From the IMG/VR virus record IMGVR_UViG_3300045988_117041: 64,000 bases of DNA. One strand, given 5' to 3'. Positions within the stretch are counted from its first letter, which is position 1. Each line of letters opens with the position of its first letter. Under the pieces are notes generated by a model. The model was not told where the DNA came from and made no database searches. It saw only the letters and a list, made by a program, of their open reading frames with translations. Both the position numbers and the translations under genes were made by a program. Positions 1 to 64,000 of this stretch are shown piece after piece. Source of the DNA: a virus.

Positions 1-1425
1 ATTATGTTGCCACAGCTTGCCAATATGCCAATGTTCGCGGGAGACACAAGACTTGAAATGTTCAAAGACGGTCTCTGGGTTGGTATATTCGCACCCGGTA
101 AACGACAAGCAGAGATTACTTATAACCGTGTAAGACAGCGGTTGCAGTGTAAGACCGCATTAGCAGTAATGCAAGACCCGGAATTTAATCTATACTTCCA
201 CACGTCCAACGGGCAAACGTGTTCACTGTCTAACGGTTCTTTCGTTACGTGTATATCAGCGTCAGACCAGTCCAACATTGAGGGTGAATCTTTCAAACTT
301 ATTATATGTGAGGAATGTCAAGACATATCCAACTATAAGATTAGAAAGTCCATACACCCAATGGGCGCCGCTTATAATGCTACCATAGTTAAGATTGGTA
401 CTGCTACCACCTTTAAGGGTGATTTTTATGACGCTATACAGCGTAACAAGACCAACTACGAGCAGAAGAAAAAAGAGTACCGCAAGCGTGGCAGTAATAT
501 ATCTACACTTGTTCGGAACCATTTTGAGTATGACTATAAAGTGGCCGCTAAGTATAACCCTAAGTACGCCAAGTATGTTGAACAGGAAATGAAGCGTTTA
601 GGCGAAAACTCAGACGAGTTTAGAATGGCCTATAAACTAGAGTGGATTATCGAACGTGGTATGTTCGTTGATATAGATAAGTTTGAGGTTGCAAATGGTG
701 AACCAATGCTTGAACGTGTTTCTTATGACAAGAAAGCTAAACACGTTGCTGGTATAGACGTAGGTGGTAAGAATGACGATACCATTATCACCATAGTAGA
801 GGTAGACTGGTCTATGCCTGTTATCATGGAGGAACGTACAGAAGATTCCGGGCAAAGAATCATGTATGAAGCGTATAACACCTTTATTGTAGACTGGTGT
901 TGTATAGCAAATGAGCCGGATTATGAAATTCAGTACAACATGATAATACACTACTTAAACAATTTCTGGGTAGTCCGTGTTGTGTGTGACGCAACCAGAG
1001 AGGCAAGTTTGGCCCATAGACTAAGAGCAAATTTAAGGTGTGAAGTCATACCATACATTTTCACCACGGTGTCTAAGTCCGAACTGTACAAGCTGTTAGA
1101 CACAGAAATATCTTCCGGGCGCGCAAGAGTTCCATGCGGTGAAGCTACGAAAGAGACCAAAGAGTATAAGTCATTCATGAAGCAGTTAGGTGATTTACAA
1201 AAAGGCTGGTCTGGTGCGCACATGGTATGTTGCCACGGTTCCGGGAAAGACGACCATGATGATTACTGTGACAGTTGGGCTTTAGCTGTGTGGGGTGCTA
1301 GTAGTAAGGGAGAAGAAAATAACACAGAGACACGGGAAAATAAGTTCATGAAGAAGACACCAAACGAAAAGACCGCAAACAACAGACGTAATTGTTTGAC
1401 GGCGCGAAGAATGAGAAGGAGGTAA
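1..1425 (+). CDS. terL: Terminase large subunit, 5' end cut by window edge
   Basis: Frame is open to base 1. Walker-B-like FKLIICEECQD and a C-terminal acidic nuclease-type motif GKDDHDDYCDSWALAVW. Lies directly upstream of the portal gene. Confidence 0.8.
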   Translation: MMLPQLANMPMFAGDTRLEMFKDGLWVGIFAPGKRQAEITYNRVRQRLQCKTALAVMQDPEFNLYFHTSNGQTCSLSNGSFVTCISASDQSNIEGESFKLIICEECQDISNYKIRKSIHPMGAAYNATIVKIGTATTFKGDFYDAIQRNKTNYEQKKKEYRKRGSNISTLVRNHFEYDYKVAAKYNPKYAKYVEQEMKRLGENSDEFRMAYKLEWIIERGMFVDIDKFEVANGEPMLERVSYDKKAKHVAGIDVGGKNDDTIITIVEVDWSMPVIMEERTEDSGQRIMYEAYNTFIVDWCCIANEPDYEIQYNMIIHYLNNFWVVRVVCDATREASLAHRLRANLRCEVIPYIFTTVSKSELYKLLDTEISSGRARVPCGEATKETKEYKSFMKQLGDLQKGWSGAHMVCCHGSGKDDHDDYCDSWALAVWGASSKGEENNTETRENKFMKKTPNEKTANNRRNCLTARRMRRR

Positions 1426-1428
1426 CAA

Positions 1429-3021
1429 ATGAATAGTTTCAGCAGGACACTTGATAGTACACCGTCTTACTTATTAGACCCGGTGTTAAGCAGTGGTGAG
1501 TTGTCCACCAAACAGAAAGAAGACCTTGAAAACCAGATAAGAGCGTGGAACTTCTATAAGGGGTATCACTGGGAAGAACTGCCAGAGCAGGACAAACCAG
1601 AGATTACCGTGAACTACTGTAGAAAGTTCGTGGATAAGTATGTAGCGTTTGAGTTAGGTAATTCATTCACCATCACAGTGAACAAGAAGTTAGACGAAGA
1701 AGTGTTGACAGAAGATGGTGAAACACTGTTAGACTACCTTAACAACGTGTGGGTGAATAATAATCAATATGACCTAACCGTTGAGATAGGTCAGATGAAA
1801 GCAATCACCGCCAGAGCGTGGGTTCAAGTCCGTTTTGAAGAACCGGGAGAGTTTGAAGACCCATTCGGTTTTTATCCGAAGGGCCGCATAAGGTTGTTAC
1901 TTCATAACAGTAAGACAGTGTTTGCGGATTATGATGAACACGATAAGACAAAGCTGGTGAAACTTACTTTAATGTACTACTATGACACCTACACCTCAGT
2001 AGGTTTAACACGTAGACCCACACTGACTAAAGTCCAGTATAAGCAAGTATGGACTAAAGATAGTTGTGTTGTTACAGACAATGGTGTATCAAAGACCTAC
2101 CCTAATAGATATGGTATCATACCGTTTGTGCAGATAAAGAATTTAAGTGACGCAGACACCACCTGGGGACGTGGAGACCTTGATGATATTATTCCTCTTA
2201 ATATGGAAGTGAATCTTAAAAAGAGTGATATATCGGAAATCATTGAGTATCATTCCGCACCCATCACGATTGTGTATGGTGCAAAGATTGGTAGTCTTGA
2301 AAAGGGCGCGAATAAAATGTGGGGTGGTATACCCAAAGACGCGAAAGTACAGAACCTTGAAATGCAGAGTGAGTTAGGCGCGTCAAGGGCATATGTAGAC
2401 GATACCAAAGAGGAAATGTGCCAGATAGCAAGTGTACCTAGTCAGTCTTTAGGTGGTGCTACAGCTATCAGTAATACCAGTGGTGTTGCACTACAGTATA
2501 TCAACCTTCCGTTGATTGAGCAGGTGAAAATTAAGCGGCAGAATACACAGTCCGGGATTGAAGCAATAAACCGTTTAATAATTCTTATCAGTGAGATAGA
2601 GGGACTTATTGAACACCCTACGTCTGTTACTATCACAACGAAGGAAGAAGACGAAGTGACCGGGGAAATTATAGAGACCACAGAAACAGTCCCGGTGTCA
2701 AACAAAGAGTTCTACACAACGGAAGTAAGACTTCCAGACACCTTACCTAAAGATATGCTGTTAGAGTTACAGCAGATTCAGATGGAAATGAAGATGGGAC
2801 TTGAAGATAGACGCGGTGCTTTAATAAGACTTAAGAGAGAAGACCCGGAAGCTAGGATTAAAGCCATAGACAAAGACAGAGCAGAGCACCCAGATGTGTA
2901 TGGTATCAATCCGCAGATGGGAGAACAAGACCCCCAGTTGAACAGTGGGTTCACGAATGGACAAACACCTGTAGAGCAGGTAAGAACAGAAATAACAGGC
3001 AGTAACGGTATGTCTAATTAG
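1429..3021 (+). CDS. Portal protein
   Basis: 530-aa ORF 4 nt after terL with an AGGAGG SD. Size and position are typical of a portal. Followed by a terminator. Confidence 0.7.
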   Translation: MNSFSRTLDSTPSYLLDPVLSSGELSTKQKEDLENQIRAWNFYKGYHWEELPEQDKPEITVNYCRKFVDKYVAFELGNSFTITVNKKLDEEVLTEDGETLLDYLNNVWVNNNQYDLTVEIGQMKAITARAWVQVRFEEPGEFEDPFGFYPKGRIRLLLHNSKTVFADYDEHDKTKLVKLTLMYYYDTYTSVGLTRRPTLTKVQYKQVWTKDSCVVTDNGVSKTYPNRYGIIPFVQIKNLSDADTTWGRGDLDDIIPLNMEVNLKKSDISEIIEYHSAPITIVYGAKIGSLEKGANKMWGGIPKDAKVQNLEMQSELGASRAYVDDTKEEMCQIASVPSQSLGGATAISNTSGVALQYINLPLIEQVKIKRQNTQSGIEAINRLIILISEIEGLIEHPTSVTITTKEEDEVTGEIIETTETVPVSNKEFYTTEVRLPDTLPKDMLLELQQIQMEMKMGLEDRRGALIRLKREDPEARIKAIDKDRAEHPDVYGINPQMGEQDPQLNSGFTNGQTPVEQVRTEITGSNGMSN

Positions 3022-3028
3022 TGCGATT

Positions 3029-3062
3029 GAACACCTTCCAAGTGAGGGTGTTCTTTCTTTTT
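3029..3062 (+). terminator. Rho-independent terminator after portal
   Basis: Stem GAACACC (3029-3035) pairs with GGTGTTC (3047-3053), followed by TTTCTTTTT. Confidence 0.6.
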
Positions 3063-3075
3063 ATAGTCAAACCTC

Positions 3076-3104
3076 TTTACAACACCGTAAAATAATGGTA
3101 TCAT
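3076..3104 (+). promoter_or_regulatory. Sigma-A-type promoter for the head operon
   Basis: TTTACA, 17-nt spacer, TGgTATCAT (extended -10). Confidence 0.45.
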
Positions 3105-3143
3105 AACTGACATACAATAAACCATATGGAGGTAGAAGTAAAA

Positions 3144-3944
3144 ATGTATAAAGGACTTGTACAGAAAGCAGAAGATACTGTTAAAAGACTGATTGACAAG
3201 TTGGTTGTTGGAATGACCCTGGACGTATTCGCAGAAGGTGAGGAACCCGCGAAGACTGAACCGCCCGCAGACCCGGCCCCTGTTACTGCTCCCGCTCCGT
3301 CCGTTGACATTGCCGCTCTCATAGCGCAGGTAAGGACAGAGGAAAAGAACAAGTTATATCCTCAGATTACAAAACTCAAAGAGGAAGTAGCAAAGTATAA
3401 AGGTCTTTACGAGACAGTGACCGCCGAGAAGGTTGAGTTAGGGAAAGAGGTCAAAGCACTCAAAGAAAAGCTAGAAGGTGTTGAAGACCCGGAGTTAATC
3501 CAGACCTTGAACGCCAAGATTGCGGAACTTGAAGGTAAACTTGCAGAGAAACCGGACGAAACTGCTATTCGTGCAGAGATTCGCGCTGAACTGGAAAAAG
3601 AGCAGGAGGTTAAAGACTACATAAAGAAGGTCAAGGACGAGAACAGTAATGTTCTGCTTTCAGTGTTTGCGGACAACATCAAAGGAACTACAGTAGAAGA
3701 AGTGGACACTGCTTTAGCGGACGCTATTGAGAAGTCCAAGAAGACCCGCAAAGATTTAGGTCTGCCAGAGGAAGGTACTGCTACTAAGAAGACCAACACC
3801 AAGAAGCAGACCACCGAACAGCCCCCAGTCGCTAACCCGCAGGTTACTACTACGTCCCCGGCAGTAGCATTAAGTGTTCTTAAGAACATGGACGTGCGTT
3901 CTGACGAGTACAAAGAGTACCGCAAAAAGATGGGATTTAAGTAA
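3144..3944 (+). CDS. Scaffolding protein
   Basis: E/K/A-rich coiled-coil sequence with a Pro/Ala linker EPPADPAPVTAPAPS. Lies between portal and capsid. ATG 3144 follows GGAGG; the track start at 3126 has no SD. Confidence 0.65.
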   Translation: MYKGLVQKAEDTVKRLIDKLVVGMTLDVFAEGEEPAKTEPPADPAPVTAPAPSVDIAALIAQVRTEEKNKLYPQITKLKEEVAKYKGLYETVTAEKVELGKEVKALKEKLEGVEDPELIQTLNAKIAELEGKLAEKPDETAIRAEIRAELEKEQEVKDYIKKVKDENSNVLLSVFADNIKGTTVEEVDTALADAIEKSKKTRKDLGLPEEGTATKKTNTKKQTTEQPPVANPQVTTTSPAVALSVLKNMDVRSDEYKEYRKKMGFK

Positions 3945-3974
3945 ACCACAACACCAAGGAGGTAAAGATTTAAC

Positions 3975-5039
3975 ATGAAGAAAAACAAGTTATTTAACAG
4001 TGTAGCAGACATTCTGACGGGTCTGTTTACTATGGACGTACACGCCGAAGGAATGGTTGCTACAGCAGTGGTAGAAACAGATAACAATTCCGCCGCTGAT
4101 AAGCTGGACTACGGCACTCGTGAAGTATGGTCTAAAGAGATTGAGTACAAGGCCATGCCTTTGATGATGTTCTATCAGTTCGCCACGATTAAGACAGAGT
4201 TAGGAGTTGAGCCGGGACTTACCATCAATATGCTGACCTGGGACAACCTTAAGCTGGGTGGTGCTTTAACTGAGTTGACGGACATGAAGACCCAGGCGTT
4301 AAGCAATTCCTTGAAGCAGATTACCGTACAGGAATACGGCAATGCTGTAAGTGCTTCTGAACTGCTTATCCGTTCTTCTTTCCTGGACGTTATGCAGAAC
4401 ACCACTACCCTGTTAGGACGTGACTACGCCCTTGTCCTGGACACCGAGTTAAGAGACTGTGCGTTGACTGGTATGAACCGTGTGTATGCGTCCAGAGGTG
4501 ATGGCACCAAAGTGGCCGCAAGAAAAGACCTGGACGAGACCTGTAAGCTGAAAGTTGCCACCATCAAAGACTGTATCGAGATTCTGGCTACTAACAATGC
4601 ACCTATGTACAACGGTACTGACTGGATTTGTTTCGTACACCCACATCAGGCCAGAGATATTCGTGACGACGCCGCATGGATTAACACCTCCAATTATGGT
4701 GCACCTACACTTCCGTTCACTGGGGAAATTGGTCGTATTGACAACACACGTTTCATCCAGACTACTTTAATGTGCAATGGTGCCGCACCTGAGGACGACC
4801 CTGGCTACAAAGCTGAGCTTAAGAAAGGTGCCGGTGATGGTGGCTCTCAGAATAAGACTAATATATATCAGGCAGTTATTTTTGGTGAAGCTTACTATGG
4901 TCTTGCACAGTCTTTACCTGTCGAACTAAGAGATAATGGTGTAGAAGATTTTGGGCGTAAGAGAAGCCTTGCATGGTACTCCATCTTTGGTGTTGGCAAA
5001 CTGCATGACAACTACGGTGTTGTAATCGAGACCGCATAA
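3975..5039 (+). CDS. Major capsid protein
   Basis: 354 aa with SD AAGGAGG. Directly follows the scaffold gene, in the canonical position and size range. Confidence 0.75.
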   Translation: MKKNKLFNSVADILTGLFTMDVHAEGMVATAVVETDNNSAADKLDYGTREVWSKEIEYKAMPLMMFYQFATIKTELGVEPGLTINMLTWDNLKLGGALTELTDMKTQALSNSLKQITVQEYGNAVSASELLIRSSFLDVMQNTTTLLGRDYALVLDTELRDCALTGMNRVYASRGDGTKVAARKDLDETCKLKVATIKDCIEILATNNAPMYNGTDWICFVHPHQARDIRDDAAWINTSNYGAPTLPFTGEIGRIDNTRFIQTTLMCNGAAPEDDPGYKAELKKGAGDGGSQNKTNIYQAVIFGEAYYGLAQSLPVELRDNGVEDFGRKRSLAWYSIFGVGKLHDNYGVVIETA

Positions 5040-5053
5040 GAAGGAGGTACACA

Positions 5054-5284
5054 ATGGCCTATTCGTTAGCAGAAATTAAAAGAGCGTGTTTATACGCTGG
5101 CACTAAGCCGGACGATTTAGCAAAAATCATCAACACTTTGCAGACCAGCGGAACACCCGGTGTAGGTGTAAAGACCATTACAGGTACGATTGACGCGAGT
5201 AATAAACTTACGTTGACTTTTACACTGACCGATAACACTACACAGACCGTTGAGGGTACTATCACACCTACACCAGCGGCTTAA
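5054..5284 (+). CDS. Small head-associated protein (possible decoration protein)
   Basis: 76 aa with SD GAAGGAGG. Thr-rich beta-type C-terminal half. Lies directly after the capsid gene. Confidence 0.5.
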   Translation: MAYSLAEIKRACLYAGTKPDDLAKIINTLQTSGTPGVGVKTITGTIDASNKLTLTFTLTDNTTQTVEGTITPTPAA

Positions 5285-5318
5285 AATTTGAACGAGAAGC
5301 AGAAAGGAAGGACGTATC

Positions 5319-5780
5319 ATGGCAAAGCCACCCAGGAGAAAAGTTCCAGCACCAAATACCAACACCACAGGAGAAGCATACGTTGACGACACAGAGTTAG
5401 AAGACGGTGCCGACAATGTAGAAGATACCATCACAGAAGGATTTTCCGAAGATACAGCAGAAGACGGGGAAGTAGCCCCCGCCGTAGAAGACATCGAAGA
5501 CGAGACAGAAGCCGAGACTGGCGTTACCTTTAACTACCCCACTATGGAAGAAATGGATGAGGAAGAAGACGAAGACACAGAGACCGAAGCTAGTGTTCAC
5601 TTTGTAGGTTCTACACCTAAGAAAGACACCCCGGACGCACTTGTCAAAGTCCGTATTTCCTGTCACAAGCAGTTTGTAGTCGGCGGTGAGAGGTATGATA
5701 TGTACCCCGGAAAGACCTACCTTGTTCCCAAGAATGTTAAAGACGTTTTGCGGGAGAATGACCTGTTAAGACCTCTTTAA
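5319..5780 (+). CDS. Hypothetical, highly acidic protein
   Basis: 153 aa with an SD. The N-terminal ~100 aa are rich in D/E/T (EDGADNVEDTITEGFSEDTAEDGE...). Confidence 0.55.
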   Translation: MAKPPRRKVPAPNTNTTGEAYVDDTELEDGADNVEDTITEGFSEDTAEDGEVAPAVEDIEDETEAETGVTFNYPTMEEMDEEEDEDTETEASVHFVGSTPKKDTPDALVKVRISCHKQFVVGGERYDMYPGKTYLVPKNVKDVLRENDLLRPL

Positions 5781-5801
5781 TCAAGTAAGAAAGGGGAAGT
5801 A

Positions 5802-6617
5802 ATGACTGTAAAAGACCTTATTGATTATCTGAGGTTATCAGTCAGTGTTTCTACCCCAGGTGATGTTGTGGAAAGTACGGACTTCTTAAGCATGACTGAT
5901 GAAGACCTAACCCTGTTCTTGCAGATTGCAATGACAAGGGACTTTCCACAGATACCTACTTTGGAACGTTTACCTGCTGAGAGTGTCTACCCGTTAATGT
6001 TGCTTGCTAAAAAGGAGTTGTACTACACCATGGCGTGTAAGTTCGCACCCCAGTTTAGTTTAGTGGCAGACAATAACAACCAGTTAATGAGAAAAGGTAA
6101 ATTTGACTCTATTATGAAACTTATTGCGCAAGTTGATAAAGAATATCAAGATTACCTTGAAGACGGTGGAGGGAGTGGAACAAATGGAACACTATCAACT
6201 TATAATGTACTGTTACCGAGTAGGTACGACACCAAGTACAATTATGAGCATGGTTCCGTTCCATTCCCTCTTATTTATGTAGACAGGGTGTATGAGGACA
6301 AAGTAGAAATTAGCTGGACGTGCTCGTTTAGCAAATTCGCTTGTTACCGTGTGTATTTTTCCAGCAAACCCATTGTTGACAAGTACGCCGGGAGCAAGAA
6401 TTTAATCACCACAGGTTCAACACTGATTAAGACCATCAAGGACGTACACCAATGTAAGTGTCGTATAAGTAACCTGTTACCGGGTACTGAATACCACATT
6501 GCTGTAGCGGGTGTTGAAATGAGCGGGTTAATTGGTGCAGATGAAGTAACAATAAACACACTTCCCACAGTACAGGACGTAGAGCCGTTAGTTGACTATA
6601 CGGACGTTAGTATTTAA
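5802..6617 (+). CDS. Head-tail connector (gp6-like N-terminus) with a C-terminal FN3-like domain
   Basis: N-terminus DLIDYLRLS...DEDLTLFLQIAM resembles gp6-type connectors. C-terminus VEISW...YRVYF...LLPGTEYHIAVAGVE fits the FN3 pattern. Confidence 0.5.
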   Translation: MTVKDLIDYLRLSVSVSTPGDVVESTDFLSMTDEDLTLFLQIAMTRDFPQIPTLERLPAESVYPLMLLAKKELYYTMACKFAPQFSLVADNNNQLMRKGKFDSIMKLIAQVDKEYQDYLEDGGGSGTNGTLSTYNVLLPSRYDTKYNYEHGSVPFPLIYVDRVYEDKVEISWTCSFSKFACYRVYFSSKPIVDKYAGSKNLITTGSTLIKTIKDVHQCKCRISNLLPGTEYHIAVAGVEMSGLIGADEVTINTLPTVQDVEPLVDYTDVSI

Positions 6618-6629
6618 GGGGGTGTTGTC

Positions 6630-7052
6630 ATGGCACAAGACCTGTCCATACAGAAAGCGTTTCTTGACGGCATGAAAGAGTTGTGGGACACAGTATTCAC
6701 AACTGTAGACCTAGTTCTCCTGGACACAGACAACACCATCATAAATGAAGTGTATAGCGAAGTCGTGGGAGATAAAATATACTTACCACCTTTAACGTTA
6801 CCAGCGAAGGTAGATTTATCGTTGCATAAACTGAGTGACGATACAGAAGGTAAAAGTTATAATGCAACGTTTAGATTCCCCACAAAGGTATTTTTAGACA
6901 ATAACATTGACCTATCTGTTAAGGGACTTGATACATTGCGGAAAGCAAAGATTGAGTACCAAGGTGCAGGGTATGAGATTCAAGACATAAAGCCACAAAC
7001 AAATATACAAGGTGTGTATCTGTTCTATCAGTTCTTATGCAACGAGGTGTAG
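6630..7052 (+). CDS. Hypothetical head-tail joining protein
   Basis: 140 aa with an SD, located in the neck module. Confidence 0.5.
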   Translation: MAQDLSIQKAFLDGMKELWDTVFTTVDLVLLDTDNTIINEVYSEVVGDKIYLPPLTLPAKVDLSLHKLSDDTEGKSYNATFRFPTKVFLDNNIDLSVKGLDTLRKAKIEYQGAGYEIQDIKPQTNIQGVYLFYQFLCNEV

Positions 7053-7054
7053 CC

Positions 7055-7540
7055 ATGGCGAATACAGTGAGTTTCAAAAAGACTGGACAGTGGCAGAAAG
7101 CGGGTGTTGTGTTAAAGCATACTAGCGCAAGACTGAATCCCGCATTTAAAGCCAAGCTGTACGAGAACGGGGACATGATACTTGAACGTATCAAAGGACA
7201 CATAGACGCACAAGACCTACCGTGGACACCATTAAGCCAGCAGACAATACAACGTAAAGGTCATGACACAATTTATGTAGAAACCGGGTTTTTAAGGGAT
7301 AACTTAGAAGTCCGAAAAGTAAAGTCTACGACATATGGTGTTACACTGTTTGTAGGTGCAAGCGCGTGGAAAAGAACACCAAAGGGTGTTAAACTAAGTG
7401 ACCTAATGATATGGTTAGAGTATGGCACATCACGTATACCGCCCAGACCCTTAATAAGACCCACGTTTGAAGAAGTGGAAGGACTTATTAAAAATGAGTG
7501 GGCCGACCTATTAAAAGACATAGTAGAAGGGAGGGTGTAA
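7055..7540 (+). CDS. HK97 gp10-like head-tail joining / tail-completion protein
   Basis: Motif IYVETGFLRDNLEV matches the dTGnLrnS signature. ATG 7055 follows an SD; the track start at 7037 overlaps the previous gene. Confidence 0.6.
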   Translation: MANTVSFKKTGQWQKAGVVLKHTSARLNPAFKAKLYENGDMILERIKGHIDAQDLPWTPLSQQTIQRKGHDTIYVETGFLRDNLEVRKVKSTTYGVTLFVGASAWKRTPKGVKLSDLMIWLEYGTSRIPPRPLIRPTFEEVEGLIKNEWADLLKDIVEGRV

Positions 7541-7595
7541 CATCATAGCAGAGTATTTCCCTAATACTGTAGACAGACAAGAAATTGACCGGGCC

Positions 7596-8144
7596 TTGAT
7601 TGAATACATCAAGTCCAAAGTCAAAGTGAACGGTAAGATTATAAATGTGTTTGTGCGCAAGTATGACACAGATTTTAAGAAGGTAACTAAACCGTGTGCT
7701 TCTGTCTATGTCACCGGGTTTACAAAAGACCCAACAAGACAATCACCATTCGGCACTGAAATAGTGTTAGGCAAAGATAAAGTGAATAAGACCGTATCAA
7801 TGCAGAAAAGCGGAACCGCAGTAGAATACACCTACAGCATTGACTTCTGGTCTGATACACAGAGCGAGTTTAACATAATGACAGAGCAGTGGTTGTTGTC
7901 CAGCAGTTTCAGTAAATGGTTTAATCTTCCCGTGAAAGACAGCAAAGGACTTGATACAACGCTTTTGTGTTTAGAGCGCACAGGTGTTATATCACAGACA
8001 GAGGTGGAAGAAAATAAAGAAGCAGATAACTACAGGTTGTTCCATAGTTCACAAGTGTACAGTATATACACCTACTATGAAGGTGAAGTATATGACGCAC
8101 CTATGGTAACAGACGTTTCATTTGACACGGAGGTATTAAAGTGA
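7596..8144 (+). CDS. Hypothetical neck/tail protein, start uncertain
   Basis: 182 aa from TTG 7596. The frame is open from 7527 and a strong SD sits at 7526-7535 (see findings). Confidence 0.5.
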   Translation: MIEYIKSKVKVNGKIINVFVRKYDTDFKKVTKPCASVYVTGFTKDPTRQSPFGTEIVLGKDKVNKTVSMQKSGTAVEYTYSIDFWSDTQSEFNIMTEQWLLSSSFSKWFNLPVKDSKGLDTTLLCLERTGVISQTEVEENKEADNYRLFHSSQVYSIYTYYEGEVYDAPMVTDVSFDTEVLK

Positions 8145-8356
8145 TTGTAAGAGAGATTAAGGGTTGCTATCACTGTATCACGCTTTCCGACAAGACCACG
8201 TTAAGGTTATTTCCCCGTAAGACCGTAGAAGTCGCGGACGCTCTTGTATCTAAAGAGATTCACGACCTTGAAGACGCGGGCGAAGTGATGTTAAGTGCTT
8301 CACCGAAGAAAGCACCAGTACAGAATGACGACAACAAAGAAGGAGGTAAGAAATAA
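8141..8356 (+). CDS. Hypothetical protein
   Basis: 71 aa with a GTG start after a GGAGG SD. Overlaps its neighbours by 4 nt and 1 nt, consistent with translational coupling. Confidence 0.5.
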   Translation: MIVREIKGCYHCITLSDKTTLRLFPRKTVEVADALVSKEIHDLEDAGEVMLSASPKKAPVQNDDNKEGGKK

Positions 8357-9855
8357 TGGCAGGAGAGTATTTAACACCGCAGGTCAAAGTTATCAACACT
8401 AAGACCTCAAAGTCCCCCAACAAGGGTTCCAGTGCAACTACTGGTGTTCTGATTGGTGTTACGCAGAGAGGGCCGATTGGTGTTCCCACGAAAGTGTCGT
8501 CCTGGGAAGAATACATTGAGAAGTTTGCTTATGGCATGGAAACACCGTTCCTGGTGGACAGCTACTTAGCATACTCCGTGTATGGCTTTTTCCAGAACGC
8601 CAACGCTGTGTTGAACGCGGGCGAAGTGAGTAAGGGTGCAGACCTTTATATCATGCGTGTAGCGTCCACTACTGCAAAGGCTTCTACATTCAGTGCAACG
8701 TCCGATGAATCACCTTTGGTTATCAATGCCAAAGACAAAGGTAAGTGGGGCAATAAAGTCAAAGTCGTGTTACAGGTGAACAAAGAAGAATCTACACTGG
8801 TTGACTGTATCGTGTATATCGGTGCTGAGAAGAAAGAGCAGTTTTCCCGGCTGACAAAGACAGCCTCCAGTCCCAAGTTCTATGAGACCTGGATTAACGA
8901 TAACAGCCAGTTTATCAATGTAGTTGCTGGCAACTTTACAGCGAACACCTATGACACAGCCTTTGCACTCGCTGGTGGTACTGATGGCACCGAAGATTTA
9001 ACAGACGAGATTTACAAAAGTATGCTTGTGAACCTGGACGAGATTGAAGACGCAAGACCTATCGCAATTCCGGGAGAGACAAGCGAAGGTCTCACCACAG
9101 CTTTGATTGACTATTGTAGTAACCGTAGAAACGGAGACCTGTTCCCTGTACTTGATGGTGCAAAGACAGCAGACGTTGACGCAATCAAGACGTACAAGAC
9201 AGCTATTGCTGGAACGCCCGGTGCTTTGTACTATCCGTGGTTGAAAGTGTCTGACCCGCTGTCCGTGTCTTCCAGTGCTACCATTGATTGTCCTACCTGC
9301 GGTCATGTGATGGGTGTCATTGCAAGAATCGCTAACAGTCGTGGTGTGTGGAAAGCACCTGCCGGGACAGAAGCCGTAGTCGTAGGTGCTGTAGGTCTTA
9401 CCCGTAAGTTAAAGATTGGCGAAGACACAGACCAGTTAAGCCCTAACGGTATCAACGCTATCCTTGTTAAGCCAGAGTACGGCATTGTTGTATGGGGTGC
9501 AAGAACAATGGACAGCGAAGATATGGAGTATGTGTCCGACCAGTTGTTTAATATGTACTTAAGAACCACGCTGGACACACAGACACAGTGGGCCGTGTTT
9601 GAGCCGAACAAGGCAATTACCAGAACCAAACTTTCCACCCAGGTTGAAGGTATCATGTATGACCTGTTCAAACAGGGTGCTTTTGCTGGTGAAGCAGAAG
9701 ACGGTTCTGATAGTTATTTTGTGCAGTGTGATGATTCCATCAATACCCAGCAGGTCATTGATAACCACAAGATTGTGTGTAAGGTGGGTTACGCACTTTC
9801 CAAGCCAGCAGAGTTTGTGGTGTTCTACCTGTCCCACAACTTAGAGACACAGTAA
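8356..9855 (+). CDS. Contractile tail sheath protein
   Basis: 499 aa. The C-terminal motif PNGINAILVKPEYGIVVWGARTM is typical of sheath proteins. Followed by the tube gene. Confidence 0.85.
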   Translation: MAGEYLTPQVKVINTKTSKSPNKGSSATTGVLIGVTQRGPIGVPTKVSSWEEYIEKFAYGMETPFLVDSYLAYSVYGFFQNANAVLNAGEVSKGADLYIMRVASTTAKASTFSATSDESPLVINAKDKGKWGNKVKVVLQVNKEESTLVDCIVYIGAEKKEQFSRLTKTASSPKFYETWINDNSQFINVVAGNFTANTYDTAFALAGGTDGTEDLTDEIYKSMLVNLDEIEDARPIAIPGETSEGLTTALIDYCSNRRNGDLFPVLDGAKTADVDAIKTYKTAIAGTPGALYYPWLKVSDPLSVSSSATIDCPTCGHVMGVIARIANSRGVWKAPAGTEAVVVGAVGLTRKLKIGEDTDQLSPNGINAILVKPEYGIVVWGARTMDSEDMEYVSDQLFNMYLRTTLDTQTQWAVFEPNKAITRTKLSTQVEGIMYDLFKQGAFAGEAEDGSDSYFVQCDDSINTQQVIDNHKIVCKVGYALSKPAEFVVFYLSHNLETQ

Positions 9856-9872
9856 GAAGGAGGATAAAGCAA

Positions 9873-10346
9873 ATGTTTAAGAGTATCAAAGACCTGTTTG
9901 TGTTAGACGTACAGGCGGCTAGAACTACGGCAAGTGACCCGTTACAGAAGTTCATGTTCCGTGTCACCATTAACGGTATGCCGTCCTCAATCGGATTCCA
10001 GAAGGTGTCCGGGCTGTCTAAAGAAATGGGTGTTGTAGAATACCAGGAAGGTGGGTATGACTACGCACACAAGCTGTCTGGAAGACCGAAGGTAGGGGAA
10101 GTCACAATGGAGCGTGGTGCTTTCGCAGACCGTTCCCTTGAAGAACTTTGGAAGAAGACCCTTATGGATTCCTCCGCAAGAAACACTATCATCATTGAAA
10201 TGTTAGACAGACAGGGTAATGTGTCCCGCACTTACAAACTTGCCGAAGCGTGGGTGAGTAAGTGGGAAGGTTCCGACCTTGACGCTACCAGTGATGATGT
10301 GGCAATCGAAAAGATTACCGTCCAGCATGAGTATTTCCTGGACTAA
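9873..10346 (+). CDS. Tail tube protein
   Basis: 157 aa. FMFRVTINGM...FQKVSGLSKEMGVVEYQEGG...HKLSGRPKVGEVTMERG matches the conserved gp19/CIS tube signature. Confidence 0.85.
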   Translation: MFKSIKDLFVLDVQAARTTASDPLQKFMFRVTINGMPSSIGFQKVSGLSKEMGVVEYQEGGYDYAHKLSGRPKVGEVTMERGAFADRSLEELWKKTLMDSSARNTIIIEMLDRQGNVSRTYKLAEAWVSKWEGSDLDATSDDVAIEKITVQHEYFLD

Positions 10347-10373
10347 TCTAATATAGCACTCTCCATAACAAGT

Positions 10374-10407
10374 CCCCTAATTAGTTGTTGCTAGTTAGGG
10401 GATTTTG
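10374..10407 (+). terminator. Terminator after the tube gene
   Basis: Stem CCCCTAATTAG pairs with CTAGTTAGGGG (one mismatch), followed by ATTTT. Confidence 0.55.
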
Positions 10408-10461
10408 GTTTATAATAGGCTTAAAACAAAATAACAACCTTTCATCAAGGAGGACAAGAAA

Positions 10462-11274
10462 TTGAAGAAATTAGTACCTAAAAAGAAAGTAGCAGAAAAG
10501 ACGGTTGAAAAGAGGGTTGATAGTGTTGCACAGAAATCCAACACTGGTAATCTTTCATTTCAAGTAGGTGTTAAAGACGAAGTGACAGGTGACACTTATA
10601 AATACTATGACATTCGTGGTCTTACGGGTGCTGACGAAGAAGAACTTGCCAAACCAGAGTACAGAAACAACAAAGGTAAGTTCATCAACGTTATCCTGTC
10701 CCGGTGTATCACCCATATCGGCCCATATGACAAAAAGACGTTGGACTTTAAGAAGTGGTATGAAGTGATACAGTCTTTAGTCATTGCAGACCAGGACTTA
10801 GCCCTTATGGAAATCCGTAAGAAGCTGACAGGTGATAATATCACTACAGAATCTATGTGTCCTGCGTGTAGCGCACGTCTTAAGACGGAAATGTCTATTG
10901 ACGAGTTCCCCATCAAACCCTATCTGGGTGAGACTGAATGGGAGAATGACCTGCCAGATGGTGTTGAGATTAATGGAGAAATCCGTACTCACTACACTAT
11001 GAGACTTCCTAATGGTCTTGACCGTGAACTGTATATGCCAGTGGCAGATAAGAACGCCGCGAAGGGAACTACACTGTTACTGTCCAGGCTTGCTACTTTT
11101 GAGGGTGTCGTTACTAACGCTGAGACGTTCCGTAACATGACATTATCAGACAGAAAGTATATGGAAGATGATTTAAACGAGCACAACTTTGGTTATGAGT
11201 TAATAGCTGAGGTTGAGTGTCCAGAGTGCGGTGAATCCTATAAGATTGCGGTGGGAAATGTAAATTTTACTTAA
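10462..11274 (+). CDS. Tail assembly chaperone-position protein with two zinc-ribbon motifs
   Basis: 270 aa with a TTG start after AAGGAGG. Contains CPAC...and...CPECGESY. Lies between tube and tape measure. Confidence 0.5.
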   Translation: MKKLVPKKKVAEKTVEKRVDSVAQKSNTGNLSFQVGVKDEVTGDTYKYYDIRGLTGADEEELAKPEYRNNKGKFINVILSRCITHIGPYDKKTLDFKKWYEVIQSLVIADQDLALMEIRKKLTGDNITTESMCPACSARLKTEMSIDEFPIKPYLGETEWENDLPDGVEINGEIRTHYTMRLPNGLDRELYMPVADKNAAKGTTLLLSRLATFEGVVTNAETFRNMTLSDRKYMEDDLNEHNFGYELIAEVECPECGESYKIAVGNVNFT

Positions 11275-11303
11275 ACACATTTTTCGCCCAGGAATTAGAG
11301 GGT

Positions 11304-11528
11304 GTGTGTGACCTAAAAGCGAGAGCATGGGAAATACACACCCTTGCTTATTGTTATCACTGGTCTTTAGCAGAAATAAAAGCACTTTCCGTTAAAGAAA
11401 GAAAAATGTGGTATTTAATGGTGCTTAAACAGAAAAGAGCAGAAGAAGTTGCATTGAAGGGCAAAGACAAAGTGGAACCATCACCACTTGATGAAATGCT
11501 AGAAGAAGAAAAGGACTTTGTAATATAA
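11304..11528 (+). CDS. Small tail-assembly protein (second chaperone-position ORF)
   Basis: 74 aa, directly upstream of the tape measure gene. The start codon is uncertain. Confidence 0.4.
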   Translation: MCDLKARAWEIHTLAYCYHWSLAEIKALSVKERKMWYLMVLKQKRAEEVALKGKDKVEPSPLDEMLEEEKDFVI

Positions 11529-11547
11529 GAGAAAGGAGGTTAATACT

Positions 11548-14500
11548 ATGGGCGCATTTGGTCTAGGTTTAGTGCTTAATTTTACCGATAACGCAACCGC
11601 AGGTATGAATAAAGTTTCTAACACCTTTAATTTAATGTCGCAAAACGCAGACGCTATGGTGTCGTCTGTAGAAGGTTCACTGAGTAGATTGTCGAACATG
11701 GGTATTATTGGTTCAACACTCATGCAGTTTGGTGATACCATGCAATCCGCAGGAGCGGGAATTTTAAACACCTACGAAAAAATCGGTAATAAAATAACTT
11801 CTATCGGTATGGATATGTACTCTGCAAGAGCACAGCTAACATCATTGTATGGTGGTGCTGACCCTGCCGAGGAACAGTTAAACAATATTATGACTTATGC
11901 AAGAAAGTCGGTGTTTGCTTATCAAGACGTGTTAAAAGCCGTCATTATGATGAAAGCAAATGGTATTGAAGCACTAGAGGAAGTAACAAGCACAAGTGGT
12001 AAGTCAACACAGAAGTTGATGGACTATGCTTCCGACCTAGCCGCATTTAACCCGCAAATGCGTAACTCATACGGAACTGGTGTTAGAGCCGCTATGGGTG
12101 CTATCAATGAGTACATAGCAGAAGGTAACGCTATTTCATTGAAACGTGGTGCGTCCCTAGATATTAACTCCATTCTGGGAGAAGATAAGGGTGCAACGAT
12201 TGAAGAACGTACAAGACAGATAGCAGACCTCATGGAGAAGTTAAACATGGTTGGTCTTACTGCTGGTCTTGCAGGAACACCTATGCAACAGTTATCTAAC
12301 ATGGGCGACTTAGTGTTCCAGACGTTTTCAAAAATATCTGATAATGGTGTGTTTGAGAAGTTTAGTGAAATACTTGCAACTCTCACCACACCTATACAAA
12401 GACTTGCGGACGAGACAGATATATTTGACCGTGTAGCAAGGTCTTTAGCTGACGCTATGTTAGCCATTATGAATCCTATTCAGAAGGTTGCAGAGTATCT
12501 AGCAACGTGGATAGAACCTATATTAGAGTTTGTAGCACAACACCCTAAACTTGTAGCCATGATAGGTGTCATTGGTGGTATAGCGGGTGTGTCATTACTC
12601 GCCGCAGGTATGTTACTCAAACTTGTAGGTAGTATTACCATGTTACAAGTAAGCCTGGGACTTTTAAGATTGAGCGGGTTAGGTGGTATAGGTATATTTA
12701 AGATGATGATTACCGCTGTAGGTGGTCTTATATCTGCAATAGCACCTTTTGTAGCCATAGCCTTTTTAATGTATGAAGCCTGGACTAATAACATTCTGGG
12801 TATACGTGATGCGTTGACCGCGTTCATACAAGACGTTATGTTCTTAGGGACTGTGTTAGTAGACGCTTTGAGTGATGATACAATTTCCTATGATATGTGG
12901 GTGAAAGCCCGTGACATGGGACTATTGCCCTTCATAGAAACAATACTTGACCTTAAGTATAACGTGATTGATTTTATCAATGGGTTTAAGCAAGGACTAC
13001 AAGACATTAAGTCTTTTGTAGACCAAGTAGCAAACACCATGACACCGTTTGGATTCACGTTAAAAGACATTACAGACAAGGTTACAGAACTACTTGATAA
13101 GTTTGTAGGGTTCAAGTTTTCGTCTGGCTGGGAAAGCGCGGGAAAGACATTCGCTATCATAGGAAGTGCTTTACTTGTAGCATTACCCGCAATTAAGATA
13201 GTGTCTATACTGTTTGGTGCTATGACCTCACCTATTGGACTTATTGCCGCAGGAATAGCTTTAGTAGTCATGAACTTTGACAAGCTGAAAGAAGTCCTGG
13301 GTAATATACCGGGTATGATTGAAAACCTAGACCTTAAGTCTTTAGGAGGTTATATATCTGCCGCGTTGTTAGGACTTTTAGCAACTATCAAAGGTGGTTC
13401 ATTCGCCTCTGGTTTTGCCAGTGTTATGTTGGGTGTGTTCAAAGGCGGGTTTGGGTTATTAATGAGTTTAGGCTCCTTCTTTGGCCCAATGATAATTAAG
13501 TTCTTTCCTATGTTAGTCAAAGGTCTTTGGAGCATGATACCAGCAGGTATACAGTTATTTGCTGGTCTGTTTGCGGGTGTGTTTACAAAAATGCTACCCC
13601 TGTTTGGTGCTAAAGTCATTGCGCTAGGCGGTAGAGTACTTGCACCTATACTGTCTATCTTTGGTGGTCTGGGCGCGAAGTTATTACCTTTACTACTGAA
13701 AGTAGGAGGGACATTATTGGGTGCCATTGGTGCTATATTCGGGCCTATCATAAGTGCTATAGGCGGTGTTCCTCTGTTAATTGGTGGTGCTATCATAGCC
13801 GCTATTGCTGTAGTAGTAGCGTTGATAACCAATAACGGTGAAGGAATAAAGAACGCCTTTGAGAAGATATGGAACGCAATACCAGAACCTATACAGGGTG
13901 TTATCATTAAAGTAGGTCAAATGCTGTCCGGGTTAGCAAATAAGCTGATAGACGCATTAGGACTTAGACCTTTAATGAACACCATACAGCAGAACCTTCC
14001 ACAGATTATTCAGTGGTTCAGTAACCTAGGAAACCAGATATTAGGTATATTCAGTAAGTTAATCACCTGGGTAAAGGGTGCATGGGACGGATGGCTGGGA
14101 GACCTTATAAGAAACATTGGTTCCTTTGTGGGTAATGTAATCACAATCGTAGGTGGTCTGTTAGCTGTACTGATTCCTATAGTCATGGACTTAATCAGTG
14201 GTATACTTGATGTAGTGTTACCTATCGTTGACGGAATTGGTGCTATCATCAATGACGTTATGGACGTAGTGAACGGTATACTAGAGTTTATCATTGGTGT
14301 GTTCACTGGTGACTGGGGTAAAGCCTGGGACGGTGTTGTGTCTACGTTCTCTGGCATATTCAACGCCGTGAAAGATATTTTTAAGACAGTTATCAATGCA
14401 GTAATAGGTCTTGCGAATAAGTTTATCGGTGCACTGAATAAGATAAGTATTCCGGGAACAGATATAGGTGTTAATATTCCAGAGATACCGTTACTGAACA

Positions 14501-14844
14501 CTGGTGGTTATGTAGAAAAAGAGGGCGCGGCAGTATTGCACCCGTCCGAGATTGTAGTCAATGCACCAATGACAAAGAAACTGGACGAGTTCTTGAATAA
14601 CCAAGACAGAGCAGTGCCTAACGCTGGTGCCGTACCTACACAGGTAACACCGCCAGCAGTAACCGCAGATTCACATGACGATTACAGTGTTAAGTTTGAG
14701 CAAGGAAGTATTGTCATTCAAGCACAGAAGGGTATGTCCGAAGCTGAAATGCGTCAGATGGCAGAAACCATCATGAAGTATGCAGAGCGCAAGAGAGAAA
14801 TAGACGCTATGGCAAGAAAGCCTAAAAAGGAGGTGTATGCTTAA
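11548..14844 (+). CDS. Tail tape measure protein
   Basis: 1098 aa with a long G/A/I/L-rich hydrophobic centre. Canonical position after the chaperones. Confidence 0.85.
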   Translation: MGAFGLGLVLNFTDNATAGMNKVSNTFNLMSQNADAMVSSVEGSLSRLSNMGIIGSTLMQFGDTMQSAGAGILNTYEKIGNKITSIGMDMYSARAQLTSLYGGADPAEEQLNNIMTYARKSVFAYQDVLKAVIMMKANGIEALEEVTSTSGKSTQKLMDYASDLAAFNPQMRNSYGTGVRAAMGAINEYIAEGNAISLKRGASLDINSILGEDKGATIEERTRQIADLMEKLNMVGLTAGLAGTPMQQLSNMGDLVFQTFSKISDNGVFEKFSEILATLTTPIQRLADETDIFDRVARSLADAMLAIMNPIQKVAEYLATWIEPILEFVAQHPKLVAMIGVIGGIAGVSLLAAGMLLKLVGSITMLQVSLGLLRLSGLGGIGIFKMMITAVGGLISAIAPFVAIAFLMYEAWTNNILGIRDALTAFIQDVMFLGTVLVDALSDDTISYDMWVKARDMGLLPFIETILDLKYNVIDFINGFKQGLQDIKSFVDQVANTMTPFGFTLKDITDKVTELLDKFVGFKFSSGWESAGKTFAIIGSALLVALPAIKIVSILFGAMTSPIGLIAAGIALVVMNFDKLKEVLGNIPGMIENLDLKSLGGYISAALLGLLATIKGGSFASGFASVMLGVFKGGFGLLMSLGSFFGPMIIKFFPMLVKGLWSMIPAGIQLFAGLFAGVFTKMLPLFGAKVIALGGRVLAPILSIFGGLGAKLLPLLLKVGGTLLGAIGAIFGPIISAIGGVPLLIGGAIIAAIAVVVALITNNGEGIKNAFEKIWNAIPEPIQGVIIKVGQMLSGLANKLIDALGLRPLMNTIQQNLPQIIQWFSNLGNQILGIFSKLITWVKGAWDGWLGDLIRNIGSFVGNVITIVGGLLAVLIPIVMDLISGILDVVLPIVDGIGAIINDVMDVVNGILEFIIGVFTGDWGKAWDGVVSTFSGIFNAVKDIFKTVINAVIGLANKFIGALNKISIPGTDIGVNIPEIPLLNTGGYVEKEGAAVLHPSEIVVNAPMTKKLDEFLNNQDRAVPNAGAVPTQVTPPAVTADSHDDYSVKFEQGSIVIQAQKGMSEAEMRQMAETIMKYAERKREIDAMARKPKKEVYA

Positions 14845-15272
14845 TGGCAAAGATAACCAAAGGTTATTTAAAGAACATGGACACCGGGAGTATTAAAAAG
14901 TTCCAGTATAACCCAACACACTTTCAACACGGGAAAAATGCAACCTACGTGAATATTGAAGCCGTAGGTATGCACCACCCCATCATTGCATTTGTGAAAG
15001 GTGAAGCAGAAGAATTTCCTATGGAAATTTATATGTATGACAATCCGTCCACAGGTAAGATTGCGTCATTTGAGAAATTCATATTGAGTTTAATGCCGAA
15101 GGACAGAAACCCGTCCGTGTTTACAAAACCAGCTAGTGTTATTGTTGCATACGGACGCACAGTTAAAAAGTGTGTTGTGACCGGGTATACAGTAGACGAG
15201 ACTATGCACGATAGAAAGCTGAATGTCATGGAAGCAACGTTCACAATAAACTTCAAAACGATAGGAGGGTGA
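14844..15272 (+). CDS. Tube-fold (tube-initiator-like) tail protein
   Basis: 142 aa. KKFQYNPTHFQHGK...PMEIYMYD resembles CIS tube-fold proteins. Lies after the tape measure gene. Confidence 0.45.
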   Translation: MAKITKGYLKNMDTGSIKKFQYNPTHFQHGKNATYVNIEAVGMHHPIIAFVKGEAEEFPMEIYMYDNPSTGKIASFEKFILSLMPKDRNPSVFTKPASVIVAYGRTVKKCVVTGYTVDETMHDRKLNVMEATFTINFKTIGG

Positions 15273-15277
15273 TTCCA

Positions 15278-15571
15278 GTGTTATTTCAAGGTAGTAGGTA
15301 TCTTTCCTGTAAGCTACACTTACAGAGCGGGGAAACACCAATTCTGACGTTTAGAAGACCATACAAATTCAACATTGATAAAGCTACAACTTATGTGTTC
15401 AAGGAATTTGATACAATCGACTATATAGCGTATAAGACTTATGGTGATTCACGTCTGTATTGGGCTATACTTGACGCAAACCCACAGTATCAAAGTGAAT
15501 TAGAAATACAGGTAGGGGACGTGTTAATAGTCCCCGCCTATGACGAGGTGGTGACATTGAGTGGCAAGTAA
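15278..15571 (+). CDS. LysM-like tail protein (P2 gpX / XkdP-like)
   Basis: FDTIDYIAYKTYGDSRLYWAILDANPQ...VGDVLIVP fits the LysM/gpX pattern. GTG 15278 lies 8 nt after GGAGGG. Confidence 0.6.
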   Translation: MLFQGSRYLSCKLHLQSGETPILTFRRPYKFNIDKATTYVFKEFDTIDYIAYKTYGDSRLYWAILDANPQYQSELEIQVGDVLIVPAYDEVVTLSGK

Positions 15572-16391
15572 GTATGTAATGGCGGTGTATGATATGACAC
15601 TGAATGGCAGTGATTTAACTACCAAACAAAGAAGTTGTATTAATGCCGTAAACATCATGCACAGTAGTAAAGGTGCAGACACCATGACCGTGAATGTCAC
15701 AGACCCGGACTTTGTATATATCAATGATGATATTTTCGTAGATGATGTGCCAATAACAGCGGACGTGTATTTCCTCAATAATAACACCAAAGATTCATTT
15801 TCTGGTTTTATATCCGCAATAGATATAACTTTCCCAGAAGACGGAAATCCGACACTGGTGTTGAACTGTATTGATGAAACGTATCGTATGACCCGTGGCA
15901 AGAAAAAGCGTTCCTGGACTAATACCACAAGTGCCGCAGTTGTACAGGCAATCGCCGCCGAATATGGTTATCAGTGTGTGACCGAAGCCGGGTATGCTTT
16001 TGAGACACAAGAGACCATAGCCCAAGACAACACAACAGACGCGGATTTTATAGATAAACTCGCGCAAGATGAAATAGAGGACTTCATGTTTAAGTTAGTA
16101 GGTAACACCTTGTACTACGTTAAACACGCCGTAATAGGTGAACCATCAACACACCTTTATTACAGGAGTAATGACTACAGCGTAAAGTCATTTAGTCCGC
16201 AGATTAATAAAGAGACAAAGAAGGTAGAAAGTAAGGCAGACGTTATAACACCTGCAACTAAAGCGAAAGACAGTGCTAGTGTTGCAGGAGGTGGTGAAGG
16301 TTCCGCGTCAACGTCTGGCGGTCAAGTAACACCAGACAGTCAAAAGAACATGAAGTACAATAACAAGACTGGAAAATGGAGTGAGGTGTAG
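15561..16391 (+). CDS. Late-control gpD-like baseplate hub protein
   Basis: 276 aa. The N-terminus YDMTLNGSDLT...ADTMTVNVTDPD is gpD-like, and the position matches XkdQ. Confidence 0.45.
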   Translation: MASKYVMAVYDMTLNGSDLTTKQRSCINAVNIMHSSKGADTMTVNVTDPDFVYINDDIFVDDVPITADVYFLNNNTKDSFSGFISAIDITFPEDGNPTLVLNCIDETYRMTRGKKKRSWTNTTSAAVVQAIAAEYGYQCVTEAGYAFETQETIAQDNTTDADFIDKLAQDEIEDFMFKLVGNTLYYVKHAVIGEPSTHLYYRSNDYSVKSFSPQINKETKKVESKADVITPATKAKDSASVAGGGEGSASTSGGQVTPDSQKNMKYNNKTGKWSEV

Positions 16392-16394
16392 TTT

Positions 16395-17090
16395 ATGAGT
16401 GTTTCGTATAATGAACCAATAGGGCCAAGTAATAACCCTACAGGAATGAAGTATGACCCAAAGACAGGTAGTTGGACACCCTCATATGCACCTACTTCCA
16501 AAGGCGGTAAATCAAACACTGCAAGTAACGGAACCGCTGGGGACAGTAATGGAGGTTTAGGTACTGATAAGAAAGACAGTGCCGCAGGTAAAGCCAAAAA
16601 AGAAGCGGTAGAAATTGAGAGTAACACCCTCACCGCAGAAGTACCTTTGGTTCCATCAAACAAGACACTTGCTATCAAAGTTAGAGATACTGTAGCAATA
16701 AACGGCGTGGGAAAGTATTTGAGTGGCAATTACTACGTGACTAATAAGACAGTGGCACTAGATACCAGTTCTGGTATCACTGTCTCAATCAGTGTTGTAA
16801 AGTCAAAGTTTGCGGATAACATGAAAACACCTACAGAGTTATCCGAGGACGATATAGTAACACTGAACGGGCCAGAACCAGAACCCAGGGTAGAACCCGT
16901 GGAATTAGAGTATGCAGATACTTTAAGAGTAGGTGATAAAGTAAAACTGTTTGACCCCAGTGAGTTAGGTGTATCAACACCTGTAGCAAACGGTGTGTTG
17001 ACCGTAAGTAAGATAAAAGAAGATAACACCAAAGTGTTACTGAGGGAGTTATTCTGCTGGGTAGAAACTGATTTTGTATATAAAGTGTAG
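16395..17090 (+). CDS. Hypothetical baseplate/hub-associated protein
   Basis: 231 aa with an SD, located between the gpD-like and gpV-like genes. Confidence 0.5.
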   Translation: MSVSYNEPIGPSNNPTGMKYDPKTGSWTPSYAPTSKGGKSNTASNGTAGDSNGGLGTDKKDSAAGKAKKEAVEIESNTLTAEVPLVPSNKTLAIKVRDTVAINGVGKYLSGNYYVTNKTVALDTSSGITVSISVVKSKFADNMKTPTELSEDDIVTLNGPEPEPRVEPVELEYADTLRVGDKVKLFDPSELGVSTPVANGVLTVSKIKEDNTKVLLRELFCWVETDFVYKV

Positions 17091-17101
17091 AGGTGATTGC
17101 A

Positions 17102-17542
17102 ATGAGTAGTAAAGTGTTAGCAGGAATGTACAGAGGAACAGTAGTAAGTGTAGACGACCCGGAGAACAGATACAGAGTTTTAGTGTGTGTCCCTAGCGTT
17201 ACAGGTGAATATGCCGCTGGCTGGGCTGAACCGTGTTTTCAGTATTGTGCCGATACAGAAGGTGATTGTTTCCTTCCCGTAGTTGGAGACACCTTATGGG
17301 TTATGTTTGAAGAAGGTAAGTTAAACAGACCTGTGTGGATTGGAAACTGGTATTCTACAGCTAAAGCACCACAGGACATTGCCACCAGTAAAACAAAACG
17401 TGTCATTATGTACCAGGGTACTAAAATTGTAATTGGTGGGGGTGTTGTAGAAGTAGTAGGAAACCTTGCAGTACAAGGCAACATTACCGCAACAGGAAGT
17501 ATAAGTGCAACCGGTACAGTGACGGGCAGTAATATAAGATAG
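17102..17542 (+). CDS. Baseplate spike, gpV/gp5 OB-fold family
   Basis: GTVVSVDDPENRYRVLVCVPSVTG...WAEPC...VGDTLWVMFEEGKLNRPVWIG matches the gpV signature. Confidence 0.75.
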   Translation: MSSKVLAGMYRGTVVSVDDPENRYRVLVCVPSVTGEYAAGWAEPCFQYCADTEGDCFLPVVGDTLWVMFEEGKLNRPVWIGNWYSTAKAPQDIATSKTKRVIMYQGTKIVIGGGVVEVVGNLAVQGNITATGSISATGTVTGSNIR

Positions 17543-17552
17543 AGGTGATTTA

Positions 17553-17951
17553 ATGAGTGACAGAAAGCAAATACGGGGAATAAGTTTCCCGTTCCGTATC
17601 AACGTGAGAGGTGGTATTGCTATGAGTGTTACAAACACAAACACCTTTACACATACGGACGAAGCTATACATCAGTTGTTGACTACAGAGCGGGGAGAAC
17701 GTTTAATGGAGTTCTACCTGTATTCTGATTTGGACACACTGATTTTTGAACCCAATGACGAGACCACCAAAAGTCTTTTGGAGTTTGAAGTTAAGGACAC
17801 GATACAGACACATTTGAGTGACACCCTAGAGATTGACGATATACAGGTGACACAAGACAAAAACCTTATATTTGCAGATATTACATACCACCTTGTAAAC
17901 TTTGGTGGTAATCTGCATACAACGAGGGTGCAGATAGGAGGTTATCAGTAA
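17553..17951 (+). CDS. Baseplate wedge protein, gpW/gp25 family
   Basis: GISFPFRIN...IHQLLTTERGERLMEF...FEPND matches the GPW_gp25 signature. Confidence 0.8.
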   Translation: MSDRKQIRGISFPFRINVRGGIAMSVTNTNTFTHTDEAIHQLLTTERGERLMEFYLYSDLDTLIFEPNDETTKSLLEFEVKDTIQTHLSDTLEIDDIQVTQDKNLIFADITYHLVNFGGNLHTTRVQIGGYQ

Positions 17952-19438
17952 TGAGTAATGTAGGCAACAATATGTTAGACTACACCAACAGGGATTATGA
18001 ATCCGTGAGAAATGACCTTGTGTCCACTCTGCCAAAATACCTACCAGAGTACACGGACACGTCAGAATTAGACCCTGGAATCGTCATACTAGAGTTAATC
18101 AGCCGGGGAATAGATATACTCAACTTCTACCAGGATTCACAAGCTAATGAAGTGTTTTTGCAGTATGCGCAACAGAGGGAAAATATACTTGCAAACAGCT
18201 ATTCACTGGGTTACACCCCGGCAGAAGCAACACCATCTATATTTGATTTGGTCTTTGTGTTGAACAGTGTACAGAAACAGGCTGTGACAATACCCATGGG
18301 ATTTAAAGTGCACACTGTTAAGACAGAGGTTGACAGTGAAGTGTATTTTGAGACCACAAAAGACCTTGTTATTCCAGCGGGAAGTTTAGGTAATGAGAAA
18401 GACACCAGCGGTAATTATCTGTACACCGTAGAAGCAATACAGGGACAGACAATCGAAAGTGAATTAGTCGGAACCAGTACGGGTGCTGAGAACCAGGAGT
18501 TTACACTTGCATACGCGCCTGTAATATACACCAGTGTTTCATTGCTGATTAATGAAGGTACTGGTTTTACACAGTGGGACAGAGTAGATAATTTCATTGA
18601 TAGTCTTCCAGACAGTAAGCACTTCCGTGTCGTACTGAATATGGATAACAAAGCAAAGATTATCTTTGGTAATGGTGTTAGTGGTAAAATACCTAAACCT
18701 TACAAGAACGGTATCTACGCTTACTACAGAATCGGTGGTGGAACGATAGGTAATGTAGGTGAGAACACCATCACTGAAATGAATACCAGACCAGCGGTAG
18801 TGAAAGAGTGTTTCAATCCTAAACGCGCAAGAGTACAAGCCACAGACAAGGAAACCAATGACGAGGTTAGAATAAACGCACCAAAGTATAACATGACGAA
18901 GTATGCACCAGTGCGGGAGGAAGACCACTCTTATCTAGTGTTAAAGGAGTTCAAGACCAAACTTAAATTTGCGTCCGCGATAAGAGACCCAGATGATGTG
19001 GATTTAATTGACCTGTATGTGTTAGTCCGGGAAGAATACAGTGATACGTTCACACTTGATGATACACTTAAGGCAGAGATTGAATCCTACTTTGCAGAGT
19101 GTCAGATTGTGGGATGTAAACTGAAAGCATACCCGCCGACTTATAAGTCTATTGGTCTTGATTGTACACTTGAAGTAAAAGACACGTTTTTGCGGGACGA
19201 AGTGAAAGCTAATGTTGAGCAGTATTTAAGACAGTATTTCAAAATAGGTTATTATGATTTTGGACAAGAGTTATCCTTGACCGACCTTGAAGGTCTTGTG
19301 TCTACCAACATTGACGGCATAAGGGTGTTCCGTATAAACACAACACCATTGACAATAGTCCCGGCTAAGAGTGAGATTTTAACTTTAGGTTCGTTGACTA
19401 TATCCGCTACAGGAGGTGCTAAAGTTGTCACGAATTAA
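17951..19438 (+). CDS. Baseplate J-like protein
   Basis: 495 aa, directly after the gpW-like gene. Size and order match gpJ/XkdT. Confidence 0.7.
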   Translation: MSNVGNNMLDYTNRDYESVRNDLVSTLPKYLPEYTDTSELDPGIVILELISRGIDILNFYQDSQANEVFLQYAQQRENILANSYSLGYTPAEATPSIFDLVFVLNSVQKQAVTIPMGFKVHTVKTEVDSEVYFETTKDLVIPAGSLGNEKDTSGNYLYTVEAIQGQTIESELVGTSTGAENQEFTLAYAPVIYTSVSLLINEGTGFTQWDRVDNFIDSLPDSKHFRVVLNMDNKAKIIFGNGVSGKIPKPYKNGIYAYYRIGGGTIGNVGENTITEMNTRPAVVKECFNPKRARVQATDKETNDEVRINAPKYNMTKYAPVREEDHSYLVLKEFKTKLKFASAIRDPDDVDLIDLYVLVREEYSDTFTLDDTLKAEIESYFAECQIVGCKLKAYPPTYKSIGLDCTLEVKDTFLRDEVKANVEQYLRQYFKIGYYDFGQELSLTDLEGLVSTNIDGIRVFRINTTPLTIVPAKSEILTLGSLTISATGGAKVVTN

Positions 19439-22400
19439 GGCAGACGAATATCTTGAATACCTCTATGGTAGACTTCCCACACAATGGAGGTTATTAGACC
19501 AAGAAGAAGGTCTTCCTCTGTACAATTATCTTAAAGTGATTGTGTACGGAGGACTTGAAAAGAATATAGACCTTGCGAACAAGTTTACAGAACTGACAGA
19601 CCCGGTTAGGTGTCCTAGTCCGTTCTTTCCTACGTTATACGAATCCATAGGACTTAAGTATGACTGGGGAATCAGTGAAGTATATCAAAGACGTGTGTTC
19701 CAGAATATCGGTGAGTTAATGCGGCGTAGAGGTTCCTATAACTCAATCAGATATTTAATCCGTGTGTTGACTGGAATGGAGTGTAACCTTGACTACCAGA
19801 GAAATCCGGTAAAGAACTATGAGAACACAGACCTTGTAGCGTTCCAAGGATATAATAAAGGTGATATTACCGTCCTTGAAATGAAAGGTGAGACGACACA
19901 GGACACCACTGAGGGTTATAATGTACTTGATATAGTAGGTAAAACTGCTACAAGTGGTGATTGTCGTGTTAAAGTGTACGATAATGGTGTAATGCAAGTA
20001 ACTGGAACCCTTTTATCAGACAGTTCAGATATGTACATTAGTAATAACTACACTGCCGAGGAAAAGAAAAAACTTAAACCGGGAATATACACTTTAATAG
20101 GAGGTAATAAAGTATATCCAACACCTTTTTTTAAGTTTAGCAATGGTGAAGGTTTTATAGAAATAAAAAATAATACTAACACGACAATGGACGTAACACA
20201 GCGTATGTTAGACGCTGATTATAATGTTGTGTCTGGTGTGTGGGGTGGAAGAGGTGTCAAAGTAGTTCCGGGGTTATGTAGACCTTATGTAGTGTGTGAT
20301 AGTGATAATCCTAATATATTCGACCATTGGGCGTTAAAGATATATGATAAGGCTACCTACACAATACAGAATAACTATGGCTTCACCGTAGTAGGAAATC
20401 CAGTATCATTTGATATGGTGCCAACTAAGAGATTTTCAGAGTATGCGGGGAAGACATTGTACATTAGTGGTGAGATAGTTAGTGAGACAACTACCGCGGG
20501 CGTTCACACAGAAGTGTCTATAAACCACTATGACGGCACTGCATGGCAAGGTAGTAGTATCAAGTTAGGTGTTGGTAAGTTTAGAAACGTTGCATACACT
20601 GTACCAATGACAGCAGAAGGTTCCTATACACGTCTGATATTTAGACCTAGAAATGGCACCATGGTGTTAAATAATATCCGGGTTACTGAAAAACCTTACG
20701 TTGATGATAACAAAGTAAGTACAGGTGTTCAATTAATAAATTCGGATATGTTACCTAGTGTAAATAACAACGGTGTTACGATAAATAACAACGGTGATGG
20801 TAGTTTTACAGTCAAAGGTACTGCTACAGGATATATTACCAGTATCTATAATCTATCCTTATCACCCGGAACTTACTGTGTAAGCGGAAGGAAAAATAAT
20901 ACTCAATTTTTTATTCGTGTTAGCAAAGACGGTCAGAATTATGTCAATTATACCAATTCTTTTGAGATAAAGGGTGACGAAGCCTGGGTGAAAGCCTTTA
21001 TCCAAGTAGACAAGGGTAAGACAGCAAATGACACGATATGGCCTATGCTTAATACAGGTTCCGTAGCAAAACCATGGGAACCATTCACCTATGGTATTCC
21101 AGTGAAAGGACACGTAACACCAACGGAACCGTTTGAACCTTATTCAAAAAGTGTACCCTCACCGAGTATAGAGTTTAGACAGCCGTTCCATAATGTAGGA
21201 GACCCGGTAAATTTAATCAAGCTGAGATTATCGTCCAGAACGTCAAACGGTATAACTTATACCAACAACGGTGATGGAACATTCAGTATTACAGGTACTA
21301 ATACACTCGCCGCAGAAAACACCACTTTCAGAATAGACCAGACAGATGGTAATACGTCTGATATAACCACTTACGAGCCGGGTTATTATTCAATGCATTT
21401 TGAAGTGCTGGAAGGGGATAACACATCAGAAGAAATAGGTCTTGCGCTGTACTCACCCGGCATGAATAAGACATACGTGAGTGAAGCAACAACACCTATG
21501 TACGTGAGTGAGACAATCAAAGATGGAACTATAGTCCTTATCGTTAAAGGTGGTAAGACTGTAAATTCCAGAATAAGAGTACAGCTACAGAAGGGGTGTT
21601 TCTGTACAGACTGGAAACCTTATTCAGAAGGTGGTGTATACGAGTTCATCACCAGTAAGGGAAGACGTAACCTGTTATCACACACCAACATGGGTTACTA
21701 CGGTTTTTACGCAACACAGTATTCACGTTTGGAACGTGCGCAGACCCCTACTGATAAAAACGCTGTAAAAGCAATATGCACTAAAGCGGGACAGAATTAC
21801 GGTATAAGAAACAGGGTACCAGACTTTAAGGCAAACACCATTAAACCAAACACTATATATCAAGTGTCTTTTGATTACTACTTAAGCACAAACAACAATG
21901 TAGAGCTAAGGTGTGATTTACAGCGTGACGAAGATTGGGTCAAAGTTGTAGAATTTAATGCTAAGGCTACAGAAGTACAGAAGTGGAATAGTGTAGAATT
22001 TAATGCTAAGGCTACAGACTTTTTACAGATAAACACTGATTTAATATTGACCTTATATGTAAGTAGTGGCAGTAATGCTGTAGGTGATTATATCACCATT
22101 CAGAATCTACAGTTACACGAAACAGACTTACCTAACGAGTGGGTGCCAGCGTTAGAAGACCAGACAGCAGGAACACCAAACAATGATGATGTACAGTTAT
22201 TTGACGCGTCACAGTTACGTCCTTTACACACAGATAAAACTACTGTGACAGTGGCAAGTAATGTTATCACCATAACCACTACAGAAGCGTGGGGTGGTGC
22301 TAAGTACGAAATCACAGAGTTAGTGAAAGGCAGAGAAGTATTTATAAGTGGTGTTAAGAAGTCTGTAACGCCCGGTAGTACAGGAGAAACCGCACTGCAA

Positions 22401-23450
22401 GTTAAAATCACTAAAGCAGATGGCACCAAGTCATATACCTCAGAGGGACACAGTGTTGTAGTGGAAGACGATATTAAGTCTGCTATCGTTGAATTAGTAA
22501 CTAACAATACCGGGTCAGACTTAGAAGCACCTAAAACGGCTACTTTCACTGATGTAATGTTGAACTTTGGTAACAGAGCATACCCATGGAGACCTTATGA
22601 CCCGTCCACTGCAATAATACCAAAACCGGAACCAGTGAGTGATTATATCCAGCGGGCAATGATTAATTTAACAGCACCTTTAAGAAGTTGTGGACTAATC
22701 AATCCTGTACGTGATAGAATTGTAAGGACAGGTACTAAAGACGCGTACAAGTGGAAAGTGCATAGACGTGTAGGTGTTCAAGTATTAAATGGTACTGAGA
22801 GTTGGGAAGTGTCTTTCGTGCAAGGTAGTTATATCCGTTTCGCGTTGATTAACAATGACCTGTACGATATTGCGGGGCCAAGAATGTGTGATGGTCTTCC
22901 TTATGAATCAGTGTATGACAACACTATGACACATGAGTGTGTACACAGCAGTTTAGAGGACGGGCGAATAGGAATAACAATCCTTTTAAGCAGATTAGCA
23001 ACGTCTGATGTAGCCGGGTTTAAATCGTGGCTGACAAGTAATAATCTGACCGTGTTATATGGTAAAGCACAGATTGACTATGAAGACCTGGACGCAACGT
23101 CACAAAGACAACTGAGTGCGATAGAGGCATATAACAGCGAACACACAACCTATATGTATACAATGGACAGTGTGAACCCGGATTTACTCGTAGAATACAC
23201 AGGCTTTGGACGTTATCTGTTTATTGCAATGTTGGCGGCGGATATAGAACAGTTAAGGAATATGGACAATAGTGTTAAACTCGTAGAGAGGTTCTTAACA
23301 CAGTTCGTACCGTACTATATAACACCTGTAGTAAGTGGTGAAGTTTCACAGCAAGAAATAACAGGTACACACCATATGGGTGTTATTGTCACTGAATCAA
23401 AGATATACACACTTGTACAGTACAGGTCAGATAACCTAACACCACAGTAA
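19425..23450 (+). CDS. Giant baseplate/tail-fibre protein (gpI-like N-terminus plus repeated beta-sandwich-type modules)
   Basis: About 1340 aa. TTG 19425 lies 8 nt after AGGAGG. Position matches gpI/XkdU. Contains repeated NNGDG(S/T)F..GT modules. Confidence 0.6.
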   Translation: MSRIKADEYLEYLYGRLPTQWRLLDQEEGLPLYNYLKVIVYGGLEKNIDLANKFTELTDPVRCPSPFFPTLYESIGLKYDWGISEVYQRRVFQNIGELMRRRGSYNSIRYLIRVLTGMECNLDYQRNPVKNYENTDLVAFQGYNKGDITVLEMKGETTQDTTEGYNVLDIVGKTATSGDCRVKVYDNGVMQVTGTLLSDSSDMYISNNYTAEEKKKLKPGIYTLIGGNKVYPTPFFKFSNGEGFIEIKNNTNTTMDVTQRMLDADYNVVSGVWGGRGVKVVPGLCRPYVVCDSDNPNIFDHWALKIYDKATYTIQNNYGFTVVGNPVSFDMVPTKRFSEYAGKTLYISGEIVSETTTAGVHTEVSINHYDGTAWQGSSIKLGVGKFRNVAYTVPMTAEGSYTRLIFRPRNGTMVLNNIRVTEKPYVDDNKVSTGVQLINSDMLPSVNNNGVTINNNGDGSFTVKGTATGYITSIYNLSLSPGTYCVSGRKNNTQFFIRVSKDGQNYVNYTNSFEIKGDEAWVKAFIQVDKGKTANDTIWPMLNTGSVAKPWEPFTYGIPVKGHVTPTEPFEPYSKSVPSPSIEFRQPFHNVGDPVNLIKLRLSSRTSNGITYTNNGDGTFSITGTNTLAAENTTFRIDQTDGNTSDITTYEPGYYSMHFEVLEGDNTSEEIGLALYSPGMNKTYVSEATTPMYVSETIKDGTIVLIVKGGKTVNSRIRVQLQKGCFCTDWKPYSEGGVYEFITSKGRRNLLSHTNMGYYGFYATQYSRLERAQTPTDKNAVKAICTKAGQNYGIRNRVPDFKANTIKPNTIYQVSFDYYLSTNNNVELRCDLQRDEDWVKVVEFNAKATEVQKWNSVEFNAKATDFLQINTDLILTLYVSSGSNAVGDYITIQNLQLHETDLPNEWVPALEDQTAGTPNNDDVQLFDASQLRPLHTDKTTVTVASNVITITTTEAWGGAKYEITELVKGREVFISGVKKSVTPGSTGETALQVKITKADGTKSYTSEGHSVVVEDDIKSAIVELVTNNTGSDLEAPKTATFTDVMLNFGNRAYPWRPYDPSTAIIPKPEPVSDYIQRAMINLTAPLRSCGLINPVRDRIVRTGTKDAYKWKVHRRVGVQVLNGTESWEVSFVQGSYIRFALINNDLYDIAGPRMCDGLPYESVYDNTMTHECVHSSLEDGRIGITILLSRLATSDVAGFKSWLTSNNLTVLYGKAQIDYEDLDATSQRQLSAIEAYNSEHTTYMYTMDSVNPDLLVEYTGFGRYLFIAMLAADIEQLRNMDNSVKLVERFLTQFVPYYITPVVSGEVSQQEITGTHHMGVIVTESKIYTLVQYRSDNLTPQ

Positions 23451-23469
23451 AGAAAGGAGCGGTAAATAA

Positions 23470-24405
23470 ATGGCAACATGGAGAACAGACTGTACGTTCA
23501 TTACTAATGAGGGGTTAGCTTTAATAGCAAAACTCGCGTTAGGTGACAAGCAGTTAGAATTAACAAGGTCTGCCTTTGGTAGTGGTAGAGTACCAGAAGC
23601 TATGCTGGCAAGACAGACAGCCTTAACAGACGAGGTGAAAAACCTCGTCTTCACTGATAAGAGAGTGGTAGATAACAGCACCGTGATACAGACACAGCTA
23701 ACCAATGAAGGTGTTACCGCACAGACAAACATCAACCAGTTAGGGTATTTTGCAAATGACCCGGATAAAGGTGAGATACTCTATCTGATAACACAGTGTG
23801 ACCAGGACACAGCAGATAAGTTACCAGCGTATGCAGATACTCCTACGGTGCTGTCCTACAGCATACAGTTATTCCACGAAAATGGTGTGCAGATAAATGC
23901 TACTGTAGACCTTGCCGGGTATGTAAATAATATGCGGTTTAATGAGTATAAAGCCGAGGTAACAGAGACACTTAATAACTACGTGTTGAAGACCGGGACG
24001 CTTAACCTTAACACCGTGGAGTTTAGTATGGCTTCAAGTAAGGTTCTGCCCGTATCCGCAGAAACGTTACCAAATATTATCGGTAAGATAACAAAATACC
24101 TCCATGATTGGGAGCGGTCATATTTAATGACCCTACCAGCCAGAGGCTGGGCCGGTTCCGCTGATTCCGGGTGGACACAGCGGATAAGGGTAAGTGGTAT
24201 AGATAACACCACAGATGAATATAAATTCTACAGGACAATACCAGATGACGTGAACACACCGGCACTTGCAAAGACCTATAAGAAGTCTGCCGGGTTTGTT
24301 GATGAAATGTACCCTGTGAACGTGAGTGGCACAGTGTATGTAGAAGCAAAGTGTTGGAACAAAGTTCCTACAGTAAACCTTGTGTTTACACTAGAAGGGA
24401 GGTAA
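23470..24405 (+). CDS. Tail fibre protein (P2 gpH-type N-terminal domain)
   Basis: N-terminus ITNEGLALIAKLALGDKQLELTRSAFGSG resembles the tail-collar fibre N-terminal domain. Confidence 0.5.
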   Translation: MATWRTDCTFITNEGLALIAKLALGDKQLELTRSAFGSGRVPEAMLARQTALTDEVKNLVFTDKRVVDNSTVIQTQLTNEGVTAQTNINQLGYFANDPDKGEILYLITQCDQDTADKLPAYADTPTVLSYSIQLFHENGVQINATVDLAGYVNNMRFNEYKAEVTETLNNYVLKTGTLNLNTVEFSMASSKVLPVSAETLPNIIGKITKYLHDWERSYLMTLPARGWAGSADSGWTQRIRVSGIDNTTDEYKFYRTIPDDVNTPALAKTYKKSAGFVDEMYPVNVSGTVYVEAKCWNKVPTVNLVFTLEGR

Positions 24406-24410
24406 TCATT

Positions 24411-25544
24411 ATGAAGTATATAAATGCGTCTGGCGGTGGTGGAGGTGGTACTGGTTCTGATGATGTGACAGCACTCAACAAACACGTACTGGAACCGTAC
24501 ACAGCAGTAACAAAAGAGAGTGATGATGACCCCGCAAAAGGAACTATGAAGAATTTAGTAGACCGGGCCACAATAACGCACACATCAGATAATGCAACAA
24601 AGGTGTTGTTAGCAGATGAAGCCTATATAGCAGAAAACTCAGATGGTGTTAGACGTGTTGAGTTACGTTACAACGGTGATGAAGGTTTTATAAAGACTAA
24701 CACATTAGTTGCATACCCAGAATCACAAGCAGGAGCAAAGTTTGGTATTACAGCAGACAAGATAGCAAACGGTCAAGTAGTGTTGGGAATGACCGGGACG
24801 TATAAAGGTTTAGGTAATGCTACAGCCGCACAAGTCCTTAGTGGTTATTCGTTTTCTTCTGCCGCTTTAAGTAATGCCTCTGGTTCTATGCCAGATAGAG
24901 GTGCATGGGGTGCGACACTTGCAATCAACGGCAGTGTTACAATACCTGCCGGGTATCACAATGGTTCTGGACGAATAACACAAAGTATTGCCACAAAAGG
25001 AGCAACCACTATAACACCCATGTCTGCACAGCAGACAGCCGTAAGTGCTGGCACCTATTGTAGTGGCAATATAATCGTTGCTGGGAACGGCAACTTTGTA
25101 GCAGGAAACATTAAAAAGGGAGTAAACATCTGGGGTGTGGTAGGAACTTTTGAAGGTTGGGTACCTACACCACAGGACTGGTATTACAACGGTGTAAACA
25201 CCTATGGAGTAGACTGTAATAGTACATACTTCCGATTTGAGAATACCCGCATATACTGTTTTTCTACTTCGTCTTCTAGGGTAAATAGTATCCAATTCAG
25301 AAGAGCCTACAACGTACAATCGTATTCAAGACTTAATTTTAATGGACATTTTATAAGTAACGCGGCGACTATTAGAGTAGACTTAGAAGGAAGTAATATA
25401 GGCACCACAGTTACTAATGTACCAAATGGAGCGGGTTCTTTTAGTATTGATATATCACAGATATCCTCTTTTTCTGGTTCAGAAGCCCTATGGATACGTG
25501 ACCTTAAAGGAGGTCTGTTCTTTAATAGAATATCACTATCTTAG
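24411..25544 (+). CDS. Tail fibre / receptor-binding protein with a switchable C-terminal tip (expressed orientation)
   Basis: ATG 24411 follows GGGAGG. Contains a Gly run, SGGGGGGTGS. The 26-bp repeat at 25142-25167 lies inside the coding frame. Confidence 0.65.
   Translation: MKYINASGGGGGGTGSDDVTALNKHVLEPYTAVTKESDDDPAKGTMKNLVDRATITHTSDNATKVLLADEAYIAENSDGVRRVELRYNGDEGFIKTNTLVAYPESQAGAKFGITADKIANGQVVLGMTGTYKGLGNATAAQVLSGYSFSSAALSNASGSMPDRGAWGATLAINGSVTIPAGYHNGSGRITQSIATKGATTITPMSAQQTAVSAGTYCSGNIIVAGNGNFVAGNIKKGVNIWGVVGTFEGWVPTPQDWYYNGVNTYGVDCNSTYFRFENTRIYCFSTSSSRVNSIQFRRAYNVQSYSRLNFNGHFISNAATIRVDLEGSNIGTTVTNVPNGAGSFSIDISQISSFSGSEALWIRDLKGGLFFNRISLS
25142..25167. repeat. Left inverted repeat (IR-L) of the invertible fibre segment
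   Basis: AGGAACTTTTGAAGGTTGGGTACCTA. It is the exact reverse complement of 26081-26106. Confidence 0.95.
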
Positions 25545-25583
25545 ACCTTTGCTTTTGAAGGTTGTGGTATCCATTACGTAAGT

Positions 25584-25646
25584 GTTTATTAATTAATCTC
25601 CATCTGTGTTGGTATCTACCATGCAAGTGGAGATTAATTAATAAAC
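25584..25646. terminator. Central perfect 19-bp hairpin between the two convergent fibre tips
   Basis: GTTTATTAATTAATCTCCA (25584-25602) pairs perfectly with TGGAGATTAATTAATAAAC (25628-25646), with a 25-nt loop. Confidence 0.5.
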
Positions 25647-25682
25647 GTCCATATTTTAATAACACACCCCAAAAGTTATAGG

Positions 25683-26129
25683 CTATTCTACATAGATGTG
25701 ATAAATCATTAGTTGGTTATTTGGGGCATACCAATTTGAGACAATTAACTCAAAAATTGAGGTTTGATGAAATGCGGATATATCTGTAACTATAAAGGTA
25801 TCATCTTTATTGATAACGAAGTTATTGTAGTTTGCTATCTCTACACCATTAAGTTTTTCAATAAAGTTAAATTTACCGATTGTGTCGGCGGACGTACATC
25901 TTGTCCTTATACAAAGTTTATTAAATGGAGAAAAATTAAATGCAGAACTTGCAGTTAATCTTACACCCGTTTTATACGGAATATTTAGTAGGATACACCC
26001 ACTCTCAAATGTCACACCTTGTCCGCTAGTTACGTGTAGACCTACTACGTTATTACCCATCTTGTATAAGTCCCAAGAGCTAGGTACCCAACCTTCAAAA
26101 GTTCCTGTAATAGGGACTAGAAATGTGAC
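25683..26129 (-). CDS. Silent alternative tail-fibre C-terminal cassette (no start codon of its own upstream of the repeat)
   Basis: Minus-strand frame is open from 26129 to 25683 and reads VTFLVPITGTFEGWVPSSWDLYKMGNNVV...HIYVE. It passes through IR-R in the same phase as the fibre gene. Confidence 0.6.
   Translation of the reverse strand, partial: VTFLVPITGTFEGWVPSSWDLYKMGNNVVGLHVTSGQGVTFESGCILLNIPYKTGVRLTASSAFNFSPFNKLCIRTRCTSADTIGKFNFIEKLNGVEIANYNNFVINKDDTFIVTDISAFHQTSIFELIVSNWYAPNNQLMIYHIYVE
26081..26106. repeat. Right inverted repeat (IR-R) of the invertible fibre segment
   Basis: TAGGTACCCAACCTTCAAAAGTTCCT, the reverse complement of IR-L. Identity stops abruptly on both sides. Confidence 0.95.
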
Positions 26130-26146
26130 TTAGAGTGTGGTATAAT
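26118..26146 (+). promoter_or_regulatory. Extended -10 promoter just outside IR-R
   Basis: TAGAAA, 17-nt spacer, TGgTATAAT (26138-26146). Confidence 0.45.
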
Positions 26147-26176
26147 GAAAGACATATGAGAAAGGAGGTTACAGCC

Positions 26177-26590
26177 ATGGACGGTGACGATATCGTAAAA
26201 GTAGTAGAAGGTGAGCCGATAGTGACAGACCCCTTAGACATATGGGTGTTAGACGACCCCGCCAGAAACGGTCACGGTGAAATAGTGTGTTTAAGAGAAA
26301 ATTCCACAGGTGATGATTCCTTGACACACTACGTCATAGACCAGTCGCAAATGTTTGCGGGAAAGTGTGATGATTATATCTTAGGTTACTGTTACGAAGT
26401 GACGAAAGACAAAGACGGGAAAGTGTTACAGACCAGTGTGTATCCCTACAAAGACTGGGAGACACTGAACACTATTCAGAGACTTTGGGAAGAATCACAG
26501 CGCAACAAAAGAAATCTGGATATGACAAGTGAAACACTCGTTGACCTTGACTACAGACAGACAATGATGGAGTTAGGTCTTACACCATAA
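26177..26590 (+). CDS. Hypothetical protein in the XkdW position
   Basis: ATG 26177 lies 7 nt after AAAGGAGG. Sits between the fibre genes and the XkdX-like ORF. Confidence 0.4.
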   Translation: MDGDDIVKVVEGEPIVTDPLDIWVLDDPARNGHGEIVCLRENSTGDDSLTHYVIDQSQMFAGKCDDYILGYCYEVTKDKDGKVLQTSVYPYKDWETLNTIQRLWEESQRNKRNLDMTSETLVDLDYRQTMMELGLTP

Positions 26591-26611
26591 TATGAGGAAG
26601 GAGGTCTAAAA

Positions 26612-26797
26612 ATGCCGAGTGAAGTTACCTACAAGAATTGCAAGACATTGTATATCTTGCGCAAGGAGAGTGGAGGTCTTACTGCTCAGTTTGTGGAACA
26701 GCAGAGCAATATCCTTGACACATTTTTAATGGCAGGACGTATCACTGAGGAACAGTACACAGAACTGAACGGTATTCTCGCAAATACAGCACAGTAA
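26612..26797 (+). CDS. XkdX-like small protein
   Basis: 61 aa. The C-terminal motif GRITEEQYTELNG resembles the XkdX family. Confidence 0.45.
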   Translation: MPSEVTYKNCKTLYILRKESGGLTAQFVEQQSNILDTFLMAGRITEEQYTELNGILANTAQ

Positions 26798-26815
26798 AGA
26801 CAGGAGGAAGGAACA

Positions 26816-27049
26816 ATGAAGTTAAGACCCAATATCAACAAAGGCTATGTCAATGCGGGGCCTGGAACACCAGATAAGAAACCTGGAACTGGTGTTGATG
26901 TGAAATCAACTCACGTTGCAAAAGACCCTTACACTGGTAGTAAGAATCCCGGTAAGGGAAAAGACGAACCGAACCATATCGAAGCTGGCCCTGGGGACGA
27001 ACAGAAAAGACCCGGCACAGGCAAACCGAAAAAGCCCGTAAAGAAATAA
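26816..27049 (+). CDS. Hypothetical Pro/Gly/Lys-rich protein with an internal repeat
   Basis: 77 aa. GPGTPDKKPGTG and GPGDEQKRPGTG form an internal repeat. Strong SD. Confidence 0.5.
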   Translation: MKLRPNINKGYVNAGPGTPDKKPGTGVDVKSTHVAKDPYTGSKNPGKGKDEPNHIEAGPGDEQKRPGTGKPKKPVKK

Positions 27050-27108
27050 AAGACGGTCTCATACAAAATACAAAGACGTGGAGGACACGTAAACCAGTAT
27101 AAAGCGAG

Positions 27109-27489
27109 GTGATAAAGTTGATACAAATGGAAACGTTAATCACAATTATTTCCTTGATTGTAGCTGGTGTGTCTTGTATAGGCGGCCTTTACTTTAATAC
27201 TCGTAATTCCAGCAAAGCTGACACAGACCGGGTGATTGAAGAAGCAAAAAAGGACGCTAAGTTGGAAGTAAAAATGGAGGAAGTTGTAAGGAGCAATGCT
27301 CAGTTGTCCGCTGACGTTAAATCGTTACTATCTGAATTTCAGAAGACCAGTGAAAGAATGACATTAAATGAATCGTCTATAAAGTCTTTACACAAGCGCG
27401 TTGATTACCTTTTCGATAAGATGGGTATTGACCGCCGAATAACAGACACGGTGCCGGACAATAAAGACAGTTTAGGAGGTGTAAAGTAA
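27109..27489 (+). CDS. Membrane-anchored coiled-coil lysis accessory protein (XhlA position)
   Basis: N-terminal TM segment LITIISLIVAGVSCIGGLYF followed by a coiled coil. The start is ambiguous (GTG 27109, TTG 27118 or ATG 27127). Confidence 0.5.
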   Translation: MIKLIQMETLITIISLIVAGVSCIGGLYFNTRNSSKADTDRVIEEAKKDAKLEVKMEEVVRSNAQLSADVKSLLSEFQKTSERMTLNESSIKSLHKRVDYLFDKMGIDRRITDTVPDNKDSLGGVK

Positions 27490-27490
27490 A

Positions 27491-27766
27491 ATGCAGACAC
27501 AGGATTTAGGACAATTCATTGTCGAGAATAAGCAGATTATCGTTCCTGTAGTGTACGTGTTAGGTATGTTCCTTAAGAAAACACCGAAAGTCCTTGATTG
27601 GATTATTCCGTGGATTCTTTTAGCAGTGTGCATTGCACTGTCTATTGGAATTGACCTGTATACACCAGAACCGATTAATTTTGCGGTAGCAATCATGCAG
27701 GGTATTCTCTGTGCGGGTGAAGCTGTCCTGGTTAATCAGTTAATCAAGCAGACGAAAAACAAATAA
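27491..27766 (+). CDS. Holin
   Basis: 91 aa with 2-3 predicted TM segments and a charged C-terminus KQTKNK. Lies upstream of the endolysin. Confidence 0.65.
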   Translation: MQTQDLGQFIVENKQIIVPVVYVLGMFLKKTPKVLDWIIPWILLAVCIALSIGIDLYTPEPINFAVAIMQGILCAGEAVLVNQLIKQTKNK

Positions 27767-27770
27767 GCCG

Positions 27771-27803
27771 AAAGACCTGTACAGAAATGTATGGGTCTTT
27801 TAT
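27771..27803 (+). terminator. Possible hairpin terminator/attenuator after the holin
   Basis: AAAGACC pairs with GGTCTTT around a 16-nt loop, followed by TTA. Confidence 0.3.
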
Positions 27804-27819
27804 GTTAGGGGTGTTGTTT

Positions 27820-27972
27820 ATGAAAATCGTATGTAACAAGAACTGTAGAAAGTGCGGAAAATTAAACGCAAAGACAGACGATAAAGGTTATCCATGGGCG
27901 TGGGAGTGCTTGAAATTTAATGAGCGCATACCACAGGAGAGATTAGAACGTTCAAAGACATTTGTAAGATAA
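27820..27972 (+). CDS. Small Cys-rich protein
   Basis: 50 aa, MKIVCNKNCRKCGK...WECLKF. ATG 27820 follows AGGGG. The track start at 27787 lies inside the hairpin. Confidence 0.4.
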   Translation: MKIVCNKNCRKCGKLNAKTDDKGYPWAWECLKFNERIPQERLERSKTFVR

Positions 27973-27986
27973 GGAGAGTGTGTTTA

Positions 27987-28886
27987 ATGGCGATTTATGT
28001 ATCTAAGGCACCGTTAGCCTATCCAATCATTCAGAAGGTCACAGACGAGCATTTTAAGTGGCTGGATTATTGCGAGAAAGACTACCAGAAATATTTAGGA
28101 ACCTATGATAACCCAGAAGATTATCAGCAACACGCCGGGGACGGCAATATGACTGTGTTTGCTAAACTGTACAAAGAGAAGACAGGTATTGATGTACAGG
28201 GACAGCCATGGTGTGACAGTTATCAAGACACTGTACTGATTCATCTGTTTGGTGTTGATAAAGCAAAGCAGTTATTAGGTGGTTTTAGTGCTTATACACC
28301 TACCAGTGTGAATTTTTTTAAACAGATAGGAAGATGGTTCAAAGACCCTAATGTCGGTGTACAGGTTTTCTTTAAGAACAGTACACGTATATACCATGTA
28401 GGATATGTGTACGATTGGGACGAAAAATATATTTACACCATTGAAGGTAACACGTCTTCTGCACCGGGAGTTATTGCAAATGGCGGGTGTGTTGCTAAAA
28501 AGAAGTATTTAAGAACAGACCCCAAAATTGCAGGTTACGGATTCCCAGACTATTCTATTGTGAATGTGTTTGAAGAAGGTTGGGTACGTGCCGCAGACGG
28601 TGTACGCTGGTGGTATCAGACCAGAGAGGGCAAATATCCTGCAAACGTGTGGTGTATTATCAATCACCACTGGTATCTGTTTGACAAAGAAGGTTATATG
28701 CTCACTAACTGGCACACATGGGACGGGAAGAATTGTGATGTACCGGGTGATGAAAACTGGTACTTCCTTGAAACTTCCACTAAACACAACCTTGAAGGTG
28801 CTATGTACGGTCAAAGACCAGATAGCGCAGTTGGTCTTTTATCCCCGCTTTACGTTAGTGACAGTAACTTGATTCCTGTCCCTTAG
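27987..28886 (+). CDS. Endolysin: CHAP/NlpC-P60-type peptidase plus cell-wall-binding repeats
   Basis: GQPWCDSY (Cys) and IYHVGYVY...TIEGNTS (His and the EGNT motif). The C-terminus has aromatic W-rich repeats (WWYQTREGKY..., HHWYLFDKEGYMLTNW, NWYFLE). Confidence 0.7.
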   Translation: MAIYVSKAPLAYPIIQKVTDEHFKWLDYCEKDYQKYLGTYDNPEDYQQHAGDGNMTVFAKLYKEKTGIDVQGQPWCDSYQDTVLIHLFGVDKAKQLLGGFSAYTPTSVNFFKQIGRWFKDPNVGVQVFFKNSTRIYHVGYVYDWDEKYIYTIEGNTSSAPGVIANGGCVAKKKYLRTDPKIAGYGFPDYSIVNVFEEGWVRAADGVRWWYQTREGKYPANVWCIINHHWYLFDKEGYMLTNWHTWDGKNCDVPGDENWYFLETSTKHNLEGAMYGQRPDSAVGLLSPLYVSDSNLIPVP

Positions 28887-29003
28887 AAATACCCGCTGTG
28901 CGCGGGCGTGAGGCATAATTTATATAAATATATTTAATACACATAACACATATTAAATATTTTATATATTTATTCTTTTCTTTGTAACACTTTCTTTTCT
29001 TAA

Positions 29004-29029
29004 GCCCGGTCTAACCCACCGGGTTTTTG
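29004..29029 (+). terminator. Terminator closing the late/lysis operon
   Basis: GCCCGGT pairs with ACCGGGT, followed by TTTT. Confidence 0.6.
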
Positions 29030-29030
29030 T

Positions 29031-29059
29031 TTGCAATAAAATCGGTTCAGTGTTACACT
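29031..29059 (+). promoter_or_regulatory. Sigma-A-type promoter of the helicase gene
   Basis: TTGCAA, 17-nt spacer, TGtTACACT. Confidence 0.45.
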
Positions 29060-29089
29060 ATATCCAAAACTAAAACGAGAGGTGACGAA

Positions 29090-31738
29090 GTGTTAAAAGT
29101 AAAACCCGTAGGAAAAGAAAGACACTTATATTTATCAGAGTGCGCGACATTAACAAACCCCACCAAGAAAGAAGTAAAATCAATTAAATCGGCAACCACC
29201 TTTACGAATCCAGCATATGAGCGGGCAAAGAAATATACTCATTACACGTCCTATAAGATTCCCCAAACACTATGCTTTAGTAGTGTAGGTTATTTTAGAG
29301 GTGTTCCAGCTATCAGATTCCCTATAGGTCTTAGATTTGAGGTATCAGAAGACAGACCGATACATAAGGTCATAGACTACAGGGTGTTTGAAAAACCAAA
29401 ACATAGACCGCCAGAGTTTAAATTAACTTTGCGGGAAGACCAAGAAAGAGCGTTGCTACAGTACGTGAGTATAAACGCATGGCAAGAAAAACAGCCTTGT
29501 GGTCTTGTACAGTTGCCGACCGGGAAAGGAAAGACTATATTATCTTTAGCGATAGTGAATGAGTTTAAGTTAAAGACGTTAGTCATAGTGCACACCAATG
29601 GTCTTGTTAAAGCCTGGACTGACGATATAAAGAAAGCCTTTGACGGTAAAGTTGTGCCGGGTCTTATAAAAGCTAAAAGCAAGACTGTAGGGGACTATAT
29701 AACCATAGCAACCATACAGACGCTTAATAACATACCAGAGGACGAATTAGAGACCTTATTTGATACCTTTGGGCTTATTATACAGGACGAGTGCTTGGTT
29801 GGTGATACCTTAATCACCATGCAAGACGGTTCATATAAACCCATTAGAGACATTAAAAACGGGGATAAAGTTGCTGTAGGCGGCACCGTTAGTAATGTGT
29901 TTAGTAGGAAGTCTGAGATATACGAATTAGTATGTAGACATTCCACTATAAAAGGTAGTCCTACACACAAGACATGGTGTGTTAAAAAGAAAAACGATAA
30001 ACACAATTACTATAGTAAGGAAGACCTTGTACTACTTCCTCTAAAAGACATAACCAAGGACTATTTAATACCTGTTAGGATAGAAGAACCAATAAAGAAA
30101 TCTAACACTTTAGGCAGTAATTTATGTGCTTTTATCGCACTCATAATCTGTAGTGGACACATAGATAAAAAAAGTAATCGGGTTGTTGTAAATGTATCAA
30201 AAAACACTGACTTCTATAGAAGTGTATTTGAAGAAGGGTGTAAGTGTTTTGGTGTTACTGCAAGTACCAGTTATGATTGCCGAGGAAACTTAAGAATGTG
30301 GACAAACAACGTAGATATAAGATATTTTCTTGAAACCACTATGAATATAAACAAAGGTAAAAAGAACAATGTTGTTAGTGTCCCACGCTGGATACTTAAT
30401 GCGTCAAACACAGAGGTTAAATCATTTATAGAAACGTGTTTTAACTGTAGCGGTGATTTACAGGAAAACAAAGCAATGCACTTTAACTGCGCGTCACAAT
30501 CGTTTTCTATGGGACTTGTGTTATTACTTAAAAGGTTTGGTGTATTAAGCACTATTCACTGTGTTAATAAACGTAAAGGTGTTAAAATTCAATACCGTGT
30601 TACTGTAGGAGGTAAGAACTTTAATAAGTTTATGGACACATTTAATCTGCTGTCCTATAAAATGACCGATAGCAGAAATACAGGTAAACACACGTTCAAT
30701 AACAGATATGCGGGTAACTACTTTCTTAGTGATGTAGTAAGTTGTAAGTCTTTAGGTTACACAGAGGACGTATATGATTTCACTGTGAGTAAAGATAACC
30801 ATAGTTTTATAGCAAATGGCGTTCTAACTCATAATTGCCATCACTGCCCTAGTACAAGCTATGAGTTAGTGAATAGGTTCAGAGCCACCTATAGATTAGG
30901 TCTCACAGCAACACCAGAAAGAAATGACGGTCTCACATTCTTAATGACTTTATATTTTGGCGGGTTCTGTTATGAGTACAACAAAGAGTTGCAAAAAGAC
31001 CAGAAGAAAGACAAAGACATTTTACCATTTGAGGTGATACACCGGGCCATGAAATATTCTTTCACACCTATGCTACGTCCTGTAGGTCAGAGAGGGTATA
31101 AAGTATTGCCGTTTAATTATCCCGTGAATAAATATGGCCCGGAAGATATACCTATTGATTCCATACCTTATAGAGACAGACCGAAAGTAAAGTACAACGA
31201 GGTATCAGACCTCGTGATGTTAGATGAAAATAATATTAAACAGGTGTTACATGATGTATATACAGAAGGTGTTATCAATAACCGTAGCTGTGTGGTGTTT
31301 TTTACCAGTCGTGTGCACTGTGAACACTATTTCCAGAAGTTCAAAGAAATGGTGACACACACTACTAGGTATACGTCCGGGAATACAAAGTTTAGTAATA
31401 TAGCACAGTTATACACAGGTGCTACCAAAGATGATGAAACATGTTTAAAACGTGCAATAAACCGGGAAGTAATAATTACCTTTACCACCTTTGGTAAAAG
31501 CACAGAAGGGACTAATATACCGTGTTTAGAAGTAGCGTTTTTAGTTACTTCCATTAATGACGGTAAGAACACCGAACAGGCCATAGGACGTATTCGCCGT
31601 AAGTGTGACACATACCATAAATTAGGGCGCGTAAGAGTGTATGACTATGACTATAACAAAGTGTATATGTTGAGGTCTCATTACAGAACACGTCTTGAAA
31701 GGTATAAGACCTTGAAAGGTAGAATCATTGATGTATAA
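29090..31738 (+). CDS. SF2 DNA helicase (DExH box), interrupted by an intein
   Basis: Motif I LPTGKGKT. Motif II IIQDE|intein|CHH. Motif III GLTATPERNDG. GTG 29090 follows GAGAGG; the track start at 29027 overlaps the terminator and promoter. Confidence 0.8.
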   Translation: MLKVKPVGKERHLYLSECATLTNPTKKEVKSIKSATTFTNPAYERAKKYTHYTSYKIPQTLCFSSVGYFRGVPAIRFPIGLRFEVSEDRPIHKVIDYRVFEKPKHRPPEFKLTLREDQERALLQYVSINAWQEKQPCGLVQLPTGKGKTILSLAIVNEFKLKTLVIVHTNGLVKAWTDDIKKAFDGKVVPGLIKAKSKTVGDYITIATIQTLNNIPEDELETLFDTFGLIIQDECLVGDTLITMQDGSYKPIRDIKNGDKVAVGGTVSNVFSRKSEIYELVCRHSTIKGSPTHKTWCVKKKNDKHNYYSKEDLVLLPLKDITKDYLIPVRIEEPIKKSNTLGSNLCAFIALIICSGHIDKKSNRVVVNVSKNTDFYRSVFEEGCKCFGVTASTSYDCRGNLRMWTNNVDIRYFLETTMNINKGKKNNVVSVPRWILNASNTEVKSFIETCFNCSGDLQENKAMHFNCASQSFSMGLVLLLKRFGVLSTIHCVNKRKGVKIQYRVTVGGKNFNKFMDTFNLLSYKMTDSRNTGKHTFNNRYAGNYFLSDVVSCKSLGYTEDVYDFTVSKDNHSFIANGVLTHNCHHCPSTSYELVNRFRATYRLGLTATPERNDGLTFLMTLYFGGFCYEYNKELQKDQKKDKDILPFEVIHRAMKYSFTPMLRPVGQRGYKVLPFNYPVNKYGPEDIPIDSIPYRDRPKVKYNEVSDLVMLDENNIKQVLHDVYTEGVINNRSCVVFFTSRVHCEHYFQKFKEMVTHTTRYTSGNTKFSNIAQLYTGATKDDETCLKRAINREVIITFTTFGKSTEGTNIPCLEVAFLVTSINDGKNTEQAIGRIRRKCDTYHKLGRVRVYDYDYNKVYMLRSHYRTRLERYKTLKGRIIDV
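29792..30835 (+). mobile_element. Intein (348 aa) with a LAGLIDADG-like endonuclease domain in helicase motif II
   Basis: Block A CLVGDTLITMQDGSYKPIRDI. Block B GSPTHKTW. Blocks F/G VYDFTVSKDNHSFIANGVLTHN, then +1 Cys. The exteins rejoin to DECHH. Confidence 0.8.
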
Positions 31739-31749
31739 ATATGTTCGTA

Positions 31750-31778
31750 TTGACTAATACTTACAATAAAGATATAAT
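31750..31778 (+). promoter_or_regulatory. Sigma-A consensus-like promoter
   Basis: TTGACT, 17-nt spacer, TATAAT. A second TATAAT lies at 31788-31793. Confidence 0.55.
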
Positions 31779-31809
31779 TAACGTTAGTATAATTTAAGGA
31801 GGTAAAATT

Positions 31810-32295
31810 GTGGCATTAAGCATAAGGGACATAAAAAGACAGACCTTAGAAGGTAAAGTAGCACGTTACGACCAGATAAGGTCACAGATGAAAGCACTCA
31901 GCGAGGAAAAAGACGAATTGTCCAAAGAGATTAAAGAGTTTGCGTCCAAAGAGGGTGTTAAAGATTCCTCCGGGTCTTATTACTGTGACAATGACGGGTT
32001 TGTGTTCGGCAGTGTTGCAAAGACCGTGAGAAAGATAAACCAGGAGAAAGCGATTGCCTTTTTTAAAGAAATGGGTTATTTAAGGTGTATCAAGAAAGTA
32101 GAAGTTGTCAATGAAGCCATGGTAGAAAGATACCTTGATGAAGGTAAGTTGACTGTAGAAGACCTGGAAGACATAACAGACAGCACAACAACCTACAGTG
32201 TTTCAGTAACACGCAAGGAAGAAATGCCAGAGGTTGAACAGACCTCTTTCTCCATGGCGGCGTCCAGAAAACCAAAGTTAAGAGTAAGGAGGTAA
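31810..32295 (+). CDS. Possible Mu Gam-like host-nuclease inhibitor
   Basis: 161 aa, GTG start after AAGGAGG. N-terminal coiled coil, then ...AIAFFKEMGYLRCIKKVEVVNEAMVERYL, which loosely resembles the Gam C-terminal region. Confidence 0.3.
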   Translation: MALSIRDIKRQTLEGKVARYDQIRSQMKALSEEKDELSKEIKEFASKEGVKDSSGSYYCDNDGFVFGSVAKTVRKINQEKAIAFFKEMGYLRCIKKVEVVNEAMVERYLDEGKLTVEDLEDITDSTTTYSVSVTRKEEMPEVEQTSFSMAASRKPKLRVRR

Positions 32296-32300
32296 TGTAT

Positions 32301-32636
32301 ATGCCATTCAAAGGGCCTGTCAAAGTTAAAGTACCGTCTGGTGAAGTAGTGAATTGCTACTATTTATATGAGTTAGCAGAGAGACTAGGTAGACAGTCCC
32401 AGACAGTGAGAAAGTGGGAGATTGCAGGGACTATACCACAAAGCGGGTTCCGTGATAAATTTAATTGCCGTCTGTATTCCGAGGAACAAATGCAGATTAT
32501 AATTGAAGAAGCGGAACGCGCCCATTTAAGACCGGGTAGACACCCCGCACACACTACGTTTGCTATGCATGTAAGTAGACGCATGAAGGAGTTATCAGAC
32601 CGTTACATGACACCAAAGAAAAGTGTTGCGGTATGA
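32301..32636 (+). CDS. MerR/excisionase-type helix-turn-helix DNA-binding protein
   Basis: YLYELAERLGRQSQTVRKWEIAGTIP...RLYSEEQMQII fits a MerR-like HTH. Confidence 0.5.
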   Translation: MPFKGPVKVKVPSGEVVNCYYLYELAERLGRQSQTVRKWEIAGTIPQSGFRDKFNCRLYSEEQMQIIIEEAERAHLRPGRHPAHTTFAMHVSRRMKELSDRYMTPKKSVAV

Positions 32637-32662
32637 AATAAAGTAGAAGGGAAAGAATAAGT

Positions 32663-33121
32663 ATGAAATTTAAAGAAGCATATAGACTTATGAGAGAAGA
32701 CAAGAAAGTGAAGTTGCCTAGCTGGTCTGGATTTTGGTGTTGGGATAAAAACAAAGAAAGTATTATCATGCACACTAAAGAAGGAGAAGTGTTAGACATA
32801 CGAGACACCAAGAACGTAGGGTATACACTTACGAATATCTTTAGTGATGAATGGGAAGAAGCAACACCAATAAACACCCCGCTGATTGGCGGTTCATTAG
32901 CAATGTCATTTGAAACGGCATTAATGTTAATGAAGTGTAAGAAACGTCCTATGAGAAGAAACACCTGGGAAGACGGGACGTATATTATTACATGGGACAG
33001 TGCAGAAGGACCGAGACTTAAAAAGACTACGGATAAATCATGTAGCTTTAAAGTATATACACCAACACAAGAAGATATGTTCACAGATGATTGGACATAT
33101 TTTGTACACAAGGAGGACTAA
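32663..33121 (+). CDS. Tandem DUF2829 (Tad2-like) protein
   Basis: Two copies of the DUF2829 pattern: MKFKEAYRLMREDKKVKLPSWSG...FSDEWEEA and MSFETALMLMKCKKRPMRRNTWEDG...FTDDWTYF. Confidence 0.55.
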   Translation: MKFKEAYRLMREDKKVKLPSWSGFWCWDKNKESIIMHTKEGEVLDIRDTKNVGYTLTNIFSDEWEEATPINTPLIGGSLAMSFETALMLMKCKKRPMRRNTWEDGTYIITWDSAEGPRLKKTTDKSCSFKVYTPTQEDMFTDDWTYFVHKED

Positions 33122-33124
33122 ACA

Positions 33125-33445
33125 ATGAAAGTACCTGTTAAGAAAAAGACTGAGGATAAGGTGAAGAAAAGCATTAAGCAATTAAATGCACCAAACCTTA
33201 CACCAGAGGAAACAGAAGCACTTGAAGATATGTTACAGGAGACAGAACCCAGTGAGGTTCCTATTGACCGTCTTAATAAAGTGGTCGAGTTTGTGTTTAA
33301 CCGTTTCAATCTGCAAGACAAGGACTATCAAATTGATTCTTATGCAGAGAAGAATGGTAAGGTGAAATTGAGTGTTAGTAATCCGCAGTACACCGTGGCT
33401 GTTACAATCAATGACCGGGAAGAACACCCAGAACTTATGTATTAA
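33125..33445 (+). CDS. Hypothetical protein
   Basis: 106 aa with SD AAGGAGG. Confidence 0.55.
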   Translation: MKVPVKKKTEDKVKKSIKQLNAPNLTPEETEALEDMLQETEPSEVPIDRLNKVVEFVFNRFNLQDKDYQIDSYAEKNGKVKLSVSNPQYTVAVTINDREEHPELMY

Positions 33446-33460
33446 CAAAGGGGAATACGC

Positions 33461-33634
33461 ATGGCTGTAAAAGTGATTGAGTATGGCAGAAGAAGGATAC
33501 GTTGTCCAGAGTGTCTTTCTATGCTAGAGTTTGAAAAGAACGATATAAAAACAGTGCAAACAGGAATGAACGAGTACGAAAAGGTGATTGAGTGCCCTAA
33601 CTGTGAAGCACAAATAGTAGTGAAGGAGCGTTGA
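33461..33634 (+). CDS. Small zinc-ribbon protein (not in the ORF track, under 60 aa)
   Basis: 57 aa, MAVKVIEYGRRRIRCPECLS...IECPNCEAQIVVKER, with SD GGGGA. Confidence 0.5.
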   Translation: MAVKVIEYGRRRIRCPECLSMLEFEKNDIKTVQTGMNEYEKVIECPNCEAQIVVKER

Positions 33635-33636
33635 AA

Positions 33637-33978
33637 GTGAAAAGAAAGTTAAGCAACCCACAGTTAAGAACACAGACACAGAAGAATGTAAGAAAAGGTA
33701 ACACCACCGTAACCAGAAAGCGTGACGGTATAGAAGATTTAATAGAAAAAGGTGCTGTAGCAGAACTTCCTATTAAGAGACAGTCCAACACAGAACCACT
33801 TGTCGGTATGAGTAAGGGTATCACCAAGAATATGCAGAACTATGAAAGCCTGCGACTGGACGTGTGGTATAGTGATGTTGTCAGAAAAGGTGAAACACCA
33901 CAAGACGCATTACAGCGTGTAGAAGCGGTTATAGATACCGTCCTTGAAAACACTGTAGCGTACTATCTGGACGATTGA
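33637..33978 (+). CDS. Hypothetical basic protein
   Basis: GTG 33637 lies 8 nt after GAAGGAG. Confidence 0.5.
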   Translation: MKRKLSNPQLRTQTQKNVRKGNTTVTRKRDGIEDLIEKGAVAELPIKRQSNTEPLVGMSKGITKNMQNYESLRLDVWYSDVVRKGETPQDALQRVEAVIDTVLENTVAYYLDD

Positions 33979-33989
33979 GAGGTGTACCC

Positions 33990-34187
33990 ATGAAATACTC
34001 CGATAAAGTGTTAGATGGTGTTAAAAGACTACTCTGGTGCGATTTACACACTATCAACGTTAAGAGACAGAGAGCAGAAAAGCAGGACAACAAAGAACTT
34101 GCTAAAATGTACAAAGACCAGGGAGAATTGATAGCCACACTCATTGCCAATACACCTGGGCTACAGGATAAATTAGGCCAGTCATAA
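33990..34187 (+). CDS. Hypothetical protein
   Basis: 65 aa. ATG 33990 follows GAGAGG. Confidence 0.5.
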   Translation: MKYSDKVLDGVKRLLWCDLHTINVKRQRAEKQDNKELAKMYKDQGELIATLIANTPGLQDKLGQS

Positions 34188-34202
34188 GACTGGTCTTCTT
34201 TT
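34177..34202 (+). terminator. Rho-independent terminator
   Basis: CCAGTC, loop ATAA, GACTGG, then TCTTCTTTT. The stop codon lies in the loop. Confidence 0.6.
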
Positions 34203-34269
34203 GACCTTATATGTGTTTATGTGTTAAAATGCTAATATAATAAATAAGTGTGAGAGAGGGGAATTAAAT

Positions 34270-34857
34270 ATGAACGACATTGACGGTCTTTTGAGCGAGT
34301 TTAGAAATGCCAGAGGACAGGAGTTAAAGCCGCCCCAAAAGAATGATGGTGTTGTAAACAGCGTACACGCTGAGTATGACAAGGGTAAGACACATTCCGC
34401 AAGCAAGTGGTATAATCATTTTCTTGCACTGTATGACGATATGGAAAACACCATAGACGATTGGACAGTAAGAGACTTAATGTACTACTTCCGGGAAAAA
34501 TCCCGTGAGAATGGGTGTAACTATGTTATACACAACATGAAACGTGATATGGGAATCTTCAAGACACTATGTAGTAATTTTAGTAACCGGGACATAGTGT
34601 TGATGATTGAATTTCTGTATGAGAGCGGGCAAAAGTATTTATCATTAGACACCCTACAACCTACGGTGTTATCAAGTAATTGGGTTATTACTATTCAGCG
34701 TGACGCACACTTGTGGTTAGACGATAAGTTTGACCCGGACAAGAAGAACGTTGATAAAAAGAAACCTTCCTTATATAATAAGAAAGCAACACCTTCCAGA
34801 GAGTACACAAAGCCAAACACTGGAAAGAGTAAAGTTAGAATAGGAGCGTGGAAGTAG
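34270..34857 (+). CDS. Hypothetical protein, possible replication organiser (by position only)
   Basis: 195 aa, directly upstream of the helicase-loader gene. Confidence 0.35.
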   Translation: MNDIDGLLSEFRNARGQELKPPQKNDGVVNSVHAEYDKGKTHSASKWYNHFLALYDDMENTIDDWTVRDLMYYFREKSRENGCNYVIHNMKRDMGIFKTLCSNFSNRDIVLMIEFLYESGQKYLSLDTLQPTVLSSNWVITIQRDAHLWLDDKFDPDKKNVDKKKPSLYNKKATPSREYTKPNTGKSKVRIGAWK

Positions 34858-35480
34858 TGAGACCGAGAAGAACAAGTTACAAACAGTCAAGTCTTTTGAT
34901 GGTGGGTATTCCTAAAAAATTCTGTGAGTGCACACTAAAAGACTACAACACCTTTGGGTCTACAGACTTAGTGGCATTGAAAGACTACATTAGATTTTAC
35001 ATTGAGAATGTAGAAGACACTTTCAAAGAGTGCCATGGTCTTTATATGTACGGTAGTAACGGTGTGGGTAAGACTATGTTAGCGTCTATTATTTTACGTG
35101 AAGCATTTATGTGTCGTTTCACTGTTAGAAGGTGCACATTTGCTGATTATATCGCAGAGTACACCAGAGCGTGGTCTTGTACCGGGAAAGACGAAAAAGA
35201 CGCAATGGAAGATAACCTGTTTACATACTACAAGGGTGTTGAGTTCCTTGTGTTAGAAGAAGTGGGGAAAGAGATTGACACAAAGATAGCGCGACCGATA
35301 TTAGAAGACCTTTTGAGGTATAGAGAAGAAAAGGGCCTTGTAACCATCATGTGTTCCAACATAACCCCGGAGGACTTCTTTGAGAGATATGGTAACAGTA
35401 TAATGTCTTTAATGCAAGGTAACATGACCCCTATCGAGATTGTAGGGAAAGACCGCCGAGAAGTTAAAGACCACTATTAA
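34857..35480 (+). CDS. DnaC/IstB-like AAA+ helicase loader
   Basis: Walker A YGSNGVGKTMLA and Walker B FLVLEEVG. The GTG start overlaps the upstream TAG stop by 1 nt. Confidence 0.65.
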   Translation: MRPRRTSYKQSSLLMVGIPKKFCECTLKDYNTFGSTDLVALKDYIRFYIENVEDTFKECHGLYMYGSNGVGKTMLASIILREAFMCRFTVRRCTFADYIAEYTRAWSCTGKDEKDAMEDNLFTYYKGVEFLVLEEVGKEIDTKIARPILEDLLRYREEKGLVTIMCSNITPEDFFERYGNSIMSLMQGNMTPIEIVGKDRREVKDHY

Positions 35481-35491
35481 GGAGGAAAGCA

Positions 35492-35851
35492 GTGTTAAAG
35501 CTGAAAGTAAGAAAGAAGGTCTCCGAGACAAAACCGAACACGCATGACTGGGAGTTAATATCCAGTCTTGCAAGACAAATGGTAGATATTGAGCGGGAGA
35601 TAAACACCCTCAAAGAGCAGTACAACGAGGTCAGAAAGCAGTTAGCGTGTGCGAAGTACAACAACCTGCAATTAGGCAAGAAGTACAGTTACAGGACAGA
35701 CAAGAGTGTTGTAGAGGGTATATTAAGATACCGCACCACCTATGACAATCGAAACGAATACTTTGAGTTGCAGGTGGTGAAGAAAGACGGTCTGATAGGT
35801 GAAGTAGTCCGCGTAGTGTTAAACCCGGACGACCTCACTTTGGTAGAGTAG
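35492..35851 (+). CDS. Hypothetical protein
   Basis: 119 aa, GTG start after AAGGAGG. Confidence 0.55.
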   Translation: MLKLKVRKKVSETKPNTHDWELISSLARQMVDIEREINTLKEQYNEVRKQLACAKYNNLQLGKKYSYRTDKSVVEGILRYRTTYDNRNEYFELQVVKKDGLIGEVVRVVLNPDDLTLVE

Positions 35852-35852
35852 T

Positions 35853-35881
35853 TTGTGGCACACAAATAAATATGATATAAT
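35853..35881 (+). promoter_or_regulatory. Sigma-A-type promoter
   Basis: TTGTGG, 17-nt spacer, TGaTATAAT. Followed by the 8-bp hairpin AGCGCATA/TATGCGCT at 35882-35911. Confidence 0.45.
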
Positions 35882-35941
35882 AGCGCATAGTGCAAACAAC
35901 CATTATGCGCTAAAATTTTACATAGAGAGAAGGTGTTATAA

Positions 35942-36370
35942 TTGTTACATGGAGACATATCTAACCAGTCCGGCACAACCATAGCGTTCCGCTGTGAAGA
36001 CTTCCTTATTAAGTTTCACAATGACACACTGACTGATAAAGTGGTTACTTTCTTTGCGGGTAAAGAAAAACGAGCGGAGGTAGATAACAAAGTGTTAAGT
36101 GTCATGGAACACTTGTACAGAAACACAGAGTACAACGTGGACTTAGTGATTGAGAGAAAGAACTACACAGATAAGCTAAAATCTATGGTGGAAGATATGC
36201 CCTGTAGTCGTGTGGTGTTGATTGATAATCTCAATAACATAGGGTCACGTATTTTAGTAGGTGATTTAAGTTACTATGTTGATGATGATTATGAACGTAG
36301 GCGGCAGATAAATAGCAACTATGCAGTGACGCTAAACGAACTTAGAAGTATGACAAGAATAGGACGGTAA
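35942..36370 (+). CDS. Hypothetical protein
   Basis: 142 aa, TTG start after GAGAAGG. Confidence 0.5.
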   Translation: MLHGDISNQSGTTIAFRCEDFLIKFHNDTLTDKVVTFFAGKEKRAEVDNKVLSVMEHLYRNTEYNVDLVIERKNYTDKLKSMVEDMPCSRVVLIDNLNNIGSRILVGDLSYYVDDDYERRRQINSNYAVTLNELRSMTRIGR

Positions 36371-36375
36371 TCGTT

Positions 36376-37713
36376 TTGAGTGACAAGAACCTAGATAAAC
36401 TCAATGTCGAGCGGGGGCTTATATCAAAGCTGATAGAGACACGGGACATTGAGACCATAACTACATTAGATATAGACACCAGATTCTTTACCGGGGAACA
36501 CAGACGGGTGTTCAGTTACATAACAAAGTTTGTGTTAGAGAATGGCGAGGTGCCAACGCCCCGTGTTGTAAAGAAGAACTTCCCAAACTACATCATTGAA
36601 CGATATTACAATGACGACCGGGGAGAAAAGATTTACGGTACAGCAGAACCACTTGACTATTGGTGTTCAGAAATACGCCGAAAGTTGAAACACAACACCC
36701 TTGCAGAAATGATAGAAAAAGCGGGTGAGACACTAGGCGAATTTGATACTGAGGAAGCCTATAGCCAGATTAAGAAAGCTATTTCTTACGTTGACAGCGA
36801 AGTAGAGATAACTAAGTCGGTAGACATTACAGACGGCACTGATAAGCGAAAAGAACTGTATGAGAAGAAAAAGTTAAACCACGGTATTGTAGGTCTTGAA
36901 ACGGGTATACTTCCGTTAGACAGAATATTAAGAGGTCTTCCAGATGAAACACTGACTATGATAATAGCCACGACCGGAGTGGGCAAGACCTTCATGCAAG
37001 TTCTGATTGGTGCTTACCTTGCGTTAGAGGGTTACAAAGTACAACACTTTATCACTGAAATGTCTGACGGTCTAATGAGAGACAGGTATGAAATGATGTT
37101 ATACTCAATGACTGTGGGACACATAAGCTATAAACAGTTTAAAGAAGGTAAACTTCCGTTTAAGCAGGAGAAGTCTTATTATGAATTTTTAGACGAGATA
37201 CTACCAGACATAACCCCGGTGATTCTTACACCTGCAAAGGGTGTTCTTGCAATGAGAGCAGACATAGAGAAAGAGAAACCAGACCTTGTTATGATTGATG
37301 GTGTTTACCTCATGCAAGACGACCAGGGAGCAAAAGATGACTGGTTAAGAGTAGCGCACATTACCCGTGATTTAAAGACCGCCAGTAAAGATTTACACCT
37401 ACCATTTTTAGGTAACACGCAAGCAAGTCAAGCTACATCAAAGAAGACCGGGCCAGGACTTGATTCTATCATGTATACACAAGCCATAGGTCAAGACTGT
37501 GATAACATCATAGCCTTATGGCGTGATGAAGTGATGTATAACGAGAAAGAAATGGGTGTTAAAGTATTAAAACAAAGAGAAGGTGAACAAGGACAATTTA
37601 TAATGACCTGGGACTTTGATACAATGACCTTTAAGCCTATTTACAGTGTAGACCAAGACGGTAACTCCAATCCAGAAGAAGATGAAGACGCAGAAGACGC
37701 TTTACTGGATTAA
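36376..37713 (+). CDS. dnaB: Replicative DNA helicase, DnaB family
   Basis: 445 aa. GLETGILPLDRIL..., Walker A ATTGVGKTF and Walker B LVMIDGVYLM. Confidence 0.8.
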   Translation: MSDKNLDKLNVERGLISKLIETRDIETITTLDIDTRFFTGEHRRVFSYITKFVLENGEVPTPRVVKKNFPNYIIERYYNDDRGEKIYGTAEPLDYWCSEIRRKLKHNTLAEMIEKAGETLGEFDTEEAYSQIKKAISYVDSEVEITKSVDITDGTDKRKELYEKKKLNHGIVGLETGILPLDRILRGLPDETLTMIIATTGVGKTFMQVLIGAYLALEGYKVQHFITEMSDGLMRDRYEMMLYSMTVGHISYKQFKEGKLPFKQEKSYYEFLDEILPDITPVILTPAKGVLAMRADIEKEKPDLVMIDGVYLMQDDQGAKDDWLRVAHITRDLKTASKDLHLPFLGNTQASQATSKKTGPGLDSIMYTQAIGQDCDNIIALWRDEVMYNEKEMGVKVLKQREGEQGQFIMTWDFDTMTFKPIYSVDQDGNSNPEEDEDAEDALLD

Positions 37714-37720
37714 TAGTATT

Positions 37721-37749
37721 AGACGGTGTTTGAATAGCACCGTCTTTTG
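37721..37749 (+). terminator. Rho-independent terminator after dnaB
   Basis: AGACGGTG pairs with CACCGTCT, followed by TTTG. Confidence 0.6.
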
Positions 37750-37787
37750 TTGTATAATGATACATATTTGAAAGAGAGGTGATTGTA

Positions 37788-37979
37788 ATGTTTACTCGTT
37801 ATAGAATCATGAAGACCCTAGACACGTTAAAAGGTGAATGTCATGTTCGGTGTGTTTCCTGCGGGAAACTAATGACACCAAAAGAAGTGTATTATTTTGG
37901 AACCACCTGTGAAAAGTGTGAGCAAAAACAGTTAAAGAGGTTAGAGAATGAGCGAGTTATTGACGAAAGAACAAGTTGA
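37788..37979 (+). CDS. Small zinc-ribbon protein
   Basis: CVSCGK...CEKCEQ. ATG 37788 follows AGAGAGG. Confidence 0.45.
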   Translation: MFTRYRIMKTLDTLKGECHVRCVSCGKLMTPKEVYYFGTTCEKCEQKQLKRLENERVIDERTS

Positions 37980-38952
37980 AGACCTATTAGATTACATAGG
38001 TGTTGATAAAGTAGGGGCGTGGAAGGGTAGCAATATCCAGTTTTGTTGTCCTATACACGGTGAATCACACCCCTCATGCGGAATCACTACAGAAGCAATA
38101 GACAGAGACACGGGCAGAACGTTTCAAGCGTTTAACTGTCTTGCGTGTGGTGCACACGGTAACTTAGTTAAATTCCTGTGGAAAAGTATGCCAGATGATT
38201 TCAAGACATATTGGGACGCCGCTTACTTTATGCAGGAGCGTTATAATCTGTTTTATGAATTTGACCCGGACAGTGTTGAATCAGTTGCGCGTTATGATGA
38301 ACAATACGAGGACAATGACGATTCAGAAAGAAGAATAATTAAGCCAAAGTATTTCATAGCACCATTTGAAAGTGGCAAGAAGACCTACAAGTATTTCTTT
38401 GAACGGGGATTTACAAAGTCTGAAATGAAAGAATATATGATAGGTCTTGACCGTGAGAGTAAGACCATCACTATACCCGACTTTTGGGAAGACGGTCAGT
38501 TAGCAGGTGTTATTGGTCGTTATGTGTCACCACACAGAAGACACAATGAGCGGTATAAAATTTATGACTATCCCAAGAATGATTTAATATACCCGCTGGA
38601 CAAAATTAAGCCTATCAATAACACCATCATTATTATGGAATCCATGTTAGATACGATACGTGTTAGACGCTTGGGTTATGAAAATGCCGGGTGTATAAAA
38701 GGTATGTTAATGTCTGCAAGACAAGCTAGATGGTTACGTGAGAATTGTGCTTGTGTTATAGACCTGTTCGATAATGACAGTGGTGGTATCAAAGCGCGGA
38801 GAATTGCAAAAGAACGTCTTTATGATATAAACTATAAAACGTGTGTATATCCAGAGTATGGGAAAGACCCATGTGACTGGGAAGACGAGGATTTAATAGA
38901 AACTATTGAAAGTGCAAAGACTATGCACGTATTTAAAGTACCACGATTATAA
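37948..38952 (+). CDS. DNA primase (CHC2 zinc finger plus TOPRIM)
   Basis: CCPIHGESHPSC...CLACGAHG, then TOPRIM-like IIIMESMLD and LFDNDSGG. Confidence 0.75.
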   Translation: MSELLTKEQVEDLLDYIGVDKVGAWKGSNIQFCCPIHGESHPSCGITTEAIDRDTGRTFQAFNCLACGAHGNLVKFLWKSMPDDFKTYWDAAYFMQERYNLFYEFDPDSVESVARYDEQYEDNDDSERRIIKPKYFIAPFESGKKTYKYFFERGFTKSEMKEYMIGLDRESKTITIPDFWEDGQLAGVIGRYVSPHRRHNERYKIYDYPKNDLIYPLDKIKPINNTIIIMESMLDTIRVRRLGYENAGCIKGMLMSARQARWLRENCACVIDLFDNDSGGIKARRIAKERLYDINYKTCVYPEYGKDPCDWEDEDLIETIESAKTMHVFKVPRL

Positions 38953-38965
38953 GGAGGTTTATGTT

Positions 38966-39391
38966 ATGGCTGTATACGCATATGAGAAAGAAAAAATACC
39001 AAAAGAAAAAGCAGAAGTATATAAGTCCCAGCTTAGGTCATTCTACGGGTCTTTAGAAAATGCCATAAACTATCGAGTGTGTTCACTGGATTATTCTGTC
39101 ATAGACAAGGGTATAATTAACTGTGTGAATACCTTCAACCAACACGGTCTGCACACCATATACTCATGTTCGGGACATAGTGAAACTGATAGTGCCTATG
39201 TGGTGTTTGCGACATATGTTACCCGCGAAAAGATAGAACGCGAGTTTGAGTTGTTGGGTATCAAGAAAGGTGTGTATAAGATAGAGAGGAAGTCCCTGTT
39301 CCAAGGTGAAGTAACCACATTAAAAGTAACGATACCGCCAGACAGCAAAGACTATTTCTATATCTGTAGTTTTCCAAAACACCGGAAATAG
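38966..39391 (+). CDS. Hypothetical protein
   Basis: 141 aa. ATG 38966 follows AAGGAGG. Confidence 0.55.
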   Translation: MAVYAYEKEKIPKEKAEVYKSQLRSFYGSLENAINYRVCSLDYSVIDKGIINCVNTFNQHGLHTIYSCSGHSETDSAYVVFATYVTREKIEREFELLGIKKGVYKIERKSLFQGEVTTLKVTIPPDSKDYFYICSFPKHRK

Positions 39392-39400
39392 AAGGGGTTG

Positions 39401-39429
39401 TTGCACTTTGTAAATTGCCATGATATAAT
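39401..39429 (+). promoter_or_regulatory. Sigma-A-type promoter
   Basis: TTGCAC, 17-nt spacer, TGaTATAAT. Confidence 0.5.
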
Positions 39430-39473
39430 GCAATAGTCAATTCAAAACCATAAGATAAAAGGAGAGTGACACA

Positions 39474-40478
39474 ATGAGTAGAAAACTGTTTAACACGGGG
39501 TATACCGCTGTTAAAGAGGAAAAAGAACGTCAAGAGAGAAACCGCGAGAAAGTAAAGGGTAAACTCTGGGACTTCTACCTGTCTGATGATGGGGACGAAG
39601 CACAAGTACGTTTCTTGACTGAGGAACCCGTGAACTACTATGCACATTCTGTACCAGAAAAAGGCGGCAGGTATCAAGAACACATATGCACCCAAGATGA
39701 TGATTGCGAGTATTGCAACGAGGGTGATAAACCACAGTTCAAGAGTGCATACCTTATATGGGATAAGCGCGAATATGAGACCACCAATGAAAAGGGTAAG
39801 AAAGTTAAGAAGTCCGGGTGTTTAAGACTGTACACCCAGGGAACCAAAGTAACGTCACAGCTTGCCCGTATTTCATCAAAGAGTGGTATCACTGTGAAAG
39901 ACCTCAATATTGTTCGTTCCGGGAAAGGGACACAAACGTCCTATATGTTTGAAAACGATTTTGAGCGGGAACCTTTAACTGCTGATGAAGTTCGTGAAAT
40001 GCTGGCAGTGTTGCCAGAAGAACAGCAAGCTATGTATAAGGGTGACGTTAAGAAGGGTAACAAGTCATTGCTTAATGTAGTCATGGCACAGCTTGAAATG
40101 CGTATGGACGATTACGAAGAAGACAAGAACACCAATTATGATGAAGACGAGGATTATGACGAATCAGACGGTGATGAAGACGAGGAAGAAACACCCAGAA
40201 GGTCTTCAAAGTCCAGCACAAAAAAGACTTCTAATAAACGTACATCATCAAACAAACGTAAGCGTTACGAAGACGAGGACGAAGAAGATGAAGACGACTA
40301 TGAGGAAGATTATGACGAAGATGAAGACGAGGACGATTACTACATTCCAGATGATGAAGACGAGGAAGACGATTTTCCAATGAACAGTCCCCGGTCTTCC
40401 AGAAAGTCTGCACCAGCAAAGAGAACACCCGCGCCCAAGAGTAACAAGGGACGTTCAAAGGGTCTGTTCAGAAAGTAA
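39474..40478 (+). CDS. Putative gp32-like ssDNA-binding protein with a long acidic/basic low-complexity tail
   Basis: His/Cys cluster H..EHICTQDDDCEYC recalls the gp32 zinc site. The C-terminal ~130 aa are D/E runs alternating with K/R/S. Confidence 0.4.
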   Translation: MSRKLFNTGYTAVKEEKERQERNREKVKGKLWDFYLSDDGDEAQVRFLTEEPVNYYAHSVPEKGGRYQEHICTQDDDCEYCNEGDKPQFKSAYLIWDKREYETTNEKGKKVKKSGCLRLYTQGTKVTSQLARISSKSGITVKDLNIVRSGKGTQTSYMFENDFEREPLTADEVREMLAVLPEEQQAMYKGDVKKGNKSLLNVVMAQLEMRMDDYEEDKNTNYDEDEDYDESDGDEDEEETPRRSSKSSTKKTSNKRTSSNKRKRYEDEDEEDEDDYEEDYDEDEDEDDYYIPDDEDEEDDFPMNSPRSSRKSAPAKRTPAPKSNKGRSKGLFRK

Positions 40479-40529
40479 AACTACACACTGTATAGTGTAG
40501 AAATAAAACACACATAAGGAGAAAAAGAC

Positions 40530-40808
40530 ATGAGTAAATTAGGAATCAAGGAAGTAGCTGAGAGAGCTGCAGAGAAGACCGGGAAAAGTGTGAAACTGTC
40601 AAAAGACGTTATCAATGCCACGCTTGAAACAATCCAGGAGGAACTTGCCGAAGGCAATGACGTTGCGTTTGTCGGCTACGTGTCCTTTAACGTTGAAGAA
40701 GTTGCCGCACGTTCCGGCAGTTGCGCGGGCCGTAAGTGGTCTAAACCCGCACACTCTGTAGTGAAAGCAAAGCTGGGAGCAAAGCTGAAAAACGCTGTCG
40801 AGGAATAA
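40530..40808 (+). CDS. HU/IHF-family histone-like DNA-binding protein
   Basis: 92 aa. ...VINATLETIQEELAEGNDVAFVGYVSFNVEEVAARSG...AKLGAKLKNAV fits the HU fold pattern. Confidence 0.75.
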   Translation: MSKLGIKEVAERAAEKTGKSVKLSKDVINATLETIQEELAEGNDVAFVGYVSFNVEEVAARSGSCAGRKWSKPAHSVVKAKLGAKLKNAVEE

Positions 40809-40819
40809 GTCTTTCGTGT

Positions 40820-40848
40820 TTGACTGATTGTAGGTGTTATGCTATGAT
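40820..40848 (+). promoter_or_regulatory. Sigma-A-type promoter of the polymerase gene
   Basis: TTGACT, 17-nt spacer, TGcTATGAT. Confidence 0.5.
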
Positions 40849-40894
40849 AACAACGTAGTGTAGCACCTATTTTTATTGTAGAGAAGGTGAGAGA

Positions 40895-43800
40895 ATGAAA
40901 GACGAAAGACTTAGAATGATGAAGCCCGTGGTCTACAGTCCGTTCTATTCCAAGTGGTATCCGTTAAGACCACGAATAGAGAAATACACCATTGTAGACA
41001 CCATTCCAAAACTTAGGAAGTTGGCGAAAAAAGCAAAGACAAAAACTGAATTTGCTTTTGATACAGAGACCAACGGGTTAAGAGCATACGGGCCAGACAA
41101 GAATTTCAGATGTGTGTGTATCACAATAAGCTGGGGGCCTAGAGATAACTACTATATCCCGCTTGCACACTTGCGTGACGAGGACATAGATAGAAACCTT
41201 GATTTAAGTGTTGCACGTCCTCTATTAAATAAGATATTGGGCCGCAAAGACGTAAGACTAATAGGACATAACATAAAATTTGATATGCACGTATTAGCGC
41301 GTATTGGCGTTTATGTAAAGACAAGAGACTTATTCGACACAATGGTAGGTGTTTGGCTATGTGATGAAAACACACCTAACGGTTTGAAAGAATCTTCAAA
41401 GATTAAGATGGATATAGACCAGACCCATTTTGCAGACGCAGTGGCTACAGTTCCAAAAGAAGTTAAAAAGCGTTTTGGTCTTAAGCCTAACAGTAAAGCC
41501 ACGTATGACCTTGTGCTGATAGACGAAGGTGCACCATACGCGTTAGATGATAGTTACTTTACCTGGGAACTGTACTTAGGTTTGTTAGAAGAACTTGAAC
41601 ATGAAGAAATGGATAAGATTTTCTACAAACACTATATGCCGTTCATATGGACACTGTATCATATGGAAGAACGAGGTATCACCGTTGATGTAGACAAGCT
41701 GAGACACATGGGTGTTGATATGGACAAAGACCTTGAAGACCTCATGTATCAGATGGTAGAGATTGCGGGTATACAGTTTAATCCGTCTTCACAGCAGTTA
41801 GGTGAATTATTGTTTGGTTATGTTAAAGAAGACAAGCTGAACGAAAAGACAGGTAAGATAACCAAAGCAAACCCAAACTGGGACATTATCAAGCGTTCCT
41901 TTAAGTTCCGTATCATAAGCACCACACCAAAAGGTGCACCACAAGTTAATAATGACGTATTGTGGAAATTGTCGCGCTTAGAGTATAAAAAGAGTAAGCG
42001 CAAACAGCAAGGTGTAGAATTTGTAAAGCTGTTAATGTCCTACAACAAAATCAAAAAGTTAAAGAGTGCTTTTGTTGACGGTCTGTTAGACCAGATATAT
42101 GATGATGGGAAAGCACACCCTTCCTATAACATCATAGGGACAGACACGGGACGTTTAAGCTGTACAAGCCCTAACCTACAGCAGTTGCCGAAAGCAGAGG
42201 AAGAAGACCAGTACCAGATTAGAAGTGTGTTTATCGGTAGTTTAGATAAGTCCACAGGTAAACGTAAAAAGTTAATCGCGTGTGACTATGCTAACCTGGA
42301 AATGCGTGTTCTTGCGCATTTTTGCGTTCAACGCAATATGCCTATTGCACTTGAAGACGGTTCAAGTATTGAGATGGGGAGTTTAGTGCAGAAATGTGAT
42401 AATAGTAGAAAAGTTAAATCATATAATTTTGATACCGGGAAGATAGAAGCACAGCCAATAACAAATTTCTGGAAGAATGGTAAGTCAAATTTATATGACA
42501 CACCACAATATCGAGGTACTCATGATGATTGGTTGAGAATAGTAAATGACGGAGACTATAGTAGACTTGTTGTTACTGACGACCATGAGATATTTACACC
42601 TCGTGGTAAAGTACGTGCAAAGAATTTACATGAAGGTGATACCATGTACTACAATGCCCCGGAATTTAGTGATGATTTAAAAGAACTTGTCGTGGGTATT
42701 ACACTAGGTGATTCAAACTTTAAAGACAAGTGGTCTGGTCTTGTGTTCTATCATGCTGACAGTCAACGTGAGTATTTAGATTGGAAGAAGTCTTTATTAA
42801 AAGACTATGTTGGCGAAGTTTTTGAAGACACTACAGTTAATAAGATATATTTAAAAGCTAACCCCTTTATACTCAAACTCAAAGAGTGTTACACACAAGG
42901 TAAAGACAATTCCCATAAGTTAATTAATGTAGATATAGTTAAACATATGAGTGTTAAGTCTTTAGCTGTATGGTATTTAGATGACGGGTGTTTTAGCCAC
43001 GATGATAGGTGTTGTAGTATGAGCGGATACAGTCTAACTATTGCTAGAAAGAATATATCCCTTGATGTAGTTAAGGCTTTAAATGATAAGTTTAATTTTA
43101 ATTTCAGACTTACTTCTACAGGTATTAGTTTATCAGGAAGTTATTTTAATAAGTTTTTAAGGGCTATAGCACCTTATTGCCCCAAGTGCATGAACTATAA
43201 GTTTCCTCACTTCTTAAAAGACCTAGTAGGTACTTATATCTGGAACACTGCACATCGTGATGTTACAGAAGTTAAGATTGTGAGTATAGAGAGAGTGCAG
43301 AAAGGGGACCCGTTATTTAAAAAGTCATTGATACAGTCTGGGTATGACTTAGAAGTGTTCGGTAACCATAACTACTTTGCCAACAACATACTTGTGTCCA
43401 ATAGTAAAGACAAGAATTTGATAGATATGTTCTTGTCCGGGGCAGATACACATGGTGCCACTGCTGTTAATATGTTCAATCTTGACTGTGAACCGAATGA
43501 GGTAAAGAAGAAGTATCACCATTTGAGACAAGCCGCGAAAATCATTAACTTTATGTTGATGTACGGTGGTGGTAGATTCAGACTGTATACTGCGCTTAGA
43601 GACGACCAGTCCTCACCCATTGATTTAGGTAGTGAAGAATATGTCACCTTGTACGCTAAACAGATAGCAGAGTTTAAGCGTAATTTCCGGGGACGTAAAG
43701 TACCTAGTGACGGGGAGATAGTAGCACAGATTTACATTGACCGCTACTTTGATTCATACAAAGGTGTTGCAGAGTTCATAAAGAGAGAAAAACGTTATGC

Positions 43801-44173
43801 ACATAGACACGGATATGTGTACACATTAAAACGCCGTAAAAGACGCATACCAGATATTAACAGTGATAATTTTGGTACTGTAGGGTACTGTGAGCGTGTT
43901 AGTGTCAATGCACCTATCCAGGGTAGTGCGGCAGACATAACGTCCAGTGCACAGAATCGTGTTGACCTTGACGATTTCTTTATAGAACACGGTGCACTGT
44001 TATTACTCCAAGTGCATGATGAACTTGTCATGGAATGTCCAGAAGAACACGTAGAGGTAGTCACTAAACGTCTGCAAGAGTTAATGGCACACCCATTCGG
44101 TGATAACATTGAACTGAACCTACCCCTTAGAGCAGACGCAGATTCAGGGGATTCCTACCAGGATGCCAAGTAA
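40895..44173 (+). CDS. polA: Family A DNA polymerase (3'-5' exonuclease plus polymerase), interrupted by an intein
   Basis: Exo I motif FAFDTETNGL. Motif A ACDYANLEMRVLAHF|intein|SKDKNLIDMFLSGADTHG. Motif B RQAAKIINFMLMYGG. Motif C LLLQVHDELVME. Confidence 0.85.
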   Translation: MKDERLRMMKPVVYSPFYSKWYPLRPRIEKYTIVDTIPKLRKLAKKAKTKTEFAFDTETNGLRAYGPDKNFRCVCITISWGPRDNYYIPLAHLRDEDIDRNLDLSVARPLLNKILGRKDVRLIGHNIKFDMHVLARIGVYVKTRDLFDTMVGVWLCDENTPNGLKESSKIKMDIDQTHFADAVATVPKEVKKRFGLKPNSKATYDLVLIDEGAPYALDDSYFTWELYLGLLEELEHEEMDKIFYKHYMPFIWTLYHMEERGITVDVDKLRHMGVDMDKDLEDLMYQMVEIAGIQFNPSSQQLGELLFGYVKEDKLNEKTGKITKANPNWDIIKRSFKFRIISTTPKGAPQVNNDVLWKLSRLEYKKSKRKQQGVEFVKLLMSYNKIKKLKSAFVDGLLDQIYDDGKAHPSYNIIGTDTGRLSCTSPNLQQLPKAEEEDQYQIRSVFIGSLDKSTGKRKKLIACDYANLEMRVLAHFCVQRNMPIALEDGSSIEMGSLVQKCDNSRKVKSYNFDTGKIEAQPITNFWKNGKSNLYDTPQYRGTHDDWLRIVNDGDYSRLVVTDDHEIFTPRGKVRAKNLHEGDTMYYNAPEFSDDLKELVVGITLGDSNFKDKWSGLVFYHADSQREYLDWKKSLLKDYVGEVFEDTTVNKIYLKANPFILKLKECYTQGKDNSHKLINVDIVKHMSVKSLAVWYLDDGCFSHDDRCCSMSGYSLTIARKNISLDVVKALNDKFNFNFRLTSTGISLSGSYFNKFLRAIAPYCPKCMNYKFPHFLKDLVGTYIWNTAHRDVTEVKIVSIERVQKGDPLFKKSLIQSGYDLEVFGNHNYFANNILVSNSKDKNLIDMFLSGADTHGATAVNMFNLDCEPNEVKKKYHHLRQAAKIINFMLMYGGGRFRLYTALRDDQSSPIDLGSEEYVTLYAKQIAEFKRNFRGRKVPSDGEIVAQIYIDRYFDSYKGVAEFIKREKRYAHRHGYVYTLKRRKRRIPDINSDNFGTVGYCERVSVNAPIQGSAADITSSAQNRVDLDDFFIEHGALLLLQVHDELVMECPEEHVEVVTKRLQELMAHPFGDNIELNLPLRADADSGDSYQDAK
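42323..43402 (+). mobile_element. Intein (360 aa) with a LAGLIDADG endonuclease in polymerase motif A
   Basis: Begins with Cys (CVQRNMPIALEDGSSIE). Block B VVTDDHEIF. LAGLIDADG motifs VGITLGDSNF and VWYLDDGCF. Blocks F/G YDLEVFGNHNYFANNILVSN, then +1 Ser. Confidence 0.75.
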
Positions 44174-44212
44174 AATCTGACAGTTATCAAGACGCAAAGT
44201 AAGAGGTGTTAT

Positions 44213-44380
44213 ATGAAAGACCAAAAATGGGTTGACCTGTGTGGTAATTGTGCTAATATTAATATGTGTGAATCTTATTGTTATGGTTCCATGTACAGAA
44301 GGAGCACGGTTAAGTATTTGCGCTTTAAGTTTAGTGTTTGGTTACAACACCAGATTGACAAGGTGTTTGCAATAAGGTAA
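44213..44380 (+). CDS. Small Cys-rich protein (not in the ORF track)
   Basis: 55 aa, MKDQKWVDLCGNCANINMCESYCYGS..., with SD AAGAGG. Confidence 0.4.
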   Translation: MKDQKWVDLCGNCANINMCESYCYGSMYRRSTVKYLRFKFSVWLQHQIDKVFAIR

Positions 44381-44381
44381 T

Positions 44382-44410
44382 TTGACAAGTTTCTTTGTTG
44401 ATGTTATATT
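44382..44410 (+). promoter_or_regulatory. Sigma-A-type promoter
   Basis: TTGACA, 17-nt spacer, TGtTATATT. Confidence 0.5.
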
Positions 44411-44468
44411 TCACCTATCAGCAAAGAAGCTGTCACAAAATACAAAAGTAGAAAAGGAGATTGAAAAC

Positions 44469-44897
44469 ATGGCAACAACGACAAGTAAGTTAGCAGGAAA
44501 CGCAGTAAAGAAGAATGTAGGTGCACAGGCACCGAAAGCAACACCAACACCCGCACCACAGGCGACACCCGCACCCGTCCAGGATAAGACTTCCAGTGTT
44601 GACCCTAAAGGTGTAGCAAAGTTCCTTGAAAGTGTTCGCACGAATAATGTAGAGGACATTGTGTGGGCGATTGTGACCGCCGGGGAATTTGACACCCTCA
44701 CCAATGAAGCTATTGAGGAAGCTGTACAGAACGTAAGTAATGCTTTAGGTGTTGTAGATATGGAACACCGTACAGAGATTGACAACCTTTCTAAAGAACT
44801 GGACGCTATGCGTGAGCAGTTAGAAGGTGCACTTGCAGAACGTGACAAAGCAAATGACCGTGTAAAAATGCTGTGCGGTATTATTGCTGATATGTAA
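44469..44897 (+). CDS. Hypothetical coiled-coil protein
   Basis: 142 aa. ATG 44469 follows AAAGGAG. The track start at 44382 overlaps the promoter. Confidence 0.55.
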   Translation: MATTTSKLAGNAVKKNVGAQAPKATPTPAPQATPAPVQDKTSSVDPKGVAKFLESVRTNNVEDIVWAIVTAGEFDTLTNEAIEEAVQNVSNALGVVDMEHRTEIDNLSKELDAMREQLEGALAERDKANDRVKMLCGIIADM

Positions 44898-44927
44898 GAC
44901 GTATTACAATTTACATGAAGTAGGGTA

Positions 44928-44956
44928 TTGACCTCCTAGTGTGTTTATGCTAATAT
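44928..44956 (+). promoter_or_regulatory. Sigma-A-type promoter
   Basis: TTGACC, 17-nt spacer, TGcTAATAT. Confidence 0.5.
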
Positions 44957-45010
44957 GTACGTGTGATTAACACACTCGTACAACGCTAAACATATTAGGA
45001 GGTTTTTCAT

Positions 45011-45730
45011 ATGAAAGACAAGAAAGAGAAGTCAATGTTTAGTGACGAGAGGACAAAGTTTATTTATTTCGACTTTGTTATAATTAGTGCGATACTTGCT
45101 TTTATCAGTATACGAGGTGAGTATGTACACGCTGTATTGTGGGCCGTTGTTGAATTGATTGTGACCCCGTTCATTGTGAGAAAAGGTGTTCGTTTACAGC
45201 TTATGTTGTTCACCATAATAGCGTTTTTCGCTCTCACAGTAGCGGGCGTGTCAGTCAACAAAATGTTTAAGACAGCCCAAGCTAGTTCAAGTGCTGTAGT
45301 ATCTGAGAGTGTAGCGGCAGAAATGTCCTCCATGAACGCCGAACTTGAAAGGCTAAAGAAAGAGTCCGAAAAGCAGAGCGAGCGCGAGAGCGTCCGAGAA
45401 TCATTAGACGCATATTATACCGCCGAATACCCCGGAGAAACGCCTACAGACACCGTAGAAGACGCTACAGAGACCACAGCGAACCAGCAAACAGAAACAC
45501 CAGAAACAACCACAAAAGAGTTTGATGGCAAGATACCTACAAGCAGAATGATTTACACAGGTTCCGACTTGTTCTGGACAGCCACAAACGACTACTACGG
45601 TCACGTACTTAAAACAACATTGAATGAAATAACCATTGAGTTAGCAAACGGTGATGTTGTAGTACAGCCTAGAAAGTCAATCATGCAGGCTGATTTATAT
45701 GGGTATAACCCAAACAATGTAGACCAGTAA
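45011..45730 (+). CDS. Hypothetical membrane protein
   Basis: 239 aa with three hydrophobic segments in the N-terminal ~90 aa, followed by a coiled-coil/acidic region. Confidence 0.55.
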   Translation: MKDKKEKSMFSDERTKFIYFDFVIISAILAFISIRGEYVHAVLWAVVELIVTPFIVRKGVRLQLMLFTIIAFFALTVAGVSVNKMFKTAQASSSAVVSESVAAEMSSMNAELERLKKESEKQSERESVRESLDAYYTAEYPGETPTDTVEDATETTANQQTETPETTTKEFDGKIPTSRMIYTGSDLFWTATNDYYGHVLKTTLNEITIELANGDVVVQPRKSIMQADLYGYNPNNVDQ

Positions 45731-45773
45731 GCACACAAAAGAAATAAGCGTTGTATAGGTGTTAATCACATTG

Positions 45774-45800
45774 GGCGGGACTTAATTGTCCCGTCTTTTT
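45774..45800 (+). terminator. Rho-independent terminator
   Basis: GGCGGGAC pairs with GTCCCGTC, followed by TTTTT. Confidence 0.6.
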
Positions 45801-45808
45801 ACGTGAAA

Positions 45809-45837
45809 TTGACTTATATTTTGAAAAATGTTATGAT
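45809..45837 (+). promoter_or_regulatory. Sigma-A-type promoter
   Basis: TTGACT, 17-nt spacer, TGtTATGAT. Confidence 0.5.
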
Positions 45838-45876
45838 TGTATTACAAAATTACAATACATAAGGAGGAAGTGTTAA

Positions 45877-46068
45877 ATGGCTAATGAAAGATACACCATC
45901 CTGGTAGAACCATGTCTTACAGACCGGGCCGCACAGACCTACAAGAAAAGATATAACACACTGTCTGAGTTCTACACCACAGCGATTTTAAATCAGCTTG
46001 AAAATGATGGGGACTTTGATATTCGTGATGAATACCAGGAGGTGTTAGAACGTGCCGAAGAAAATTAG
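45877..46068 (+). CDS. Hypothetical protein
   Basis: 63 aa with SD AAGGAGG. Confidence 0.5.
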   Translation: MANERYTILVEPCLTDRAAQTYKKRYNTLSEFYTTAILNQLENDGDFDIRDEYQEVLERAEEN

Positions 46069-47191
46069 TTTAAAGACAAAAGGTAGTGTTGGTGTTTCCA
46101 GAAACCAGACCACCACAAAGACAACACCAAAGACACAGAGTAAGTCTATAACCCCGGCCCAAAAGAAGTTATTAGACGAACTGTCAAAGAAGTTTGGGGA
46201 AAACACAGTGACGTTGGGTGTTCCAGAAAAGCGTCTTGTGATACAGAGAATAAGAACAGGGTCATTGTCACTCGATATTGATTTAGGTGGTGGTATACCT
46301 TGTGGTCGATATACAGAGATTGCAGGGCCGTTGTCTTCTACTAAAACTACAACGTCCTTGCATATTTTGCGCAACGCGCAGAGAATGGGTAAAGTGTGTG
46401 TTTTAGTAGACGCAGAGGGAACTACAGACCCAGAGTATTTAGAGCGTTTAGGTATTGACCCTAATATGCTTTACTATTCCCGTCCAGACAGTTTAGAGGA
46501 AGCGGCACAGTTGTTGTTAGACCTACAAAAAAGTGGTCTTGTACAAGTTGGTCTTTTAGACAGTATCGCCGCTTTAGGTGCCAACAAAGAGAATGAGAGT
46601 GAAATGCAAGACACCACCCAATTAGGTGTTACACAGAAGTTGTGGGGAGAGTTTTTCCGTAAATACCAGATGAACAACAATCGTTTAGAACGAATGGGTA
46701 ATGAAGCGTTCACCTTAATCGGTCTTAACCAGTTGCGTGAGAAGATAGGTGTTATGCACGGAGACCCGGAATACAGTCCAGGAGGACGTGCAAAAGGTTT
46801 TACTGCAAGTGTTGAACTTAGATTCCGCACAGGTGATTGGATTTATGAAGGTAAGGGACAAGACAAGAAACCAGTAGGTCAAGTAGTCAAGTATAAGATA
46901 ACCAAGAACAAGACCTACGCGAGAATGAGAAGCGGGGAGTTTGACTTTTACTTTGAAGAAAATGAAGCGGGTGTTCCTAAAAGTTATGTCGATAACCAGA
47001 AAGAAATAGTTGTGTTAGGATACAAGTATAACGTCATTGAAAGAAGTGGCGGGTGGTTCAAATATAACGGTGAGAAGTACCAGGGACTTGATTCTATTAT
47101 TTCCGCGCTGAAAGAGCAACCACACCTGTTAGAAGAAATCAGGGAGAAGATTTACAAAGTTGCTATTGTAGGTAACCATTATGAAGCATGA
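46052..47191 (+). CDS. recA: RecA-family recombinase
   Basis: TGSLSLDIDLGGGIPCGRYTEIAGPLSSTKTT..VLVDAEGT..LLDSIAAL aligns by eye with the RecA core. GTG start follows AGGAGG. Confidence 0.75.
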   Translation: MPKKISLKTKGSVGVSRNQTTTKTTPKTQSKSITPAQKKLLDELSKKFGENTVTLGVPEKRLVIQRIRTGSLSLDIDLGGGIPCGRYTEIAGPLSSTKTTTSLHILRNAQRMGKVCVLVDAEGTTDPEYLERLGIDPNMLYYSRPDSLEEAAQLLLDLQKSGLVQVGLLDSIAALGANKENESEMQDTTQLGVTQKLWGEFFRKYQMNNNRLERMGNEAFTLIGLNQLREKIGVMHGDPEYSPGGRAKGFTASVELRFRTGDWIYEGKGQDKKPVGQVVKYKITKNKTYARMRSGEFDFYFEENEAGVPKSYVDNQKEIVVLGYKYNVIERSGGWFKYNGEKYQGLDSIISALKEQPHLLEEIREKIYKVAIVGNHYEA

Positions 47192-47426
47192 GTTTAATAT
47201 AGGTTATGACGCAATAATAGACCGTCTGGAAAAGAGTAGTCAGTATTTAATGTCGTGTTATAATTGTAGATACTTTCAGAAGTGTAAAGGTGATACTGAG
47301 GAAGTATGTCAGAATGAAGACGTGCTAGAGTATGACATGATGATAAACGGTAACAACATTTGTTGTCTTAGGTGGAAACCACCAGAAAGAGCAAACAAGA
47401 AACGTTACAAGCTGTTAGGAAGGTAG
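47181..47426 (+). CDS. Small Cys-rich protein
   Basis: 81 aa, CYNCRYFQKCKGDTEEVC...CC. Confidence 0.45.
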   Translation: MKHEFNIGYDAIIDRLEKSSQYLMSCYNCRYFQKCKGDTEEVCQNEDVLEYDMMINGNNICCLRWKPPERANKKRYKLLGR

Positions 47427-47428
47427 TT

Positions 47429-47620
47429 ATGAAATACGTAAAGGTAGAAAAGACCTGTGCTGTATGCAAGTGTGTTAGATGTGAGCACAACAGTCTTATA
47501 AACAGGGACTGTTTTAATTGCATTAAGTGTTACGGGTTTGCCAATTATGTTGATAAACATGGTGAGGGGTGTACCTATGATAAGAACAAAGAAAGAACGT
47601 TCAAAGAGACAGGAGAGTAG
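47429..47620 (+). CDS. Small Cys-rich protein
   Basis: 63 aa, CAVCKCVRCEH...CFNCIKC. ATG 47429 follows GGAAGG. Confidence 0.45.
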   Translation: MKYVKVEKTCAVCKCVRCEHNSLINRDCFNCIKCYGFANYVDKHGEGCTYDKNKERTFKETGE

Positions 47621-48098
47621 AGTTGCAAGAGAAGTAAACGGGCGTGTTACACTTGCCAGCGGCGCATTATGGATGGCAAAAGGTGATGTGCGCAGTAGTG
47701 ATTACTTAGTAGAGTGTAAGACCACAGAAAAGAAAGTATACCCGTTAAGTATTAAGACGTGGTTAAAGATAACAGATGAAGCTACAAGTGACGGGTTCCG
47801 TATTCCTGTTATGTGTATTGACCTTGAAGACGGGGTGCACAAGAAAGCAGTGTTTAAGTGTTCAGACTTCTTTGAGGACAAACCACGTAGGGTAGTAAGA
47901 AGTTCTGGTCTATTCTACGAGGAAGATGATACCATAGAATCAGAACGTTATTTGACCGCAAAACAAGTACCTGTCACTGAAAAGGATAAGGTGTTTTATG
48001 TGTCCGGGAAAATAGAACACGTTACCATGTCTTTTGAATTATGTGTTGTAGACTGGGACGTGTTTGTAAGACGAGTTATAGAGAAGGAGGTATCATAA
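47577..48098 (+). CDS. PD-(D/E)xK nuclease, Holliday-junction-resolvase-like
   Basis: ESRVAREVNG..LASGALWMAKGDV..YLVECKTT fits the E..SG..GD..ECK pattern. Confidence 0.5.
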   Translation: MIRTKKERSKRQESRVAREVNGRVTLASGALWMAKGDVRSSDYLVECKTTEKKVYPLSIKTWLKITDEATSDGFRIPVMCIDLEDGVHKKAVFKCSDFFEDKPRRVVRSSGLFYEEDDTIESERYLTAKQVPVTEKDKVFYVSGKIEHVTMSFELCVVDWDVFVRRVIEKEVS

Positions 48099-48478
48099 TG
48101 AATGTTAAGCACTTGAACATTGCGGTCGTGTGTAATGGGCGCAGAGAGTTAAACGCCGCTATGTTTGATATAATAGAGGCTGAAAATTCAAAAGGTGCTA
48201 TCGTCCAGAAATATATTAAAGGACAGGAATTGCGTGTTATGTACCCAGAACTTATAGTCACCTTTAAAGCAATACTCGTAGGTGATTACAGAAACGTACA
48301 CGGTATGCGTTATGATGGTGTGCTGTACGAGACAGGCAGTTTCTACGCCAGAGAGTTTGCATTAGAGGCGGTGGAGTGTTGCACACTGAAAAGCAAGATA
48401 GCAGAGGCGTTTCATTTAATGGAAATATCACAGTATTTGAGAAGTAAACACATTTACAGGTGTGTAAAAGGAGACTAG
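48098..48478 (+). CDS. Hypothetical protein
   Basis: 126 aa. ATG 48098 overlaps the upstream TAA stop (TAATG) and follows GAAGGAGG. Confidence 0.55.
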   Translation: MNVKHLNIAVVCNGRRELNAAMFDIIEAENSKGAIVQKYIKGQELRVMYPELIVTFKAILVGDYRNVHGMRYDGVLYETGSFYAREFALEAVECCTLKSKIAEAFHLMEISQYLRSKHIYRCVKGD

Positions 48479-48481
48479 CAG

Positions 48482-49378
48482 ATGGCTTTAAAAGACTACT
48501 ATTTGGCAATGAATAAGACAGACAGTTTTGTCATTAAACCACTGGACATTTACCTTATGTCCTTGAATAAAGAAGACAATGACAGGGCTATTGATGTTAA
48601 TGCACCTTCACAGATTGGGACGTGTATGCGCGCTAGATACTATGCGCGTACCAAGACCGAGAAAGACGGGTGTGCAGTGAGCGCAAGAGCAAGACGAATA
48701 TTTGATAACGGGAGCGGTATGCATGAAAGAATACAGCACTACCTCACAGAACAAGGTATGCTGGTGTTAGACGAGATACCCGTTGTTAATGACAAGTACA
48801 ACATACAGGGACACACAGACGGTCTTCTTGACTGTGTAGACGCGCACCGTGTGTTAGAGTTAAAGTCCATGAATGACCGGGAATTTAATAATCTTAAGAA
48901 ACCAAAAGACGAACACGTTATGCAGGGTCTTGTGTACGTGTTCTGTATTGAAACCCGGAGGAAATATTTACACCAGAGATACAAGACCTATGAGCAGTTT
49001 TTAATCTGTAAAGCGGCACGTATGAGAAGTTACGCTAAATACTATCAGCATTTGAAAGGAGGTAGAAAACACACCCGTGAGGAAAAGATTATGTTCCAGT
49101 GTGAGTTACACAATAAGATGGACAGAATCTTAATGAAAGTGAGCAAGCCTATCACAGACGTGGTGTTTCTTTATGAGAACAAGAACAACCAGGACTTGAA
49201 GGAGTTTCTTGTAAGCACCAAAGAGGCCCAATCAAAGGTCATTCTCAAAAACATACTTGATGATTGTGTTTATCTCAATGAGTGTGTGCGGCGTAAGAAA
49301 GTACCACAGAGAGAATTTGAAAGCAGGTCAAGTCAAGGGTGTAAGTATTGTAACTACAAGACAGAGTGTTGGCTATAA
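48482..49378 (+). CDS. RecB/Cas4-like PD-(D/E)xK exonuclease with a putative Fe-S cysteine set
   Basis: GHTDGLLD...VLELKS (D...ExK), plus an N-terminal Cys (GTCMRARYY) and C-terminal CKYCNYKTEC. Confidence 0.6.
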   Translation: MALKDYYLAMNKTDSFVIKPLDIYLMSLNKEDNDRAIDVNAPSQIGTCMRARYYARTKTEKDGCAVSARARRIFDNGSGMHERIQHYLTEQGMLVLDEIPVVNDKYNIQGHTDGLLDCVDAHRVLELKSMNDREFNNLKKPKDEHVMQGLVYVFCIETRRKYLHQRYKTYEQFLICKAARMRSYAKYYQHLKGGRKHTREEKIMFQCELHNKMDRILMKVSKPITDVVFLYENKNNQDLKEFLVSTKEAQSKVILKNILDDCVYLNECVRRKKVPQREFESRSSQGCKYCNYKTECWL

Positions 49379-49395
49379 GAAAGGAGAATTAAGTT

Positions 49396-49671
49396 ATGAC
49401 AAGAGAATTAGAGGCGGCAATAGAAGACCTCAAAGAAGGTATTAATTTAATGTCAGAAGCCATTATCACTATAGTTACAGAGGTAGCAAAAGTGATTGAC
49501 GAGGAAGACATAGATATTGACAGTGAAGAAGACCTTGAAGGATTTGTAGAAAGATTTTTAGAGACACCAGAAGAAGACCTTCCAGAGTTAGAGGAAATCA
49601 CGGACGAAAACCCTGTAAACTCACGCGAAACACTGATAATTGAAGACGAGGATATAAGAGCATGGGACTAA
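49396..49671 (+). CDS. Hypothetical acidic protein
   Basis: 91 aa, E/D-rich, with an SD. Confidence 0.5.
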   Translation: MTRELEAAIEDLKEGINLMSEAIITIVTEVAKVIDEEDIDIDSEEDLEGFVERFLETPEEDLPELEEITDENPVNSRETLIIEDEDIRAWD

Positions 49672-50219
49672 AGCCGAAACAGAAACAGCCACCTAACACC
49701 CCTACCAAAAAAGTTAATCCCCGCCAGCTACACAAAAACTACATGGCAAACATGGAAGAACAGCTTAACAAAGAAGACATAGTGTTGTTTGACGAGGAAC
49801 TACTAAACGTAGACCAGGACTTTTTAAGTCTTCCATCACGTATCACAGAAGTACACCCAAAAGAACTAGGTGAATACTTAAGTGCATTTACACAGTACAA
49901 AATGTACGTGAGGACTATACTGTCCCGCACTGAATTGTGTATCGAGGAAAAGAAAAGGGTGTATACAGACGTGAGTAATCCTTACTACCGGGAATACACA
50001 CAGTCCAGGTTATCAGAACGCGCAAAAGACCAGCTTGTGCAGAGTGAGCCGGAGGTGCAGGAAAGCTACTATGAATTGGTGGACTACATCAATAAGTCTA
50101 ACACCCTAAAGAGTGTGTTAGAGAACATAGAGGACGCTATCTTTTTAATAAGTCGTGAAATATCCCGCAGAACAGGTGATATGAAAGACGAGAATAGACA
50201 GCACAATGTAGGTAGATAG
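49662..50219 (+). CDS. Hypothetical protein (weak resemblance to a UvsY-type mediator)
   Basis: 185 aa, helical. Its context (RecA, SSB, nucleases) suggests a recombination role. Confidence 0.25.
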   Translation: MGLKPKQKQPPNTPTKKVNPRQLHKNYMANMEEQLNKEDIVLFDEELLNVDQDFLSLPSRITEVHPKELGEYLSAFTQYKMYVRTILSRTELCIEEKKRVYTDVSNPYYREYTQSRLSERAKDQLVQSEPEVQESYYELVDYINKSNTLKSVLENIEDAIFLISREISRRTGDMKDENRQHNVGR

Positions 50220-50230
50220 TCAGTGTTTTA

Positions 50231-50257
50231 GTGCGTCTGAAATATGACGCACTTTTC
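50231..50257 (+). terminator. Rho-independent terminator
   Basis: GTGCGTC pairs with GACGCAC, followed by TTTT. Confidence 0.6.
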
Positions 50258-50259
50258 AT

Positions 50260-50288
50260 TTGCTTAAATACATATAATGCGGTATAAT
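50260..50288 (+). promoter_or_regulatory. Sigma-A-type promoter
   Basis: TTGCTT, 17-nt spacer, TATAAT. A second TATAAT lies at 50273-50278. Confidence 0.45.
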
Positions 50289-50324
50289 GATAACCACAAT
50301 AAAGTGCAGAAAGGAGTTAAGAAA

Positions 50325-50801
50325 TTGCCAAAGTTAAAGATTAACAGTAAGGGTGCAGAGAACAAAGAAAAAGTGCACAGAGAAGCCCAGAGAAGGGGAA
50401 AGAGAAACAAAGTCAAAGGTGGTGAGTATGAACGCAAAGTTGCTGAAATACTCAAAGGTATGTTAGGTGTTGAGTTTGTGAGAACACCGCAGAGCGGAGG
50501 GTTTGCAAAGAAATCGGACGCAAACACCAAAGACTTTAGAGGTGACATTATACCGCTTGACGCAGACGTTGAGACGGTCTTGCATATAGAGTGCAAGAAC
50601 TATAAGAACTGGGCCATGCCAAAGTGGGTAGCACAGGCTGAGAGTGATTGTCCCAAAGGTAAGATTCCTTGTGTTATCTTCCACAAGTACGGAACCTCAC
50701 GGGACTATATCGTGTTAGACCTCAAACACTTCTTAAAACTTATCCATATCCCGGAGGTTATCATAAAGACCGTGACAAAGAAAAGGGGTGCTAGTAAATG
50801 A
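50325..50801 (+). CDS. PD-(D/E)xK nuclease, paralogue of 47577-48098
   Basis: GGEYERKVAEIL..TPQSGGF..RGDII..HIECKN shows the same pattern. TTG 50325 follows AAAGGAG; the track start overlaps the promoter. Confidence 0.5.
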   Translation: MPKLKINSKGAENKEKVHREAQRRGKRNKVKGGEYERKVAEILKGMLGVEFVRTPQSGGFAKKSDANTKDFRGDIIPLDADVETVLHIECKNYKNWAMPKWVAQAESDCPKGKIPCVIFHKYGTSRDYIVLDLKHFLKLIHIPEVIIKTVTKKRGASK

Positions 50802-51172
50802 TGGTGTTGTTAAATGTAAGCTGGGCTATTGTAGCGTGTGTGATTGCGCGATACCTTTACAAACACCCAATTTTAAGAATACATGGTCGTTCAATGTACC
50901 CCACATACAAAGATGGTGATGTTGTGCTGGGCTTAAGATACAACTACAAACACTGTGACATAAGACAAGGTTCTGTAGTTGTAGTGAATAGTCCGAATGG
51001 TGTTAAAGCCATAAAGAGAGCCACAGCGTTTAAGTACAAAGAAGGTATTATGTATGTGTGGGTTGAGGGTGATAACCCCAGTGAAAGTTATGACAGCAGA
51101 AACTACGGGTGGTTGACTACAAAAGACATTGTAGCGATTGACCCTAAACCAAGAGTAAAGGAGAAAGTATAA
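50798..51172 (+). CDS. Signal peptidase I (S26 family), minimal form
   Basis: N-terminal TM segment, GRSMYPTYKDGDVV (Ser box), VKAIKRATA (Lys box) and GDNPSESYDSRNYGW (box E). Confidence 0.65.
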   Translation: MMVLLNVSWAIVACVIARYLYKHPILRIHGRSMYPTYKDGDVVLGLRYNYKHCDIRQGSVVVVNSPNGVKAIKRATAFKYKEGIMYVWVEGDNPSESYDSRNYGWLTTKDIVAIDPKPRVKEKV

Positions 51173-51174
51173 CC

Positions 51175-51474
51175 ATGGGTAAGACAGAAAACACCAACAC
51201 CGAAGGAGTTACCATTGTTCATGTTTCCTCAGACACCAACGTGCAGAAGTTGGCAGGTAGTCTTTTAACTGCCATTGAAAATAGCACCGCTGTAGAGGTG
51301 AGAGCGATTGGTGCCGGGGCAGTGAACCAGATGTATAAAGCTATCGCAAGTGCGAGAGGTTATGTTGCGCGTAAAGGACGTGACCTGTATATAAGACCCG
51401 GCTTTGATGAAGTCATTGAAGAAGGTTCTGAAAAGACAAAGACCGTCATGGTCGCAAGACTTATTGTGATGTAA
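51175..51474 (+). CDS. spoVS: SpoVS-like protein
   Basis: KLAGSLLTAIENSTAVEVRAIGAGAVNQMYKAIASARGYV parallels B. subtilis SpoVS (...AEIQAIGAGALNQAVKAVAIARGFV). Confidence 0.65.
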   Translation: MGKTENTNTEGVTIVHVSSDTNVQKLAGSLLTAIENSTAVEVRAIGAGAVNQMYKAIASARGYVARKGRDLYIRPGFDEVIEEGSEKTKTVMVARLIVM

Positions 51475-51494
51475 GACCGAAAGGAGAAGTCATA

Positions 51495-51704
51495 ATGAGC
51501 AAGATATTGGGGTATTTCACAGAAGACGAGATTTATTACCACGGAAAGAAACAACCACCTAGAAAGACCAAAATAATAGCCATAGGGTGTAACCCAATGT
51601 TTAGTATTGAAGACTACGCCGAAGATGAAGATATACAGGTGTTAAGTGAAGACGAAAATTGGTACACCATAAAGAAGAAAGACATAATATTAGGGGAGTG
51701 TTAA
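51495..51704 (+). CDS. Hypothetical protein
   Basis: 69 aa with SD AAAGGAG. Confidence 0.5.
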   Translation: MSKILGYFTEDEIYYHGKKQPPRKTKIIAIGCNPMFSIEDYAEDEDIQVLSEDENWYTIKKKDIILGEC

Positions 51705-51705
51705 T

Positions 51706-52092
51706 ATGAAAACGAGTATTACAAAAATGTTCACCTTTGAAGCGGCACACAGATTACCTAACTATGTAGGTGCGTGTGCTAACCTTCATGGTCATTCTTA
51801 TAAACTTGCCGTGACTGTCACCACAGATAAGCCTTTAAATAAAGACCGCAACGCAACGGGTATGATAATGGATTTTAAAGTCCTCAAAGACATTGTGAAC
51901 CGAAAGGTTGTCGGCCCGTTAGACCATTCACTGTTAAATGACTTTTACTACAACCCCACCGCCGAGATTATGGTAGAAGACTTTGCCGCGAATATACAGG
52001 CAGGACTTGATGATTTTGATGAAAGTGTGTACGTTTCAAACATTAAGTTGTGGGAGACCGAAGACAGCTATGCAGAGTGGTCGAGAGACTAG
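51706..52092 (+). CDS. queD: 6-carboxy-5,6,7,8-tetrahydropterin synthase
   Basis: FTFEAAHRLPNY...CANLHGHSYKL matches the QueD/PTPS signature. Confidence 0.8.
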   Translation: MKTSITKMFTFEAAHRLPNYVGACANLHGHSYKLAVTVTTDKPLNKDRNATGMIMDFKVLKDIVNRKVVGPLDHSLLNDFYYNPTAEIMVEDFAANIQAGLDDFDESVYVSNIKLWETEDSYAEWSRD

Positions 52093-52109
52093 AGAAAGAG
52101 GTGTTGTAT

Positions 52110-52751
52110 ATGATGTTCTATCATGAGATATTTTTATCTATACAGGGTGAATCCAGTGACGCAGGACGCCCTTGTATATTTGTAAGAATGTACGGCTGTC
52201 CGATTGGGTGTTCATATTGCGACCAGCCCCAGGAAAAGAGTGACAGAAAGCGTATTGGTGTTGACACCATGTTATCAAAGATATACGCATTGAAGTGTAA
52301 GAACGTGTGCTTCACAGGTGGAGAACCTATGATTTACGCGCAGGAACTTATACCCGTGTTTATCGAACTTACCGACCGGGGTTACACCGTGTCTGTAGAG
52401 ACCAGCGGGTGTGTAGAGTTAGAACCGTACCCAGTGAGAAGGTCATTTAAGTATGTGATGGATATTAAATGCCCCAGTAGTGAGGTGTCAGAGAAGAACA
52501 TTTACAGAAACCTTGCGTACTTACAGCCACATGACGAGGTGAAGTTTGTCGTGGCAGACGAGAAGGACTACCAATTTGCCCGTAACGTATTAAAGCGTTA
52601 TAATACCAGTGCGCAAATTTTATTTAGTCCCATGTTTGACACAGACGGCAAAGCAGTGATAGGACAAGAACTTGTGAACTGGATTTTGAGAGACAAGCTG
52701 TTTAATGCCCGGGTTCAGATTCAGTTACACAAAATTCTGTCAGTGAGGTAA
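52110..52751 (+). CDS. queE: 7-carboxy-7-deazaguanine synthase (radical SAM)
   Basis: EIFLSIQGES..GRPCIFVRMYGCPIGCSYCDQ matches the QueE N-terminal signature. Confidence 0.8.
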   Translation: MMFYHEIFLSIQGESSDAGRPCIFVRMYGCPIGCSYCDQPQEKSDRKRIGVDTMLSKIYALKCKNVCFTGGEPMIYAQELIPVFIELTDRGYTVSVETSGCVELEPYPVRRSFKYVMDIKCPSSEVSEKNIYRNLAYLQPHDEVKFVVADEKDYQFARNVLKRYNTSAQILFSPMFDTDGKAVIGQELVNWILRDKLFNARVQIQLHKILSVR

Positions 52752-52755
52752 ACAC

Positions 52756-53478
52756 ATGATTGGAAAACGTAACCCAGAAAAAGACCAAGACTATTACAAT
52801 GGTCTGATTGAGAGTATATGGTATAATCTAGTAGAGGTTAAATCAGAACTTACAGGTATTAAAGAGGAAGTAAACAAATACCATCCATTTAAAGAAGACC
52901 CAGGACACCTTAGTGCTGAAAGATTACCCGTAAAGAAAAATACTATTAGGGAGCACTTAAAGGAGGGTTATCTTCCTAAAAGACCCGTTAAGGTGTTCAG
53001 TAACCGGGACGAAGCATATGATTGTTTATACTACTGGTTAGAGAAGTTATATCTTACCGATTGGGCCATAAAACTTAAATTCGTGCGGATAAATGAAGAA
53101 CCACTGAATGACGAACAGTCTGGCAATGTACACAGAGTATTTGAGCAGAAAGCGGCGATAATCACCCTCCCATTACCAGACGATAACTTTCTTGACACCT
53201 GTAAAAGCAGTGTTGCGAGGGTGGGCCACGAACAGTCTTTGGTGCATGAGTTATTGCACTTAAAGGAAGACCCTGTACAGTTTGTAGAAGATGGTGATTA
53301 TACCGCCGGGTTCTATAACAGACACAAACACAATGAAGTTGAAATGATGGCAAGAACACTGTTAATGGTGAAGTACAACTTATCGCCGTCTTATTTCAAT
53401 AACGTAGACAGAAAGGAGAACGACAATGGCTTGTGGCACAAAGAAACCGAAGACACCGAAGAAACCCAAAAAGAATAA
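52756..53478 (+). CDS. Hypothetical HExxH (zinc-metallohydrolase-like) protein
   Basis: 240 aa containing the motif LVHELLHLKE. Confidence 0.4.
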   Translation: MIGKRNPEKDQDYYNGLIESIWYNLVEVKSELTGIKEEVNKYHPFKEDPGHLSAERLPVKKNTIREHLKEGYLPKRPVKVFSNRDEAYDCLYYWLEKLYLTDWAIKLKFVRINEEPLNDEQSGNVHRVFEQKAAIITLPLPDDNFLDTCKSSVARVGHEQSLVHELLHLKEDPVQFVEDGDYTAGFYNRHKHNEVEMMARTLLMVKYNLSPSYFNNVDRKENDNGLWHKETEDTEETQKE

Positions 53479-53493
53479 GAAGTAGGACAACCG

Positions 53494-53524
53494 AAGACCT
53501 GTGCTAATAAAGACAGGTCTTTTC
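53494..53524 (+). terminator. Rho-independent terminator
   Basis: AAGACCTGT pairs with ACAGGTCTT, followed by TTC. Confidence 0.55.
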
Positions 53525-53544
53525 GTATGAAAGGAATACATGAC

Positions 53545-53853
53545 ATGGGACAGATATCAAAATTAGCTGAAAATGCGTATGAAACCGCAGTTGCGCACGG
53601 TTGGTATGACACACCAGTTTCGTTTGGTGAGGAAGTTGTGTTGTGTCACAGTGAGTTATCCGAAGCACTACAGGAGTTTAGAGTAGGAGGGTTTGGAACA
53701 CGTAAAGACAAGATAACTGAGGAACTAGCAGACACAGTTATAAGGATTTTTACTCTAAGTTCAAGACACCAGCTTGACATTGAAGCGGCAATATTAAAGA
53801 AGATGGAAAAGAACAAAGACAGACCATACAGACATGGAGGAAAGTTACTATGA
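53545..53853 (+). CDS. MazG-like nucleoside triphosphate pyrophosphohydrolase
   Basis: HSELSEALQEF...EELADTVIRIF fits the MazG EExxE/D pattern. Confidence 0.6.
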   Translation: MGQISKLAENAYETAVAHGWYDTPVSFGEEVVLCHSELSEALQEFRVGGFGTRKDKITEELADTVIRIFTLSSRHQLDIEAAILKKMEKNKDRPYRHGGKLL

Positions 53854-55565
53854 GTAAACCAGTTGTAGTATTAAATAGTGGAGGTTTTGACAGCACCGTA
53901 TTGTTACATTATGTAAAAGAGGTTGAAGAAGACAGTCTTGTATACTCACTGTTTTTTGAATACGGTCAGCGTTCCATGGAACAAGAAAGACGCTGTGCGC
54001 GTAAAAACTCTGTAGACCTTGACGCGCAGTATATAGGTGTCAGTCTTCCAAAGATATACTGGACTGGCAGTGACTTCTATAATGAGGGAGAGTTTAAGGT
54101 AGACAAGCAGTATCTTGAAATGAGAAATTTAATTTTTCTGTCATATGCTCTTTCCTTTGCAGAGAGTGTAGGTGCAGAAAAGGTTTATCTTGCAGTGCTG
54201 AAATCACACCACGGGTATCCAGACACATCACCTAGATTTATTAGTGCTATGAATGAGGTATCGAATATAATAGGTGTTAGTATTGAAGCACCATTTATAG
54301 AGAGTGACAAATACAACCTTGTTGGTCTTGCTTACAAGTACGGCATTACTGAAAACGACTTTCACAGTTGTGATAAACCTACTACAGACGGGAAACCGTG
54401 TGGCGTGTGTGATGATTGTGAGGTAGTAAAAGAAATCATGTCCCAGTTAGAGTTAAAACACCCACGGGACGTAAAGTTTAGTCCAAGAGGAACACATGAA
54501 CAGTATGAGACCGTCTATAAAGAGTACCCGGTGAATGAGTTAAGATTCACCATAAATAACAGGTGCCAGTTTAGTTGCGCTCATTGTTACTACGGATATG
54601 AGACTTCACACCGGGAAGACCTATCAGAGAAGGAACTTACTGAATTTGCTATCAGACTTCACAAGCAGTTTGGGTTTAAGAGTATTCACTATTGCGGCAA
54701 AGAACCTATGATTGATAGCGCGATATTTGATTCCATAAGGACACTTAGGAAGGTGTTACCCGTTGACATTGAATACAGTGTTGTAACAAACGGCTTAACT
54801 GTGACTGAATACTATGAGCAGTTAGTGAATGAAAGGTTGTTAGACAAGGTGTTCCTGTCCGTTGATGATATTGAGACAGTGACGGATAAAGAACAGAAGT
54901 TACGAAACACCAGTAGGCATATATTAAATGCTATAGACTTCCTGGTTACGAATAAAGTTCCGTTACAAGTGTTTATTGACCTTCACAAAGGTAACTACAA
55001 CTACATCAATGAAATGTTGTATCAGTTAGTGAAGTTAGGTGTTAGAGAGTTTTTCGTCCGGGCAATAATGCCAATAGGTAACGCCGAAGACCTTGAACCT
55101 CTGTCCATAGCAGAGATAGCGGAAGTGTACAGTAAACTTAAGAGGTTGACAAACTATTACCACACCACCGTTAAAGACTTTAAAGTACTTCTTACTTTAG
55201 GTAAAGACGTTATAGTCCGTATGCAGGAGCGTGACATTGACGATATGACAAAAGACGAGGAAGACTTAATAGAAATGGTTGCAAAGTCTTTAGAGTATAA
55301 CACAGACGTTGTTGTGCCGGGAATGAGTATATACCCGGAGGAAGTTTGCACACAGTTTCTTGATACTCTTACCCTTACATCAGACGGGTATGTGTTAGGC
55401 TGTACTTCCGCTGTAAGCTGTAGTGAGTACTGGAAACACAGCGCGTTTGATATAAATACACCAGACGAGGACTTCAAGAATCGTTTGATTGAAGCAAGAA
55501 GTAAGGTGTTAGAGTATGACGGTGAAAATTGTCCATTTTCTTGTCCCAAAAGTATTGACATTTAA
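53850..55565 (+). CDS. queC: QueC (7-cyano-7-deazaguanine synthase) fused to a radical-SAM domain with C-terminal Cys-rich (SPASM/twitch-like) region
   Basis: PP-loop VVVLNSGGFDSTV. QueC zinc motif CGVCDDCEV. Then CQFSCAHCYY (CX3CX2C, 54564-54587). Further Cys residues in CTQF, GCTSAVSC and CPFSCP. Confidence 0.7.
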   Translation: MSKPVVVLNSGGFDSTVLLHYVKEVEEDSLVYSLFFEYGQRSMEQERRCARKNSVDLDAQYIGVSLPKIYWTGSDFYNEGEFKVDKQYLEMRNLIFLSYALSFAESVGAEKVYLAVLKSHHGYPDTSPRFISAMNEVSNIIGVSIEAPFIESDKYNLVGLAYKYGITENDFHSCDKPTTDGKPCGVCDDCEVVKEIMSQLELKHPRDVKFSPRGTHEQYETVYKEYPVNELRFTINNRCQFSCAHCYYGYETSHREDLSEKELTEFAIRLHKQFGFKSIHYCGKEPMIDSAIFDSIRTLRKVLPVDIEYSVVTNGLTVTEYYEQLVNERLLDKVFLSVDDIETVTDKEQKLRNTSRHILNAIDFLVTNKVPLQVFIDLHKGNYNYINEMLYQLVKLGVREFFVRAIMPIGNAEDLEPLSIAEIAEVYSKLKRLTNYYHTTVKDFKVLLTLGKDVIVRMQERDIDDMTKDEEDLIEMVAKSLEYNTDVVVPGMSIYPEEVCTQFLDTLTLTSDGYVLGCTSAVSCSEYWKHSAFDINTPDEDFKNRLIEARSKVLEYDGENCPFSCPKSIDI

Positions 55566-55582
55566 TACTCATGGTGTATAAT
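55555..55582 (+). promoter_or_regulatory. Near-consensus sigma-A promoter inside the 3' end of queC-rSAM
   Basis: TTGACA, 16-nt spacer, TATAAT. Confidence 0.55.
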
Positions 55583-55671
55583 TGTATTCAGAGATTTAGG
55601 AATGGCGTAGGTCTTCCGTATTTACCTACAGCCTAGTCCCTTGCTCACAATACGATAAGGAGGTAAACACC

Positions 55672-55848
55672 ATGATGAATGTTTACGCAGAATCCCCCAA
55701 AGGTGGCGGGCGTGCCGCTGGTGGTAATGCACAGCAGACTGCACCCGCACCGACCAGAGGTGGAGTAAGAGCCACACTGGGTAGAGCGGCTACAGGTGCA
55801 AGAAACGCGCTGAACAGGATTATTCGTCCCAGAGGACGTAACCGTTAA
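55672..55848 (+). CDS. Small Gly/Ala/Arg-rich basic protein (not in the ORF track)
   Basis: 58 aa, MMNVYAESPKGGGRAAGGNAQQTAPAPTRGGVRATLGRAATGARNALNRIIRPRGRNR. SD AAGGAGG lies 8 nt upstream. Confidence 0.55.
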   Translation: MMNVYAESPKGGGRAAGGNAQQTAPAPTRGGVRATLGRAATGARNALNRIIRPRGRNR

Positions 55849-55870
55849 TCAGTCCCGCACCAAGAAAGAG

Positions 55871-55905
55871 AGAAGTCCTAATAAACTGGGACTTCTTTTC
55901 TTTTA
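55871..55905 (+). terminator. Rho-independent terminator
   Basis: AGAAGTCC pairs with GGACTTCT, followed by TTTCTTTT. Confidence 0.6.
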
Positions 55906-55950
55906 CCCGGATTTATGTTATACTGTCATAAAAAGAAAGGAGACAACACA

Positions 55951-56205
55951 ATGTATATTGAATCACCAAGAGACAAAGAAGGAGTTAGAGATTGGGAAGC
56001 AGAGGAAGACGCACAGGCATTATTAAAAGCCCGGCAGATTAATGCAGACCCCGTAAGAAAAGCAAAAGCACAGGCGGTTATAAGGAGTATCCAAGCCACG
56101 TTAAAAGGTGCTTTGACGGGGACACCTCCTGTAAACACGCCGAGTTCAAGAAATAACCCCGCCACTATCGGACAGTTAAACATTCCCAGCAGAAACAGAA
56201 GATAA
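55951..56205 (+). CDS. Hypothetical small protein with a basic C-terminus
   Basis: 84 aa. ATG 55951 follows AAAGGAG. The track start at 55915 overlaps the TGtTATACT promoter element. Confidence 0.5.
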   Translation: MYIESPRDKEGVRDWEAEEDAQALLKARQINADPVRKAKAQAVIRSIQATLKGALTGTPPVNTPSSRNNPATIGQLNIPSRNRR

Positions 56206-56260
56206 CACCAGAACACCACAAACACATTATATACTTACAGAAGACAGAAAGGAATCGCGC

Positions 56261-56812
56261 ATGAACGATAAGTACAATTTGAGTTCAAAAGAGCAGGATA
56301 TAGCCAGCCATATAAAAGGTATAATGAGTTTGCTAGGTATTGAGGAAACACCATCAAACATAGACACCCCAAAGCGGATAGCGAAAATGTATAGCCGCGA
56401 AGTGTTTAGCAGTGAAGGTAAAGACCTAGCCGAACTTGACGCACAAATGACTACTTTCATTAACACGGATTTGAGTTCAATGCCCGTGACAATGACCGGG
56501 ATTAAATTTAGTTCCATGTGTGCACACCACTGGCTACCATTTTTCGGTGAAGTAGAGATAAGCTACACACCATTTACTAAAGTGATTGGGCTGTCAAAAC
56601 TGCCGCGAGTTGTGAAGTGGTTCAGTAAAAAGCCACAGACCCAGGAAGAAATGACGAAAGAGATAGGGAACTACTTAGCAGTGTTCCTTAATCCCCGTAA
56701 ACTGTCCGTGAAGGTAACAGCATTGCATACTTGCGTAGCGTGTAGGGGAATTGAGAGCGTAGGGACAGAGACCATAACTGAATACAGATATAACAGAGGG
56801 GAAGACGCTTAA
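56261..56812 (+). CDS. folE: GTP cyclohydrolase I
   Basis: SSMCAHHWLPFFG and KKPQTQEEMTKEI match the FolE signatures. Confidence 0.8.
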   Translation: MNDKYNLSSKEQDIASHIKGIMSLLGIEETPSNIDTPKRIAKMYSREVFSSEGKDLAELDAQMTTFINTDLSSMPVTMTGIKFSSMCAHHWLPFFGEVEISYTPFTKVIGLSKLPRVVKWFSKKPQTQEEMTKEIGNYLAVFLNPRKLSVKVTALHTCVACRGIESVGTETITEYRYNRGEDA

Positions 56813-56829
56813 CGGCGTCTTTTCTTTTG
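56801..56829 (+). terminator. Rho-independent terminator after folE
   Basis: GAAGACGC pairs with GCGTCTTT, followed by TCTTTT. Confidence 0.6.
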
Positions 56830-56876
56830 CGCGCAATATGATATAATAAGTACATAACTTATGAAAGAGGTGAACC

Positions 56877-57458
56877 ATGAAGGTAGCAATATTTAATGGC
56901 AGTTCAAGACAGCATAGTAACAGTGAACTAATCTCAGGTGAATTAAGACGTATATTTGAGCGTCTAGGGTATGACACCGTAGTGCTCAATGCAAGTGACA
57001 TGACAGGCTGTAGACCATGTAATCAATGTGGATTCTGTAGTTCAGTAGGTAGCTGTATATATGAAAGAGATACTCTGGGACAACACCATATTAAATGTAT
57101 ATGGGCTAGTGACATATGGGTGATTGTAACACCTGTGTATTGCTTTTCCATGTCCCCGCCGACCTTGACGTTACTGTCCCGGTTTTATTCTTATGGCCCA
57201 GAAGTGTTGCAAGATAAAGTTGTGTCTTCTGTGATAGTAAGTGGCAGTAGCGGTAGATATGGTGGAAAGAGCCTTGTAAATGAATCCTTTAAGCGATACT
57301 TTGAATATACAGGTGCTAACTATACAAACAAGCCCATAGGTATCACTACAAACGACACCGTGTTAGAAGACCTGCATACACTTACACCACGGTTAAGACT
57401 ATTTTGTAAAGACTTGATAAGGAGAGCGAAAAATGCTGAAAATAGTACCAAGGACTAA
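56877..57458 (+). CDS. Flavodoxin-fold FMN reductase / iron-sulfur flavoprotein-like
   Basis: MKVAIFNGSSRQHSNS (NADPH-dependent FMN reductase N-terminus) plus the Cys cluster CRPCNQCGFCSSVGSC. Confidence 0.55.
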   Translation: MKVAIFNGSSRQHSNSELISGELRRIFERLGYDTVVLNASDMTGCRPCNQCGFCSSVGSCIYERDTLGQHHIKCIWASDIWVIVTPVYCFSMSPPTLTLLSRFYSYGPEVLQDKVVSSVIVSGSSGRYGGKSLVNESFKRYFEYTGANYTNKPIGITTNDTVLEDLHTLTPRLRLFCKDLIRRAKNAENSTKD

Positions 57459-59601
57459 AAAGAAACCCGTACCAAAGAAAAAGGTTCCACCAAAAAAGAA
57501 GACCACCACGCCCGTAGAGATAGACGAGACCCCGGAAGTAGAGGAAGAACCAAAAAAGAACTATAGTTCTCTGCATGATGTAATGGACACTAACAGACCT
57601 TTTAAGTTAGTGTTTTCTGGCGTTGAGAATGAAAGCTACTATGACATACTTTTTGATTGCGGCGTGCGTAGCTTTCTAATGTCCTATCACTATATCCAGA
57701 GCAAGCACATTAAAATGCGTGATAGGTTTGATGGGACGGGTGTTAAACTGTTTATTGATAGTGGCGCGCATACATACCAGAATGACCCTAAATATCTGGA
57801 ACTTCCGTTAGAGTATTGGGAGAAGCACTTGCAGAAGTACCTTAACTGGGTTGAGCGGAATAGAAAGTATATATTTGCCATAGCAAGTTTTGACTTTGAG
57901 AACATTGTAGGTGCAGACACAGTAGATAGGTGGAACCGAGAATACTTAGAACCGTTCATGTTGCGCACAGGTATACCAGTGTGTTTCGTGTGGCACCAAA
58001 ATTCAAAGTATGACTGGGAGTTCTATTGCAAGCGTTATCCCTATGTGGGATTTTCGTCTGTCAATACAGAAGGTGAAGCCATAGAACTATCAGAGTATAA
58101 ACAAAGACTGAAAGTGGCAGAGAAGAACGAAGCACTTGTACACGGGTTCGGTATGACGCGTACAGGTATGTTGACTGAACTTCCCTTCTACACCTCAGAT
58201 AGTACGACATGGCTTGTGGGTTTGCAGTATGGGGAAATGAACTACTGGAATGGCACCAAAATGAACCGCCTTAAGAAAGACAAGTGGAAATCACCTGCTG
58301 TACTATCAGAGTTTGAGAGAAGGTATAACTCAGACCAAACACTGTTAGAGCAGGAAGACATAACCGAGGTGATAAAAGTCAATGTGTTTGCTTTCCTTGA
58401 CGCAGAGGATTATATCGTCACCAAGCTACGTTCTCAAATGTACTGGTTAAAAGCAAAGACAACTAAACGGGACGTGAATAACTTACCGCCAGACTTCTTT
58501 CCAGACCCTGACATGGTGATGGTGTGTTTAGACGAAGGTGATAAAAGTGTAGTGTCATATGCTCAGAAATTTAATATCAACCCGGAATATGCTGACGCTG
58601 ACTTTTTAGTGTGTTGTGCTACATTGTTCCTTAACTGGGATAACTCAATATACAGTGACTGTAAGGACATACTCATTGAGGACGAAGCAGTGATTAAATC
58701 CCTCCATGACACACTGATAAACAGGATAGTCCCAGGTGTTGATGAAATGGTCGAAGACCTAACGCAGTTATTCAAAGAGTGCATAAGCGGTGAGAATGAC
58801 AAGCTATTACAGATAGGCACCAACTTTGACCGCGCACAGAAAGAGCGTGAACACTATATAGAGGAAGAAGACGAGTATGAGGAAGTAGAAGTATCAGAAG
58901 GTGAGATAAGGGCCGCTGTGTATAACAACATTCCTAAAGACCGTCTTCTTACCGCAGGTGAAGATTCCGCGCCAGAGATTACGGAACTTGACGCAGAAAT
59001 ATTTAACGGCACAGGTATAACACCACGTTTTGATGATAGAGGTAAATTCCTTAAAGGTGTTAGACAAGTAAAGAAACCAAAGTCCGTGTACAGTAAGAAG
59101 TTCCCTAAACTGGCGTGTGCTACGTGTTTCGCGGCAAGTACGTGTCCAGAATACAAAGACGGCTATGTGTGTGCTTATAATAAGCTGTTCAGCAACTATG
59201 ACACACGTAACATGGGTGACATTGTAGAAGCTATGCAATCCATGGCAAGTGTGAACATGGGCCGCCTACAGAAAGCAATGCTGTTTGAGACACTAGGTGG
59301 TGCATTAGACCCACAGGTATCACAGCTTATTAATCAGAACGTCACTTTGCTGAACAACCTTAAGTCAATGTATGAGAACACCAACGCAATGGTGCTTAAA
59401 CAGACCCGCAATATAAGACAGGACGGAAGTGTAGAAGAATCTGTGCAAGTAACCAATCCTCATAGCATGGGTATTATGGAACAGTTACTATCAAAGATAA
59501 TGCCTAGCAGTGATAAAGAAGACGAGGTTATAGTTGAATCAGAGGACGTAACACCCAAAAAGAAAAGCAGTGCATATGCAGACCTGGAAGAAGACGACTA
59601 A
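57433..59601 (+). CDS. dpdA: DpdA-like DNA-guanine transglycosylase (TGT superfamily) with a ~390-aa C-terminal extension
   Basis: FLMSYHYI...KLFIDSGAHTY...VGFSSV resembles phage DpdA. Lies in a cluster with queCDE and folE. The C-terminal part is acidic and contains CATCFAASTCPEYKDGYVC. Confidence 0.55.
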   Translation: MLKIVPRTKKKPVPKKKVPPKKKTTTPVEIDETPEVEEEPKKNYSSLHDVMDTNRPFKLVFSGVENESYYDILFDCGVRSFLMSYHYIQSKHIKMRDRFDGTGVKLFIDSGAHTYQNDPKYLELPLEYWEKHLQKYLNWVERNRKYIFAIASFDFENIVGADTVDRWNREYLEPFMLRTGIPVCFVWHQNSKYDWEFYCKRYPYVGFSSVNTEGEAIELSEYKQRLKVAEKNEALVHGFGMTRTGMLTELPFYTSDSTTWLVGLQYGEMNYWNGTKMNRLKKDKWKSPAVLSEFERRYNSDQTLLEQEDITEVIKVNVFAFLDAEDYIVTKLRSQMYWLKAKTTKRDVNNLPPDFFPDPDMVMVCLDEGDKSVVSYAQKFNINPEYADADFLVCCATLFLNWDNSIYSDCKDILIEDEAVIKSLHDTLINRIVPGVDEMVEDLTQLFKECISGENDKLLQIGTNFDRAQKEREHYIEEEDEYEEVEVSEGEIRAAVYNNIPKDRLLTAGEDSAPEITELDAEIFNGTGITPRFDDRGKFLKGVRQVKKPKSVYSKKFPKLACATCFAASTCPEYKDGYVCAYNKLFSNYDTRNMGDIVEAMQSMASVNMGRLQKAMLFETLGGALDPQVSQLINQNVTLLNNLKSMYENTNAMVLKQTRNIRQDGSVEESVQVTNPHSMGIMEQLLSKIMPSSDKEDEVIVESEDVTPKKKSSAYADLEEDD

Positions 59602-59616
59602 ACCCGTCTTCTTTTC
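59590..59616 (+). terminator. Rho-independent terminator
   Basis: GAAGACG pairs with CGTCTTC, followed by TTTT. Confidence 0.6.
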
Positions 59617-59632
59617 CATTTTACAGGATTAC

Positions 59633-59660
59633 TTGACAGTTTCCTTATTAAAGCTATAAT
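59633..59660 (+). promoter_or_regulatory. Near-consensus sigma-A promoter
   Basis: TTGACA, 16-nt spacer, TATAAT. Confidence 0.55.
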
Positions 59661-59698
59661 AATGCCATTAAACACCCAATACGAAAGCGAGGAACACC

Positions 59699-60442
59699 AT
59701 GAAGAAATCAACTCTATTTAAAATGACAAGGCCGCACCCAATTAAAGCATTTTTAGACCGCATAACCCGCAAGTTTATGGACTGGGTAAATAACCTTCTT
59801 TTAGCCATGACTAAACACCCGCTCTTTGGGAAGTTCGTAAAACTGCATGAGAAAAGAACTGTACACCCCTTTAGAAATCTGTCTGATGGCATAATGCACT
59901 TAGGGACTGTTAGTGATTCATATATGACCTGGACAGCCACGGGTATTCTTGAGTGTGTAGAAACCAGCATTAAATCACACATAACCATATTTGACCGGGG
60001 CCGTTTCTTTGAACATGAGCAGTGCTGGGTAGACAAGAACGTGCGTTGCAAGTTAGGTATAACAAGACTTACCGTGTTGTTGAACGGCGAAATTAAAGAG
60101 ATAGAAGCGCGAGGTAAAAGACAACGGTTTAATATCTATAACCCACATACTACATTAGCACCATTTGACCTTCATGATGGCAATACTAAAGAGGTGCGAG
60201 AAGAAATAGTGGTCGTTAATTTCAGTGAGGTGATGGGATATAACTTTAGAATACCCGTAACAATAGGTAGTATGTGTAACATGACCGAGGGTGATATTAT
60301 AGTCGAGACAATGATGTGTATTAGACATTTCGCAGAAAACAACTATGAGCTATACCGGGAAGTGTTTGATAAGTGTGTTATACCCAATGACTTAACATGG
60401 ATAACACCCGTTCCAGAAATTAGGCCACTGAGAAAGGAATAA
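59699..60442 (+). CDS. Hypothetical protein
   Basis: 247 aa with SD GAGGA. Confidence 0.55.
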   Translation: MKKSTLFKMTRPHPIKAFLDRITRKFMDWVNNLLLAMTKHPLFGKFVKLHEKRTVHPFRNLSDGIMHLGTVSDSYMTWTATGILECVETSIKSHITIFDRGRFFEHEQCWVDKNVRCKLGITRLTVLLNGEIKEIEARGKRQRFNIYNPHTTLAPFDLHDGNTKEVREEIVVVNFSEVMGYNFRIPVTIGSMCNMTEGDIIVETMMCIRHFAENNYELYREVFDKCVIPNDLTWITPVPEIRPLRKE

Positions 60443-60444
60443 CT

Positions 60445-60473
60445 TTGACAGCATTTACCATATATGCTACACT
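60445..60473 (+). promoter_or_regulatory. Sigma-A-type promoter
   Basis: TTGACA, 17-nt spacer, TGcTACACT. Confidence 0.5.
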
Positions 60474-60520
60474 GTACCAGTATCACTATTAAACAACCAC
60501 ATACAAAAGGAGGAAAAGAA

Positions 60521-61201
60521 ATGGCAGTAATCAGAACAAGTACAGGTGAGAAGCCCAAGAGAGGGGAGCTGTACTACGTCTATCCGCAGATGGCGTGGGA
60601 CAATGATGATTCTGAGAAAGGGACAAGCAGAACTGATGTAAAGAGTGGGAGACCCGCTATCATTATTGGTAATGACGCTGGGAATGGTGCTTCTGATATG
60701 TGTGTTATTGCGTGGCTTACACGTCAAGACAAAGCACCTTTACCAGAACACGTTACAGTACCTTCCGGCCCCGCCAAAGAATCAACTATGTTGCTGGAAC
60801 ACCCCATCACCGTGTCTCAATCGCGTTTAGGTGAAAAGATTAGCACCTGTTCCACACCATTAATGAAGAAAGTTGATTCTGCATTGCTGGTATCTATAGG
60901 TATATGTGATACCTTACAAGACGCGGAATATCTGTTAAAATGTCGTGCTATGGTGTATGACTTGCAAGCGCAGGTAGATACATATAAGCATGAGTTAGAG
61001 CAGAAAGACGCGGAAATTAAAGCACTGAATGATAAACTTGAATCACACGACACGAACATAAGAGATTTAAGTAATCGGTTAGAGTGTGCGGAAAGCAGAA
61101 CACCTATAAACCCAAGTGATTTAAAACTTGAACTGGTGTTAAATGAGCGGGATTATTTGAGAGACCTTGTTAAGCTGTCAATGACAGGAGGTATTATCTA
61201 A
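60521..61201 (+). CDS. PemK/MazF-fold domain fused to a C-terminal coiled coil
   Basis: RGELYYVYP...GRPAIIIGNDAGN...CVIAWLT...STMLLEHPITVSQSRL fits the MazF/PemK pattern. The C-terminal ~90 aa form a heptad-rich coiled coil. Confidence 0.5.
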   Translation: MAVIRTSTGEKPKRGELYYVYPQMAWDNDDSEKGTSRTDVKSGRPAIIIGNDAGNGASDMCVIAWLTRQDKAPLPEHVTVPSGPAKESTMLLEHPITVSQSRLGEKISTCSTPLMKKVDSALLVSIGICDTLQDAEYLLKCRAMVYDLQAQVDTYKHELEQKDAEIKALNDKLESHDTNIRDLSNRLECAESRTPINPSDLKLELVLNERDYLRDLVKLSMTGGII

Positions 61202-61261
61202 TGAGTGTGAGAAGGGACGTATATTTAAGTAGACACGTTATACAGTGAAAGAGGCATACAT

Positions 61262-61567
61262 ATGACAAATAAACAGCGAGAGGATTATGCCCGTTATCTT
61301 TCACGATTGACAATACAAGAATTGGGCGAAGAATGGGACAGCGTAACAGAAGACATTTTAAGAAAGGCACACAAGAAGCGCAAGACCAATGATAAAATTG
61401 TAATTGAATACCCATGGGTAAAGAAGCAGGAAGAAACACCATCTAAAAAGGTGTTGAAAGTCAGAAAAAAGAAAAAACATAAACCTTCTTTGTGTGCGAA
61501 AAAGAAGGGAAAGAAGAAATGCAAAAGATTTATACCCCCCGTACCAGGGAGAAAGCGCAACAATTAA
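61262..61567 (+). CDS. Hypothetical Lys-rich protein
   Basis: 101 aa with a highly basic C-terminus, KKVLKVRKKKKHK...KKKGKKKCKR. Confidence 0.5.
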   Translation: MTNKQREDYARYLSRLTIQELGEEWDSVTEDILRKAHKKRKTNDKIVIEYPWVKKQEETPSKKVLKVRKKKKHKPSLCAKKKGKKKCKRFIPPVPGRKRNN

Positions 61568-61764
61568 TATCGTATTACATTTCAAAGTGGGAACAGTCTA
61601 ATCACCCGGTAGTCATTAAAGACGCAGACTTAGAAGACCTTGTAAAAGCTATTTACAGACGGGCCGCGAACACAAAGACTACAGAACGTGAAGCAGTATG
61701 GGACTATCTGACAGAGTTCTACACAGACACACCAGAAGATGATGATTGGTTCATTGAAGATTAA
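61519..61764 (+). CDS. Hypothetical protein
   Basis: 81 aa. ATG 61519 follows AAGGGA. Overlaps the previous gene by 49 nt in the -1 frame. Confidence 0.45.
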   Translation: MQKIYTPRTREKAQQLISYYISKWEQSNHPVVIKDADLEDLVKAIYRRAANTKTTEREAVWDYLTEFYTDTPEDDDWFIED

Positions 61765-61796
61765 GTAACCCATATAGGATATGCACAGATGGAAGT

Positions 61797-61825
61797 TTGT
61801 GTGTATCCTATTTTTGTGCTACAAT
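61797..61825 (+). promoter_or_regulatory. Sigma-A-type promoter
   Basis: TTGTGT, 17-nt spacer, TGcTACAAT. Confidence 0.45.
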
Positions 61826-61901
61826 ACCTTTAGAAACACCACACCGTTACATTAAGGGTAATTAATAACCCACCATGAAATACATACAAGGAGGTCACAT
61901 A

Positions 61902-62081
61902 ATGAGTAAGAAAGACGAAAATGTCCACGTAGTCCCCAACTGCACAATAACAAGGATGTTAAGTGCAAACGGGAGCAAAACACCTTTACCTACACTTGAT
62001 AGTAAAGGAGTGTGTTCAGGTGTTATGAAAGGTAAAACACCATACGCGCTGTGTCAGCAGTGCCGAGTATTTAAGAAGTAA
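61902..62081 (+). CDS. Hypothetical small Cys-containing protein
   Basis: 59 aa. ATG 61902 follows AAGGAGG. Confidence 0.5.
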   Translation: MSKKDENVHVVPNCTITRMLSANGSKTPLPTLDSKGVCSGVMKGKTPYALCQQCRVFKK

Positions 62082-62089
62082 GAAACAAC

Positions 62090-62116
62090 GCCCTGTATAA
62101 TACAGGGCTTTATTTA
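62090..62116 (+). terminator. Rho-independent terminator
   Basis: GCCCTGTA pairs with TACAGGGC, followed by TTTATTT. Confidence 0.55.
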
Positions 62117-62136
62117 TCAAAGGAGGAAATAAAGAT

Positions 62137-63294
62137 ATGCCAATGACATTAGAGGAAGCTATTGAACACTTAAATGAAATACTTGCAGACGAAAACGGGT
62201 GGCCCTGTGAAGCGTGTAAGTCAGAACACGTACAACTTAGAGAGTGGTTAATAGAATTAAAACAGCGCCGCGGTGAAATAAAATCTGCACCTGTAGTTGA
62301 AACCACCTATAGACCGTTTCTTGATTTAAGGGGTTCACAAACGGATATTATGATTATGTCCGTCCCATTATCAGTAGAAGGTATAAAAGACATAGACAAG
62401 GAATCAGTGTATGCAGACTACAGGTGCTTTTTAACACGCAACAAAAGACTTAGTTTAGGTATAATGAATCCTGTAGAAGCTATCGGCGCCGTAATGAGAT
62501 ATGTGCAGGTAAGGATACCAAAAAATGAGGGTAGAAACTATATTGTTATCACCTGCACAGAAGCGGTGCTTATAAAGAATCAAGTGTACACAGTAGACAT
62601 ACGGACACATAACACTATTATTAAATGTACGTGTGTAAATCTTAAAACAGGTGAAGAAGCAGAAATTAACATAGTGGTAGACTGTTTTGATATAAGTAAT
62701 ATATTTGAGCGCAAAGATTTAATAATACACGAATCAGAATGGTGCACTGATTTAGAGACACTTAATAAAGTAGAAGGTCTTAGAATAACCTTTGACATAC
62801 TTATCGGCAATAGTAATATTAAAGGGGTGCTGTGCACAACTGAACCAGAGCGTATAGGTATGCAGACTGATGTTACGTCTGAACGGATTGAGCGTTTCAC
62901 ATTAGGTATGATTTACCATGTTGCCGACAAGTTAGATATAGAAGGAGACATATACATTAACTTTGCTACAATGGGTGTTAGAAGAAACACTCACAGTAAA
63001 TATAACACCTATAGCAGTGAAGCGAGTTGGGACAATGTAGTATGTAAAAATGCGCCGGAGTTTAATAGAACTGCAACCATAAATATAAATGACAACTACA
63101 GTTATGAGGTAGAAGCACTTAGGTTCAAAAAGAGAATAGAAGATTATGTAGACGATAATTTAGTAACTATCGTGGCAACACAGTATGAGCCAGAACCAGA
63201 ATTAGACCCCAAAGACATAAAAGTTGGCACAGATGTGACTATGAATCTTTACCTAGCTGACGATTTCATAGGAGGTGAAGACCATGACAGCTAA
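62137..63294 (+). CDS. Hypothetical protein
   Basis: 385 aa with SD AAAGGAGG. Confidence 0.6.
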   Translation: MPMTLEEAIEHLNEILADENGWPCEACKSEHVQLREWLIELKQRRGEIKSAPVVETTYRPFLDLRGSQTDIMIMSVPLSVEGIKDIDKESVYADYRCFLTRNKRLSLGIMNPVEAIGAVMRYVQVRIPKNEGRNYIVITCTEAVLIKNQVYTVDIRTHNTIIKCTCVNLKTGEEAEINIVVDCFDISNIFERKDLIIHESEWCTDLETLNKVEGLRITFDILIGNSNIKGVLCTTEPERIGMQTDVTSERIERFTLGMIYHVADKLDIEGDIYINFATMGVRRNTHSKYNTYSSEASWDNVVCKNAPEFNRTATININDNYSYEVEALRFKKRIEDYVDDNLVTIVATQYEPEPELDPKDIKVGTDVTMNLYLADDFIGGEDHDS

Positions 63295-63532
63295 TCAGAT
63301 AATACAACAGTTGGAGTTAGTAAAGCTGAAACACAAAGACAGACGTGTAGATGTGGGCGAATTAAATCTATATAATATGTGTGATGATTGCGCCCGGAAG
63401 TTAAAAGAGACTACAGAGTTTAAGTTAGAGTCAAGCGATAATACGGATATGACTTTAGAGTGTAAGAACGGTATCTATGTAGTATACGATAAAGAAGGTG
63501 CAGTAGTAGCTGAGTTCTTAGCTTACCACTAA
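63284..63532 (+). CDS. Hypothetical protein
   Basis: 82 aa. ATG 63284 follows AGGAGG. Confidence 0.5.
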   Translation: MTANQIIQQLELVKLKHKDRRVDVGELNLYNMCDDCARKLKETTEFKLESSDNTDMTLECKNGIYVVYDKEGAVVAEFLAYH

Positions 63533-63822
63533 ACACCAACACAAATTTTAAAATCGAGCCGGGTTAAAGTAAAGACCTTGAACATAAAAGGTAATAGATA
63601 AAGAGATATAGAGAAGAACCATATACAAGGAACTATCTATACAATGCCTTTAATGTCCAGGGTCTTTCTTTATGTGTAAATATCGCGCTATTTAATGAAT
63701 AACCCTATTAAAATTTAAAAACGGGCCGGGTAAAGATTATATAGTGAACTAAAATGAATAGAGATAGAGTATAAGTAAGCTATGTAAGCCCATTTAACAC
63801 ATACTATTCAAGGTCAATATGA

Positions 63823-63880
63823 CTCTATATCTATCACTCTATATCTATCACTCTATATCTATCACTCTATATCTATCACT
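63823..63880. repeat. Tandem direct repeat: 14-bp unit CTCTATATCTATCA, 4 copies plus 2 nt
   Basis: The copies are exact and contiguous, in a non-coding region. Degenerate inverted copies lie at 63602-63613 and about 63757-63774. Confidence 0.9.
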
Positions 63881-64000
63881 ACCCCGGACGGAAGTTCCGC
63901 AATTTTGGTGTTTTGAGACCGTTTTTGAGGACATTTAAGGTGTGTTTGTCCGTACAGGAAAGACGTGTCTATTTTTCACATAGGTAATTTTCAAAAAAAG

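Follow-up and report, generated by a model that had tools for sequence, protein, structure and literature searches.

Alternative tail-fibre tips between inverted repeats in a gut phage without a recognisable invertase

The window, a stretch of 64,000 nucleotides of phage DNA, carries a tail-fibre gene, which is preceded by the baseplate genes and followed by the lysis genes. The gene has its ATG at position 24411 and ends at 25544 (translation ..GVVGTFEGWVPTPQDWYY..NRISLS, then stop), and one homologue of its product, P0003, bears the source name "tail protein." The gene is accompanied at its 3' end by a compact set of features.

24411 to 25544, plus strand: gene for the tail-fibre or receptor-binding protein, 377 aa (constant part, repeat and cassette A); open reading frame, translation, 581 homologues
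24411 to 25141, plus strand: constant N-terminal region, aa 1-244, common to all tip variants; 94-100% conserved across proteins with different tips
25142 to 25167, plus strand: left inverted repeat (crossover region), encoding GTFEGWVP, the conserved joint between constant part and tip; exact in 25 of 25 typed loci
25168 to 25544, plus strand: cassette A, the tip expressed here, 125 codons past the shared last base of the repeat, and a stop; model pLDDT 81-92
25551 to 25575, plus strand: third copy of the site, degenerate and directly oriented, just past the cassette A stop; has the core CTTTTGAAGGTTG
25583 to 25646, no strand assigned: palindromic hairpin between the tail-to-tail cassettes; 19-bp perfect arms, -46.3 kcal/mol, z = -7.06
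25683 to 26080, minus strand: cassette B, encoding the alternative, silent tip in 132 codons and a stop, with neither start codon nor promoter of its own; model pLDDT 72-93
26081 to 26106, minus strand: right inverted repeat, exact reverse complement of the left arm; exact in 25 of 25 typed loci
26107 to 26132, minus strand: eight-codon stub VTFLVPIT and the stop that closes the minus-strand frame upstream of the repeat; translation
26118 to 26146, plus strand: promoter-like site (TAGAAA, 17 nt, TG-TATAAT) shortly past the right repeat; consensus match only
26177 to 26590, plus strand: conserved 137-aa gene downstream of the switch; in the same place in all relatives at any cassette number

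A sequence-only reading of this DNA had described perfect 26-bp inverted repeats bracketing two in-frame C-terminal cassettes, and both parts of that description are borne out. The left arm at 25142-25167, AGGAACTTTTGAAGGTTGGGTACCTA, has its exact reverse complement at 26081-26106, with 913 nt between the arms, and arm identity breaks off sharply on all four repeat flanks. At up to three mismatches, only these two copies of the repeat exist in the 64 kb, and none was found in 100 shuffles. The minus-strand frame, which runs from 26132 down to 25683, reads (stop)VTFLVPIT-GTFEGWVP-SSWDLYKMGNNVV..HIYVE(stop). Since both frames read GTFEGWVP across the repeat, the codon phase is identical on the two strands. 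Translation confirms that a stop codon lies immediately upstream of the minus-strand frame and that there is no start codon from this stop to the repeat. When the segment is inverted in silico, 126 aa are exchanged for 132 aa, which yields a 384-aa protein; the left junction of this B state consists of the left flank, the repeat and GCTCTTGGGACTTATAC.

Beyond the two cassettes, the 913-bp segment contains a 138-nt spacer with the hairpin and nothing else. From its predicted stability, the hairpin is probably a terminator acting in either orientation. Transcription of the genes that follow could start afresh at the promoter-like site beyond the right repeat, and a strong ribosome-binding site, AAAGGAGG, follows at 26161-26168. 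The 137-aa gene that comes next, which has no Pfam or PHROGs match and no likeness to any recombinase, possibly encodes a fibre chaperone.

The two tips had been called unrelated, which holds for their sequences, BLASTP detecting no kinship between them (E = 8.7), but not for their predicted structures. Structure prediction of both versions, a check that the same reading had proposed, suggests that each tip folds as a carbohydrate-binding-module-like β-sandwich of ~130 aa. The tips thus have a predicted fold in common, and they form one cassette family. The constant region (aa 1-244) gives a poor model as a monomer. The silent cassette is not a decayed remnant, since it is intact, conserved, expressed as a fusion in other genomes and confidently predicted to fold like the expressed tip.

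Both orientations of the segment are found in public assemblies. We typed 25 related assemblies, 16 of which are contigs of 50-85 kb, and found 13 in orientation A and 12 in orientation B, with the same exact repeats in all. The predicted 384-aa fusion is present in the protein database (P0001 with 98% and P0002 with 97% identity, both at 100% coverage), and one fusion protein, P0123, occurs on 16 contigs. Cassette B is expressed as a 384-aa fusion gene, complete in the assemblies, in L003, L004 and L020-L029, so that the tip swap foreseen from the single sequence recurs in many independent assemblies. After flipping, the 913-bp segment of L003 and L004 matches at 98% identity, with flanks 99.5-99.9% identical. 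The segment is 100% identical among three A genomes and six B genomes. Pairs of opposite orientation display unbroken identity of up to 4.46 kb across the switch, the same span as pairs of the same orientation. In a tree built from 21 kb of flanks, seven B genomes require seven changes, random labelling averaging 5.8, and orientation is without phylogenetic signal. The flipped segment measures 913 nt in most loci and 912 in L027, and both 26-bp repeats are always exact, which suggests that exchanges are usually precise. Closely related genomes hence exist in both orientations with their breakpoints at the inverted repeats, as in gene-altering programmed inversions, the definition of which we have taken from PMC9881135.

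Together, these comparisons make us highly confident that the segment is a fibre tip that truly flips, and the flips are recent and repeated. If co-infecting phages exchange whole switch modules, independent flips might be overcounted; such exchange cannot account for identical 4.4-kb tracts that differ solely by inversion. It is conceivable that the second orientation is an assembly artefact of the inverted repeat, since assemblers can be misled by repeats and the contig of a related C. symbiosum prophage stops at its repeat, with a run of N at the joint. However, the 26-bp repeat is shorter than any k-mer or read used, and state B was recovered from 12 independent samples by three different assembly pipelines, including one contig at 1046-fold coverage (the depth of sample ERZ807471) and another assembled at k = 141. 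The latter value is far above the repeat length, which rules out assembly error, and we give practically no credence to an artefact.

It is also very improbable that the switch is inactive, an old inversion polymorphism whose two fixed arrangements have spread among backgrounds by co-infection recombination. The genomes are indeed mosaic, left and right flanks yielding different nearest neighbours, and the assemblies show no within-sample mixture, contigs of both states from one sample being absent among the samples examined. However, because inverted segments suppress internal exchange, fixed differences between A and B would be expected under an old polymorphism, whereas the 913 bp show full identity between the two states, and this identity extends outwards by 1.9 kb on one side and 1.6 kb on the other. 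Moreover, relatives show many different permutations among genomes that are 98-99.7% identical.

Further searches added little to the set of typed loci. Short cluster members, considered as possible contigs ending at the repeat, turned out to be frameshifted fragments or mis-clustered unrelated peptides. The locus had no blastn match in the INPHARED phage collection, and the phage group is without a deposited isolate. In IMG/VR, the exact 26-mer gave no match and a degenerate 20-mer gave five contigs, none of them related to the window, while a scan of JGI metagenomes returned only two more close loci, both in state A.

Some relatives carry many more cassettes, on both strands: the window has two, L126 four, L017 seven, and L015 and L019 at least nine. 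Blocks of cassettes are inverted or permuted between genomes that are 98-99.7% identical; for example, positions 3785-4643 of L015 are inverted in L019, exactly between 18-nt repeats. Since cassettes on both strands are permuted between near-identical close relatives, the system is a shufflon, of which the window carries the smallest, two-cassette form. That such a shufflon exists, with cassette numbers reaching at least nine, had escaped the sequence-only reading, as had the degenerate third site and the stable hairpin. This third site (25551-25575) occupies the same post-stop position as the intact site at 4146-4171 of L017, and it is what is left of the head of one more cassette, "J," still present in relatives. 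Recombination between direct repeats, with deletion, would be expected to yield both the variable cassette number and the relic site in the window.

The crossover repeats of these relatives are staggered stretches of 15-26 nt with no common core. In L015, perfect stretches begin at 3735, 3755, 3765, 3778 and 3785, and the outermost pair does not overlap. Each silent cassette in the relatives is truncated at its own point of a 70-nt joint. Farther away, a regex scan for multi-cassette loci found none in 80 distant relatives from bacterial genomes, and an exact-repeat scan of distant relatives detected only three with inverted repeats. A prophage of C. symbiosum and a MAG of the Peptococcaceae have two-cassette versions, and in both no recombinase adjoins the switch where its surroundings are visible. 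The repeats of independent lineages are unrelated DNA sequences. In Enterocloster phage PMBT24, which has the nearest cultured fibre homologue, the annotation listing shows no recombinase near that homologue.

The phage itself is an uncultured myophage of the human gut with a genome of ~81-84 kb and no integrase. It is apparently of a virulent type, and its host probably belongs to the Lachnospiraceae. It had been labelled PBSX-like, a label that we rejected in view of the genome size, the replication and modification genes and the relatives of the portal protein, which is 42% identical to the portal of Bacillus phage BCD7.

No serine or tyrosine recombinase is recognisable by Pfam or PHROGs in the whole ~81-kb genome, new kinds being beyond the reach of the profiles. 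The Pfam scans covered every ORF in 17951-63532 and the 17 kb outside the window, with precomputed Pfam hits for the structural genes, and PHROGs was run on 20 ORFs of unknown function. There is no Resolvase-family match in the window ORFs or the remaining 17 kb of the genome, no Phage_integrase-family match anywhere in the genome and no match to the PHROGs integration/excision category among the 20 ORFs. The six-frame translation gave no match to a Gin-like query sequence. Many ORFs lack any Pfam or PHROGs match. All scans were also devoid of a reverse-transcriptase domain, because of which a diversity-generating retroelement was rejected; the cassettes differ over their full length and not at adenine-specific positions. 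A Hin/Gin-like site was rejected as well. The crossover site of Gin, Cin, Min and Hin is 26 bp long, with two 12-bp half-sites around a 2-bp core. The window repeat fits in length, yet its end hexamers are, read by eye, only 5-of-6 symmetric, its sequence is unlike hix/gix sites and no invertase was recognised. The genome does encode candidate machinery for general recombination.

46052 to 47191, plus strand: phage RecA homologue, candidate catalyst of short-homology exchange; Pfam RecA, E = 1.2e-52
47538 to 48098, plus strand: Holliday-junction resolvase, candidate machinery; PHROG 2002, E = 2e-22
48482 to 49378, plus strand: Cas4/RecB-like exonuclease, candidate machinery; PHROGs 1706, 2506 and 1990

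We propose that the locus is a host-range switch, in which the constant part (aa 1-244) ends in the joint GTFEGWVP with two tips arranged tail to tail behind it, each starting with the same 26 bp in opposite orientations. Reciprocal exchange between the repeats would flip the 913 bp, fusing the silent tip in frame and parking the other, while transcription would stay equal in both states thanks to the central palindromic hairpin and the promoter-like site beyond the right repeat. We tentatively infer that there is no dedicated invertase and that the phage itself carries out the exchange by short-homology recombination at identical stretches of 15-33 nt. The module responsible, encoded within 39474-50801, would comprise RecA, a single-strand-binding protein, the Cas4-like exonuclease and the Holliday-junction resolvase. 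Flips would be rare and then amplified by selection from hosts with different surface sugars. Taken as a whole, with the catalyst included, this explanation has in our judgement an even chance of being correct. Extended to the relatives, it becomes a more speculative possibility: an invertase-free shufflon of a virulent phage, in which general recombination might use individually placed micro-homologies of 15-26 nt to invert and sometimes delete cassettes, the use of tips among at least nine being set by selection. For RecA-type recombination, 15-26 nt is little homology, which counts against short-homology exchange; sites of 10-34 bp also serve site-specific systems, and invertases can come in trans from the host.

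The same switch might be operated by one or several host invertases acting site-specifically in trans on phage sites that have evolved to suit them, which we consider rather unlikely but worth serious attention. Lachnospiraceae genomes abound in tyrosine and serine recombinases, while Pfam and PHROGs found none in the phage. The arms are short, perfect and sharply ended, like those of known shufflons, and a segment length kept within 1 nt between exact repeats suggests a usually precise exchange. The C. symbiosum and Peptococcaceae versions, with no adjoining recombinase where visible, are compatible with an enzyme supplied in trans, as has been proposed for recombinase-less inversion in bifidobacterial prophages (PMC6109161). 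However, the place of the crossover stretch within the joint varies among the multi-cassette relatives, in part without overlap, and no core is shared, and the repeats of independent lineages are unrelated in DNA sequence. One enzyme with one recognition sequence therefore cannot serve all of them. In addition, a virulent phage would be left dependent on the enzyme of whatever host it infects.

Staggered coreless sites are a problem as well for a phage-encoded recombinase of a kind invisible to profiles, such as the product of the 137-aa gene at 26177-26590, which we regard as improbable. Many ORFs are without a profile match, and this gene stays beside the switch in every relative, just as gin and cin hold their position beside the switch in Mu and P1. 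However, the 137-aa protein has neither catalytic motifs nor similarity to recombinases, it is shorter than known invertases, and genes right behind fibre genes mostly encode chaperones.

Tail-fibre inversion switches are textbook knowledge for temperate enterobacterial phages, and those recently reported in gut prophages have, to our knowledge, a dedicated invertase every time. The sequence-only reading had likened the locus to the Mu G, P1 C and p15B Min switches, a comparison that stands for the layout. As in Mu (G segment, Gin), P1 (C segment, Cin) and p15B Min, short inverted repeats lie inside the fibre gene at the border between constant and variable parts, and inversion joins promoterless alternative C-terminal cassettes in frame, giving a different receptor-binding tip; the Min shufflon likewise has multiple cassettes. 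The comparison fails for the enzyme, the assembly gene and the sites. In contrast to these temperate enterobacterial phages, the present one is a Gram-positive-type virulent myophage with no serine invertase gene beside the segment or elsewhere in the genome and no fibre-assembly gene of the U/U' type within the segment. Unlike the 12-2-12 sites of Gin, Cin, Min and Hin, the crossover stretches of its relatives have no site in common.

The arrangement also resembles the shufflons of tyrosine recombinases, namely R64 (Rci), the bifidobacterial prophage Rin system (PMC6109161) and the tail-fibre shufflon of BV01-like Phocaeicola phages (PMC13596623). In these, C-terminal cassettes on both strands form a compact block behind a constant N-terminal gene for the receptor-binding protein, and short repeats separate cassettes that are permuted between near-identical genomes; the human gut setting is shared too. 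However, a recombinase gene flanks those blocks, and one repeated core is used, be it the 11-bp rix, a 10-bp motif plus extensions or the 19-bp sfx (PMC6109161, PMC13596623). Here, no recombinase is recognisable, the stretches are staggered along the 70-nt joint, and the number of cassettes ranges from two to at least nine, as if deletions were allowed.

Inversion without a flanking recombinase has a precedent. In bifidobacterial prophages integrated at tRNA-Met, a ~500-bp inversion at a short repeat trades the 3' end of a structural gene for a small gene segment in inverted orientation, much as here, and its authors suggested an invertase in trans (PMC6109161). That case concerns a prophage, two genomes, an 8-bp repeat and a gene of unknown function, whereas here there is no integrase, 25 loci have been typed, and there are predicted tip folds and a multi-cassette series. 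Anabaena cyanophages have large invertible regions with repeats of 400-700 bp, for which, in their authors' view, a dedicated recombinase may be absent and general recombination may maintain the isomers (bioRxiv 10.64898/2026.02.14.705889). They too exist in both orientations, uncorrelated with phylogeny, but their region is ~30 kb long, their repeats are hundreds of bp and no gene is altered, unlike here.

Many natural genomes of a common, uncultured and apparently virulent Bacillota gut phage without a recognisable invertase thus record a swap of receptor-binding tips. Should the driver be general recombination or an enzyme of the host, searches that demand a neighbouring recombinase would miss such switches, and host-range prediction from a single assembly would be incomplete. 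The cassette series would be a natural set of exchangeable tips, predicted to bind carbohydrates, on one scaffold, a set that could be useful for engineering phages against gut Clostridia. Silent cassettes are now annotated as separate hypothetical minus-strand genes, an example being the 125-aa "uncharacterized protein" of Myoviridae sp. ctgXL3.

As for the switch itself, the 26-mer AGGAACTTTTGAAGGTTGGGTACCTA lies at 25142-25167 within the fibre gene (ATG 24411, stop 25544) and its exact reverse complement at 26081-26106, the two arms being separated by 913 nt. No further copy was found in the 64-kb window at up to three mismatches, or in 100 shuffles. The fibre gene reads ...NIWGVV-GTFEGWVP-TPQDWYYNG...NRISLS-stop, and the minus strand from 26132 to 25683 reads stop-VTFLVPIT-GTFEGWVP-SSWDLYKMGNNVV...HIYVE-stop. 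Since both frames read GTFEGWVP through the repeat, the two strands share one codon phase there. Eight codons upstream of the repeat, a stop closes the minus-strand frame, with no start codon in between. When 25168-26080 is inverted in silico, a 384-aa protein results, in which the last 126 residues are swapped for 132 new ones. The sequence-only reading, which had proposed perfect inverted repeats, a shared codon phase, a silent frame stop-closed upstream and without its own start, and this exchange of tips, is therefore borne out on all of these points. It passed over the degenerate third site and the hairpin listed below.

Features of the switch (window coordinates)
25168-25544, plus strand: cassette A, the expressed tip
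25551-25575, direct orientation: degenerate third site copy, core CTTTTGAAGGTTG, directly past the cassette A stop
25583-25646: very stable palindromic hairpin between the tail-to-tail cassettes (-46.3 kcal/mol, z = -7)
25683-26080, minus strand: cassette B, the silent tip
26118-26146: extended -10 promoter-like site, immediately beyond the right repeat (pattern match)
26161-26168: strong ribosome-binding site, likewise beyond the right repeat and preceding the 137-aa gene (pattern match)
26177-26590: 137-aa gene, always directly after the switch, no match in Pfam or PHROGs

Because the hairpin is palindromic, transcription from the fibre gene would meet the same structure in either state, and we infer a regulatory layout composed of this hairpin, the promoter-like site and the ribosome-binding site. 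In public annotation, cassette B (25683-26060, minus strand) is listed as a hypothetical protein in its own right, 125 aa long and begun at an internal ATG (UniRef A0A8S5QR22 of Myoviridae sp. ctgXL3 is one such entry), and the cassettes of relatives are in part called as small genes of 81-163 aa. Such calls of cassettes as independent genes are probably annotation errors.

The predicted inverted arrangement exists in public genomes. A search of a 5.8-billion-protein collection with the hypothetical inverted fusion protein returned P0001, which is 98% identical to it at 100% coverage, and P0002, which is 97% identical and sits on an 81,021-bp contig, while P0123, from the same cluster, is found on 16 contigs, mostly of 50-85 kb. 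Two related loci, L003 and L004, have the 26-bp repeats of the window at equal spacing, and their 913-bp segment is 98.1-98.5% identical to that of the window only once reverse-complemented, the flanks being 99.5-99.9% identical. Orientation was typed at 25 loci, which come from independent samples and were assembled by three pipelines; of these, 13 are in state A (window orientation) and 12 in state B (segment flipped), each with both repeats exact and a segment of 912-914 nt. The ratio of about 5:1 (A:B) among the cluster-member contigs listed is no frequency estimate, because sampling was not random. We rejected the notion that state B is an assembly artefact, since one B-state contig was assembled with k = 141 and another at 1046-fold coverage, so that a 26-bp repeat cannot have misled the assemblers. 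In a B-state variant of the fibre, P0049, a single base is missing among the opening bases of the left repeat (corresponding to window 25139-25145), leaving it frameshifted at 263 aa; the frameshift is present in only some of the eight members of its cluster and may reflect either an error in sequencing or an exchange that was imprecise at the edge of the repeat.

Orientation does not track relatedness. Three A genomes (L032, L034 and L035) and six B genomes (L020, L022, L023, L025, L028 and L029) have a 913-bp segment that is 100% identical, and for most genomes the closest one of opposite orientation is about as near as the closest one of the same orientation, whether in the left flank, the right flank or the segment. 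In a neighbour-joining tree built on 21 kb of flanking sequence from 18 genomes, the seven in state B require seven state changes, which is the maximum (random labelling gives a mean of 5.8). Because the genomes are mosaic, we also measured how far identity runs unbroken across the switch. Between L023 (B) and L034 (A) it extends 1,881 nt leftward, takes in the flipped segment with both its repeats, and continues 1,614 nt rightward, a 4.46-kb tract with the inversion as sole difference; the longest such tract between same-orientation genomes is 4.99 kb. An old fixed inversion polymorphism would have accumulated differences between A and B, and such differences are absent. From the assembled genomes compared, we conclude that the segment flips repeatedly, faster than one substitution per 4 kb. 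We regard the switch itself as well supported, with little room for doubt.

Tips A and B give no usable BLASTP alignment (E = 8.7). Both fusion proteins were modelled with AlphaFold from an alignment of 21-22 homologues; the constant part of the fibre, which is probably trimeric, came out poorly. The tip models are confident (pLDDT 81-92 for A and 72-93 for B), both being all-beta with a shared strand order, and in Foldseek both match one group of carbohydrate-binding modules (CBM29, CBM4, CBM6 and CBM86) with a target-normalised TM-score of about 0.6. The models suggest that both tips resemble lectin-type receptor-binding domains, as would be expected of a fibre that recognises sugars of the cell wall or capsule. 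The earlier description of the tips as unrelated holds for BLASTP but not for the modelled folds, and the idea that cassette B might be a decayed remnant is not sustained, given its confident model and CBM group in common with tip A.

The window holds the minimal form of a shufflon. Fibre homologues with a constant part 80-100% identical carry at least seven other tip types past the joint GTFEG[WY]VP, and we retrieved five of their loci. In these, the constant part is followed by a block of 1.7 to >3.4 kb made of tip cassettes only, on both strands. The cassettes, of 130-150 codons and all without a start codon, share an end motif (..YRIWLS, ..RIWFS, ..RIALS, ..RIRVQ) and are arranged head to head and tail to tail with gaps of 2-70 nt; there are four in L126, seven in L017 and at least nine in L015 and L019. 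Between genomes 98-99.7% identical, cassette blocks are inverted and permuted: L015 3785-4643 is inverted in L019, with ends exactly at 18-nt repeats, and two inversions, one at 20-nt and one at 33-nt repeats, suffice to convert L017 into L015. The degenerate third site of the window corresponds to the head of cassette J, which in L017 follows the first cassette's stop; the window lineage has therefore lost all cassettes but two. Deletions also seem to occur, since cassette number varies among close relatives and the window retains this relic, as expected if direct repeats recombine too.

Distant members of the fibre family are found in prophages or MAGs of Lachnospiraceae (Lachnoclostridium, Lacrimispora, Hungatella, Enterocloster and C. 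symbiosum), Paenibacillaceae and Oscillospiraceae. Two distant members carry inverted two-cassette tips of their own; their repeats, unrelated in sequence, lie at or just past the same joint. One is in a Peptococcaceae MAG (16-nt repeat), the other in C. symbiosum ATCC 14940 (repeats of 28 and 34 nt), on a contig ending at the repeat. The latter, a prophage fibre with an inverted second tip and repeats (FYNSGTWSN) at 8460-9373 of L051 ([Clostridium] symbiosum scaffold 182), is interrupted by a stretch of Ns at the joint, and the scaffold stops exactly at the repeat, as if mixed orientation had broken the assembly.

Invertible fibre tips and fibre shufflons are already known, as in Mu, P1 and p15B. 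For L015, every silent cassette was aligned with the joint of the expressed gene, a 70-nt stretch that encodes G T F E G Y V P T A T D L Y L R G N N I A G W. The silent cassettes are truncated on their 5' side at differing points of this joint.

Stretches identical to the joint (L015 coordinates)
from 3735: cassette J, 25 nt
from 3755: cassette C, 20 nt
from 3765: cassette I, 25 nt
from about 3769: cassette H, 19 nt with one mismatch
from 3778: cassette G, 20 nt
from 3785: cassette D, 18 nt
from about 3789: cassette F, 15 nt, shared with G

Whereas an R64-type shufflon repeats one core, the 19-bp sfx, these crossover stretches are staggered, with no motif common to all in L015 and no overlap between first and last, and are not copies of a single site. 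The Rin shufflon of bifidoprophages has a single repeated 11-bp rix core (PMC6109161), and the fibre shufflon of BV01-like phages a repeated 10-bp motif (PMC13596623).

The exchange mechanism is the interesting part of the system. The window is part of a genome of about 81.4 kb, in which we scanned every ORF of at least 50 aa at 17951-63532 against Pfam, as well as ORFs of the remaining 17 kb, taken from L008 and L005 (same phage, overlapping in a Hydrolase_2 gene); structural genes were covered by precomputed Pfam matches, and 20 unknown ORFs were run against PHROGs. Recombinases of the serine or tyrosine type, DDE and IS110-type transposases and reverse transcriptases were all without a match in these scans, and a Gin-like query (a weak test) had none in the six-frame translation. 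The likeness to Mu G, P1 C and Min is thus retained for the invertible fibre tip and lost for the catalyst, in which the system also departs from tyrosine-recombinase shufflons. With no recognisable recombinase in the phage, an invertase might be supplied in trans by the host, a serious alternative though less likely than the reading favoured below, or the phage might encode an enzyme of unrecognised kind, which is more doubtful still. The phage does encode a full general-recombination set.

Recombination genes (window coordinates)
39474-40478: single-strand-binding protein
46052-47191: RecA (E = 1e-52)
47538-48098: Holliday-junction resolvase
48482-49378: Cas4/RecB-like exonuclease
50277-50801: PD-(D/E)XK nuclease
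outside the window: DNA ligase

We tentatively favour a reading in which the exchange would need only short identity and would be performed by the phage's own recombination machinery, host-driven selection amplifying rare products, because of the lack of a recognisable recombinase, the general-recombination set, the staggered stretches and the apparent deletions. Counting against short-identity recombination, 15-26 nt is short for RecA-type exchange. Our literature search returned nothing on this phage group and no shufflon in a phage without any recombinase gene; the closest precedent is a 500-bp inversion without recombinase in two bifidobacterial prophages (PMC6109161).

All genes of the phage are on one strand, in the order terminase, portal, capsid, sheath, tube, tape measure, baseplate, a 1344-aa fibre-like protein, a 311-aa protein and the switchable fibre, followed by holin and lysis genes and then by replication, recombination and 7-deazaguanine modification genes. 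No integrase was found in the genome, where the recombination module at 39474-50801 is compact and also includes an HU-like protein. Among cultured phages, the virulent Bacillus phage BCD7 is closest by portal protein (42% identity) and Enterocloster phage PMBT24 has the closest fibre homologue (33% identity). The samples include metagenomes of the human gut (one from the HMP, others recorded as human gut metagenome or human faecal). The label "PBSX-like" was wrong, and the assignment to a Gram-positive host is probably right. Among genes for host interaction, a SpoVS homologue (51175-51474) points to a spore-forming Bacillota host, alongside a Tad2-like anti-Thoeris domain protein (32663-33121) and a PemK/MazF-like toxin domain protein with a coiled-coil tail (60464-61201). 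The 1344-aa protein (19416-23450, just upstream of the fibre genes; 1341-1348 aa among relatives) has no Pfam match and contains a short internal duplication (..VEFNAKATEVQKWNSVEFNAKATDF..). Two stretches of L008 outside the window (17489-18633 and 11396-12200, about 1 kb each) have no coding-strand ORF of at least 70 aa and no tRNA, and could be genome ends or regulatory regions. The 7-deazaguanine (queuosine-precursor) DNA-modification cluster at 51706-59601 comprises a QueD-like PTPS, a QueE-like radical SAM protein, GTP cyclohydrolase I, an FMN reductase, QueC fused to a second radical-SAM domain (571 aa) and a 722-aa DpdA/TGT-like transglycosylase. Finally, LAGLIDADG-endonuclease inteins are present in the ResIII/DEAD helicase (29027-31738) and the family-A DNA polymerase (40895-44173), and the large terminase (L006/L007 6341-9997) is 1218 aa with an intein in some relatives and 584 aa in others, so that intein content varies between near-identical phages.

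Follow-up and report, generated by a model that had tools for sequence, protein, structure and literature searches.

The isolate nearest to the locus described here is Bacillus phage BCD7 (Becedseptimavirus), whose cluster, a DpdA with FolE, QueD, QueE and QueC, appears in Supplementary Data 1 of Hutinet 2019 as that of a predicted dPreQ0 phage. In phage 9g and its relatives, FolE, QueD, QueE and a DpdA1-type transglycosylase are accompanied by the Gat-QueC of the dG+ pathway, which goes beyond preQ0 (Hutinet 2019; Cui 2023). There QueC is fused to an N-terminal glutamine amidotransferase.

Accessory genes in other DpdA clusters (DpdL, DpdM and DpdN) diversify the 7-substituent (Cui et al. 2023). 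They encode T-fold, methylase and formyltransferase enzymes, none of them a radical-SAM enzyme, flavoprotein or zincin. The specificity of DpdA shifts too, with the base supplied (PMC10516641). The only described radical-SAM enzyme downstream of preQ0 is RaSEA of the Euryarchaeota, which acts with ArcS in the formation of archaeosine in tRNA (PMC11298593).

The window analyzed here is a 64-kb stretch of DNA from a human-gut phage. Its positions 51706-59601 contain, on the + strand and in this order, QueD, QueE, an HExxH protein, a MazG-like protein, a QueC-radical-SAM fusion, two small basic proteins, FolE, FMN_red and DpdA (Table 1). Family matches and motifs placed all the genes named in the original prediction at these positions, intact.

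Table 1. Features of the cluster, with positions in the window
Feature	Position	Strand	Size or residues	Matches and motifs
QueD (6-carboxytetrahydropterin synthase)	51706..52092	+	128 aa	PF01242, TIGR03367
QueE (7-carboxy-7-deazaguanine synthase, radical SAM)	52110..52751	+	213 aa	TIGR04349
HExxH protein	52756..53478	+	240 aa	HELLH at 53245-53259, residues 164-168
MazG-like all-alpha NTP pyrophosphohydrolase	53527..53853	+	108 aa	PHROG 3301 'pyrophosphatase' 2.3e-26
QueC-radical-SAM fusion gene	53850-55565	+		PF06508 residues 5-193, PF04055 residues 235-381
QueC domain of fusion	53850..54449	+	residues 1-~200	PF06508 1e-33
Radical-SAM domain of fusion	54450..55565	+	residues ~201-571	PF04055 9e-14
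Perfect sigma-70 consensus promoter	55555..55582	+		TTGACA-16-TATAAT, 12/12 match
First small basic protein	55672..55848	+	58 aa, pI 12.0	Gly/Arg-rich
Second small basic protein	55951..56205	+	pI ~10	motif DW..EDA..L.A..I..DP.R
FolE (GTP cyclohydrolase I)	56261..56812	+	183 aa	PF01227 3.4e-44; NF006824 2e-42
FMN_red (FMNred; Isf-like FMN reductase)	56877..57458	+	193 aa	PF03358 7.2e-16
DpdA	57433-59601	+	722 aa	PHROG 887 9e-73
DpdA lysine-rich N-terminus and TGT-like catalytic domain	57433..58452	+	residues 1-~340	
DpdA C-terminal extension	58453..59601	+	residues ~341-722	4-Cys motif; PHROG 6902

QueD matched PF01242 at 2.9e-29 and TIGR03367 with 91.5 bits (cut-off 89.25), and its CxxxHGH motif reads C24ANLHGH. 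QueE matched TIGR04349 (4.2e-57), PF04055 (1.6e-9) and PHROG 2076 (2e-38), with CPIGCSYC as its CX3CX2C motif; its start was placed at ATG 52110, the reading frame being open already from GTG 52050. FolE contains CAHH at residue 87 and CVAC at residue 158.

The DpdA is of the BCD7/DpdA1 kind by tblastn, hhalign and PHROG 887. It shares 41.5% identity with the BCD7 DpdA over 66% of the length (tblastn). The DpdAs of phage 9g and its relatives are also homologous: for the Nonagvirus DpdA, tblastn gave an E of 4e-6 and hhalign (Salmonella phage SE1) a probability of 98.7% at E 3.6e-16. The catalytic domain contains D109-S-G-A-H113, D154 in FDFEN, H188, the loop V205-G214, HGFGMT at 237 and D256-STTW, and by hhalign and motif its residues map onto the Asp95/Phe99/Asp130/Gly-rich-loop/Asp256 scheme of bacterial DpdA (PMC10164549). 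In the extension, a 4-Cys motif, C562-x2-C-x5-C-x8-C580 (59116-59178), is kept in all DpdAs of the lineage, including the 757-aa DpdA of BCD7, and residues 554-703 are weakly similar to the 'terminase small subunit' PHROG 6902 (6e-7).

The prediction of a complete preQ0 pathway with a DpdA-like transglycosylase was thus borne out, all five enzymes having family matches and catalytic motifs. Homology also supports the predicted modification of the genomic DNA. Because the BCD7 ortholog is catalogued as the DpdA of a preQ0-pathway phage with FolE, QueD, QueE and QueC, 7-deazaguanine DNA modification would be the expected output here.

BCD7 and the window share the order S26 peptidase, SpoVS, QueD, QueE, QueC, two small basic proteins, FolE and long DpdA, and a Cas4-like nuclease and RusA in the neighboring replication module. 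In contrast to the window, BCD7 has a plain 215-aa QueC, Tyr instead of His as the DpdA gate residue, and a cluster without radical-SAM domain, FMN reductase, HExxH or MazG. We know of no analysis of the DNA composition of BCD7.

As in phage 9g, the QueC of the window has a second catalytic domain as fusion partner, here a C-terminal radical-SAM domain. The QueC part has SGGFDS at residue 10, YGQRS at 38, EMRN at 90, YPDT at 123 and the Zn motif C174-x9-C-x2-C-x2-C190, and Foldseek matched it to the QueC structures 2PG3 and 3BL5. The radical-SAM part has C239-x3-C-x2-C246, GKEP at 283 and VTNG at 312; in its C-terminal twitch-like region C500 and C518 are invariant, and Cys near 561/565 is usually conserved. 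Its AF2 model (pLDDT 87.6, pTM 0.84) gave SkfB, SuiB, CteB, DesII, viperin and MoaA as top Foldseek matches. These are twitch/SPASM enzymes, with peptides, sugar nucleotides and NTPs as substrates.

The radical-SAM domain and its nearest free relatives reached no curated family cut-off, and no RaSEA-named model was among the 25 best NCBIfam matches of the domain. It is an orphan twitch/SPASM-type family. Its proposed likeness to RaSEA is one of function: RaSEA, too, is physically coupled to a 7-deazaguanine-handling enzyme, although that partner is a TGT paralog instead of QueC, and the substrate is tRNA-bound preQ0-lysine (PMC11298593). Nearly all of the 46 family representatives at E<=1e-30, and almost all of the ~65 representative clusters, are QueC fusions; free paralogs also sit in the same cluster, coupled to DpdA. 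The fusion family comprises at least 120 clusters (90% identity), all of 544-575 aa with both domains in each. It was found in no isolate phage, and no description was found in the literature searched.

The closest structural neighbors of the radical-SAM domain include the RiPP maturases SkfB, SuiB and CteB, which would suit the making of a RiPP-like product or the deazaguanylation of a protein or peptide. In such a pathway CDG would be joined to a peptide amine by the QueC-family domain (cf. Cap9, QatC). The peptide would next be cross-linked or trimmed by the SPASM/twitch domain and set free by the zincin, with the conserved small basic protein encoded next to the fusion as substrate or scaffold. 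QueC-family enzymes can attach 7-deazaguanine to protein N-termini, a precedent for such conjugation (PMC13329287). The fusion QueC has the Y-x-Q-x5-E form of Cap9, not YxQxHxxE, and in nearly every locus examined the gene after QueC is a small ORF with a strong promoter and a conserved N-terminus. Nevertheless, plain-QueC phages without a radical-SAM or zincin gene, BCD7 included, have these small proteins and QueC motif variants as well. The N-terminus of the small protein is not Gly, an RRE domain is absent, and DpdA, whose only known role is nucleic-acid base exchange, is always in the cluster. We rate a peptide product as highly improbable.

The [4Fe-4S] cluster of Isf is bound by a compact Cys motif, CX2CX2CX4-7C. 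FMN_red resembles the Isf of anaerobes in its flavodoxin-like fold (PF03358) and compact N-proximal Cys motif, C45-x2-C-x2-C-x2-C-x5-C60 (C45, C48, C51, C54 and C60; 57009-57056), which would bind a putative [4Fe-4S] cluster. C45, C51, C54 and C60 were invariant in eight homologs, and the profile matched flavodoxin-like NAD(P)H:FMN reductases (1RLI at 2e-11). Unlike Isf, the protein is phage-encoded and translationally coupled to DpdA, whose start is overlapped by 26 nt, and only clusters that carry the QueC-radical-SAM fusion have it. Such a dedicated Fe-S flavoprotein also sets the window apart from the phage 9g system.

About 100 related loci were compared over flanks of 9-10 kb, beyond which genes elsewhere in the genomes may be missed, and associations were counted on clusters (12 fusion, 11 non-fusion). 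FMNred was present in 6/12 fusion clusters versus 0/11 non-fusion clusters, and QueE in all. Two near-isogenic pairs, L010/L014 and L027/L028, are 88-99% identical in SpoVS, QueD, QueE and FolE and 80-89% in S26. They differ in QueC (43-45% identity, fused versus plain), in the presence of FMNred, and in the N-terminal domain of DpdA (48-62% in most intervals, versus 70-88% across most of the C-terminal part). That is, near-isogenic phages swap QueC type, flavoprotein and DpdA catalytic domain.

The DpdA catalytic domains associated with FMNred form a clade in which His replaces the base-stacking Phe/Tyr (His113 in the window). This His type was found in 6/6 FMNred clusters versus 1/17 others (Fisher 7e-5, phylogeny not corrected for and the clusters not phylogenetically independent). 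Eight clade-specific positions lie near predicted catalytic residues (mean 6.5 versus 14.4 residues by chance, p 0.03), and the subtype is altered at and beside predicted pocket residues. The radical-SAM domains did not split by FMNred presence. Since FMNred adjoins DpdA and the His-type DpdAs are one clade, the association could be physical linkage from one acquisition. The fusion, the Fe-S flavoprotein and the variant DpdA are an undescribed add-on to the known gene set.

Such adjacency and common descent would also fit a plain dPreQ0 (or dADG) output as in BCD7-type phages. On this reading the three extras (radical-SAM domain, flavoprotein, HExxH protein) would be helpers or passengers. They might, for instance, give redox support where the host is strictly anaerobic, or come from unrelated accessory genes that lodged at a recombination hot spot. 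The QueE|QueC and FolE|DpdA junctions also carry homing endonucleases, a HAD-like protein and unrelated inserts, and the QueC motifs of the lineage are alike, fused or plain. Identity between the DpdA cores of FMNred-less fusion loci and those of plain-QueC loci is 80% or more (L011/L006 versus L082; L015-type versus L075), so that the radical-SAM domain alone need not change the inserted base.

On the other hand, FMNred never occurs with plain QueC, although every locus has QueE, itself a radical-SAM enzyme in need of a reductant. Across ~65 divergent clusters, members of the radical-SAM family, fused or free, stand almost exclusively in this gene cluster, which argues for a pathway role under selection. 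Their invariant CX3CX2C and C-terminal Cys indicate a maintained active enzyme. We consider a plain output rather unlikely.

The ordinary DpdA core of the FMNred-less fusion loci would also be accounted for if DpdA inserted preQ0 and the radical-SAM domain then modified dPreQ0 in DNA to dG+ (archaeosine) or a new derivative, as do ArcS/RaSEA and QueF-L on tRNA and DpdC on DNA. RaSEA acts on the inserted base while complexed with the adduct-forming enzyme (PMC11298593), and the free radical-SAM paralog is translationally coupled to DpdA in some phages. However, no nucleic-acid-binding domain was detected in the fusion (Pfam, NCBIfam, Foldseek), the cluster has no ArcS-like partner, and the distinct DpdA pocket subtype of the FMNred group would be left unexplained. 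We consider tailoring after insertion distinctly unlikely.

The HExxH protein had no Pfam, NCBIfam or PHROG match. Its conserved core spans residues ~88-215, the N-terminal ~87 aa being specific to this phage group; H164, E165, H168 and H192 are invariant, and E196 is present in 9/10 homologs. The profile weakly matched MJ1213 in the PDB (4QHF-4QHJ, E 0.03), which we take to be the minigluzincin selecase, and the AF2 model had a pLDDT of 39, leaving the fold a candidate. The protein is a candidate minimal zincin-type hydrolase. Its gene was in 6/6 determinable clusters holding the radical-SAM gene and in none without it.

The MazG-like protein matched PF12643 and PF03819 at ~1e-4, just under the gathering scores (22.5 versus 27; 21.9 versus 22), and weakly matched dCTPase-like pyrophosphatases in the PDB. 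The 7-deazaguanine cluster of Cellulophaga phage phiST also has a MazG/dUTPase-like neighbor (Cui et al. 2023). Among the loci compared, the gene was present solely in the window and L047-L049, its own species group. As judged from sequence, it is a generic phage dNTP pyrophosphatase outside the tailoring module.

The perfect promoter, one of only two in the window, lies where the fusion gene ends and precedes the first small basic gene, which is followed by a terminator-like hairpin (55872-55904). At the same place in 21 related loci scanned, 18 matched 9-11/12 and two 8/12. The first small protein had no family match (Pfam, NCBIfam, PHROG). Its N-terminus is conserved (M-x-[KN]-V-[YF]-A-[ET]), and in almost every related locus examined a homolog is the next gene after QueC, BCD7 having two copies. 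The second more likely starts at ATG 55951 (84 aa) than at 55915 (96 aa). Homologs of it were found in L006, in L011-13 and, there preceding a plain QueC, in L017-22, which makes it lineage-wide. Of the promoters predicted for both genes, that of the first has the full consensus sequence; the second has an extended -10-like element seen by eye only. Both small basic proteins occur throughout the lineage, are probably transcribed separately, and lie outside the tailoring module.

The original prediction had named five extra elements and taken the extra enzymes to suggest chemistry beyond dPreQ0. Three of the five lend this idea partial support, since they behave as an optional module that goes with the cluster: the radical-SAM extension, the Fe-S flavoprotein and, with less weight, the HExxH protein. 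Membership in that module was not supported for MazG, confined to one species group, or for the small basic proteins, present in the plain-QueC phage BCD7 too.

The explanation we favor, with a probability of about 0.5, is a cassette for post-replicative replacement of guanine by a 7-deazaguanine other than plain preQ0, via an optional tailoring module. By homology, FolE would convert GTP to H2NTP, QueD would yield CPH4 and QueE CDG, and the QueC domain would convert CDG to preQ0 with ATP and ammonia. The fused radical-SAM domain may have the QueC product, or an adduct of it with an amine, as its substrate, in parallel to RaSEA acting on preQ0-lysine in complex with ArcS. The Isf-like flavoprotein (putative [4Fe-4S]) would supply low-potential electrons to it, with hydrolysis of an intermediate as a possible task of the zincin-like HExxH protein.

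The co-inherited DpdA subtype (His113, altered 7-substituent loop) would insert the resulting base. Its TGT-like domain would swap the base into DNA, with D256 as nucleophile and D109 as acid/base, and DNA binding would probably come from the C-terminal Cys4/TerS-like part. Defence glycosylases tell individual 7-deazaguanines apart (bioRxiv 10.1101/2025.10.29.685425). A further-tailored 7-deazaguanine base in the phage DNA is plausible, at roughly even odds, and if it is there, the cassette may make a DNA base so far uncatalogued.

All the long open reading frames at positions 51706-59601 were on the plus strand. The original prediction of an expanded 7-deazaguanine DNA-modification cluster was correct in content and coordinates, and all ten genes were found by Pfam, NCBIfam and PHROG searches and ORF analysis (see the table). 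The FolE, QueD, QueE and QueC homologs all contained their catalytic motifs in these searches, including SGGFDS and a zinc Cys4 site in QueC. This showed a complete predicted preQ0 pathway together with a putative DpdA1-related transglycosylase. An Rfam scan of 50000-62000 gave no preQ1-type or other family at E<=5.

Genes of the cassette and related features in the compared loci (prefix L)
Feature	Position	Strand	Evidence
QueD	51706-52092	+	PF01242, 2.9e-29; CANLHGH
QueE	~52110-52751	+	TIGR04349, 4e-57; CPIGCSYC
HELLH protein, 240 aa	52756-53478	+	no match in Pfam, NCBIfam or PHROG
MazG-like, 108 aa	53527-53853	+	PHROG 3301 'pyrophosphatase', 2.3e-26; Pfam slightly under gathering (22.5 bits versus 27, 21.9 versus 22); PDB 4QGP at E 0.007
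QueC + radical SAM, 571 aa	53850-55565	+	PF06508, residues 5-193; PF04055, residues 235-381
Small protein, 58 aa, pI 12	55672-55848	+	no family match
Small protein, 84/96 aa, pI ~10	55951/55915-56205	+	no credible match (NCBIfam, chance level only)
FolE	56261-56812	+	PF01227, 3.4e-44; CAHH, CVAC
FMN_red protein	56877-57458	+	PF03358, 7e-16; C45-x2-C-x2-C-x2-C-x5-C60
DpdA-like, 722 aa	57433-59601	+	PHROG 887 'queuine tRNA-ribosyltransferase', 9e-73
Free radical-SAM paralogs	L070:2238-3128, L111:7001-7867, L113:7001-7870, L112:305-1180, L060:4479-5336		homology to the radical-SAM domain of the fusion
QueC-X	L023-L026, L083, L086, L088-L097 (e.g. L023:9998-11338)		
Junction inserts, HNH-type	L003:6956-7627, L008, L009, L020 (DpdA-core cluster c18)		Pfam-checked in L003 only
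Junction insert, HAD-like hydrolase	L005:7493-8029		

Among 5.8 billion proteins searched, the QueC-radical-SAM fusion had 202 relatives. The best 120 of the 202 were all 544-575 aa long and lay on contigs of up to about 88 kb, and both domains were recorded in 119 of the 120. The radical-SAM domain alone retrieved 46 representative clusters at E<=1e-30, nearly all of ~530-585 aa, with the match beginning near residue 205-235. The module was widespread, with dozens of divergent clusters from metagenomes of the gut and elsewhere. As identified by sequence, the QueC-radical-SAM family was shown to be conserved and confined to this cluster. The GenBank phages (50,697 records) contained no true homolog of the radical-SAM domain or of the flavoprotein encoded 5' of DpdA (FMNred). 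The fusion was not described in the literature searched, nor was it mentioned in a 2026 survey of the QueC family.

Invariant in 28 aligned sequences were the QueC P-loop, the zinc site, the CX3CX2C cysteines of the radical-SAM core (C239/C243/C246; PF04055, 9e-14), GKEP, VTNG, C500 and C518. The AF2 model of the fusion was confident, with a pLDDT of 87.6 and a pTM of 0.84. In Foldseek, the N-terminal half matched QueC, and the C-terminal half matched the twitch/SPASM enzymes SkfB, SuiB, CteB, DesII, viperin, MoaA, BlsE and anSME, with a probability of 1.00 against SkfB, SuiB, MoaA, viperin and anSME. The CX3CX2C motif and the modeled partial TIM-barrel core would place the domain in the SPASM/twitch branch. 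In its C-terminal part just C500 and C518 were invariant, accompanied by a usually conserved C-terminal Cys, and only a few homologs had a PF13186 (SPASM) record. Such a cysteine set would fit one auxiliary cluster of the twitch type. No NCBIfam cut-off was reached by the domain or by the free proteins most closely related to it, which makes it an orphan subfamily whose reaction cannot be read from homology.

The canonical QueC signature (PF06508 cluster 1; Libby et al. 2026) consists of SGGxDS, C(x)8CxxCxxC, YxQxHxxE, VPxRN and YPDC. The QueC domain of the window had SGGFDS at residue 10 and C174-x9-C184-x2-C187-x2-C190, with a spacer one residue longer than the canonical one. Its pocket read YGQRSMEQE (a Y-x-Q-x5-E variant with the His replaced), EMRN (RN kept) and YPDT (Thr for Cys). 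These variants were also found in plain QueCs of the lineage. The existence of distinct catalytic motifs in the fused QueC domains was rejected, as the fused and plain forms were alike.

With tblastn, the window DpdA directly reached 9g-type DpdAs (E 4e-6), and the matches included BCD7, BRock, SE1, JenP1 and Mycobacterium phages. All of those that could be checked (BCD7, BRock, SE1, JenP1 and Bipper) are entered under DpdA in Data 1 of Hutinet 2019, and none of the DpdA2 carriers of that list was among the matches. This retrieval pointed to the DpdA1 subfamily. A profile of the N-terminal domain (14 sequences) aligned with the DpdA of Salmonella phage SE1 (Nonagvirus) at an hhalign probability of 98.7%. 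The alignment paired FIDSGAHTY with FLDSGAFSA, VHGFGMT with VHGFGIT, YTSDSTTW with YSCDSSSW, and the loop VGFSSVNTEG with the Gly-rich LGGLVGAS of SE1. Pfam gave no TGT match in the window DpdA, and comparison of the profile with PDB sequences produced only chance matches to porins. No hhalign alignment was obtained between the profile and E. coli Tgt, so that the link to the TGT superfamily depends on the DpdA1 alignment and PHROG 887.

In bacterial DpdA, Asp95 is the acid/base, Phe99 (S. Montevideo numbering) is the stacking gate, a Gly-rich loop reads the 7-substituent, and Asp256 is the nucleophile; Asp130 is also among the published residues (PMC10164549). The hydrophobic aromatic gate lies four positions past the general-acid Asp, and Phe is also present in the 9g type. 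From these published residues we infer, by motif and hhalign, that D109, H113, D154, loop 205-214 and D256 are the counterparts in the window. D109, D154 and D256 were invariant in 14 DpdAs of the lineage. The aromatic gate typical of DpdA1 was absent from the window DpdA, with His113 in its place (DSGAHTY). Residues ~341-722 were a lineage-specific extension with a conserved C-x2-C-x5-C-x8-C at residues 562-580 (59116-59178), and residues 554-703 weakly matched a small-terminase PHROG (6e-7). This extension may be a built-in DNA-binding or oligomerization module.

About 100 related loci with 10-kb flanks, drawn from IMG/VR, metagenomes, GTDB genomes and individual contigs, were annotated by iterated HMM searches seeded with the window proteins. 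The order S26-SpoVS-QueD-QueE-(variable slot)-QueC-(small proteins)-FolE-(slot)-DpdA was common to all. Four forms of QueC were seen: a plain one (about 205 aa), a fusion to radical SAM, a plain one with a free radical-SAM paralog, and a fusion to an unrelated ~240-aa domain. The free paralogs (285-296 aa) lay between FolE and DpdA and overlapped the DpdA start. One locus, L060, contained the fusion, a free paralog and FMNred. QueC-X, the third QueC architecture, came from related gut phages and was 437-447 aa long, with QueC followed by the ~240-aa C-terminal domain; the DpdA gate residue in these loci was Phe. Pfam gave no match for this C-terminal domain. That the extension (in 446-aa proteins) might be a degenerate radical-SAM domain was rejected at an hhalign probability of 0.2%.

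Dereplication at 95% DpdA-core identity left 23 clusters. FMNred was present in 6 of the 12 fusion clusters and in 0 of the 11 others (p about 0.009, taking no account of phylogeny). All six FMNred clusters had the His gate, versus 1 of the 17 others (p about 7e-5, phylogeny again ignored); in the remaining 16 clusters without FMNred the residue was Tyr or Phe. FMNred abuts DpdA, so linkage alone could explain this association. The lone exception to it was L038:12153-14735, a BCD7-like locus with plain QueC, whose 860-aa DpdA reads DSGAHTF and whose flanks contained no FMNred.

Homologs of the HExxH protein (124-174 aa, core LVHELLH...H...E) were found in six clusters, and a fused or free radical-SAM gene was present in all six (p about 0.017, phylogeny ignored; two short contigs undeterminable). 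The comparison showed that the genes assigned to the FMNred and HExxH families appear only alongside the QueC-radical-SAM family. MazG was limited to the window's own group. The 58-aa family (M-x-K-V-Y-A-E at the N-terminus, followed by a tail rich in G, R and N) and the other small family were in both plain and fused clusters, BCD7 included. The original interpretation was supported in part: the preQ0 pathway and the DpdA1-related enzyme agreed with it, the suggested chemistry beyond dPreQ0 drew on the association of radical SAM, FMNred and (more weakly) HExxH, and the MazG-like and small proteins fell outside that module.

FMNred matched PF03358 with 58.6 bits (cut-off 24), and C45, C51, C54 and C60 were invariant in eight homologs. 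The flavodoxin-like domain with a compact CX2CX2CX4-7C argues for an iron-sulfur flavoprotein (Isf) of the FMN_red type. In the HExxH protein, a candidate zincin metallohydrolase of the minigluzincin kind, HELLH, H192 and E196 were conserved. Pfam found nothing in 10 homologs, and the AF2 model from 8 sequences had a pLDDT of 38.8, too low to be of use. The best PDB match of its profile was weak (E 0.03), to MJ1213 (4QHF), which we take to be a selecase.

Assignment of HExxH homologs by their position between QueE and QueC was rejected, as this slot is occupied by an HNH endonuclease in L003 and by a HAD-like protein in L005. The QueE-QueC and QueC-FolE junctions were insertion hot spots, with HNH-type endonucleases of 212-240 aa at positions that differ among phages. 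In L034, on one Clostridia-MAG contig, FolE (514 aa, 11398-12942) and DpdA (1145 aa, 13481-16918) were far above the ortholog sizes, which suggests intein or homing-element insertions in both. Contig BNJT01002654.1 (137,257 bp, 'Mogibacterium' MAG) carried two copies of the cluster (L036/L037/L067 and L039/L040/L098), both with QueE, QueC, FolE and DpdA in fragments. The copies may be decaying, or the contig may be a concatemer or a misassembly with frameshifts.

Cassette exchange was seen on comparing L010/L014 (fusion and FMNred) with L027/L028 (plain QueC). Identity was 98-99% in SpoVS, 91% in QueD, 88-97% in QueE and 90-92% in FolE, and 43-45% in the QueC domain. In most alignment windows it was 48-62% in the N-terminal domain of DpdA and 70-88% in the C-terminal part. 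The His-type DpdA cores formed one clade, and the backbones and the QueC and radical-SAM domains of the same phages were scattered among others. The sequence comparisons showed that recombination has exchanged the QueC type, FMNred and the catalytic domain of DpdA. A split of the radical-SAM domains into FMNred-linked and unlinked clades was rejected by a neighbor-joining tree. Eight DpdA positions were specific to the His type (H113, Y128, F153, F155, V186, S191, T212 and Y222), and they were nearer the inferred catalytic residues than random ones (mean 6.5 versus 14.4 residues, p 0.03). Fusion clusters without FMNred had DpdA cores at least 80% identical to those of plain-QueC clusters. This, together with the shared QueC motifs of fused and plain forms, speaks against a simple scheme in which the radical-SAM domain changes the inserted base, and favors plain dPreQ0 as the output, which we consider rather unlikely overall.

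The 58-aa gene formed a self-contained unit at 55555-55904: a perfect sigma-70 promoter (55555-55582) precedes a leader of ~90 nt with a strong RBS, and a terminator-like hairpin follows the gene. In the relatives (QueC-to-small-ORF spacers, L001-L111), a promoter-like site was found at the QueC stop, followed by a leader of similar length. This leader contained a hairpin, variable in its stem and U-rich in its loop (~UUUUUCAUAUUCC), and a tract of pyrimidines that is complementary to the RBS and could pair with it. The structure was weakly supported in statistical terms: the MFE z-scores of 16 leaders were only slightly negative (mean -0.78), and RNAalifold on a MAFFT alignment of the 5'UTRs of the small gene gave no consensus structure. 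The leader could be a cis-regulatory RNA inside the 7-deazaguanine cluster. The only other perfect sigma-70 consensus promoter of the window was at 59633-59660, just 3' of DpdA. Two genes downstream of it was a MazF/PemK-like protein (60464-61201; PHROG 1936, 2e-18), and L005, L111 and L113 had PemK-like genes at the same place.

The window phage is a myovirus and carries genes for a portal, a tail sheath, a baseplate and a tape measure. Its other products include helicases, a primase, RusA, SpoVS, a UvsX-like recombinase, a nuclease of the Cas4 kind, an S26 peptidase and a PolA-type DNA polymerase (40895-44173, 1092 aa). Residues 589-772 of the polymerase were a LAGLIDADG homing-endonuclease-like insert (PHROG 11023, 2e-11), which may represent either an intein or the insertion of a free-standing endonuclease. 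The phage is known from metagenome contigs only; PPYE01558994.1 and OPWK01000014 are contigs of samples that contain it. An 83,039-bp metagenome contig matched the window, with a 100% identical fusion gene, and human-gut assemblies contained 98%-identical relatives of the window. Binning placed a few relatives in Clostridia or Eubacteriales MAGs and one in a Thermosipho MAG, which hints only weakly at the host. The region had no megablast match among the GenBank phages. The nearest isolate was Bacillus phage BCD7 (DpdA 41.5% identical), listed among the phages with DpdA and the preQ0 pathway (Hutinet 2019 Data 1). BCD7 has the same gene order as the window: S26, SpoVS, QueD, QueE, QueC, two small proteins, FolE and a long DpdA.

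We put at roughly even odds (about 0.5) that a product other than preQ0 or ADG is made before insertion. The radical-SAM domain would tailor the QueC product, with the Isf-like protein as its reductant; the putative zincin would hydrolyze an intermediate, and the His-type DpdA would take a different base. Tailoring of the base after its insertion is improbable in our estimate, and a peptide-linked product very improbable. For a radical-SAM step that follows preQ0, the closest precedent is RaSEA, acting in complex with ArcS on preQ0-lysine (PMC11298593). The likeness would be a functional analogy only, and no ArcS-like gene was found in the window region.

DpdA specificity follows the base supplied (PMC10516641), and defense glycosylases tell individual 7-deazaguanines apart (bioRxiv 10.1101/2025.10.29.685425). 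These two properties make diversifying selection on the cassettes plausible. We tentatively extend the proposal, at somewhat less than even odds, to a large family of BCD7-related uncultured myoviruses of human and animal guts. These would install a 7-deazaguanine outside the eight known DNA forms by means of the fusion, the Isf-like flavoprotein, the zincin and a co-evolved His-gate DpdA, and the cassette variants (plain QueC, QueC-radical SAM, QueC-radical SAM with FMNred, QueC plus free radical SAM, and QueC-X) would be modification 'serotypes' that recombine under modification-specific defenses. The evidence for the whole finding is comparative.

To our knowledge, the 7-deazaguanine DNA bases described number eight and the phage DpdA subfamilies four (five groups with bacterial DpdA), and so far each new tailoring enzyme has led to a new base. 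The locus is a concrete and testable candidate for the next one: its module combines a dedicated Fe-S flavoprotein, a DpdA whose pocket is altered, and a radical-SAM domain joined to QueC. Near-isogenic phages with and without this module are natural controls. If plain dPreQ0 is made, the locus would be one more ordinary case of a known system, and its passengers would be unexplained. If a new base is made, radical-SAM chemistry would be extended to DNA hypermodification, with bearing on the sequencing and restriction of gut-virome DNA. It would also show how phages swap cassettes in response to defenses that recognize specific 7-deazaguanines.

Follow-up and report, generated by a model that had tools for sequence, protein, structure and literature searches.

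The 64,000-nt window considered here, the whole stretch of DNA that was analysed (IMG/VR virus record IMGVR_UViG_3300045988_117041), contains a gene that joins a QueC-family domain to a radical SAM domain in one reading frame. The fusion is genuine, common in uncultured phages and previously undescribed. It lies within a complete phage 7-deazaguanine cluster, the setting that an earlier note had read from the sequence, and it probably adds a chemical step to phage DNA modification. What evidence there is on the substrate of this step implicates a small basic protein whose gene follows shortly downstream; a radical step directed at this peptide and coupled to QueC is the explanation that we tentatively favour. 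The features discussed below, with the evidence for each, are as follows.

51706..52092, + strand: QueD (CPH4 synthase); Pfam PTPS 2.9e-29, conserved position
52110..52751, + strand: QueE (CDG synthase, the pathway's own radical SAM enzyme); NCBIfam, Pfam Radical_SAM
53850..55565, + strand: QueC-radical SAM fusion; ORF, motifs, Pfam, conserved family, AF2 model
53862..54428, + strand: QueC domain, residues 5-193; Pfam, motifs, family alignment
54552..54992, + strand: radical SAM core, residues 235-381; Pfam, alignment, motifs
55347..55544, + strand: twitch-like region of the putative auxiliary cluster; invariant columns, MoaA alignment, Foldseek
55672..55848, + strand: small basic protein, 58 aa, MMNVYAESPKGGG...; SD, GC island, covariation
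56261..56812, + strand: FolE (GTP cyclohydrolase I); Pfam 3.4e-44
56877..57458, + strand: FMN reductase-fold protein; Pfam FMN_red 7e-16
57433..59601, + strand: DpdA-type transglycosylase homologue, 722 aa; PHROG 887, hhalign

The fusion gene and its cluster

The ORF runs uninterrupted for 571 aa from an ATG that overlaps the stop codon of the preceding MazG-like gene (ATGA), with a GGAGG 9 nt 5′ of the start. Pfam places QueC at residues 5-193 (E 9.9e-34, 117 bits, cut-off 22) and Radical_SAM at residues 235-381 (E 9e-14, 52.4 bits, cut-off 29.5); the motifs and domain matches are far beyond chance. The unbroken frame proposed in the earlier note is thus confirmed by Pfam for both halves, and the motifs that it had picked out are all present: the PP-loop SGGFDS (residues 10-15, nt 53877-53894), the zinc motif CGVCDDC within the C174/C184/C187/C190 site (nt 54369-54419) and, exactly at 54564-54587, CQFSCAHC (residues 239-246). 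The AF2 model of the protein is compact (pLDDT 92.1, pTM 0.89).

In a search of 5.8 billion proteins we found 202 homologues. Among the best 120 of them, QueC and Radical_SAM occur together in 120/120; these proteins are 544-575 aa long and, with the exception of four near-identical entries, show 33-40% identity. The identical protein occurs on 74 contigs, and a single ORF with an alignable, structured linker is kept in over 100 distinct proteins that are 33-40% identical. A frameshift joining two genes, which had been named as a possible source of the fusion, is excluded by the 202 homologues, of which the best 120 share one architecture throughout; we give a negligible chance to any sequencing or assembly artefact merging two separate genes. 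The same protein is public as DAE21420.1 (Myoviridae sp. ctgXL3), where its sole label is QueC/ExsB. The fusion is absent from INPHARED (GenBank phages), and no paper on a QueC-radical SAM fusion was found in the deazaguanine and QueC-family literature searched, in agreement with the first reading, which had not recognised a fusion of this type. In a related contig, L055, we saw a frameshift within the QueC half, so such breaks do occur; otherwise the artefact reading had no support.

By sequence comparison, the surrounding genes form a 7-deazaguanine cluster of the Bacillus phage BCD7 type (QueD, QueE, QueC, FolE, DpdA). FolE, QueD and QueE are predicted to make 7-carboxy-7-deazaguanine (CDG), with a DpdA-type transglycosylase downstream. 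QueE matches the NCBIfam QueE models at 4e-57 and 2e-45, under their cut-offs; queD and queE stand directly upstream of the QueC gene in every locus, and synteny is kept among members of only 35-40% identity. The DpdA-type protein matches PHROG 887 at 9e-73 and, in hhalign, the DpdA of Qyrzula (Rosebush cluster) with probability 96.9% and E 1.8e-10. It has in common with this DpdA the motifs RNxLxSYHY, DSGA, HGxGxT and LPFxxxDSxxW, and its D109 and D256 are invariant. Pfam (TGT), NCBIfam, a PDB profile search and Foldseek gave no support for the assignment; Supplementary Data 1 of Hutinet 2019 names the BCD7 homologue DpdA.

The FMN reductase-fold protein carries four invariant cysteines (C48-X2-C51-X2-C54-X5-C60). 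It was found in 23/39 loci with a radical SAM domain versus 0/33 loci without, and is the probable electron donor of that domain.

In every locus examined the radical SAM domain is either fused to QueC or located between FolE and DpdA. Standalone copies follow the order FolE-rSAM-FMN reductase-DpdA, with L081 as a split form. Two loci, L021 and L034, have flanking DNA 92-96% identical, while identity is 96% for QueE, 92% for FolE, 67% for DpdA and 45% for QueC; whether a radical SAM domain is present also differs between them, as do the small ORF and the FMN reductase. The radical SAM domain is an optional add-on, which may be fused, separate after FolE, decayed, or absent in near-identical phages.

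The two halves of the protein

We read the N-terminal half as a QueC-family ATP pyrophosphatase with a PP-loop, a Tyr-x-Asp CDG site and a zinc site, all predicted from sequence. In a 64-sequence alignment G11, G12, D14 and S15 of the PP-loop are invariant, with S10 and F13 at least 90% conserved. Invariant too are all four cysteines of the zinc site C174-X9-C184-X2-C187-X2-C190, whose spacing is one residue longer than the canonical C(x)8CxxCxxC. The candidate CDG site is Y123-P-D125, with an invariant D125 and with Tyr in most sequences; R92-N93 is also present. CDG is recognised by a stacking Tyr and a Watson-Crick-edge Asp in B. subtilis QueC (Y129/D131) and in Cap9 (Y115/D117) (PMC13279940).

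The refined canonical QueC signature consists of YxQxHxxE, VPxRN, YPDC and Tyr189 after the first zinc cysteine (PMC13329287), and the QueC half of the fusion departs from it. We found YGQRS (His to Ser; Asn is commonest in the family), LEMRN with just the RN of VPxRN retained, YPDT (Cys to Thr) and C174-D175 (Tyr to Asp or Asn). BCD7 and its relatives show the same losses in their unfused QueC, and these characterise the BCD7-like lineage as a whole; the QueC proteins of CP20, Qyrzula and Youna2 retain the canonical motifs. Against the NCBIfam equivalog TIGR00364 the fusion scores 100.1 bits (cut-off 150.3), against the PADLOC QueC model PDLC00911 74 bits, and the family profile matches QueC 3BL5 at 3e-26 and Cap9 at 8e-16. 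The description of this half as a complete QueC therefore stands as regards the PP-loop, the zinc site and the passed Pfam cut-off, but the domain is non-canonical, with three signature positions lost and a score under the NCBIfam cut-off.

The C-terminal half is a radical SAM domain of the twitch type, not a full SPASM domain, with a putative auxiliary cluster. All three cysteines of C239-X3-C243-X2-C246 are invariant in the alignment; in the SAM motif G283-K-E-P, G283 and E285 are invariant and K284 and P286 at least 90% conserved, and T313-N-G is also present. The solved relatives nearest by PDB profile are MoaA (1.5e-19) and SkfB (2.6e-17). A structure search by Foldseek, which the earlier note had called for, gave as best match the twitch enzyme SkfB (6efn, 2.3e-11), with CteB and SuiB also among the top structural neighbours. 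Five C-terminal cysteines (500, 518, 524, 561 and 565) had suggested an auxiliary Fe-S cluster. They are all there; however, only C500, C518 and C565 are invariant in the 64-member alignment, while C524 and C561 are not conserved. C500 and C518 form a hairpin, C500-X12-G513-X4-C518 (G513 invariant), and align with two auxiliary-cluster cysteines of MoaA; C565 belongs to the tail 559-571, unstructured in the AF2 model.

PF13186 (SPASM) was not detected in the fusion protein at E <= 0.01 and has a precomputed match in 4/120 of the best 120 of 202 homologues. With three invariant C-terminal cysteines the family also differs from the seven-Cys SPASM pattern CX9-15GX4C...CX2CX5CX3C...C. Of the label radical-SAM/SPASM-like, then, the radical SAM part holds (PF04055, invariant CX3CX2C) and the SPASM part gives way to twitch-like. 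No RRE or other Pfam domain was found between QueC and the radical SAM core, the C-terminal domain passes no curated family cut-off, and RaSEA is not among the 25 of 46 NCBIfam families listed as matches.

Two identities were considered for this domain and rejected. For MoaA, NCBIfam gives 64.3 bits (cut-off 325), and the middle Cys and the R266/R268 positions are missing. Prokaryotic viperins match weakly (NCBIfam 45 bits, far under the cut-off of 180; PADLOC pVip 51 bits, in the N-terminal half only); the fusion family has three invariant auxiliary cysteines, while viperins, to our knowledge, have no auxiliary cluster.

A covarying small protein and the possible substrate

The gene of the small basic protein has a strong SD upstream and lies in a 55-58% GC island. 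Near its N-terminus the protein carries the motif ..(K/N)(V/A)(Y/F)A(E/D/Q).., with Glu following Ala here. After dereplication to 34 lineages, we observed E, D or Q after the motif Ala in 18/19 lineages with an intact radical SAM domain versus 1/15 without (Fisher p = 1.5e-7). L062 was added as the nineteenth positive, giving 19/20 versus at most 1/15, as the contig of L077, the lone contrary case without radical SAM, stops before any separate radical SAM gene could show. The exception on the other side is L060, with an intact radical SAM domain yet Gly at this position. On the QueC tree, six or more contrasts between sisters agree with the covariation; with a decayed radical SAM remnant the residue is Ser, with a split but intact radical SAM it is Gln. 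This covariation shows that the two are functionally tied, but does not make the residue the place where hydrogen is abstracted; the same pattern would arise if a DNA-binding peptide had adapted to another DNA base.

Members of the small protein family also exist in relatives without the radical SAM domain, therefore the protein has a function independent of it. The small ORF co-occurs with the divergent QueC signature, in the BCD7-like lineage only, and Youna2 has no such ORF. Of the traits of a RiPP-like maturase-precursor pair, the small ORF adjoins the radical SAM gene and its residue tracks the enzyme, whereas no RRE was detected. The peptide contains no cysteine, the usual partner in twitch/SPASM thioether chemistry. 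Its N-terminus resembles the cleavage site of the protease Prp, MLxx(D/N)LQ(F/L)F'A(S/H)KK, reused by other phages (PMC9405229, PMC5744158); from this resemblance we infer Prp processing.

The explanation that we tentatively favour would proceed as follows. Host Prp probably cuts the small protein between Tyr/Phe and Ala, which would expose an N-terminal Ala-(Glu/Gln/Asp) on a flexible Gly/Ser-rich tail. The QueC domain would activate CDG with ATP and hold this tail, and it may acylate the tail amine, as its homologue Cap9 does. The flavoprotein would reduce the radical SAM domain; SAM would be cleaved, and the resulting 5′-deoxyadenosyl radical would take a hydrogen from the methylene beside the side-chain carbonyl of residue 2, the single feature common to Glu, Gln and Asp. 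The open iron of the three-Cys auxiliary cluster would position the reaction partner. This would yield a small protein in modified form, perhaps joined to deazaguanine, rather than simply a new free base.

Several observations argue for such a peptide-directed step: the fusion is conserved and linked to the pathway, with its catalytic motifs invariant and Tyr-x-Asp retained; a residue of the small protein covaries with the intact radical SAM domain; the best structural neighbours, SkfB, CteB and SuiB, are peptide maturases; the QueC-family enzymes Cap9 and QatC bind flexible protein N-termini; the small ORF and the divergent QueC signature are found together only in the BCD7-like lineage; and the motif resembles a published Prp site. 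On the other side, the small protein exists also where radical SAM is absent, it has no cysteine and no RRE is detectable, and L060 has Gly despite an intact domain. The QueC half is nearer to canonical QueC than to Cap9 by profile E-value, the MG(G/T)S N-terminal acceptor of Cap9/QatC substrates is missing from the small protein, Prp processing is deduced from motif resemblance, and the covariation fits a DNA-binding peptide too. Finally, the nearest characterised enzymes by sequence (MoaA, viperin, BlsE) use nucleotides or nucleosides.

The main rival overall is a new or alternative deazaguanine base, which we regard as only slightly less likely. In one version, the idea of the earlier note, rather unlikely to our mind but favoured by this last point, the radical SAM domain would convert ADG/preQ0 (the QueC product) or CDG into an undescribed base that DpdA inserts, and the small protein would be a DNA-binding partner with an N-terminal residue adapted to the new major-groove substituent. 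Fusion of consecutive pathway enzymes is the commonest cause of such architectures, the remaining cluster is a standard DNA-base pathway with a DpdA homologue, and known phage pathways are extended likewise (Gat-QueC, QueF, DpdL, DpdM, DpdN). MoaA has an auxiliary cluster of three Cys with an open iron, and binds the guanine of GTP with it. Between L021 and L034, moreover, DpdA is more diverged than QueE or FolE; yet over 19 loci DpdA follows phage phylogeny with no grouping by radical SAM presence. To our understanding, moreover, none of CDG, ADG and preQ0 offers the 5′-deoxyadenosyl radical an sp3 C-H to abstract; a second substrate or addition chemistry would be required. Tight covariation of a residue beside a putative processing site is also less natural for a DNA-binding partner, and the neutral Gln in a quarter of the radical-SAM lineages weakens the charge-complement argument. 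In the other version, in our view improbable, the base would be a known one and the enzyme new: radical SAM domain and Fe-S flavoprotein would together replace the missing QueF, Gat or ArcS-RaSEA step and convert preQ0 to preQ1 or the archaeosine base G+ by a radical or iron-sulfur route, so that the derivative in phage DNA would already be familiar. None of the loci showed a gene for QueF, a glutamine amidotransferase or ArcS, a dedicated low-potential reductase accompanying radical SAM only would suit a net reduction, and a cationic preQ1 or G+ could account for the acidic or amide residue of the small protein. A radical SAM partner, RaSEA, does take part in archaeosine synthesis in archaea (PMC11298593). 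Still, RaSEA is missing from the NCBIfam matches listed, and the problems of the sp3 C-H and of a DpdA that does not covary with radical SAM are the same here. Nor are we aware of any radical SAM enzyme that reduces a nitrile.

A function unrelated to deazaguanine, e.g. a viperin-like nucleotide modifier or a general host-takeover enzyme fused by chance, is very unlikely. The weak viperin matches would speak for it, but in every locus examined the domain is confined to the deazaguanine cluster and, unlike viperins, has three invariant auxiliary cysteines. Its nearest relatives are nearly all the QueC fusion, and more distant relatives outside such clusters form a separate branch (24-30% identity).

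One could speculate further that the cluster makes a peptide-bearing DNA base, with the genome covalently decorated by protamine-like peptides, though we consider this decidedly improbable. Prp would free the N-terminal Ala, and the QueC domain would acylate its amine with CDG as in Cap9. The radical SAM domain would cross-link or remodel the adjacent Glu/Gln/Asp, e.g. by a MoaA-like addition to deazaguanine C8, and the DpdA-type transglycosylase would put the conjugate into phage DNA via the free N9. The authors of the Cap9/Cap10 work raised the possible integration of protein-linked deazaguanine into nucleic acid.

The family is a large uncharacterised radical SAM branch wired to QueC, with well over 100 distinct sequences, abundant in gut-type metagenomes and annotated everywhere just as 'QueC'; current annotation overlooks a whole domain and probably a reaction as well. 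We know of eight 7-deazaguanine derivatives in phage DNA, and each new tailoring enzyme known to us so far brought a new base and a new route of restriction evasion. The covarying small protein suggests that the pathway product may differ chemically among sister phages, and the protein/peptide chemistry of the QueC family, so far seen in bacterial defence only, may operate in phages too. As near-identical phages with and without the module and the cultured, module-less Bacillus phage BCD7 provide natural controls, the question is directly testable.

Comparison with known systems

The DpdA/preQ0 clusters of Escherichia phage CAjan, Mycobacterium phage Rosebush and BCD7 have the same FolE, QueD, QueE, QueC and DpdA-type set, and the DpdA-like protein is homologous to the DpdA of the Rosebush cluster. 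With BCD7, catalogued as a DpdA phage (Hutinet 2019 Supplementary Data 1), the gene order is in common down to the signal peptidase, SpoVS and small basic ORFs. The three clusters differ in having a standalone QueC and neither a second radical SAM enzyme nor an FMN reductase; the QueC of the BCD7-like lineage, unlike that of CP20, Qyrzula and Youna2, has lost three canonical signature positions. No DNA-base measurement was found in the literature for BCD7 or its lineage.

MoaA (GTP 3′,8-cyclase) is the best-scoring characterised relative by sequence, and in it, too, a three-Cys auxiliary cluster lies C-terminal to the radical SAM core. The middle Cys of its CX2CX13C is missing in the fusion, where the third ligand position is taken by the Cys of the C-terminal tail. 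Of R17, R266 and R268, which we take to be the GTP-binding arginines of MoaA, the fusion keeps an equivalent of R17 only (R232). These are the positions mutated in PDB entry 2FB2. The genomic context of the fusion is unrelated to molybdopterin synthesis.

With the twitch/SPASM maturases SkfB, CteB and SuiB the fusion has in common the CX9-15GX4C hairpin and a small ORF directly downstream in which a residue tracks the enzyme. Among radical SAM maturases, PapB and QhpD abstract hydrogen next to an Asp/Glu side-chain carboxylate. The fusion differs in that it has no RRE or leader-binding domain, a peptide without cysteine and three conserved auxiliary cysteines versus the seven of SPASM, and in being joined to a nucleobase-activating domain within a DNA-modification cluster. 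In the ArcS-RaSEA system (PMC11298593), an amino acid is joined to the deazaguanine first and the radical SAM partner then completes the reaction; there the substrate is tRNA-bound preQ0 and the partner ArcS is a TGT paralogue, not QueC.

Cap9/Cap10 of type IV CBASS and QatC/QatB combine a QueC-family enzyme and a TGT-family protein with a partner protein that inserts its flexible, Gly/Ser-rich N-terminus into the active site of QueC. Cap9 performs normal QueC chemistry with a protein amine replacing ammonia; acylation with CDG has been shown for Cap9 and inferred for QatC. In Cap9 as in the BCD7-like QueC, YxQxH has lost its His and no Tyr follows the first zinc Cys. These are, however, bacterial defence systems, with operons that have neither their own CDG synthesis genes nor a radical SAM enzyme. 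Their acceptor is the exposed Gly of an N-terminal MG(G/T)S; here the Ala amine would need the inferred Prp-like cut. By profile, the QueC half of the fusion is nearer to canonical QueC than to Cap9.

Gat-QueC of Enterobacteria phage 9g and archaea likewise combines QueC with a fused tailoring domain in a phage deazaguanine cluster, with G+ as the product. In Gat-QueC a class-II glutamine amidotransferase, placed N-terminally, provides the nitrogen, while the fusion described here carries its iron-sulfur radical enzyme at the C-terminus.

A single gene for QueC and a radical SAM domain

The proposed fusion of QueC with a radical SAM domain was found to be one ORF, in which every motif named in the earlier note occupied the position assigned to it.

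Features of the fusion
53850..55565, + strand: QueC–radical SAM fusion, single unbroken ORF, 571 aa
Residues 10-15, + strand: SGGFDS, PP-loop
C174-X9-C184-X2-C187-X2-C190: zinc motif in the QueC half
Residues 239-246, nt 54564-54587, + strand: CQFSCAHC, radical SAM Cys motif
Residues 500, 518, 524, 561 and 565: C-terminal cysteines

In Pfam the protein product matched QueC at residues 5-193 (E-value 9.9e-34) and Radical_SAM at residues 235-381 (9e-14), both over the curated cut-offs; PHROGs divided the protein into the same two parts. A search of 5.8 billion proteins produced 202 homologues, the best 120 of which all carried QueC + Radical_SAM, had lengths of 544-575 aa and, save for four near-identical entries, showed 33-40% identity to the fusion. 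With the C-terminal domain alone as a query against 1.84 billion cluster representatives, we observed matches almost solely to the same fusion, aligned at ∼residues 215-540. The exact protein is already public (DAE21420.1 / UniRef100_A0A8S5QS09, ‘Myoviridae sp. ctgXL3’); it was present on 74 contigs (the largest of 85.5 kb), labeled only as ‘ExsB’ or ‘7-cyano-7-deazaguanine synthase’. The earlier concern that a frameshift had artificially joined two genes can be dismissed; this and an assembly artefact are ruled out by the one architecture kept in the best 120 homologues, by the 64-member alignment of fusion homologues in which residue conservation was judged and by the recurrence of the exact protein. 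Multi-domain matches of 600-1100 aa were rejected as informative fusions (generic tandem rSAM/SPASM proteins), and two long homologues, P0123 and P0139, were set aside, the former lying on a short contig and the latter on a frameshifted one.

Among the GenBank phages in INPHARED the fusion was absent, with matches spanning the QueC half only, and no cultured phage carrying the radical SAM module was found there. The searchable deazaguanine and QueC-family literature does not mention a QueC–radical SAM fusion, nor does it describe an extra radical SAM enzyme in clusters with DpdA, the deazaguanine transglycosylase that puts the base into DNA; this agrees with the earlier remark that such a fusion was not recognised among phage deazaguanine pathways.

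Features of the two halves

Invariant residues of the radical SAM part included C239, C243, C246, G283, E285, N314 and G315, along with exactly three C-terminal cysteines, C500, C518 and C565. The arrangement C500-X12-G513-X4-C518 is a hairpin typical of SPASM/twitch domains; the remainder of the seven-cysteine SPASM pattern was absent and PF13186 was unmatched by the fusion protein in Pfam. Thus, the radical SAM/SPASM-like assignment stood as far as the PF04055 match, the hairpin and the three invariant cysteines are concerned, but a full SPASM domain is ruled out, and we call the domain twitch-like because the hairpin is present while the rest of the pattern and PF13186 are missing. C500 and C518 align to two auxiliary cysteines of MoaA; in the same alignment its middle auxiliary cysteine and the residues at the R266/R268 positions had no counterpart in the fusion. 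Judging by sequence, the auxiliary cluster of the twitch-like domain would probably have one open iron.

An AlphaFold2 model of the fusion built from the alignment was compact and confident (pLDDT 92.1, pTM 0.89); its one unstructured part is the tail 559-571, where C565 lies. In the Foldseek search that the earlier note had proposed, the C-terminal half fell among twitch and SPASM enzymes: SkfB (2.3e-11) and next CteB, SuiB, NifB, MoaA, viperins, DesII, BlsE and EpeE. By profile, the closest solved sequences were MoaA (1.5e-19) and SkfB (2.6e-17). Membership in MoaA, viperin, NirJ, PqqE or any curated NCBIfam family was rejected, with scores far under the cut-offs; the closest cellular standalone relatives of the domain likewise had no curated NCBIfam family near cut-off.

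In the QueC half, the PP-loop, R92-N93, D125 and the four zinc cysteines were invariant in the 64-member alignment. The Tyr-x-Asp that recognises 7-carboxy-7-deazaguanine (CDG), structurally defined for QueC and for Cap9, a QueC-family enzyme of bacterial defence (PMC13279940), is kept as Y123 and D125. The canonical QueC signature, as described in 2026, consists of YxQxH, VPxRN, YPDC and, following the first zinc Cys, an essential Tyr (PMC13329287). The fusion has Ser for the His of YxQxH (mostly Asn across the family), VPxRN cut down to RN and YPDT for YPDC, and the essential Tyr is Asp or Asn in the fusion family. What had been described as a complete QueC therefore has its PP-loop, zinc site and CDG-recognition residues, but several positions of the canonical signature are altered. 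The state of this active site had been predicted to track the presence of radical SAM; we found instead that the divergent signature characterises the lineage, since QueC shares it where unfused, as in Bacillus phage BCD7, a syntenic relative without radical SAM, and in other relatives. Canonical motifs are retained in Campylobacter phage CP20, mycobacteriophage Qyrzula and Weizmannia phage Youna2. The fusion-family profile is nearer to canonical QueC (3e-26) than to Cap9 (8e-16).

We consider it firmly supported that the gene encodes an enzyme with two functions in a deazaguanine system of the BCD7 type, in which QueC is physically joined to a twitch-type radical SAM domain whose catalytic motifs are complete.

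The gene cluster and its optional module

The window is that of a myovirus, with portal, major head, sheath and tape-measure proteins as well as PolA, RecA and SpoVS. Around the fusion the genes are ordered QueD, QueE, a 240-aa protein, a MazG-like protein, the fusion and small ORFs; FolE comes next, then a protein with the FMN reductase fold and a DpdA-like protein of 722 aa. This order recurs in ∼120 loci from IMG/VR, GTDB genomes and metagenomes (L001-L120) and is the same in members just 35-40% identical.

Other features of the window
40895-44173, + strand: family-A DNA polymerase, LAGLIDADG homing-endonuclease-like segment at residues 589-772
52756-53478, + strand: 240-aa protein, its gene flanked by QueE and the MazG-like gene, HExxH motif HELLH at nt 53245-53259
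53527-53853, + strand: MazG-like pyrophosphohydrolase gene, stop overlapping the fusion start in ATGA
55672-55848, + strand: small basic protein directly after the fusion, AAGGAGGT upstream
55915-56205, + strand: second small-ORF family between QueC and FolE, C-terminal motif N-[PK]-A-T-[IV]-G, here NNPATIGQL
57433-59601, + strand: DpdA-type protein, 722 aa, ∼2x the length of Rosebush-cluster DpdA
60464-61201, + strand: PemK/MazF-like toxin domain protein, a few genes downstream of DpdA

The overlap of the MazG-like gene, found in this phage only among the loci examined, with the start of the fusion suggests translational coupling. The 240-aa protein had no family match; shorter homologues occupy the equivalent position in L013 and L018-L020. 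The second small-ORF family is also present in L013, L018, L060 and L081, and an ATVG-like motif is repeated in shorter ORFs beside it. The LAGLIDADG-like segment of the polymerase is possibly an intein. The PemK/MazF-like protein has a counterpart in L001 (13806-14162), so that at least two members far apart in the lineage conserve it.

The DpdA-like protein had no support from Pfam, NCBIfam, PDB sequences or Foldseek, the latter giving only generic TIM barrels for a model that AlphaFold2 built poorly. The assignment was rescued by hhalign, which showed homology to Rosebush-cluster DpdA (probability 96.9%, E-value 1.8e-10) with motifs in common; the BCD7 homologue has been catalogued as DpdA (Hutinet 2019). 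In the C-terminal third of the window protein four clustered cysteines are invariant (C562, C565, C571 and C580; nt 59116-59172), and this part also matches a small-terminase PHROG weakly (6e-07).

Six states were observed at the QueC position: the fusion; standalone QueC of ∼205 aa, as in BCD7 and numerous others; QueC-X, a form of 447 aa (L030-L033, L094, L098 and L100-L109, e.g. L030:9998-11338); a split form in which radical SAM is a separate gene 3′ of FolE (L006-L008, L081); a frameshifted copy (L055); and a decayed radical SAM remnant (L078, L112). The ∼240-aa C-terminal domain of QueC-X has no Cys motif and no Pfam match; a degenerate radical SAM domain was rejected (profile E-value 0.02) and, given the absence of both Cys motif and profile similarity, we treated it as a different add-on. 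In QueC-X loci the covarying residue of the small proteins, described below, is Thr, Val or Ile. L078 and L112 are two copies of the cluster region on one contig (BNJT01002654.1, 137 kb); neither remnant retains the CX3CX2C part, and in one copy QueC is fragmented as well. In L006 (536-2351; standalone radical SAM form) resolvase and IS605-type OrfB/TnpB genes lie immediately upstream of FolE, in the usual place of QueC and the small ORF.

Flanking DNA is 92-96% identical between L021, which has the fusion, and L034, which has QueC only. Identity is 99% for SpoVS, 96% for QueE, 92% for FolE, 67% for DpdA and 45% for QueC; the two also differ in the radical SAM domain, the small ORF and the FMN reductase. 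The reductase was present in 23 of 39 radical-SAM loci versus none of the 33 others. Its motif CX2CX2CX5-13C is invariant, so the protein is predicted to be an iron-sulfur flavoprotein, suited as an electron source for reducing the radical SAM clusters. That the radical SAM domain is optional and was co-acquired with a dedicated Fe-S flavoprotein is, in our view, firmly supported.

The small basic protein and the substrate of the radical step

In all loci of the lineage QueC is directly followed by one small ORF of 40-90 aa or, often, by two; Youna2, with its canonical QueC, has no small basic ORF. Their products are strongly basic, rich in Gly, Ser and Arg, and share an N-terminal motif (K/N)(V/A)(Y/F)-A-X. 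In the window this ORF (58 aa) lies within an island of 55-58% GC in a genome of 41% GC. A riboswitch or other RNA was rejected for the GC-rich 55625-55850 region, given the strong SD and the conserved protein family located there; Rfam had zero matches at the gathering threshold across the whole window.

Covariation was counted after dereplication to 34 lineages, 19 with intact radical SAM and 15 without. The residue X was Glu, Asp or Gln in 18 of the former versus one of the latter (Fisher p = 1.5e-7), and the QueC tree provided at least six sister contrasts that agreed. The sole contrary lineage without radical SAM, L077, lies on a 1.2-kb contig ending before any separate radical SAM gene could show. 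Manual checks added L062 as a further positive and left L060 as a true exception. X was Ser with a decayed radical SAM remnant and Gln with a split but intact form. The motif is similar to the published site of the host protease Prp in Firmicute L27, MLxx(D/N)LQ(F/L)F'A(S/H)KK, cleaved between F and A and reused by other phages on unrelated proteins (PMC9405229, PMC5744158). A Prp-like cut of the small protein would expose Ala-X on a flexible tail. A host-specific Prp preference is unlikely to lie behind the covariation, as the ∼95% identical phages L021 and L034 differ at X. We regard as firmly supported a functional tie between the radical SAM domain and the residue that would come second in the small protein after its putative processing.

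The substrate of the domain we infer. We tentatively favor a radical step directed at a peptide, a credible though by no means assured reading, because the covariation is the sole evidence on the substrate, Glu, Gln and Asp all have a methylene adjoining a carbonyl, and the nearest structures are peptide maturases. Also, Cap9 was shown to acylate a protein N-terminus, and both it and QatC, another defence enzyme of the QueC family, bind flexible protein N-termini (PMC13279940).

The main rival is a step directed at the base, leading to a new base or to a known base via a new route; with both outcomes counted together, we hold it to be a serious possibility, slightly less likely than the peptide-directed step. 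The logic of fusing to QueC, the type of cluster and the sequence affinities to MoaA, viperin and BlsE speak for it, but the covariation would then require a separate explanation. Furthermore, by our own chemical reasoning, CDG and the QueC products ADG and preQ0 have no sp3 C–H. DpdA was predicted to group by radical SAM presence; in fact the DpdA, QueE and FolE trees follow phage phylogeny with the two radical SAM states interleaved. Because promiscuity is possible among DpdA enzymes (preQ1, preQ0 and CDG are all inserted by DpdA2), this is only weak evidence against a base-directed role.

In the searchable literature we found no description of the radical SAM module, be it fused or split, of the flavoprotein that goes with it or of the covarying small protein; the base deazaguanine cluster that hosts them is of an already known type.
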